A stretch of DNA of 64,000 bases from Escherichia coli (GTDB lineage: Bacteria; Pseudomonadota; Gammaproteobacteria; Enterobacterales; Enterobacteriaceae). The stretch lies in NCBI RefSeq assembly GCF_003334305.1, contig NZ_QOWS01000015.1; one strand, 5' to 3'. How positions within the stretch are numbered: position 1 is the stretch's first letter; each line of letters opens with the position of its first letter. This document shows, in pieces, positions 1 through 64,000 of the stretch. The translations under genes were made by a program, and so were the position numbers. The notes under the pieces were generated by a model. The model saw only the letters and a program-made list of their open reading frames with translations, had not been told where the DNA came from and did not search any database.

Positions 1-32162: not shown

Positions 32163-33206
32163 ATGAGCGAGAACTCGATTCGTTTGACCCAATACAGCCA
32201 CGGAGCTGGTTGCGGCTGTAAAATTTCCCCAAAAGTGTTGGAAACCATCCTGCACAGTGAGCAGGCGAAGTTTGTTGATCCGAATTTGCTTGTGGGTAAT
32301 GAGACCCGCGACGATGCGGCGGTGTACGATCTGGGCAATGGCACCAGCGTTATCAGTACCACCGACTTCTTTATGCCGATCGTTGATAATCCTTTCGATT
32401 TTGGCCGCATTGCGGCGACTAACGCCATCAGCGATATCTTCGCGATGGGGGGCAAACCGATTATGGCGATTGCGATCCTCGGCTGGCCGATTAACAAACT
32501 TTCCCCAGAAATTGCCCGCGAAGTAACCGAAGGTGGACGCTATGCATGCCGTCAGGCGGGTATTGCGCTGGCTGGCGGTCACTCCATCGATGCGCCGGAG
32601 CCGATTTTTGGTCTGGCGGTAACGGGGATCGTACCGACCGAGCGGGTGAAGAAAAACAGTACCGCACAAGCCGGATGCAAACTGTTCCTGACGAAACCGC
32701 TGGGGATCGGCGTTCTTACCACGGCTGAGAAAAAATCACTGTTGAAACCAGAACATCAGGGACTGGCGACGGAAGTGATGTGCCGGATGAACATCGCAGG
32801 TGCGTCCTTTGCCAACATCGAAGGCGTAAAAGCGATGACCGACGTTACTGGTTTTGGTCTGCTGGGCCATTTGAGCGAAATGTGTCAGGGCGCAGGTGTG
32901 CAGGCGCGCGTTGACTATGACGCGATCCCAAAATTGCCGGGGGTTGAAGAGTACATTAAGTTGGGCGCAGTGCCTGGCGGCACCGAACGTAACTTTGCCA
33001 GCTACGGTCATCTGATGGGTGAAATGCCGCGTGAAGTGCGCGATCTGCTGTGCGATCCGCAAACTTCTGGCGGTTTGCTGCTGGCGGTCATGCCGGAAGC
33101 AGAAAATGAGGTTAAAACTACAGCCGCCGAGTTTGGCATTGAACTGACGGCGATTGGCGAACTGGTGCCAGCGCGCGGCGGTCGTGCCATGGTTGAGATC
33201 CGTTAA
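32163..33206 (+). CDS. selD: Selenide, water dikinase (selenophosphate synthetase)
   Basis: Translation begins [21 protein letters not shown] with the catalytic Cys; about 347 aa. Confidence 0.95.
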
Positions 33207-33210
33207 TTCA

Positions 33211-35172
33211 ATGCGGTTGTTTATTGCCGAAAAACCGAGTCTGGCGCGCGCCATTGCTGATGTCCTGCCCAAACCGCACCGTAAAGGCGATGGCTTTATC
33301 GAGTGCGGTAATGGTCAGGTGGTGACCTGGTGTATCGGTCACCTGCTTGAGCAGGCGCAGCCAGACGCCTACGACAGCCGCTATGCGCGCTGGAATCTTG
33401 CGGATTTGCCGATTGTCCCGGAAAAGTGGCAATTACAGCCCCGACCCTCCGTGACCAAACAACTTAACGTCATCAAACGGTTCCTGCATGAAGCCAGCGA
33501 AATCGTTCACGCCGGGGACCCGGATCGCGAAGGGCAACTGCTGGTGGATGAAGTGCTGGACTATCTACAACTGGCACCGGAAAAGCGCCAGCAGGTGCAG
33601 CGTTGCTTGATAAACGACCTGAACCCGCAGGCGGTTGAGCGGGCGATCGACCGTCTTCGTTCCAACAGTGAGTTTGTACCGCTGTGCGTTTCTGCGCTGG
33701 CGCGAGCGCGTGCCGACTGGCTGTACGGCATCAATATGACCCGTGCGTATACCATTCTCGGTCGCAATGCCGGTTATCAGGGCGTACTTTCCGTGGGACG
33801 CGTGCAGACACCCGTGCTCGGGCTGGTGGTGCGCCGCGATGAAGAGATTGAAAACTTCGTGGCGAAAGACTTCTTTGAAGTCAAAGCGCATATCGTGACA
33901 CCTGCCGATGAGCGGTTTACCGCTATCTGGCAACCGAGCGAAGCGTGTGAACCGTACCAGGATGAAGAAGGGCGCTTGTTACATCGTCCACTGGCGGAGC
34001 ATGTGGTTAACCGCATTAGTGGTCAACCGGCTATTGTCACCAGCTATAACGATAAACGGGAATCAGAATCCGCGCCGCTGCCGTTTTCGCTTTCGGCGTT
34101 GCAGATTGAAGCGGCAAAACGCTTCGGTCTGAGCGCGCAGAACGTGCTTGATATCTGCCAGAAGCTGTACGAAACGCACAAGCTAATCACTTATCCGCGT
34201 TCCGATTGTCGCTATTTGCCAGAAGAACATTTTGCCGGACGCCACGCGGTGATGAATGCCATCAGCGTTCATGCACCGGATCTGTTGCCGCAGTCAGTGG
34301 TAGATCCAGATATACGCAACCGCTGTTGGGATGACAAAAAGGTCGATGCGCACCACGCCATCATTCCGACCGCAAGGAGTTCTGCGATCAACCTGACGGA
34401 GAACGAAGCGAAGGTCTATAACCTGATTGCCCGTCAGTATCTGATGCAGTTCTGCCCGGATGCGGTGTTCCGCAAGTGTGTTATCGAACTGGACATTGCC
34501 AAAGGCAAATTTGTCGCTAAAGCGCGTTTTCTTGCTGAAGCAGGTTGGCGCGCGCTGTTAGGCAGCAAAGAGCGCGATGAAGAAAACGACGGCACGCCAT
34601 TGCCTGTGGTGGCGAAAGGCGATGAGTTGCTGTGTGAAAAAGGTGAAGTGGTAGAGCGGCAAACCCAGCCGCCGCGCCATTTTACCGATGCAACACTGCT
34701 TTCGGCGATGACCGGGATTGCGCGCTTTGTGCAGGACAAAGATCTGAAAAAGATCCTTCGTGCGACCGATGGTCTGGGGACAGAAGCAACGCGTGCCGGG
34801 ATTATTGAACTGTTGTTCAAGCGTGGTTTCCTCACCAAAAAAGGGCGCTATATCCACTCCACCGACGCCGGAAAAGCGTTATTCCATTCGCTGCCAGAAA
34901 TGGCTACGCGACCGGACATGACCGCGCACTGGGAATCGGTGCTGACGCAAATCAGCGAAAAGCAGTGTCGCTATCAGGACTTTATGCAGCCGCTGGTGGG
35001 GACGCTATATCAGCTTATTGATCAAGCCAAACGTACTCCGGTGCGGCAGTTTCGCGGCATTGTGGCTCCGGGCAGTGGTGGCAGTGCTGATAAGAAAAAG
35101 GCTGCACCGCGTAAACGTAGTGCGAAAAAAAGTCCGCCAGCAGATGAAGCCGGAAGCGGGGCGATAGCGTAA
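33211..35172 (+). CDS. topB: DNA topoisomerase III
   Basis: Translation begins [14 protein letters not shown]; type IA topoisomerase; start at internal ATG 5 nt after the selD stop, about 653 aa. Confidence 0.95.
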
Positions 35173-35211
35173 GCGAGCGAATCTTTCGTGCTATTCGAGT
35201 CATATTCTGAA

Positions 35212-35252
35212 ATATCCAGCGGATCAAGAAAATTCGTTGGATATTTTTTTTG
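35212..35252 (+). terminator. Rho-independent terminator of topB
   Basis: 10-bp stem atatccagcg/cgttggatat (one mismatch) followed by T8. Confidence 0.7.
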
Positions 35253-35299
35253 CATGGATAAAATTATCGCCTCTAAAGTATGTAATAACAGGGAATGTG

Positions 35300-36341
35300 A
35301 TGAAAAAAGTTTTATTACAAAACCATCCTGGGAGCGAGAAGTATTCTTTTAATGGCTGGGAAATATTTAATAGTAATTTTGAACGGATGATTAAAGAAAA
35401 TAAGGCCATGCTGCTTTGTAAGTGGGGGGGTGTATTTAACATGTGTTGTCGCTGTAATGTTTGTATTCGCAGCGATAACATCCAACGGTTTGAATGAAAG
35501 AGGCCTGATTACTGCGGGATGCTCTTTTCTTTATCTATTAATTATGATGGGGCTTATTGTTCGGGCCGGTTTTAAAGCAAAAAAAGAACAACTGCATTAT
35601 TATCAGGCTAAAGGTATTGAGCCGCTCAGTATCGAGAAGTTACAGGCGCTACAATTGATCGCACCTTATCGATTCTATCATAAGCAATGGTCTGAAACGC
35701 TGGAGTTCTGGCCGCGAAAGCCTGAACCTGGCAAAGATACCTTCCAATATCATGTGCTTCCTTTTGACTCGATCGATATCATAAGTAAAAGACGCGAGTC
35801 TTTAGAGGATCAATGGGGTATCGAAGATAGCGAAAGTTATTGTGCCTTAATGGAGCATTTTCTTTCTGGCGACCATGGAGCCAATACCTTTAAAGCAAAC
35901 ATGGAGAAAGCCCCAGAGCAGGTTATCGCCTTGTTGAATAAATTTGCTGTTTTTCCCTCAGACTATATCTCTGATTGCGCTAATAATCGCTCCGGTAAAT
36001 CCTCGGCGAAGCTAATATGGGCGGCGGAATTATCATGGATGATCTCGATATCAAGCACAGCTTTTCAAAACGGGACAATTGAAGAAGAACTGGCCTGGCA
36101 TTATATAATGCTTGCTTCTCGAAAGGCGCACGAGTTGTTCGAAAGCGAAGAAGATTATCAAAAAAATAGTCTAATGGGATTTCTTTACAGGCATATCTGC
36201 TGCTATCGCAGAAAGTTAACGGATGCTGAACTTGAAGCGTGTTATCGTTACGACAAGCAGTTTTGGGAGCACTACAGTAAGAAATGCCGTTGGCCCATAA
36301 GAAATGTTCCCTGGGGAGCATCATCCGTTAAATACTCATAA
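35300..36341 (+). pseudogene. ynjI: DUF1266 inner membrane protein gene ynjI, frameshifted at a 7-G homopolymer (35424-35430)
   Basis: The MKKVLL... frame stops at 35497; the main frame opens at GTG 35430; removing one G would fuse them into a 346-aa ORF. Confidence 0.6.
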
Positions 36342-36349
36342 ACGCCTGA

Positions 36350-36450
36350 AATTTTGCCGGGGGCGCTGCGCTTGCCCGGCCTACATTAGAGCGTAACTGC
36401 AATGAATTGTGCCCATTTGTAGGCCTGATAAGCGTAGCGCCATCAGGCAT
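36350..36450. repeat. REP/BIME palindromic units between ynjI and gdhA
   Basis: gtaggcctgataagcgtagcgccatcaggc and an upstream gcccggcctaca unit match the REP consensus. Confidence 0.7.
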
Positions 36451-36457
36451 TTACAAC

Positions 36458-37801
36458 TTAAATCACACCCTGCGCCAGCATCGCATCGGCAACCTTCACA
36501 AAACCGGCAATGTTCGCGCCCTGCACGTAGTTGGTTTGCTCACCTTCACCACCATGCTCAACACAGGCATGGTGGATATCCAGCATGATGTGATGCAAAC
36601 GTGCGTCAACTTTCTCGGCTTTCCAGCCCAGGCGCGCAGCGTTTTGTGCCATTTCCAGGCCCGACGTTGCTACACCGCCAGCATTAGCCGCTTTACCCGG
36701 TGCAAACAGTACGCCTGCCTGCTGGAACAGTTCAGTCGCTTCGATGGTGGTCGGCATATTTGCCCCTTCAGCGACGGCTTTAACGCCATTGGCGATAAGC
36801 TGATGCGCGGCGTCAACATCCAGTTCGTTCTGGGTGGCGCAAGGCAGGGCGATATCAACCGGTACAGACCACGGCTGTTGGCCTTCGAGATAGACCAGAC
36901 CAAATTCTTTGGCGTAATCTGCCACTCGACCATCGCGGCTGGCTTTGATTTCGATAAGACGTGCCAGTTTCTCTTTCGTGAATCCGCTTTCATCAACTAC
37001 AGTGCCGCTGGAGTCTGACGCAGTGATCACACGAGCACCAAATTCCATCGCTTTTTCGATAGCGTACTGGGCGACGTTGCCGGAGCCAGAAACGGAAACG
37101 CGCATCCCTTCAAAACCCATACCGTGGCGTTTTAACATTGCTTCTGTGAAATAAACCAGACCGTAGCCGGTAGCTTCCGGGCGAATAAGACTACCGCCAA
37201 ATGAAAGGCCCTTACCGGTGAAGACGCAGGCGGTATTGTTGGAGAGCTTTTTCATCATCCCCGCCATAAAGCCGACTTCACGACCACCAACGCCGATATC
37301 ACCTGCCGGAACGTCGGTATCCGCGCCCAGATGACGATAAAGCTCGGTCATCAGCGCCTGGCAGAAACGCATCACTTCGCCTTCGCTTTTACCTTTCGGA
37401 TCAAAATCGCTACCGCCTTTACCACCGCCCATCGGCAGGGTAGTCAGGGCATTTTTGAAGGTTTGTTCGAAGCCGAGGAATTTGAGAATGGAGAGGTTAA
37501 CTGACGGATGGAAGCGCATACCGCCTTTGTACGGGCCGATGGCAGAGCTGAACTGCACACGCCATGCACGGTTGACCTGTACCTGATTGCGATCATCAAC
37601 CCATACCACGCGAAACTGGATCACGCGCTCCGGTTCAACCAGACGCTCCAGTAATGACATCTGGCGATATTTTGGATTTTGTTCAAGAAAAGGCCAGAGT
37701 GTGGTCATTACTTCACGAACGGCTTGCGCGAACTCGGTTTGATTCGGGTCGCGCTTTTGGACATGGTTGAGGAATGACTCCAGAGAATATGTCTGATCCA
37801 T
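36458..37801 (-). CDS. gdhA: NADP-specific glutamate dehydrogenase
   Basis: 447 aa with the Glu/Leu/Phe/Val dehydrogenase active-site Lys motif (GPYKGGMRF). Confidence 0.95.
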   Translation of the reverse strand: MDQTYSLESFLNHVQKRDPNQTEFAQAVREVMTTLWPFLEQNPKYRQMSLLERLVEPERVIQFRVVWVDDRNQVQVNRAWRVQFSSAIGPYKGGMRFHPSVNLSILKFLGFEQTFKNALTTLPMGGGKGGSDFDPKGKSEGEVMRFCQALMTELYRHLGADTDVPAGDIGVGGREVGFMAGMMKKLSNNTACVFTGKGLSFGGSLIRPEATGYGLVYFTEAMLKRHGMGFEGMRVSVSGSGNVAQYAIEKAMEFGARVITASDSSGTVVDESGFTKEKLARLIEIKASRDGRVADYAKEFGLVYLEGQQPWSVPVDIALPCATQNELDVDAAHQLIANGVKAVAEGANMPTTIEATELFQQAGVLFAPGKAANAGGVATSGLEMAQNAARLGWKAEKVDARLHHIMLDIHHACVEHGGEGEQTNYVQGANIAGFVKVADAMLAQGVI

Positions 37802-38036
37802 AGATATAAAACCCTTATATATTAATACGATTGTGCTTATGTTGTTTATGTGATGTGCTTTTGCAGTTTTCGACTATACCATCAAGAATGTGACGGTAAG
37901 CAAGAAAAAAATGACCCAGGAAAGCAAATTAATAACGAGAGTAATCTCATAACCAAATGCGATAACTCAGACGCTAAAGTTTTGCCACCCGGCTACCGTT
38001 ATCAGTAGCAGAGACAATAACGTTAAGGAGTTCCCT

Positions 38037-38309
38037 GTGAGTCGAGCATTGTTCGCCGTAGTATTAGCATTTCCATTAATTGCACTGGCTAACCCGCATT
38101 ATCGTCCGGACGTGGAGGTAAACGTACCGCCAGAAGTGTTCAGTTCAGGCGGGCAGTCAGCGCAGCCCTGTACTCAGTGCTGCGTTTATCAGGATCAAAA
38201 TTATTCTGAAGGGGCGGTAATTAAAGCCGAAGGAATACTGCTGCAATGCCAGCGGGATGACAAAACCCTTAGCACTAATCCGCTGCTCTGGCGGCGCGTA
38301 AAGCCATAA
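38037..38309 (+). CDS. ynjH: DUF1496-family secreted protein
   Basis: 90-aa ORF with signal peptide, GTG start. Confidence 0.75.
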   Translation: MSRALFAVVLAFPLIALANPHYRPDVEVNVPPEVFSSGGQSAQPCTQCCVYQDQNYSEGAVIKAEGILLQCQRDDKTLSTNPLLWRRVKP

Positions 38310-38682
38310 ACGCCTCTAATAGTGGAATGTCAGCAGGGGCCAGCGGATATTGCAGCGCCTCTTCAGGTGAGCACCAGACCAGCGCCTGATGTTCATGTGC
38401 CTGTAACGTCCCGTGGAAGTCGGGTACGTGCCAGGCATGAAGATGGATAATCCGGCCCGAAACTTCTCGCTGATGGCTGGCAACATACTCACCCACAGTT
38501 GCTTCGATGCCCAATTCTTCGTTTAACTCACGCACCAGTGCCTGCTGCTGGCTTTCATCCAGCTCGACTTTACCACCGGCAAACTCCCATAATCCCGCCT
38601 GATCGCTCTGGGCGGGGCGTTGCGCGAGTAAAATTTTGCCATCACGTTCAATGATGGCGGCAACAACTTCAATCATTTTCAT
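38275..38682 (-). CDS. nudG: Nudix hydrolase (CTP pyrophosphohydrolase)
   Basis: Nudix box (GGKVE...RELNEELG); 135 aa. Confidence 0.85.
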   Translation of the reverse strand: MKMIEVVAAIIERDGKILLAQRPAQSDQAGLWEFAGGKVELDESQQQALVRELNEELGIEATVGEYVASHQREVSGRIIHLHAWHVPDFHGTLQAHEHQALVWCSPEEALQYPLAPADIPLLEAFMALRAARAAD

Positions 38683-38768
38683 AAATTACACACGGGCAGA
38701 TAAGCGAAAAATGCCATAATATCCGCACTGTTGCTCAATCAGAAAGGCTTTATATTTAAGGAGTGCCT

Positions 38769-39389
38769 GTGCTAGACCGCCATCTTCATCCCCGGATTAA
38801 ACCGTTGTTGCATCAGTGCGTGCGGGTTCTTGATAAACCGGGCATTACGCCAGATGGTTTAACATTAGTGGGATTTGCCATCGGCGTGCTGGCTCTGCCG
38901 TTTCTGGCGCTGGGCTGGTATCTGGCGGCGCTAGTCGTCATTTTGTTGAACAGGCTGCTTGATGGTCTGGACGGTGCGCTGGCGCGGCGCAGAGAGCTTA
39001 CCGACGCGGGCGGCTTTCTTGATATTTCTCTCGATTTTCTCTTTTACGCGCTGGTGCCGTTTGGCTTTATTCTTGCTGCACCGGAGCAAAATGCGCTGGC
39101 AGGCGGCTGGTTGTTGTTTGCGTTTATCGGCACGGGCAGCAGTTTTCTCGCCTTTGCTGCACTGGCAGCAAAACATCAGATTGATAACCCCGGTTATGCA
39201 CATAAGTCGTTTTACTATCTGGGGGGATTAACCGAAGGCACAGAAACGATCTTACTGTTTGTGCTGGGATGTTTATTCCCTGCATGGTTTGCGTGGTTTG
39301 CGTGGATCTTCGGTGCGTTGTGCTGGATGACGACCTTTACGCGGGTGTGGAGTGGGTATCTGACGCTGAAGTCGCTCCAGCGTCAGTAA
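38769..39389 (+). CDS. ynjF: CDP-alcohol phosphatidyltransferase-family membrane protein
   Basis: D-G-x2-A-R motif (DGLDGALARR); GTG start with AAGGAG ribosome-binding site; about 206 aa. Confidence 0.8.
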   Translation: MLDRHLHPRIKPLLHQCVRVLDKPGITPDGLTLVGFAIGVLALPFLALGWYLAALVVILLNRLLDGLDGALARRRELTDAGGFLDISLDFLFYALVPFGFILAAPEQNALAGGWLLFAFIGTGSSFLAFAALAAKHQIDNPGYAHKSFYYLGGLTEGTETILLFVLGCLFPAWFAWFAWIFGALCWMTTFTRVWSGYLTLKSLQRQ

Positions 39390-39397
39390 TTGCAATG

Positions 39398-40705
39398 TTA
39401 TTTGCTACTGTCCGGGCCGCGTTCACCGGTTGCTACCGGATTTTTTGGATCGCTGCTCCATTCGTACCAGCCGCCGTCATACACGGAAACATTCTTCCAA
39501 CCCATGGCGCGTGCGTACATAAAGGTTTCGGACGCGCGCCAGCCGGTGCCGCAGTAGAATGAAACTTGCTGCTCTGGTTTGATATTCCACGCTTTCCACA
39601 TAGCGGTAATATCATCGGCGCTGCGCATGGTGCCATCCGGGTTATGAAAATCTTCCATATGCGTCGAGTCGCTACCAGCGTGTCCCCAACGTGCTCCGGC
39701 TATTTCACCTTTTGGTTTAATATAGCTGTAACCGCTGGTCGTACCGATAAATTCTGGCCACGAACGAATGCTCACCAGCGATGCATCCTGGCGATGCAGC
39801 AGTCCACGGGCCTGTTCCATATCGAGCATCAACTGCGGTTGTGCCGGGATCTTCACGCCGAAATCCGGTTCCGCTTTCACTTTCGGTGGCGTTCCTCGCT
39901 CAACAGGCAGTCCCGCGTCGGACCAGGTTTGCCAGCCGCCATCCAGCAGACGCACATCTTTCACGCCTGCGTAGAGCATAATTTGCGCCACACGCGCTCC
40001 AGCGTATACGTCACGCCCGTACAGAATGACCGTGGTGTCATGGCGAATGCCGTGTTTTGCCAGCATCGCTTTTAGTTGTTCATCAGAAACTTTGTTCCAC
40101 AGCGGTTCGCTTTCCACTTCGTTGGTATCGATGTAGTCAGCGCCAGGAATATGGCTGATAAGGTAAAGCTTAGGAGCGCCCCAGGCCGCTTCAATGACTT
40201 TCCAGTCACCGGCAGGTTTCGCCGTAACCTCTTTACCTTGTTGCAGGTCGTGCAGCCATTGCGGATAAACCAGCTGCTCAAAGTGCGGCAGTTTTTGTAG
40301 ACGGGAAGGTTCGCTTAGCGCGTCACTCAGAATGGAGATATGCGTAAAACCTGCTTTTTGCAGACGCGTTTTGACGGCGTCGACATCTTTGTCATTGCCG
40401 TACAGCGCCACCGGAGCATCGGTTTTCAGATTATGTTGCTTGATCCACTCATAGAGCTGTTCGGTGCTCATTTTGTCGAGCCAGCTGGCAGAGAGGTTTA
40501 AGGCGGCAGGTTCATGACCAGAAGGGCCATTTAAGGTTTGTGGCCAGCCGTTATAAAACGCGCTGGGGCGAGTATCTATCGCTTTGCCATTTTGTTGTTG
40601 AAGCTGGTCAAGTGTAAGAGGCTTCGCCAGTTCAGCGGCCCACGAAGAAGCGCAAGCCAGCCCTAAAGCCATTGCCAGCGCGGTCATTTGAGAAACACGT
40701 TTCAT
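39398..40705 (-). CDS. ynjE: Periplasmic thiosulfate sulfurtransferase with three rhodanese domains
   Basis: Signal peptide and rhodanese active-site Cys (FYCGTGWRA); start could also be the upstream ATG at 40720. Confidence 0.85.
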   Translation of the reverse strand: MKRVSQMTALAMALGLACASSWAAELAKPLTLDQLQQQNGKAIDTRPSAFYNGWPQTLNGPSGHEPAALNLSASWLDKMSTEQLYEWIKQHNLKTDAPVALYGNDKDVDAVKTRLQKAGFTHISILSDALSEPSRLQKLPHFEQLVYPQWLHDLQQGKEVTAKPAGDWKVIEAAWGAPKLYLISHIPGADYIDTNEVESEPLWNKVSDEQLKAMLAKHGIRHDTTVILYGRDVYAGARVAQIMLYAGVKDVRLLDGGWQTWSDAGLPVERGTPPKVKAEPDFGVKIPAQPQLMLDMEQARGLLHRQDASLVSIRSWPEFIGTTSGYSYIKPKGEIAGARWGHAGSDSTHMEDFHNPDGTMRSADDITAMWKAWNIKPEQQVSFYCGTGWRASETFMYARAMGWKNVSVYDGGWYEWSSDPKNPVATGERGPDSSK

Positions 40706-40771
40706 CGAAAATCCCGACATTGTAGTTTTGAGTGCGCCATTCTGAACTGACGCATTGAGAAAAACTTTGCG

Positions 40772-41425
40772 TTATCGCAGTTTGTTGTAATTTTCTGACC
40801 ACTGCGCCATATCCAGAACAGAACTATCAGCAGGAACATCCTGGAGATCGTGCGTTACCTGAACGACGGGGATCGCCAGTTCGCGAACTTCGCTGAACAC
40901 CCACTGGCGAAAATTATCGCGCAGAGCCACATCAAGACGGCTGAATGGCTCATCCAGGAGTAACGCTTTTGGCTGAGCGAGAAGGGCGCGCAGCAGGGCC
41001 ACCCGCGCTCGCTGACCGCCTGATAATGTCGCAGGGTCCTGGTGATAAGTTTCAGCCAGTCCCGCTCGATCAAGCGCGTCTTTCACGGCATTGCGCCTGG
41101 CAGTCCCCTTGAGCGTCGACGGTAGCGCCAGCAGTAAATTTTGCCCGACGCTGAACTGGTCAAATAACAGTGCATCCTGGAAAAGAATGCCAATCTGACG
41201 CTGTGCGGTGGGTAGCATGTCAATCCGTTGCTCATTGAACCATAGCTCACCTGTACAAGAAAACTGTCCAGCCAGTGCACCAATCATCCATGAAAACAGA
41301 GTGGATTTTCCACAGCCAGACGGCCCCATTAACGTGACAATGTCACCTTTATCCACCGTAAAGTTAACGTTTGTCAGCAAGCGGCTTTCTGGTAAACGTA
41401 GCGAAACATTTTTCACGCAGAGCAT
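40772..41425 (-). CDS. ynjD: ABC transporter ATP-binding protein
   Basis: Walker A (GPSGCGKST) and ABC signature (LSGGQ); start ATG overlaps the ynjC stop (TAATG). Confidence 0.85.
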   Translation of the reverse strand: MLCVKNVSLRLPESRLLTNVNFTVDKGDIVTLMGPSGCGKSTLFSWMIGALAGQFSCTGELWFNEQRIDMLPTAQRQIGILFQDALLFDQFSVGQNLLLALPSTLKGTARRNAVKDALDRAGLAETYHQDPATLSGGQRARVALLRALLAQPKALLLDEPFSRLDVALRDNFRQWVFSEVRELAIPVVQVTHDLQDVPADSSVLDMAQWSENYNKLR

Positions 41426-42960
41426 TAGCGGAGTCCTTGTCTGACATAACCTACCCATTTTGCGACTAACGCGGTCAGGGCAAAAATAATAAGCGGTAAC
41501 AACAGTTGCCATAAAGCCTGGGCGGCGAGAATACCGTTGCTGCCGCCGCTGCTTAATGCCACCGCCTCAGTGGTGAGCGTCGGAAAACGCCCCGCGCCCA
41601 GCCACAGCGTCGGCATATACTGCGCAATACTGACTGAAAATCCCACCGCGAAGGCAATCAGCACAGGGCGCAACATGAGTGGGCATTTCACGTAAAAGAA
41701 GATTTTGGCCCGCGACCAGCCCAGTGTTTGCGCAATCAAAATTAACCGTGAATCAATGCGCTGCCAGGCGGGTTGCAGGATAAACAGCATCCACGGCATT
41801 ACCCACAGCAGATGCCCCCAGACCACCGCCGTCCAGCTTCCATCCAGGTTCAGCCATAGCGCCAGCGTGTACTGGCCCGCCACCAGTGGCAGAGCGGGCA
41901 ATAGAATGGGCAACCAGAGCCACAACTGGCGACGCTGTGGCCCCCATTCCAGCCACAGCAGTAACAGGAGCAAAGCGATGAATGTCGCCACCAGCCCCAT
42001 TGTCAGGCTGTTGATGAGTGCTTCACTATTGATCGTCGACTGATCCGCGAGGATCGCCAGCAGAACCACACACAGCACACCGGTTAAGGGTAAAAAACTC
42101 GCCAGCGTAGTGCCTGGTAATAAAGGTGTGGCAGGCTTGCGAATGCCATCTACGCGGGGAATAGTGCGCCGCCAGCTGCGCCATAGCAGATAGCTCAGCA
42201 AAACGTAGGCGGCGAGTAACAGCATCAGCAGCAGACTGGCGAGTGCGCCTTTCGTTTGTTGATCCGCGTCGCCCTGAGTTAACCACTGCCAGCTAATTAC
42301 TGCCAGCGTCGGTGGATTACCTGGCCCAAGAATAATCGCCACATCCACGACCGAAAGCGACCAGGCAACAATCGCCAGCATCGCCATTGCCAGCGAAGGC
42401 GCGACGGAGGGCAACAGCAGCCAGTTCAGGCATTGCCAGCGGCTGTAGCCCAGCGAATCCAGCACAATGACCTGCTGCAACAGCCGTTTTTCGCTCAATA
42501 CTGCCGCTAAGATCCACAGCAGAAATGCGCTTTCTTTCACTGCAAGGGTGAGGCCCAGACCGATGCCAAATCGGTCCATTGGCGGAGTGAAATACGGGAA
42601 ATAGTCATATAGCAGCCCTCCGTCAGCAAAGAGCAGCAGGGCGCTGGTGGCAAAAGCCACATGGGGAATGGCGAGCAGCCACGGCAGACGGGCGCACATA
42701 CGCTGCCATTTCGGCCCAGGCCATAGCGCCACAATCACCAGCAGGGCAATCAACAATGCCCCGACCGCCGCGATGGTTGTCGACACCAGCGTTGCCAGTA
42801 ATGCATGCGGTAACTGTGGATCGGCAAATAACGCCTGCCAGTGTGTCAACGACAACGCAGGCGATATCAGCGTGAGAGCTGCCGGGATCAGCGGTGCATA
42901 AATCACCGCCACCATCGCCCACAGCAAAAAGATTAATGCGTACCGTAACGGCGTAACCAT
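41425..42960 (-). CDS. ynjC: ABC transporter permease with duplicated transmembrane domain
   Basis: About 511-aa multi-TM ORF; its start overlaps the ynjB 3' end. Confidence 0.85.
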   Translation of the reverse strand: MVTPLRYALIFLLWAMVAVIYAPLIPAALTLISPALSLTHWQALFADPQLPHALLATLVSTTIAAVGALLIALLVIVALWPGPKWQRMCARLPWLLAIPHVAFATSALLLFADGGLLYDYFPYFTPPMDRFGIGLGLTLAVKESAFLLWILAAVLSEKRLLQQVIVLDSLGYSRWQCLNWLLLPSVAPSLAMAMLAIVAWSLSVVDVAIILGPGNPPTLAVISWQWLTQGDADQQTKGALASLLLMLLLAAYVLLSYLLWRSWRRTIPRVDGIRKPATPLLPGTTLASFLPLTGVLCVVLLAILADQSTINSEALINSLTMGLVATFIALLLLLLWLEWGPQRRQLWLWLPILLPALPLVAGQYTLALWLNLDGSWTAVVWGHLLWVMPWMLFILQPAWQRIDSRLILIAQTLGWSRAKIFFYVKCPLMLRPVLIAFAVGFSVSIAQYMPTLWLGAGRFPTLTTEAVALSSGGSNGILAAQALWQLLLPLIIFALTALVAKWVGYVRQGLR

Positions 42961-44099
42961 TCTTGTTCCAGTGCATTCACCCATCCTGCGTGCGGTTCAG
43001 CCAGTACCGGCGGCAGATCCTGCGGCATTCTTGATTGCAATATTTCGCGCTGCCCGTCAGGCAGTTTTTGCGGATCGAGAACAGAAGGATCGCCCCAGAC
43101 AACGGGATCTGCTTTACGCAGTTGCGCATCGGGTGAGAGCAGGAAATTGGCAACTACCTTCGCCGCAGCACTGGCATTCGCGTTGGCTGGAATGGTGACG
43201 AAATGCACGTTGCCTATCATCCCCTCGCGAAAGCCAAAACTGTAACTGCTTGCCGGCAAATCGCCGCTGGCGATTTTTTGCTGCGCATGCGCGGGGCTAA
43301 AGGTCAGCGACAGGCGCAATGTGCCGGCTTTCAGCAGAGCATCCATCCGCGCGGGCGAAGGCGGGAAATCCTTTCCTTCGCGCCACAAATACGGATGTAG
43401 CGCATCAAGATATTGCCACAAGGGAGCAGTGACACGGGCGAAAGTCGCATCGTCCGGCGCTTCTTTTAATGCGGCGGGATCTGGCGTCAGCATAATCAGC
43501 AACTGTTCAAGAAACGCCGTGCCGGTAAAGTCCGGTGGGCGCGGATAAGTAACCGTGCCGGGATTGACTTTAGCAAACTCCAGTAAGGCTTGCGGCGTTT
43601 GTGGTGGCTGTGGCGTAACATCGCGGCGGGCGATAAACGTCAGTTGTGCGCCGCCCCAGGGCGATTCCGCACCTTGTGTCGGCACTGAAAAATCTTCCCG
43701 CACCGGCAGCTGTGTGTCGACATAGCGCCAGTTGGGCAGAGTCTCCGCCCAGCCCGTTTGTAATAAATTGGCCTCTTTTAAGGTGCGGAAGTTTTCGCCG
43801 TTCACCCAGAGCAGATCCACCGAGCCGCCCGTTTTACGTCCGGCAGCAGCTTCGGTCTGAATGCGCTTCACCGCGTCTGCGGCATCCGCGAGACGAACAA
43901 TCTTCAGGTTTATAGCGTAATGGGTTTTCATCTCGCCGCTAACCCAGTCGAGATAGCGGTTAATTGCGGTATCGCCGCCCCAGGCGTTAAACCAGACGGT
44001 TTGCCCTTTGGCCTCATTTTTAATTTCCTGCCAGTCACTGGCATGTGTTGCCAAAGAAAACAGCGATAACAATCCCAGCAACCACCCACAATGGCGCAT
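42933..44099 (-). CDS. ynjB: ABC transporter periplasmic substrate-binding protein
   Basis: 388 aa with signal peptide. Confidence 0.85.
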   Translation of the reverse strand: MRHCGWLLGLLSLFSLATHASDWQEIKNEAKGQTVWFNAWGGDTAINRYLDWVSGEMKTHYAINLKIVRLADAADAVKRIQTEAAAGRKTGGSVDLLWVNGENFRTLKEANLLQTGWAETLPNWRYVDTQLPVREDFSVPTQGAESPWGGAQLTFIARRDVTPQPPQTPQALLEFAKVNPGTVTYPRPPDFTGTAFLEQLLIMLTPDPAALKEAPDDATFARVTAPLWQYLDALHPYLWREGKDFPPSPARMDALLKAGTLRLSLTFSPAHAQQKIASGDLPASSYSFGFREGMIGNVHFVTIPANANASAAAKVVANFLLSPDAQLRKADPVVWGDPSVLDPQKLPDGQREILQSRMPQDLPPVLAEPHAGWVNALEQEWLRRYGTH

Positions 44100-44108
44100 C
44101 TTCCCTCC

Positions 44109-44657
44109 TTAAGAACGTTTTTCCGGAATACGGCACAGCCCCTGAGCGGGAATGTCCATGGCAGAATTAAAACGAGCCGACAGGTTTTGCAGGCCGATCA
44201 ATGCCGTCAGTTCGGTGAGCGCCTGAGCGTCAAAATGCGCAGCCAGTCGGGTACGCAGGGCATCATCGACTGTTGGCGGTGTGACGCTTGCGGCTTCGGC
44301 GTACTCCAGCGCCAGCCGTTCTTCATCGCTAAAGAGCGGGCTTTGCCGCCAGTCAGCCACTGCCAGCAGTTTATCGTTGCTGCCGGTACGCTCGGCGACT
44401 TTCATACTGGTGATATCCACGCAAAACTCACACAGGCACATTTGCGCAATGCGCGCGCTGACAAGCGATCGCACTACCGGATCGAGCGGTGAGCGTTTGC
44501 GCTCCAGCCACCCAACAAACATTGACACCAAATAAAAGATAAACGGGATCCGCCCCCACCAGCGAATCGGGCTTAGCACCTCGCCGTAATGGCGACGATG
44601 CAGCCACGCCTGCGGACGTAAAATGAAAGGAATTTTGCTAAGCGGCGGTAAACCCAT
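44109..44657 (-). CDS. ynjA: Carboxymuconolactone decarboxylase (AhpD-like) family protein
   Basis: 182 aa; start overlaps the ydjZ stop by 1 nt. Confidence 0.8.
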   Translation of the reverse strand: MGLPPLSKIPFILRPQAWLHRRHYGEVLSPIRWWGRIPFIFYLVSMFVGWLERKRSPLDPVVRSLVSARIAQMCLCEFCVDITSMKVAERTGSNDKLLAVADWRQSPLFSDEERLALEYAEAASVTPPTVDDALRTRLAAHFDAQALTELTALIGLQNLSARFNSAMDIPAQGLCRIPEKRS

Positions 44658-45364
44658 CAGTCATTCCTCTTCTGGCGCTCAAGCCATATTTTCTTCGCCA
44701 TAAAAATCACCACGGTCAGGGCAAACAGAATAAACAGTCCGGTGACAAACCAGAAAGTACCGCCTGTTAACATGCTGCCCGCCCAGGAATAAACAATAGT
44801 CGCCGGTAATTGACCAAGCCCGGTGGCGATAAAAAACGAGCGAAAACGTATTGAAGTCAGACCGGCAGCATAGCTGATTGGATCGAAAGGGACAAAAGGC
44901 AATAACCGACAGACCAGGATGGTGTGTTTGCCGTAGCGAGTGAAAAAGCCGTCCATACTGTCAAGCACGGTTTTGCCGGTTAATTTTTCCACCACTTCGC
45001 GGCCCATCACTCTGGCGATAAAAAAGCACAGCGCCGCGCCGGCCATCGAACTGGTCCACGACAGCAAGCCGCCCCAGAACGCGCCAAACAGCGACGCATT
45101 GGCAAAGGTGATCAAAAACGCAGGTAGCGGTGCAGCAATGGCCTGTAAAATCATCAACAAGAACGAGACAACTGCCGCCAGTGCGCCGTAAGACTGAATA
45201 AAGCGTTCTATACCCTGTTGGTCCACGGCGGCAAACGCCGCAACGCTGCGATTGATAAACTCATGGACGCCGGGAAGCAGCGCCCATGCGAGCAGCATAG
45301 CGAACAACAGGATGATGAGGGTTATACGGTAGTACCAGATTTTACGCGATTGTATCTTCATCAT
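44657..45364 (-). CDS. ydjZ: DedA/TVP38-family inner membrane protein
   Basis: 235-aa multi-TM ORF. Confidence 0.85.
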   Translation of the reverse strand: MMKIQSRKIWYYRITLIILLFAMLLAWALLPGVHEFINRSVAAFAAVDQQGIERFIQSYGALAAVVSFLLMILQAIAAPLPAFLITFANASLFGAFWGGLLSWTSSMAGAALCFFIARVMGREVVEKLTGKTVLDSMDGFFTRYGKHTILVCRLLPFVPFDPISYAAGLTSIRFRSFFIATGLGQLPATIVYSWAGSMLTGGTFWFVTGLFILFALTVVIFMAKKIWLERQKRND

Positions 45365-45378
45365 CCTTTATCCTGGCT

Positions 45379-46056
45379 TTATTCGGTGATTTTAAAGGTA
45401 ACCGTTGCCAGCGTGTTATCCGCCGGGAGAACTGAGGCATTGCCTTTGAATTTCACTTCGCCGCGTTTTTCCACCGCACCATAAGTGTATGTTGCATTGC
45501 TGACGATGCCGACCGGGCAGCTATCCAGACACACCAGGCAACCCGTTTTCTTCTCTTCTGCTGCCGTTAAATTACCGCCAAAGCGCATGTCCAGTTTCTT
45601 GCCATTACTGTCAACAATCACTTCATCGAAGGAATACGCTTTTGCCGCCCCTTGCCAGTTGACCGAAATATCCAGTTTGCTGCCTGTGACATGAGTCGTT
45701 TCTTTATTATCCATCGTCATGTTTTCGCCCGGCGTACCACCTGCCTCTTTCAGGGCTTCATAAAATGCTTTCGGGGTCGCATAAGCCATAAACAGCGATT
45801 TATGTCCGTTGGAGCCATCTTTAAACACAATACCGTGACGAGTGTCGTCGGTGAGGAAACGACCATTAATTTGCACCAGCATGGTTACCGTATGGTTATT
45901 GGCATCGACGCGCAGCGGTTGGCTGTTCGAAAGTCCGTCGTATTCCACTTTTGCCGCCGCATTCTCTTTTTGATCGCAGCCGCTAAGCCCGGCAACAGCC
46001 AGTAAGCAGAGTGCAGCCAGTCCTTTTTTCCATGACACTGAATAATGTTGCGACAT
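45379..46056 (-). CDS. ydjY: Lipoprotein YdjY
   Basis: Start at internal ATG (MSQHYSVSWKKGLAALCLLAVAGLSGC) with lipobox; about 225 aa. Confidence 0.8.
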   Translation of the reverse strand: MSQHYSVSWKKGLAALCLLAVAGLSGCDQKENAAAKVEYDGLSNSQPLRVDANNHTVTMLVQINGRFLTDDTRHGIVFKDGSNGHKSLFMAYATPKAFYEALKEAGGTPGENMTMDNKETTHVTGSKLDISVNWQGAAKAYSFDEVIVDSNGKKLDMRFGGNLTAAEEKKTGCLVCLDSCPVGIVSNATYTYGAVEKRGEVKFKGNASVLPADNTLATVTFKITE

Positions 46057-46060
46057 CGTT

Positions 46061-46771
46061 CTATCCTTCATTTTTTGGGTGAGTAAGTGGGCTGCGGCGC
46101 GAAGCAGACAGATCCACATGTTTGTGTCGGGCGTAGAGTTTTGCGAGCTGGACGAGAATAAACAGCGCCAGGCCCGCCAGACAGAGTTGTAAAATAAAGC
46201 GCAGCGTAATGCCTTCATTGGCGAGATCGCTTGCCATCACGGTATAAATAACAATACCGGGCAGGGTCGTGAGTGCCGAAATAAGGGTATAAGGCCAGAA
46301 GGCGATGGTGGTTAATCCGTAAGCGTAATTTTGAATATTGTAAGGAAACAACGGGATTAAGCGGGTCAGAATAAGAAAATCAATACCGTTACGCGCAATG
46401 CCTTTTTCAATGGCCTGGAAGGTATGGCTATGGCCCACGTATTTCAGCAGTAAATCACGTCCCAGCCAGCGCGCCAGCAGGAATGAGCACGAGGAGGCCA
46501 GCGTTGCGGCAATTAATGAGAGTAGTGTCCCTAAGAGCGGGCCAAAAACTATTCCTCCAGCGATCACCAGTATGCTTCCTGGTAACAGAAAGAGGGTGGC
46601 AATGATGAATAACAGAATATAGAGGCTACAACCGAACAATCCGCTCTGGCGAATGAGTGTCTGTAAGTGGGGTAAATCGGTGAGCAGATCGAATAAACCG
46701 AAAGCGTGGATAGCGTAAATGACCAGCGCAAAAATAAGACAGGCAAACAGAAAGTTACGCTCAGCGTTCAT
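46061..46771 (-). CDS. ydjX: TVP38/TMEM64 (DedA-related) family inner membrane protein
   Basis: Start at internal ATG (MNAERNFLFACLIF...), about 236 aa. Confidence 0.8.
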   Translation of the reverse strand: MNAERNFLFACLIFALVIYAIHAFGLFDLLTDLPHLQTLIRQSGLFGCSLYILLFIIATLFLLPGSILVIAGGIVFGPLLGTLLSLIAATLASSCSFLLARWLGRDLLLKYVGHSHTFQAIEKGIARNGIDFLILTRLIPLFPYNIQNYAYGLTTIAFWPYTLISALTTLPGIVIYTVMASDLANEGITLRFILQLCLAGLALFILVQLAKLYARHKHVDLSASRRSPLTHPKNEG

Positions 46772-46937
46772 CGTGGAGTTTCCTATATCAAACTTGATAA
46801 TAGAGAAGTGGTCAGACAACTAAAAACGCAGTGACGGTATAACAAAGGACGGCAGGCAACAAATCATTACTGACAGTTTGTTGATTTTTCTCAAGGTTAA
46901 TTCTCCTGACCCAGTTTGAGCCAGGAGAGCTGCTAAA

Positions 46938-47744
46938 TTAGCGGCGGAAGGTCGCCCAGACGGGGGCGTGATCGGACGGTTTTTCCATGCTGCGAATTTC
47001 ATAGTCGATGCCGGTTTCTACGCAACATTCTGCCAGCGGTTGGCTGGCGAGCAGCAGGTCGATGCGCAGACCACGGTTATCGTCAAAACCTTTTGAGCGG
47101 TAATCAAACCATGAGAAACGATCTGCTGTTTGCGGATTAGCATGGCGGAAGGTATCGACCAACCCCCAGCTCATCAGCCTGTCCATCCATTCGCGCTCTT
47201 CCGGCAGGAAAGAGCATTTACCGGTACGCAGCCAGCGCTTACGGTTTTCTTCGCCAATGCCGATATCCAGATCTGTAGGGCTGATATTCATATCGCCCAT
47301 AATCAGTACCGGATTATCACGTTTGAGTTCGGTTTCCAGGTAGTTTTGCAGATTCTGATAAAACTGCGCTTTTGCCGGGAATTTTATCGGATGGTCGCGG
47401 CTTTCACCCTGCGGGAAGTAACCGTTGATCACGGTGACATTACCCAGCAGTGAGGGGATTTCCGCCATAATAATCCGCCGCTGCGCCTCTTCGTCGTCAC
47501 CGGGAAAGCCGCGACGCACGGCAATCGGCGTCTCTTTGGTCAGCAGCGCCACGCCATAATGGCCTTTCTGCCCGTGATAAAACACGTTGTAGCCGAGCTT
47601 CGCCACCTCTTCGAGCGGAAACATATCGTCATGAACTTTTGTCTCCTGCAGGCCAATCACATCCGGTTGGTGCTTTTCGACGATGGCTTCAAGCTGGTGA
47701 GGTCTGGCGCGCAGGCCGTTGATATTAAAAGAGACAAATTTCAT
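46938..47744 (-). CDS. xthA: Exodeoxyribonuclease III
   Basis: Translation begins [14 protein letters not shown]; start at internal ATG, 268 aa. Confidence 0.95.
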
Positions 47745-48102
47745 AGTCGCTGCCATTTATTCAGATAAAGAGTGCGTGGATGGTAGCAGAATTTCGCGTT
47801 GCTTACCGCCTGTTGTTAAGTGATTTGATCGATGGTTGTTAATGATGTCAACGATGGCGCAAAAAATGCCCGCTTTTGGTGCGCGCTGCGTCAGAATGGC
47901 GCAGTAATTTCCAGTAAATTTCGTCAATGATCACAATTCCAGAATTATATTTTACTTCTGCATAACATTGCGTTTTTTATTCTTTTTATTCACCCACATC
48001 GCAAACGTATTCACTTTATATGCACTTTAAATGCATATGGTTTGGTTATAACTCCTTGATTTCCAGTTAGCCTCCGCCGTTTATGCACTTTTATCACTGG
48101 CT

Positions 48103-48118
48103 GGCACGAACCCTGCAA
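48103..48118 (+). promoter_or_regulatory. Sigma-54 (-24/-12) promoter element of the ast operon
   Basis: TGGCACgaaccCTGCA with GG-N10-GC spacing, about 70 nt upstream of astC; the ast operon is known to be NtrC/sigma-54 dependent. Confidence 0.6.
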
Positions 48119-48153
48119 TCTACATTTACAGCGCAAACATTACTTATTGTTAA

Positions 48154-54217
<6,064 letters not shown>

Positions 54218-54461
54218 TACTTACCCGCAGAAATCATTCTGCGGGTATTAAGTTGCTTTCTTATAAATTAATACAGATTAATCCTGGTTATTTGCTTTAT
54301 TTATCACCAGTCATCCGGTATAGTTCTTCATAATCTCTGCAAAATCATCGTGTTGTATTATTCTCTCATCACTCTCCATCAAATTTTCTTTTTTTCTCCA
54401 TAATTGGCGCAAAAGTGTTTTTTACACTTTCATTGTTTTACCGTTGCTCTGATTAATTGAC

Positions 54462-54477
54462 GCTAAAGTCAGTAAAG
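54462..54477 (+). promoter_or_regulatory. Possible CpxR-type direct repeat in the spy promoter
   Basis: ctaaagtcagtaaag approximates the GTAAA-N5-GTAAA repeat; spy is a known Cpx/Bae target; weak match. Confidence 0.3.
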
Positions 54478-54546
54478 TTAATCTCGTCAACACGGCACGC
54501 TACTTAAGAAAGCCGTAATAAATAACTGAAAGGAAGGATATAGAAT

Positions 54547-55032
54547 ATGCGTAAATTAACTGCACTGTTTGTTGCCTCTACCCTGGCTCTTGGCGCGGCT
54601 AACCTGGCCCATGCCGCAGACACCACTACCGCAGCACCGGCTGACGCGAAGCCGATGATGCACCACAAAGGCAAGTTCGGTCCGCATCAGGACATGATGT
54701 TCAAAGACCTGAACCTGACCGACGCGCAGAAACAGCAGATCCGCGAAATCATGAAAGGCCAGCGTGACCAGATGAAACGTCCGCCGCTGGAAGAACGCCG
54801 CGCAATGCATGACATCATTGCCAGCGATACCTTCGATAAAGCAAAAGCTGAAGCGCAGATCGCAAAAATGGAAGAACAGCGCAAAGCTAACATGCTGGCG
54901 CACATGGAAACCCAGAACAAAATTTACAACATCCTGACGCCGGAACAGAAAAAGCAATTTAATGCTAATTTTGAGAAGCGTCTGACAGAACGTCCAGCGG
55001 CAAAAGGTAAAATGCCTGCAACTGCTGAATAA
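54547..55032 (+). CDS. spy: Periplasmic ATP-independent chaperone Spy
   Basis: 161 aa with signal peptide and the LTDAQKQQIREIM-type helical repeat. Confidence 0.95.
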   Translation: MRKLTALFVASTLALGAANLAHAADTTTAAPADAKPMMHHKGKFGPHQDMMFKDLNLTDAQKQQIREIMKGQRDQMKRPPLEERRAMHDIIASDTFDKAKAEAQIAKMEEQRKANMLAHMETQNKIYNILTPEQKKQFNANFEKRLTERPAAKGKMPATAE

Positions 55033-55054
55033 TCTTTCAGCCAAAAAACTTAAG

Positions 55055-55115
55055 ACCGCCGGTCTTGTCCACTACCTTGCAGTAATGCGGTGGACAGGAT
55101 CGGCGGTTTTCTTTT
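55055..55115 (+). terminator. Long-stem Rho-independent terminator of spy
   Basis: Extended inverted repeat (accgccggtcttgtccac...gtggacaggatcggcggt) followed by TTTTCTTTTCTCTTC. Confidence 0.7.
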
Positions 55116-55156
55116 CTCTTCTCAAACAGTTGTAAAAAAAGCCTGATCACCACTAA

Positions 55157-56657
<1,501 letters not shown>

Positions 56658-56719
56658 TGTTGACTCCGAATGCTGGTTATCTATCCAGTGTAACAGCCGG
56701 GAAGCGATTAAAAAAGAGG

Positions 56720-56870
56720 CGGGTCGATGACAAAGGTTACACCGTCTGACGTGCTACGCCTGTCAGGCCTATTCGACTCCTGCAATGTATTGAATTTGCA
56801 TAGTTTTGTAGGTCGAATAAGGCGTTCACGCCGCATCCGGCGTGAACAAATTACTCTTTTTCGCACAATC
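56720..56870. repeat. REP/BIME elements between cho and nadE
   Basis: gcctgtcaggcc and aggcgttcacgccgcatccggcgtgaac palindromic units. Confidence 0.6.
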
Positions 56871-56886
56871 CAATATGTGCAAATTA

Positions 56887-57714
56887 TTACTTTTTCCAGA
56901 AATCATCGAAAACGGTAATTGGCGGACGGCGTTTATGTTCGGTTTTCAGATACCAGTTCTCTATTGTTCTGGCGACCTGTTCAGGTACGTTTTTCCCTTC
57001 CAGATAGTCGTCGATATTGTCATAGGTCACGCCGAGTGCCACTTCATCTGGCAGAGAAGGGCGATCATCTTCCAGATCGGCCGTTGGCGCTTTCTTATAA
57101 AGGTGTTCCGGGCAACCTAATGCCGCCAGTAACTGTTTACCCTGACGTTTGTTGAGACGATACAGCGGATTAATGTCCGTACCGCCGTCACCATATTTAG
57201 TGAAGAATCCGGTAATGGCTTCTGCTGCATGATCGGTGCCCACCACGACACCGCTGGTCATACCCGCAATGCTATATTGTGCTTTCATCCGCTCACGCGC
57301 TTTTTCATTGCCACGGACAAAATCGCTCAGTTCAATGCCTGCTTCCCGCAATGCCTGCTCGCTAGCCAATACCGCGCCCTTGATATTAACGGTTAATACG
57401 CGATCCGGTTGAATAAAGGCAATGGCATCCTGGCAATCTTGTTCGTCGGCCTGAACACCATAGGGCAGGCGTACGGCAATAAATTGCAGTGATTCGTTGC
57501 CAGTTTCCTGGCGCAGCTCATTAATCGCCATCTGGCACAGCTTTCCGGCAAGCGTGGAGTCCTGACCGCCGCTGATCCCGAGCACCAGTGATTTAATGAA
57601 CGGATAAGTTTGCAGGTAGCTTTTCAGAAAATCGACACTACGACGAATTTCCTCTTCAGCATTAATCTGCGGTTTTGCGCCCAGCGCCTTTATTATTTGT
57701 TGTTGCAATGTCAT
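56887..57714 (-). CDS. nadE: NH3-dependent NAD+ synthetase
   Basis: 275 aa with the PP-loop motif (SGGQDS). Confidence 0.95.
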
Positions 57715-57915
57715 TGAACCCCTCCAGACAGAAAAGACAAAACTTCCTTAAAGCTAACCCGTTGCTACTGAAACGACAAGCGACAGCGGGCTGAATGGTG
57801 GTTAAAACGTCATACAGGAATCCTCTGAAAGCGGAGCCGTTTCGTTCACGGGCTTGAAAAAGCGCCCAATGTATTCCAGGCTTATCTAACACGCTGATAA
57901 ACAAGAGGACGGAAT

Positions 57916-58254
57916 ATGAACAAGAATATGGCAGGAATTCTGAGTGCAGCGGCGGTATTAACCATGCTGGCGGGTTGTACGGCTTATGATCGTACCAAAG
58001 ACCAGTTTGTACAGCCTGTGGTGAAAGACGTCAAAAAAGGCATGAGCCGGGCGCAGGTTGCACAAATTGCGGGTAAACCTTCGTCTGAAGTGAGCATGAT
58101 CCATGCTCGCGGTACTTGCCAGACCTACATCCTGGGTCAACGTGATGGTAAAGCAGAAACCTACTTTGTCGCGTTAGATGATACCGGACATGTCATCAAC
58201 TCCGGTTATCAGACCTGTGCTGAATACGACACTGATCCACAGGCTGCGAAGTAA
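57916..58254 (+). CDS. osmE: Osmotically inducible lipoprotein E
   Basis: 112 aa with lipobox LAGC. Confidence 0.9.
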
Positions 58255-58285
58255 TCAATTCGTCTGAAAGCTTGAGTAACAACGG

Positions 58286-58312
58286 AAACCGGCCATTGCG
58301 CCGGTTTTTTTT
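58286..58312 (+). terminator. Rho-independent terminator of osmE
   Basis: Stem accggc/gccggt followed by T8. Confidence 0.75.
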
Positions 58313-58552
58313 GGCCTGAGTTCTTAATTATCTTCGCGAATTATTTGCCCGAAATGTGAAGAGGGTCATAACCACAGGTCAAGGAGAAACAATTTATAAG
58401 GTCAAAGAAATACTATTGCTCAGGTCTATACCGTATACTCCTTTCAGCCACAAAAAAAGTCATGTTGGTTTCGCAAGTTACCCAGAGCATGGAAGCAGGT
58501 TAAGGCTTGCGGAGTGTCTGGCTGACAGATAATCGTCGATGAGGGCAGTTTT

Positions 58553-58873
58553 ATGGAAAAGAAACACATTTATCTGTTTTGTTCTGCGGGCATGTCTACC
58601 TCTTTACTGGTATCAAAAATGCGCGCACAGGCAGAAAAATATGAAGTTCCGGTCATTATTGAAGCATTTCCGGAAACACTGGCTGGTGAAAAAGGTCAGA
58701 ATGCCGATGTCGTGTTATTAGGGCCGCAGATTGCTTATATGTTGCCCGAAATCCAGCGTTTGTTACCCAACAAACCGGTTGAAGTAATTGACTCGCTGCT
58801 TTATGGCAAAGTCGATGGTTTAGGCGTGCTTAAGGCTGCGGTTGCAGCGATTAAAAAAGCCGCAGCAAATTAA
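58553..58873 (+). CDS. chbB: PTS chitobiose-specific EIIB component
   Basis: 106 aa with the phospho-Cys motif near the N-terminus ([10 protein letters not shown]). Confidence 0.95.
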
Positions 58874-58957
58874 TTTATTTTAAATTTTCCCGTCAAAGAG
58901 TTATTTCATAAATCAATACCGCAATATTTAAATTGCGGTTTTTAAGGGTATTTTTCT

Positions 58958-60316
58958 ATGAGTAATGTTATTGCATCGCTTGAAAAGGTACTCCTCCCTT
59001 TTGCAGTTAAAATAGGAAAGCAGCCACACGTTAATGCAATCAAAAATGGCTTTATTCGCTTAATGCCGTTAACCCTTGCGGGGGCCATGTTTGTATTAAT
59101 TAATAACGTTTTTCTAAGCTTTGGGGAGGGGTCGTTTTTTTATTCCTTAGGTATTCGCCTCGACGCCTCAACCATTGAAACACTTAATGGTCTGAAAGGT
59201 ATTGGCGGCAACGTATATAACGGAACATTAGGGATAATGTCTTTAATGGCACCGTTCTTTATTGGCATGGCGCTGGCAGAAGAGCGTAAAGTCGATGCGC
59301 TGGCGGCTGGGTTGTTATCCGTTGCAGCATTTATGACCGTCACCCCATATAGTGTCGGTGAGGCCTATGCGGTTGGCGCAAACTGGTTAGGTGGAGCGAA
59401 TATCATCTCCGGGATTATTATTGGCCTGGTGGTGGCAGAAATGTTTACCTTTATTGTCCGCCGCAATTGGGTCATTAAATTGCCCGATAGCGTACCTGCT
59501 TCAGTATCGCGTTCCTTCTCGGCATTAATTCCCGGCTTTATTATTCTTTCCGTGATGGGGATTATTGCCTGGGCGTTGAATACCTGGGGCACCAACTTCC
59601 ATCAGATCATTATGGATACCATCTCAACCCCACTGGCATCGTTGGGTAGCGTGGTGGGCTGGGCCTATGTGATCTTTGTTCCACTGCTCTGGTTCTTCGG
59701 TATTCATGGCGCGCTGGCGCTGACCGCACTGGACAACGGCATTATGACGCCGTGGGCGCTGGAAAATATCGCGACCTATCAGCAATATGGTTCCGTCGAA
59801 GCGGCGCTGGCAGCCGGTAAGACCTTCCATATCTGGGCCAAGCCGATGCTGGACTCCTTTATTTTCCTTGGGGGCAGTGGTGCGACTTTAGGCCTGATCC
59901 TGGCTATCTTTATCGCCTCTCGCCGTGCTGATTATCGTCAGGTGGCAAAACTGGCGCTGCCGTCCGGCATCTTCCAGATTAACGAACCGATTCTGTTTGG
60001 TCTGCCAATTATCATGAACCCGGTGATGTTTATCCCGTTTGTACTGGTACAACCGATTCTGGCGGCAATCACCCTCGCAGCGTACTACATGGGCATCATT
60101 CCTCCGGTGACCAATATTGCACCGTGGACCATGCCAACCGGTCTGGGAGCCTTCTTTAACACCAACGGTAGCGTCGCCGCATTGCTGGTCGCACTCTTCA
60201 ACCTTGGTATCGCAACGTTAATTTATCTGCCCTTTGTTGTGGTGGCTAACAAAGCACAAAACGCGATTGATAAAGAAGAGAGCGAAGAAGATATCGCTAA
60301 CGCCCTGAAATTTTAA
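58958..60316 (+). CDS. chbC: PTS chitobiose-specific EIIC permease
   Basis: 452-aa multi-TM ORF. Confidence 0.95.
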
Positions 60317-60366
60317 TCGATGCCGGTACGGGTAATCGTGCCGGTAAGAATAGAGAGGAACGATGT

Positions 60367-60717
60367 ATGATGGATCTCGATAACATTCCCGATACGCAAA
60401 CGGAAGCTGAAGAGCTGGAAGAAGTGGTGATGGGGCTTATCATCAACTCCGGACAAGCGCGCAGCCTGGCGTATGCGGCACTGAAACAGGCGAAGCAGGG
60501 CGATTTTGCTGCAGCAAAAGCCATGATGGATCAGTCACGGATGGCATTGAATGAAGCGCATCTGGTACAGACGAAACTGATTGAAGGCGATGCGGGCGAA
60601 GGTAAGATGAAAGTGAGTCTGGTGCTGGTCCACGCTCAGGATCATTTAATGACGTCCATGCTTGCGCGTGAACTGATTACTGAATTAATTGAGCTTCATG
60701 AAAAACTGAAGGCATAA
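60367..60717 (+). CDS. chbA: PTS chitobiose-specific EIIA component
   Basis: 116-aa helical ORF. Confidence 0.9.
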
Positions 60718-60724
60718 GGAGTCG

Positions 60725-61567
60725 ATGATGCAGCCAGTGATTAACGCGCCGGAAATTGCCACTGCCCGAGAACAGCAGTTGTTTAATGGCAAAAACTTCC
60801 ATGTGTTTATCTATAACAAAACTGAGAGTATCAGCGGGCTGCATCAGCACGACTATTATGAATTTACTCTGGTATTAACCGGGCGTTATTTCCAGGAGAT
60901 TAACGGTAAGCGCGTGTTACTGGAACGGGGCGATTTTGTTTTTATTCCGTTAGGTTCGCACCATCAAAGTTTTTATGAGTTTGGTGCCACGCGTATATTG
61001 AACGTTGGGATCAGTAAACGCTTTTTTGAGCAGCATTACCTGCCGTTGTTGCCTTATTGCTTTGTCGCTTCGCAGGTATACCGGACCAATAACGCTTTTC
61101 TCACCTATGTGGAAACAGTGATTTCTTCATTGAATTTCCGCGAAACAGGGCTGGAAGAGTTTGTTGAGATGGTTACTTTTTATGTCATTAACCGTTTACG
61201 TCATTACCGCGAAGAACAGGTGATTGATGATGTACCGCAGTGGCTGAAAAGTACGGTAGAAAAGATGCATGATAAAGAGCAGTTTAGTGAATCGGCGCTG
61301 GAGAATATGGTGACGTTGTCAGCCAAATCACAGGAATATTTGACGCGAGCGACTCAACGATATTATGGCAAAACACCAATGCAGATTATTAATGAGATCC
61401 GTATTAATTTTGCCAAAAAACAACTGGAAATGACCAACTATTCCGTGACGGATATTGCGTTTGAGGCCGGTTATAGTAGCCCGAGTTTGTTTATTAAAAC
61501 GTTTAAGAAATTAACGTCCTTTACGCCTAAGAGCTATCGTAAGAAATTGACTGAATTTAATCAGTAA
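60725..61567 (+). CDS. chbR: AraC-family dual regulator of the chb operon
   Basis: 280 aa with C-terminal AraC-type helix-turn-helix. Confidence 0.9.
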
Positions 61568-61671
61568 GTCGTTATACCTGACAATTCACATATCTGTACT
61601 GTTGCTGGATTATTTATGTCCGGGGGGGCAGATATGCCAGATATCAGTATTCTGTACTGAAGGGAGAAATT

Positions 61672-64000: not shown

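Follow-up and report, generated by a model that had tools for sequence, protein, structure and literature searches.

A frameshifted ynjI allele and recurrent length change of its poly-G tract in Escherichia coli

The ynjI gene in the 64-kb stretch of Escherichia coli DNA analysed here (the window) is best explained, at a probability of about 80%, as a fixed and heritable null allele that arose by slippage in an apparently hypermutable G-run, in a dispensable accessory gene for an inner-membrane DUF1266 protein. The gene is not one uninterrupted ORF of ~346 codons. Its frame is broken at 35424-35433, and it is an orthologous pseudogene rather than a functional member of the YnjI/DUF1266 family. 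The frameshift as such is already known. Over window positions 14001 to 64000, all 50,000 compared bases match strain A7 in reverse complement (NZ_CP028767.1, from orangutan faeces), and in the RefSeq record of that strain ynjI is marked as a pseudogene ('DUF1266 domain-containing protein', 'frameshifted'). What is new is a lineage-wide example of a known process, in which a homopolymer grows and then slips recurrently under relaxed selection.

The split gene and its surroundings

The order topB-ynjI-gdhA is the same as in K-12. In the window, topB has its stop at 35172 and gdhA lies on the minus strand at 36458-37801. The intergenic region between the topB stop and ATG 35300 (35173..35299, plus strand) holds the ynjI promoter and 5' leader, and the 130 nt upstream of the ATG carry one difference from K-12. 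In K-12, BglJ-RcsB acts as an activator of the ynjI promoter, on which H-NS/StpA exert partial repression (PMC3950696). Judging from the near-identical promoter region, the window locus is probably still transcribed under those K-12 conditions.

The pseudogene (35300..36341, plus strand) is 1042 nt long, versus 1041 nt for the K-12 gene (b1762). Its first part, ORF1 (35300..35497, plus strand), encodes 65 aa, of which 43 are the authentic YnjI N-terminus and 22 are out of frame, before a TGA at 35495-35497. The G7 run at 35424-35430 (plus strand, context AAGT GGGGGGG TGT ATTTAAC) belongs to a variable 10-nt tract, GGGGGGGTGT (35424..35433, plus strand), that is homologous to the 9-nt GGGGGTTTT of K-12. 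Were it not for a T at 35431 (plus strand), the uninterrupted run would be G9; the same T also makes the GTG at 35430. From this GTG a downstream ORF of 303 aa (35430..36341, plus strand) runs to a TAA at 36339-36341, and includes two hydrophobic segments and the DUF1266 domain. Long G or C runs are rare in the window, which has two G7 runs and no C run of 7 nt or more, against many A/T runs of 7-8 nt.

An earlier, sequence-only reading had described a frame that starts at ATG 35300, crosses the G7 run and stops at 35497, a DUF1266 frame that opens at the last G of the run and ends at 36341, and a 346-aa protein restored by deleting one G. In the ORF reading of the window, every coordinate claimed for the frameshift checks out to the base: the downstream frame has 303 codons, and a stop-free frame of 1041 nt (346 aa) results from the one-G deletion. 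The K-12 length of 346 aa given in that reading is that of b1762. A simple change from G6 to G7 is not borne out, as the tract at this site in K-12 and O157:H7 is GGGGGTTTT and not G6; relative to K-12, the window tract has one additional base and two T-to-G changes.

After restoration of the frame, the window protein differs from K-12 YnjI by F44V, E203K, H229N, S230R, Q291L and W297R. Intact orthologues of 346-347 aa are found in K-12, O157, WCHEC020031, S40 and Ec387. The DUF1266 domain (PF06889) matches residues 167-338 of K-12 YnjI (Pfam, E = 2.9e-25), and five residues differ between K-12 and the window's downstream ORF within this region. The haplotype comparison identifies the A at 35907 (plus strand, E203K) as the second of two substitutions private to the A7 clone, and the A at 36189 (plus strand, W297R) as common to one poly-G sub-haplotype. 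Hydropathy of YnjI peaks at ~aa 42-62 and 68-88, which puts the tract (residues 42-45) on the N-terminal border of the first of the two hydrophobic segments. In-frame residue variants at this position (GF, GV, GG, GGG and GGD) are evidently tolerated. In the split gene, ribosomes that start at ATG 35300 would read 43 authentic codons, lose the frame in the tract and terminate at 35495-35497, so that neither the membrane segments nor the DUF1266 domain would be made.

Tract alleles and the origin of the window's allele

The comparison of G-tract length across E. coli genomes that the sequence-only reading had suggested found a grown run in ~1,000 of 5,426 complete genomes. This sample was searched with allele-specific queries of 74-77 nt, and representative loci were read. 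The resulting allele counts are approximate, with 16-20 half-length 100% matches subtracted from each count at ≥99% identity. The G5T4 type, which is in frame, is the most numerous (~2,470 genomes). The poly-G alleles in frame are G8T (~444 genomes), G9 (~81), G7TT (~21) and G11T (~11, encoding 347 aa), and those out of frame are G9T (~170), G10T (~89), G6T (seen once) and the window's G7TGT (one genome, A7 itself). The frame is thus kept at tract lengths of 9 and 12 nt and lost at 7, 10 and 11 nt. In-frame alleles make up ~536 of the resolved poly-G alleles versus ~260 out of frame, while ~200 of the ~1,000 poly-G genomes fall outside the allele classes, having another tract length or a SNP in the 75-nt probe. 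G6TTT (G6T3), which encodes KWGVYLT, was counted in contigs and not in complete genomes; at least 69 contigs of a large protein and contig collection carry it.

The alleles G5T4, G6T3, G7T2 and G8T are all extant, and this series suggests that T was converted to G step by step along the 3' boundary of the run. The ancestral GGGGGTTTT thus grew through successive substitutions to G6T3, G7T2 and G8T. Once the run had reached ~8 G, the allele distribution shows repeated length changes, which yielded the in-frame G8T, G9 and G11T and the out-of-frame G9T, G10T and G6T.

All poly-G alleles belong to one ynjI haplotype family, marked by N229, R230 and synonymous markers, and tract length varies within each of its sub-haplotypes. 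The R297 sub-haplotype carries G8T (O27:H7), G9T (AR_452, JNU, O103:H2), G10T (SE11, AH25) and G7TGT (the window), the basal sub-haplotype carries G9T, G10T, G11T and G9, and the 372G sub-haplotype carries G8T and G6T. The flanks were compared in a 16.5-kb alignment of 15 poly-G genomes plus K-12. Over this length O27:H7 (G8T) and O103:H2 12009 (G9T) differ by 9 SNPs, and SE11 (G10T) differs from both by ~30 SNPs. In the central 3.7 kb the three genomes are only 0-2 SNPs apart, despite carrying G8T, G9T and G10T, respectively. We take SE11 and O103:H2 12009 to be Sanger-era genomes. By Fitch parsimony on neighbour-joining trees, the 16 taxa require 10-11 changes of allele, and the frame state must have switched at least 5 times. 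A further pair, ETEC-2264 (G10T) and O114:H49 (G9T), has no SNPs in 16.5 kb, but was down-weighted because ETEC-2264 has a nearby 'frameshifted' ydjE, suggesting indel errors in the assembly. Some of the length differences between assemblies could therefore be homopolymer assembly errors.

Tract states are inherited by large clones rather than scrambled. Among the matches listed, 29 genomes from many laboratories have 99.8% identity to the window, and the same length, over 1171 nt, and 10 of these also appear among the exact G9T matches listed. Tract variation between close relatives is seen in the lineage, and none is seen within the window's own clone, of which the three sampled assemblies are identical. 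Taken together, these comparisons point to a ynjI G-run that is hypermutable in one E. coli lineage. Recurrent length change of this kind fits the length dependence of the indel rate: in E. coli this rate climbs with homopolymer length, and G.C runs of 8 bp are already outliers in K-12 (PMC8510543).

The closest ynjI sequences in complete genomes are G9T alleles of the same length, with two differences over 1171 nt (35431 and 35907). These closest haplotypes all have G at 35431; the T at this position is found only in A7 among the 5,426 complete genomes, and additionally in the independent assemblies L027 and L028. G6TGT, which would be an in-frame parent one G shorter, is found in 0 of the 5,426 complete genomes. 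It was also sought through proteins with KWGVYLT, which turned out to be encoded by G6TTT instead. As the nearest haplotypes are the already frameshifted G9T and G6TGT is absent, the +1 slip most likely occurred in a G8/G9 run. The window allele is thus most simply derived from a +1 G9T allele by a later G-to-T change at 35431. In this order of events, G8T would have become G9T through a +1 slip that created the frameshift, and G9T would have become G7TGT through the substitution at the eighth position. Pseudogenisation by slippage, one of the possibilities raised by the sequence-only reading, therefore stands as to the nature of the lesion. The history it implied does not, as the G7 run would be what a G-to-T change left of a longer one; deleting one G fixes the frame but does not retrace the history of the allele. 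The derivation from G9T relies on haplotype parsimony within a recombining region.

The T at 35431 cuts the uninterrupted run from 9 to 7, and the resulting OFF state would be much more stable than its G9T parent because slippage depends on run length. A run of G7 can still revert through a -1 slip, which counts against a fully fixed null. No in-frame YnjI with K203 is present among ~15 billion proteins, and it fits with this that E203K arose after ynjI had been inactivated.

Decay of ynjI and alternative readings

The gene is widely dispensed with. It is absent from ~1,940 of the 5,426 complete genomes (36%), including ST131 and O18 strains, absence being scored where the 400-bp topB and gdhA flanks of the query span 870 bp, versus 2,085 bp with ynjI. 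Within the poly-G lineage, W246* (TGG to TAG) is found in ~274 genomes, on both G8T and G6T tracts, W240* is found in strain JNU, and IS1 is inserted in ynjI in several genomes. The gene in the window is thus disrupted relative to intact close orthologues, and its loss is tolerated, as seen from W240*, W246*, IS1 and absence elsewhere. Derived changes polarised within the poly-G clade comprise 4 missense and 2 nonsense versus 2 synonymous, a ratio that is roughly the neutral expectation, although the numbers are small. From these changes ynjI appears to be evolving neutrally in the poly-G lineage. Against the null reading, in-frame lengths are still the majority of resolved poly-G alleles, and the promoter region is conserved. 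The in-frame G8T majority is not usable as a sign of selection on the frame, because G8T is probably ancestral in the poly-G lineage and part of it carries W246*.

A sequencing or assembly artefact is scarcely credible. It would mean that a homopolymer error had put the extra base, or the T, into a tract that is really in frame. Several sequencing platforms do make errors in runs of 7-10 G, and among complete genomes the exact G7TGT occurs only in the window's own source record. However, exactly GGGGGGGTGT is also present in the NCBI draft L027 (GCA_022976695.1), which differs from the window by 1 SNP in 6,885 nt, and in the Logan assembly of run DRR416898 (L028). The homopolymer sequencing error that the sequence-only reading had allowed for is rejected by this comparison. 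In addition, the clone-specific 294-aa ORF with K203 and R297 occurs on 11 contigs, two of which were retrieved, the +1 frame is common to ~170 complete G9T genomes including O103:H2 12009, and the exact 65-aa ORF1 peptide, shared with G9T alleles, is found on at least 1000 contigs (NCBI, ENA, JGI and Logan).

Despite the split, the protein might still be made in part or in full. Function of a truncated product would require that the 303-aa ORF (GTG 35430) or the 294-aa ORF (ATG 35457) supplies a membrane-anchored DUF1266 domain. Both hydrophobic segments and the whole domain are kept in the downstream ORF, the 294-aa version is routinely called by gene callers, and the T at 35431 makes a GTG immediately preceded by a run that matches the anti-Shine-Dalgarno sequence strongly; at -8.9 kcal/mol, it ranks within the top 1.2% of the window's ATG/GTG sites. 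However, this Shine-Dalgarno-like run abuts GTG 35430 directly, with essentially no spacer, and internal initiation there was judged unlikely; the next in-frame ATG, 35457, is preceded by no Shine-Dalgarno match. Translational coupling is also unlikely because ribosomes on ORF1 stop 67 nt past the GTG. W297R and E203K lie within the domain, and relatives carry nonsense mutations inside it. With such poor initiation contexts at GTG 35430 and ATG 35457, the 303-aa ORF is probably untranslated, and a functional truncated product is improbable. The GTG-started 303-aa ORF is absent from the large public protein and contig collection, where it stays off record because gene callers start at ATG 35457 (294 aa). 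Full-length YnjI could alternatively come from a programmed +1 ribosomal frameshift on GGG-GGG-G, or from slippage of RNA polymerase on the G run. Re-pairing of tRNA-Gly in the +1 frame is conceivable on this run, whose strong anti-Shine-Dalgarno match is also relevant here, as an internal Shine-Dalgarno-like sequence stimulates frameshifting in prfB. This reading is nevertheless very improbable: most orthologues are single-frame, so that the two-frame layout is not conserved; the shift site has neither a slow codon nor a stop codon, and no structure was identified downstream of it; and the out-of-frame alleles G9T, G10T and G6T are in both +1 and +2 registers, which one signal cannot serve. 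Slippage of the E. coli RNA polymerase is documented on long A/T runs, not on G7.

A further reading is an adaptive contingency locus, in which B1-type E. coli would turn YnjI on and off by slipped-strand changes of the poly-G tract, with the window in the OFF phase. The lineage of SE11, O103:H2 12009 and the ETEC relatives, which we presume to be phylogroup B1, would then have evolved the tract de novo, and G7TGT would be a switch locked OFF by a point mutation, an unlikely proposition. The tract lies early in the ORF (codons 42-45), and its length sets the reading frame, is polymorphic from G6 to G11 on near-identical flanks, is most commonly in frame, and has grown directionally from G5 to G8 or more. 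The gene belongs to an envelope-stress-linked regulon, and for glpK of Mycobacterium tuberculosis, frameshifts in a G/C run of 7 bp are reported to be reversible (10.1101/717272). However, mutation alone accounts for the growth of the run, and the gene is not otherwise kept functional. Irreversible lesions (W246*, W240* and IS1) are frequent in this lineage, most derived changes alter the protein (6 non-synonymous or nonsense versus 2 synonymous), and over a third of E. coli genomes lack the gene. Tract states are clonally inherited, as in the 29 listed near-identical genomes, ten of which appear among the exact G9T matches listed, and the run of the window is interrupted, with three sampled assemblies in agreement. 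No mention of the ynjI tract turned up in a literature search that covered ynjI, DUF1266 and phase variation through poly-G runs in E. coli. Of the slipped-strand switch proposed by the sequence-only reading, the hypermutable site is thus retained for the lineage, but nonsense and IS lesions that accumulate in the gene, together with the interruption of the window's run, make an adaptive switch unlikely.

Relation to known systems

Alone, the window allele is of little importance, being a pseudogene already flagged by RefSeq. The fixed null allele is of wider interest as part of a clean natural series, in which boundary substitutions lengthen a short run into a slippage hot spot that inactivates its host gene repeatedly. 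Because it evolves fast, the tract is a candidate marker for telling close strains of the lineage apart, and is also a known trap for homopolymer assembly errors. The decay of the gene indicates that ynjI, which encodes an uncharacterised DUF1266 membrane protein, is dispensable across much of the species. If the tract does switch usefully and YnjI has a phenotype, E. coli would have in ynjI a contingency locus of an unusual kind for the species; a phase-variable inner-membrane DUF1266 protein of the BglJ-RcsB regulon would, if true, be a rare simple-repeat case in mismatch-repair-proficient E. coli.

The K-12 YnjI (b1762), an inner-membrane DUF1266 (PF06889) protein and BglJ-RcsB target, is orthologous to the window gene and has the same neighbours, topB and gdhA. 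The two are ~98% identical after frame restoration, with an almost identical promoter region. Unlike the K-12 gene, the window ORF is split at codon 44 and carries E203K and W297R.

The poly-G/C contingency loci of Neisseria, Haemophilus and Campylobacter likewise have a frame-setting tract in the 5' part of an envelope-protein ORF, and their tract length also differs between close relatives. By contrast, mismatch repair is intact in E. coli, a species not known for loci of this type; furthermore, ynjI decays irreversibly, and its length changes are known here from sequences and not from within-culture switching. The interrupted G7 of the window is as short as, or shorter than, the tracts that are usually called phase-variable. 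The 7-C run of M. tuberculosis glpK is also a 7-bp coding G/C homopolymer, in which +1 and -1 changes inactivate and restore the gene. Unlike for ynjI, reversion and a selectable phenotype, drug tolerance, are reported to have been demonstrated for glpK (10.1101/717272).

The window allele itself resembles enterobacterial homopolymer pseudogenes marked as 'frameshifted' by PGAP, which similarly involve a single-base change in a run, are clonal, are recorded as pseudogenes in RefSeq and have relatives with further lesions. Unlike those one-off cases, the ynjI run itself evolved from G5T4 to G8 or more, and has been hit independently many times across ~1,000 genomes.

Disruption and absence of ynjI in other genomes

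An IS1 element lies within or beside ynjI, the DUF1266 gene between topB and gdhA, in strains EC2641 (NZ_JALDNN010000001.1), N9 (NZ_CM165877.1) and C21-2 (NZ_CP146893.1). The ynjI match is broken into two pieces by IS1 in all three, and these are additional, independent disruptions of the gene. A topB-gdhA interval that does not carry ynjI at all is found in approximately 1,940 of the complete genomes, for example in ST131 strains and strain O18. In a query that took in 400 bp of flanking sequence from each of topB and gdhA, the span is 870 bp without ynjI versus 2,085 bp with it.

The G-run and homopolymer lengths

The G-run at 35424-35429 pairs with the anti-Shine-Dalgarno sequence at -8.9 kcal/mol; when the sequences preceding every ATG and GTG of the window are compared for this pairing, it ranks in the top 1.2%. 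This internal, Shine-Dalgarno-like run in ynjI could cause ribosome pausing, and in the longer G8-G11 alleles of other E. coli the match would be stronger still. The window holds a single further G7 run, CCGGGGGGGCAG at 61622-61628, placed by the annotation of strain A7 in the chbR-celF intergenic region.

Homopolymer counts from public genomes need caution, as they may carry consensus errors. The ydjE of strain ETEC-2264 (805-2162 in the fetched locus L019) is annotated as frameshifted, and its flanks are SNP-identical to those of the O114:H49 strain 90-9280. A frameshifted gene on SNP-identical flanks suggests that part of the single-base length differences between complete assemblies stems from consensus errors.

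Two further intergenic regions

Between ynjI and gdhA, E. coli O43 RM10042 carries an inserted IS621 (IS110-family) transposase, at 11139-12119 of its fetched locus (L012). The counterpart in the window is the intergenic region at approximately 36342-36457, the sequence of which, judged by eye, looks like putative REP-type palindromic repeats.

Across the yeaC-pncA gap at approximately 27483-27642 of the window, pncA directly adjoins yeaC-msrB-gapA, and thus the genes that run from ydjE to ydjL in K-12 are missing there. Among the related genomes fetched, the pncA-yeaC arrangement is as in the window in WCHEC020031, O27:H7, O103:H2, ECC-1470, STEC711 and Ec387; ydjF-ydjE are retained beside pncA in O43, 204446, O114:H49, SE11, ETEC-2264, S40 and GSH8M-2.

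Follow-up and report, generated by a model that had tools for sequence, protein, structure and literature searches.

A gene set centred on ydjXYZ-ynjABCD of Escherichia coli recurs in distant anaerobes, often beside selenium genes, and probably encodes one selenium or sulfur membrane system

YedE, YedF and DUF3343 proteins are published selenium-linked candidates, and a role on behalf of anaerobic selenoenzymes has been suggested for the YedE/YedF pair. The literature records a specific but as yet unidentified route by which E. coli takes up selenite, and altered selenite uptake has been reported for a DedA mutant of Ralstonia/Cupriavidus. DedA proteins of type COG0398 have been classed by published analysis as putative phospholipid scramblases, not solute carriers. 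The E. coli genes ydjXYZ-ynjABCD, ynjE and ynjF, which include two such proteins, form an already known cluster.

The window, i.e. the whole stretch of 64,000 nucleotides analysed here, derives from the E. coli chromosome; strain A7 is 100% identical to the region of interest. Of 5426 complete E. coli genomes, 5425 contain this region, 5393 of them with coverage of at least 80%. RefSeq annotation was moved onto window coordinates and re-translated, all ORFs of the cluster proving intact:

ynjH, 38037-38309, plus strand: DUF1496, secreted small 4-Cys protein
nudG, 38275-38682, minus strand: pyrimidine (d)NTP pyrophosphohydrolase
ynjF, 38769-39389, plus strand: CDP-alcohol phosphatidyltransferase-family membrane enzyme
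ynjE, 39398-40705, minus strand: periplasmic three-domain rhodanese
sigma-70-like promoter TTCAGA-16-TACAAT, 40719..40746, minus strand: in the ynjD-ynjE spacer
ynjD, 40772-41425, minus strand: ABC ATPase
ynjC, 41425-42960, minus strand: fused double ABC permease
ynjB, 42933-44099, minus strand: periplasmic substrate-binding protein, PRK11622 subfamily
ynjA, 44109-44657, minus strand: AhpD/CMD-family protein
ydjZ, 44657-45364, minus strand: TVP38/TMEM64 membrane protein
ydjY, 45379-46056, minus strand: lipoprotein
ydjX, 46061-46771, minus strand: TVP38/TMEM64 (DedA COG0398-type) membrane protein, first gene of the operon

A preliminary description of this DNA had placed ten genes, ydjX to nudG, at 38037-46771 as a single tightly packed module. 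All ten are indeed there, but the packing holds only for the seven same-strand genes ydjX-ynjD, whose spacing of -28 to +14 nt indicates an operon and agrees with the published transcription unit ydjXYZ-ynjABCD; taken as a whole, the genes are transcribed from both strands in three or more units. Within the operon, gaps of 4 nt (ydjX/ydjY) and 9 nt (ynjA/ynjB) alternate with overlaps of 28 nt (ynjB/ynjC) and 1 nt (TAATG at ynjC/ynjD), both overlaps being as described earlier, while the ydjZ/ynjA junction, previously given as TAATG, reads TGATG with a 1-nt overlap. A 66-nt spacer separates ynjD from ynjE downstream; ynjF, opposite in strand, converges on ynjE across 8 nt and diverges from nudG across 86 nt, and ynjH and nudG overlap tail-to-tail by 35 nt. 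Strand had gone unstated in the description: the cluster reads from the minus strand, except for ynjF and ynjH, which are on the plus strand. The first coordinate of the description, 38037, marks the beginning of ynjH, a gene missing from its list.

According to the literature, FNR directly activates ydjXYZ-ynjABCD from a site at -60.5, and ynjE has its own FNR-dependent promoter with a site at -41.5. The sigma-70-like promoter at 40719..40746 fits the latter. An FNR-box-like sequence, TTGAGAAAAATCAA (46881..46894, strand unassigned), lies 110-123 nt upstream of the ydjX ATG; with one mismatch to TTGAT-N4-ATCAA it is consistent with the published -60.5 site. Since the FNR-box pattern is unenriched across the window (49 matches, 36 expected), it is the literature that carries the claim of an FNR site. 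ICA of transcriptomes grouped ydjXYZ-ynjABCD, ynjE, yedEF and yjiLM in one anaerobic iModulon, a set tied by its authors to Mo/Se use; ynjE, ydjY and yjiL fall jointly in a ygfI mutant, and ydjY, ynjE and yjiM rise jointly upon O2 depletion. Independent transcription had been named beforehand as evidence against a common pathway. Technically, ynjE and ynjF are transcribed independently; since they share both regulation and inheritance with the other genes, however, this does not refute a shared function.

The family assignments of the preliminary description hold. Profile matches were obtained for YnjB (NF008633, 555 bits against a cutoff of 203; Pfam SBP_bac_8), NudG (NF007834, 265 bits against 156), YdjY (NF040466) and YnjA (Pfam CMD), and orthologues in Citrobacter, Kluyvera and Klebsiella bear VTT_dom, CDP-OH_P_transf, Rhodanese and NUDIX domains, those of ydjX carrying PF09335. 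The YdjY lipobox, LSGC, is followed by Asp at +2, so that retention at the inner membrane is predicted under the established +2 rule; invariant in the protein are a C173-x2-C176-x3-C180 motif, R73 and H74. YnjA combines a C76-E-F-C79 motif with a hydrophobic segment at its N-terminus. Its best NCBIfam match, 'YciW-related (seleno)protein', scores 101 bits, under that family's cutoff, and its relatives in the PDB are AhpD/CMD proteins and the debrominase Bmp8. The catalytic loop of YnjE is C385-G-T-G-W-R, and YnjF has all the motif residues of its family (D65, D68, G69, A72, R73, G81, D85 and D89). YnjD shows recognisable Walker A, signature, Walker B and H-loop motifs, while the best matches of YnjC, all under cutoffs, are 2-aminoethylphosphonate, molybdate and sulfate permease families. 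Sequence searching found no solved relative of YnjB. Together, YnjB, YnjC and YnjD are nearer to thiamine, polyamine and aminoethylphosphonate importers than to oxyanion importers, so that selenite or thiosulfate is not favoured as the direct substrate.

Comparison within Enterobacterales bears on the extent of the module. In Citrobacter and Kluyvera a YnjA orthologue (57% identical) lies upstream of ynjF and overlaps it, and in Edwardsiella YnjA-YnjF, YnjE and one TVP38 gene are found at an unrelated chromosomal site. That the lipid enzyme YnjF belongs, on this comparative evidence, to the conserved core is an addition of the present analysis. Contrary to the preliminary description, nudG is absent both from this relocated version and from all 78 distant YdjY loci surveyed below; it accompanies the set only at the xthA-gdhA site of Enterobacteriaceae. 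Nor does ynjH, which has no NCBIfam match, occur in the Klebsiella aerogenes and Edwardsiella versions. Module membership is not supported for either gene, and both appear to be neighbours only. In E. coli, selD lies about 5 kb beyond ynjH; as the Edwardsiella module is elsewhere, this proximity looks like ancestral synteny, not linkage.

YdjY neighbourhoods were surveyed at 78 non-Escherichia loci in Bacillota, Desulfobacterota, Campylobacterota and Spirochaetota, with crude ORF calling, 35 lineages grouped by hand and neighbours counted within 10 kb. The loci were sought with three conserved peptide patterns, and the sampling is consequently biased to close relatives of YdjY. A TVP38 gene, YdjZ-like or YdjX-like, lies near YdjY in 31 of the 35 lineages, and this pairing of a rare Cys3 lipoprotein with a YdjZ-type TVP38 protein, in four further phyla, is new. 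YdjZ is the most strongly conserved partner of YdjY, YdjZ-like genes adjoining it at 64 of the 78 loci with scores of 200-280 bits; a second, YdjX-like VTT gene does so at 34. Other companions are a CCG/Fe-S reductase-like protein (16/35 lineages), the ArsS/TIGR04282/TIGR04283 set (11/35), rhodanese (9/35), a YnjB-family binding protein with permease and ATPase (7/35), YedF (5/35), and YnjF-like proteins and SelD (4/35 each). Scores exceed curated NCBIfam cutoffs for SelD, YedF, ArsS, TIGR04282/3 and the YnjB-like protein of Clostridium punense, the last reaching 457 bits in the same PRK11622 subfamily. The small 'WLEMR' protein of YdjY loci had no family match.

A clostridial operon (L052) has the order ydjY-smallTM-ydjX-ydjZ-CCG/Fe-S-ynjF-ynjB-ynjC-ynjC-ynjD, nearly colinear with that of E. 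coli; locus L060 shows small differences from it, and C. punense (L065) has the same gene set in less regular order. In clostridial operons a YnjF-like gene is immediately upstream of ynjB, while in Formimonas it stands beside ydjZ with no ynjB nearby. Orthologues of ynjE adjoin YdjY in Campylobacter, Catonella and Peptostreptococcaceae, and such YdjY-adjacent rhodaneses retain the CG[TS]GWRA loop and export signals. YdjY is also fused to rhodanese (P0394, P0469 and further 'sulfurtransferase' entries in AFDB) and to TVP38 (P0429). Some loci reproduce the E. coli co-expression set as physical neighbours: a Syntrophus locus (L082) holds yjiM/yjiL-like genes, rhodanese, CCG-TVP38, YdjY and YedF inside 20 kb, locus L057 has YedF followed by a YtiA-like (DUF3343) protein, and at locus L025 SelD directly follows YdjY. 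Sec machinery lies near YdjY in Facklamia and Bacillus benzoevorans, where it may simply serve a PrdB-like selenoprotein of the same cluster.

The reading that we prefer, tentatively and as a serious possibility, is that ydjX-ynjF constitutes one horizontally mobile, anaerobically induced envelope module relaying a thiophilic chalcogen across the inner membrane, selenium being likelier than sulfane sulfur and a lipid step possibly included. Its first step is established in the literature: FNR turns on ydjXYZ-ynjABCD and ynjE under anoxia. In the periplasm, Cys385 of YnjE and the C-x2-C-x3-C of YdjY would then take the element as persulfide or perselenide, as suggested by the rhodanese-YdjY fusions and by co-occurrence. 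YdjX and YdjZ would carry the element, or a carrier lipid, across the membrane. The carrier or its head group may be made by YnjF, supplied by the YnjBCD importer, a step suggested by clostridial ynjF-ynjB adjacency and by the fact that the minimal set of Edwardsiella includes ynjF. At the cytoplasmic face the membrane-anchored CxxC protein YnjA would release the element by reduction, its position being occupied in other phyla by a heterodisulfide-reductase-like CCG/Fe-S protein that is often fused to TVP38; this positional replacement is what suggests the step. The product could then be used in the cytoplasm, for example by SelD in making the anaerobic formate dehydrogenase selenoproteins, with YedE/YedF acting in parallel; this would accord with co-expression in E. 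coli and physical linkage elsewhere. Of the coordinated pathway, for the envelope or for sulfur-compound uptake and processing, put forward in the preliminary description, the coordination survives for ydjX-ynjF, on the strength of shared FNR regulation, the iModulon, cross-phylum recurrence and fusions, but excludes nudG; sulfur-type chemistry and an uptake role for YnjBCD remain reasonable, but the associations favour selenium over thiosulfate or organosulfur compounds.

Several matters count against selenium: biochemical work has assigned YnjE to sulfur transfer for molybdopterin; the commonest biosynthetic neighbours of YdjY are ArsS and TIGR04282/3, arsenosugar-named by NCBI and absent from E. 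coli; the COG0398 DedA proteins have been published as putative scramblases; and the Sec genes of Facklamia and Bacillus benzoevorans possibly serve the PrdB-like selenoprotein. An unlikely, though not negligible, alternative is a special-lipid pathway without chalcogen cargo. Here YnjBCD, which resemble organic-cation and phosphonate importers, would import a polar head-group precursor (an amine, polyol or 5-deoxyribose-type compound, possibly from neighbours), YnjF would attach it to CDP-diacylglycerol and YdjX/YdjZ would scramble the lipid to the outer leaflet, YdjY, YnjE and YnjA merely modifying the lipid or keeping it reduced; in other phyla the corresponding set would be ArsS, a nucleoside hydrolase, an MtnK-like kinase, a CofC-like nucleotidyltransferase, a polyprenyl-phosphate glycosyltransferase-like GT2, a small 4-TM protein and TVP38. 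Predicted scramblase activity, YnjF in the Edwardsiella core and directly before ynjB in Clostridia, an MprF-flippase-like protein (TIGR00374, above cutoff) after ydjZ in five lineages, fusion of a YdjY domain to an OlsE-like lipid hydroxylase, and the match of the TIGR04283 GT2 to the undecaprenyl-phosphate Ara4FN transferase family all argue for such a pathway. It leaves unexplained, however, the constant cysteine-based and disulfide-reductase partners, the rhodanese-YdjY fusions, the SelD/YedF linkage and the co-expression with yedEF, and no YnjF-like gene was detected in ArsS-containing loci. The lipid pathway is compatible with the chalcogen module, of which it may form a part, and the two readings are not strictly exclusive.

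Sulfur supply for the molybdenum cofactor and other anaerobic needs, essentially the earlier sulfur-uptake idea, is improbable. YnjE would be the molybdopterin synthase sulfurtransferase as which it is annotated and cited, the transporter and membrane proteins importing thiosulfate or a related source; FNR induces the genes together with molybdoenzyme operons, and the iModulon authors mention molybdenum. The annotation nevertheless sits badly with the periplasmic location of YnjE, which is poor or inactive with thiosulfate and 3-mercaptopyruvate; PspE, not YnjE, is responsible for converting thiosulfate to sulfane sulfur, and no Moco biosynthesis genes recur near YdjY at the 78 distant loci. 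Arsenic or antimony handling is, in our estimate, about as improbable. The three cysteines of YdjY would bind As(III) or methylarsenite within an ArsS-type arsenosugar/arsenolipid chemistry, and YnjF would produce an arsenosugar phospholipid. As(III) is classically bound by three cysteines (ArsR, ArsD, ArsM), the above-cutoff ArsS, TIGR04282 and TIGR04283 matches beside YdjY span 11 of 35 lineages, and Desulfuribacillus stibiiarsenatis has a YdjY-fold protein; yet no ArsM, ArsR, ArsB/Acr3 or ArsC was seen among the annotated recurrent neighbour clusters, YdjY occurs without ArsS in E. coli, Finegoldia and Gemella, and E. coli co-expression is with yedEF, not ars genes. Hardly credible is the absence of any common function, the genes merely happening to fall between xthA and gdhA. 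The three or more transcription units spread over both strands, the unrelated, characterised activity of nudG and a literature search that found no published phenotype tying the genes together would suit it. It is disfavoured by recurrence across phyla, near-colinear in Clostridia, by the joint relocation of the core genes in Edwardsiella, by domain fusions and by membership of one regulon.

The preferred chalcogen module can finally be set beside the known systems. The candidate selenium acquisition pair YedE/YedF (FdhT/FdhU in Campylobacter) is co-expressed with the cluster in E. coli, in five lineages its YedF is encoded close to YdjY-TVP38, and it shares the logic of a membrane protein with a cysteine-bearing, sulfurtransferase-like partner. 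The families are nonetheless unrelated (YeeE/YedE-type transporter and SirA/DsrE folds, as against DedA/TVP38, YdjY fold, rhodanese and AhpD), and YedE/YedF lacks an ABC importer and a lipid enzyme. Rhodanese and TusA/DsrE-type relays and the YeeE/YeeD thiosulfate uptake system pass sulfur from Cys to Cys starting at a rhodanese, and YnjE shares the catalytic Cys loop; in the cluster, however, rhodanese and Cys3 acceptor are extracytoplasmic and tied to TVP38, a lipid transferase and an ABC importer.

YdjX and YdjZ are members of the DedA COG0398/TVP38 branch (TMEM41B/VMP1-like scramblases), whose published fusion partners, (pyridine-nucleotide) disulfide oxidoreductases/reductases, parallel the CCG/Fe-S fusions and the partner YnjA seen here. 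The branch has been published as tied to aerobic metabolism, whereas the YdjX/YdjZ sub-group is FNR-induced and found in anaerobes. ThiBPQ, PhnSTUV and PotABCD are the best-scoring characterised relatives of YnjB, YnjC and YnjD, and YnjC is a fused double permease like ThiP and PhnU2, but scores are far under the equivalog cutoffs and YnjB has its own PRK11622 subfamily. The ArsS/TIGR04282/TIGR04283 'arsenosugar biosynthesis' set, accompanied by an APH-type kinase and a nucleoside hydrolase, is missing near YdjY in Finegoldia and Gemella as well as in E. coli, where YnjBCD and YnjF occupy the corresponding part of the neighbourhood. In the lipid-linked head-group pathways Arn (ArnC/ArnEF), Gtr (GtrB/GtrA) and Lic (LicABCD), a kinase or nucleotidyltransferase works with a GT2 or phosphotransferase, and a small multi-TM protein and a flippase are also present. 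The ArsS-containing YdjY loci resemble this pattern by analogy only.

The cluster lies on an 8.7-kb stretch of E. coli chromosome, 100% identical to that of strain A7 and found in 5425 of 5426 complete E. coli genomes (5393 of them with at least 80% coverage); with a presence in >99% of complete genomes, its genes are among the better-conserved 'y-genes' of the species. Two of the 5458 matching places for window positions 38037-46771 in the E. coli collection are on plasmids rather than chromosomes. Genes were mapped by carrying the RefSeq annotation to window coordinates and re-translating each open reading frame.

Genes of the cluster, as transferred from RefSeq (window coordinates, strand, gene)
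46061-46771, minus strand: ydjX
45379-46056, minus strand: ydjY
44657-45364, minus strand: ydjZ
44109-44657, minus strand: ynjA
42933-44099, minus strand: ynjB
41425-42960, minus strand: ynjC
40772-41425, minus strand: ynjD
39398-40705, minus strand: ynjE
38769-39389, plus strand: ynjF
38275-38682, minus strand: nudG
38037-38309, plus strand: ynjH, a DUF1496 gene

The seven genes from ydjX to ynjD are co-directional with operon-type gaps of -28 to +14 nt, the successive junctions being +4, +14, -1 (TGATG), +9, -28 and -1 (TAATG) nt. The close packing of these genes noted in the preliminary description is borne out, as are its TAATG junction at ynjC/ynjD and its ynjB/ynjC overlap; the TAATG that it also placed at ydjZ/ynjA is in fact TGATG, the stop codon of ydjZ being TGA. 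The single packed cluster that it drew through to nudG holds only as far as ynjD: ynjE lies 66 nt further on, behind a spacer containing a sigma-70-like promoter, and ynjF is on the other strand, convergent with ynjE (8-nt gap, 39390-39397) and divergent from nudG. All the genes it named fall within 38037-46771, but position 38037 belongs to ynjH, which had not been listed and which overlaps nudG tail to tail by 35 nt (38275-38309). Outside the cluster, the annotation of the 100%-identical strain A7 marks ynjI (DUF1266; 35300-36341, plus strand) as a frameshifted pseudogene, and a dip in GC content to 0.42, against about 0.52 in the flanks, coincides with it at 35000-35999.

The unit ydjXYZ-ynjABCD is published as directly activated by FNR from a site at -60.5, and a consensus search finds an FNR-like box with one mismatch at 46881-46894, upstream of ydjX. 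For ynjE, which has its own FNR-activated promoter, the site at -41.5 is taken from the ChIP-based paper, since a simple consensus search allowing up to two mismatches gave no FNR box in the ynjD-ynjE spacer. The module, made up of ydjX-ynjD, ynjE and ynjF, extends over at least three transcription units. In a 2025 survey the ynjE-ynjF and nudG-ynjH pairs appear as 'excludons' with overlapping transcripts. A terminator-like hairpin for ynjF is present at 39426-39439 (plus strand), within the 3' end of ynjE; it was the only hit at an expected operon end in a terminator scan whose 24 hits, many intragenic, compare with 12 expected, and which was not counted as evidence. Rfam yielded no family match across window 37000-48200.

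Expression data from the literature draw the units together. In an independent component analysis of E. coli transcriptomes, an 'uncharacterized iModulon' comprises ydjXYZ-ynjABCD, ynjE, yedEF and yjiLM; it is more active under anaerobic conditions, less so in fnr and arcA mutants, and was proposed by its authors to relate to the use of molybdenum and selenium. Levels of ynjE, ydjY and yjiL drop jointly in a ygfI mutant, while ydjY, ynjE and yjiM go up together as O157 runs out of oxygen. Overproduction of BaeR produces a modest rise of ynjABCD.

Comparison within the Enterobacterales separates core from accessory genes. Klebsiella aerogenes has the E. coli order minus ydjY and ynjH; Citrobacter and Kluyvera also lack ydjY, and the gene for their YnjA orthologue (57% identical) precedes ynjF and overlaps it. 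In Edwardsiella hoshinae YnjA-YnjF, YnjE and a single TVP38 gene are found elsewhere on the chromosome, with neither ABC system, ydjY nor nudG. The pieces thus shuffle yet stay together, defining a portable core of TVP38, YnjA, YnjF and YnjE, to which YnjBCD and YdjY are frequent additions. The genes nudG and ynjH are local neighbours.

For the comparison across phyla YdjY was used as anchor. A scan that took a single genome from each GTDB species turned up 95 relatives, and 80 loci were retained; open reading frames were called mechanically and searched with the E. coli proteins, and all neighbours were clustered. The comparison set comprises 78 non-Escherichia loci, some obtained through protein look-ups, grouped by hand into 35 lineages, a set biased towards close relatives because three very conserved YdjY peptides were used for retrieval.

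Neighbours within 10 kb of YdjY (lineages out of 35)
TVP38 gene, YdjZ-like (200-280 bits), often with a YdjX-like one: 31
CCG/Fe-S protein (heterodisulfide-reductase-like), related to the C-terminal part of NF045663: 16
Unannotated membrane protein of about 130 residues with W-[LV]-E-M-R: 12
ArsS radical SAM protein with TIGR04282/TIGR04283 transferases: 11
Rhodanese: 9
YnjB-family binding protein with permeases and ATPase: 7
YedF: 5
SelD: 4
YnjF-like transferase: 4

Matches above curated cutoffs in these loci include ArsS, TIGR04282/3, YedF, SelD, SelA, SelB and clostridial YnjB. A close parallel is the Bacillota locus L052, reading on one strand ydjY, small membrane protein, ydjX, ydjZ, CCG/Fe-S protein, ynjF, ynjB, ynjC, ynjC, ynjD; L060 is the same with small differences, and Clostridium punense (L065) has these genes in less regular order. 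The L052/L060 set is the E. coli operon with the place of YnjA taken by the CCG/Fe-S protein and with ynjF inside. Neither YnjA nor NudG has a homologue detectable by phmmer in the 78 distant loci. Absent from these and from the Edwardsiella version alike, nudG can no longer be counted a member, as the preliminary description had it; the protein matches NF007834 at 265 bits (cutoff 156), a score that makes it NudG and not a component of the module. Near-colinear Bacillota operons, Enterobacterales shuffling and fusion proteins bind the E. coli genes together. In four Finegoldia loci (L002 and L018-L020, 2600-9900) a corrinoid methyltransferase set with an ECF-type component directly precedes ydjY-ydjZ; the set includes URO-D-like proteins, a B12-binding protein, a RACo-type activator and CobW.

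The YdjY family is small, with 396 representatives among 1.84 billion clusters, and E. coli YdjY is 50-60% identical to its counterparts in Firmicutes, Desulfobacterota and Campylobacterota. Invariant residues are C173-x2-C176-x3-C180, R73 and H74, and the Asp at position +2 of the E. coli lipobox predicts retention in the inner membrane. The label '4Fe-4S ferredoxin' attached to YdjY is rejected as an annotation artefact of the C-x2-C-x3-CP string: matches to Pfam Fer4 are insignificant (E 0.09-0.25), and only three Cys are conserved. YdjY is fused to rhodanese in P0394, P0469 and further AFDB entries and to TVP38 in P0429. One further protein, P0406 (645 residues), joins YdjY to a C-terminal array of repeats beginning near TWYFAEGYTG.

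Both YdjX and YdjZ, named TVP38/TMEM64 in RefSeq, belong to the DedA/VTT family: orthologues at 80-90% identity carry PF09335, and NCBIfam gives weak matches to the UptA and DedA models. YdjZ has served in the literature as representative of COG0398, the DedA branch for which phospholipid scrambling has been predicted; fusions in this branch most commonly involve a pyridine-nucleotide disulfide oxidoreductase. A frequent arrangement in Desulfobacterota is a fusion in which the CCG/Fe-S protein forms the N-terminal part, ahead of the TVP38 domain. The small membrane protein (about 125-155 residues; for example L062:1985-2362, L022:6145-6540, L052:10735-11157 and L004:10666-11130) adjoins ydjY in at least 26 loci and is fused to the N-terminus of a 395-residue YdjZ in Finegoldia, Gemella and Catonella; it had no match in an NCBIfam search and is not present in E. 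coli.

YnjA is a member of the AhpD/CMD family (Pfam CMD, E 3.6e-8), and its CxxC, C76-E-F-C79, is kept in the Citrobacter orthologue. Against NF053654, the YciW-related (seleno)protein model, it scores 101 bits where the cutoff is 310, and so counts only as a homologue. A sequence search for solved structures returned generic CMD proteins only. A distant YnjA homologue from a metagenome (L092) was set aside, its surrounding genes being unrelated. YnjE is a rhodanese with the catalytic loop C385-G-T-G-W-R, conserved in orthologues, and a signal peptide readable in its translation; it is described as periplasmic, with low activity towards thiosulfate or 3-mercaptopyruvate. Rhodaneses of its type, retaining the CG[TS]GWRA loop and export signals, adjoin YdjY in Campylobacter, Catonella and Peptostreptococcaceae.

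In YnjF the CDP-alcohol phosphatidyltransferase motif D-x2-D-G-x2-A-R-x7/8-G-x3-D-x3-D is complete (D65, D68, G69, A72, R73, G81, D85 and D89, read from the translation), with a spacer that we take to be one residue shorter than that of PgsA, and orthologues carry PF01066. Scores of 63 bits (cutoff 180) and 42 bits (cutoff 170) against the archaetidylinositol-phosphate and PIP synthase equivalogs make it a relative of these enzymes and not a member. YnjB matches NF008633 above cutoff as well as SBP_bac_8, YnjC matches permeases, and YnjD matches ABC ATPases and has readable Walker and signature motifs; YnjBCD is a predicted type I ABC importer and, judged by sequence, looks like an importer of organic cations or phosphonates and not of oxyanions. 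For YnjB, no solved structure was found and the homologue search gave close enterobacterial relatives only. Our literature search found no functional study of YdjY, YnjA, YnjB or YnjF.

Every version of the module combines extracytoplasmic Cys proteins (YdjY, rhodanese) with a reductase-type partner at the cytoplasmic face, of thiol/disulfide or Fe-S type, this being YnjA or the CCG/Fe-S protein; Facklamia loci add a CcdA/DsbD-like protein and a ResA-like thioredoxin. The pattern fits a cysteine-based relay. As to what is relayed, the pointer to selenium in E. coli is co-expression with yedEF and yjiLM only. The gene selD (32157-33206, plus strand, followed by topB) is about 5 kb beyond ynjH, a proximity rejected as evidence: with the module at another site in Edwardsiella, it probably reflects ancestral synteny. 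SelD in 4 and YedF in 5 of the 35 lineages compare with a rough chance expectation of about 0.006 per lineage, the Facklamia linkage being perhaps due to a Sec-containing PrdB-like gene. Such genes in the YdjY clusters of Facklamia and Bacillus benzoevorans (L079:3693-4160, with equivalents in L078, L080, L084, L086 and L067) have a TGA stop beyond which the frame continues (…SPG-U-YICHQSVGLIQ…), and thus probably encode selenoproteins; further along the Facklamia cluster come selD, a YedF-like gene, selB and selA, and the selenoprotein could account for the adjacent selD-selB-selA. In Desulfobacterota YedF and SelD stand beside YdjY-TVP38, with SelD directly after YdjY in L025. Within 18 kb of Syntrophus sp. 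(L082, 989-18940) lie yjiM- and yjiL-like genes, rhodanese, the small membrane protein, CCG-TVP38, YdjY, ArsS, TIGR04282/3, a second yjiM-like gene and YedF; here the E. coli co-expression module has a counterpart in physical linkage. In L057 the gene after YedF encodes a DUF3343 protein resembling YtiA, which in E. coli is the product of the third gene in the yjiM-yjiL unit. YedE, YedF and DUF3343 are published selenium-linked candidates, and a Slackia selenium neighbourhood containing them also has 2-hydroxyglutaryl-CoA-dehydratase-like genes, the family of YjiL/YjiM.

The recurrent ArsS set, named for arsenosugar synthesis, might speak for arsenic; ArsS, TIGR04282 and TIGR04283 occur in YdjY loci of other taxa only, with none in the E. 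coli region, and a pure arsenic reading is down-weighted, since the neighbour clusters that were annotated show no recurrent ars genes. As for the sulfur-compound uptake first proposed for these genes, simple import of thiosulfate or organosulfur compounds is less favoured by the associations than selenium, or sulfane sulfur, together with a lipid step. A role in lipid chemistry is also indicated. YnjF is part of the portable core; an MprF-flippase-like gene (TIGR00374, above cutoff) directly follows ydjZ in five lineages (L032:12658-13653, with equivalents in L017, L039, L049 and L067); and P0488 (478 residues) joins an N-terminal OlsE-like fatty-acid/ornithine-lipid hydroxylase domain to YdjY. 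The TIGR04283 GT2 protein resembles polyprenyl-phosphate glycosyltransferases, and loci with ArsS additionally hold a nucleoside hydrolase and an APH-type kinase, the family to which methylthioribose kinase belongs. By analogy, this suggests a route in the ArsS loci from 5'-deoxy-5'-X-adenosine via 5-X-ribose, its phosphate and a nucleotide sugar to a lipid-linked sugar that may be flipped outward.

We tentatively propose, at somewhat less than even confidence, a relay in which a chalcogen passes from YnjE and YdjY in the periplasm, by way of YdjX/YdjZ or together with them, to YnjA, which would release it by reduction; YnjF and YnjBCD would provide a carrier or head group. A more specific version, a lipid-linked selenium (chalcogen) shuttle that would be new in kind, we regard as improbable. 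YnjBCD would import a head group from which YnjF makes the carrier lipid; YdjX and YdjZ, the TVP38/DedA proteins, would flip that lipid; periplasmic YnjE and the three-Cys lipoprotein YdjY would load it with selenium; and YnjA would unload this reductively in the cytoplasm, a step that might fall in other phyla to the Hdr-like Fe-S protein fused to TVP38. Were the shuttle true, E. coli would have in it the specific route of selenium uptake at low concentration that has long been missing, and bacterial COG0398 DedA proteins would gain their first physiological substrate. More broadly, a correct selenium/chalcogen reading would identify the route, postulated for decades, by which selenium is acquired for anaerobic formate dehydrogenases, would provide a function for the DedA superfamily's TVP38 branch, which has TMEM41B and VMP1 as its eukaryotic relatives, and would explain the periplasmic export of a rhodanese credited with a cytoplasmic Moco role. 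Should that reading fail, what is left is an FNR-regulon operon of the ordinary kind, already catalogued.

The cluster as first observed is thus confirmed with corrections and its interpretation partly supported, the functional roles being putative: the coordinated envelope module is upheld for ydjX-ynjD, ynjE and ynjF. The locus, its regulation and the suggested link to molybdenum and selenium were already in the literature. To these the present analysis adds a cross-phylum definition of the module (YdjY, the small 'WLEMR' protein, TVP38, a disulfide-reductase-like partner, rhodanese, YnjF and YnjBCD), the split into core and accessory genes, the fusions and the exclusion of nudG.
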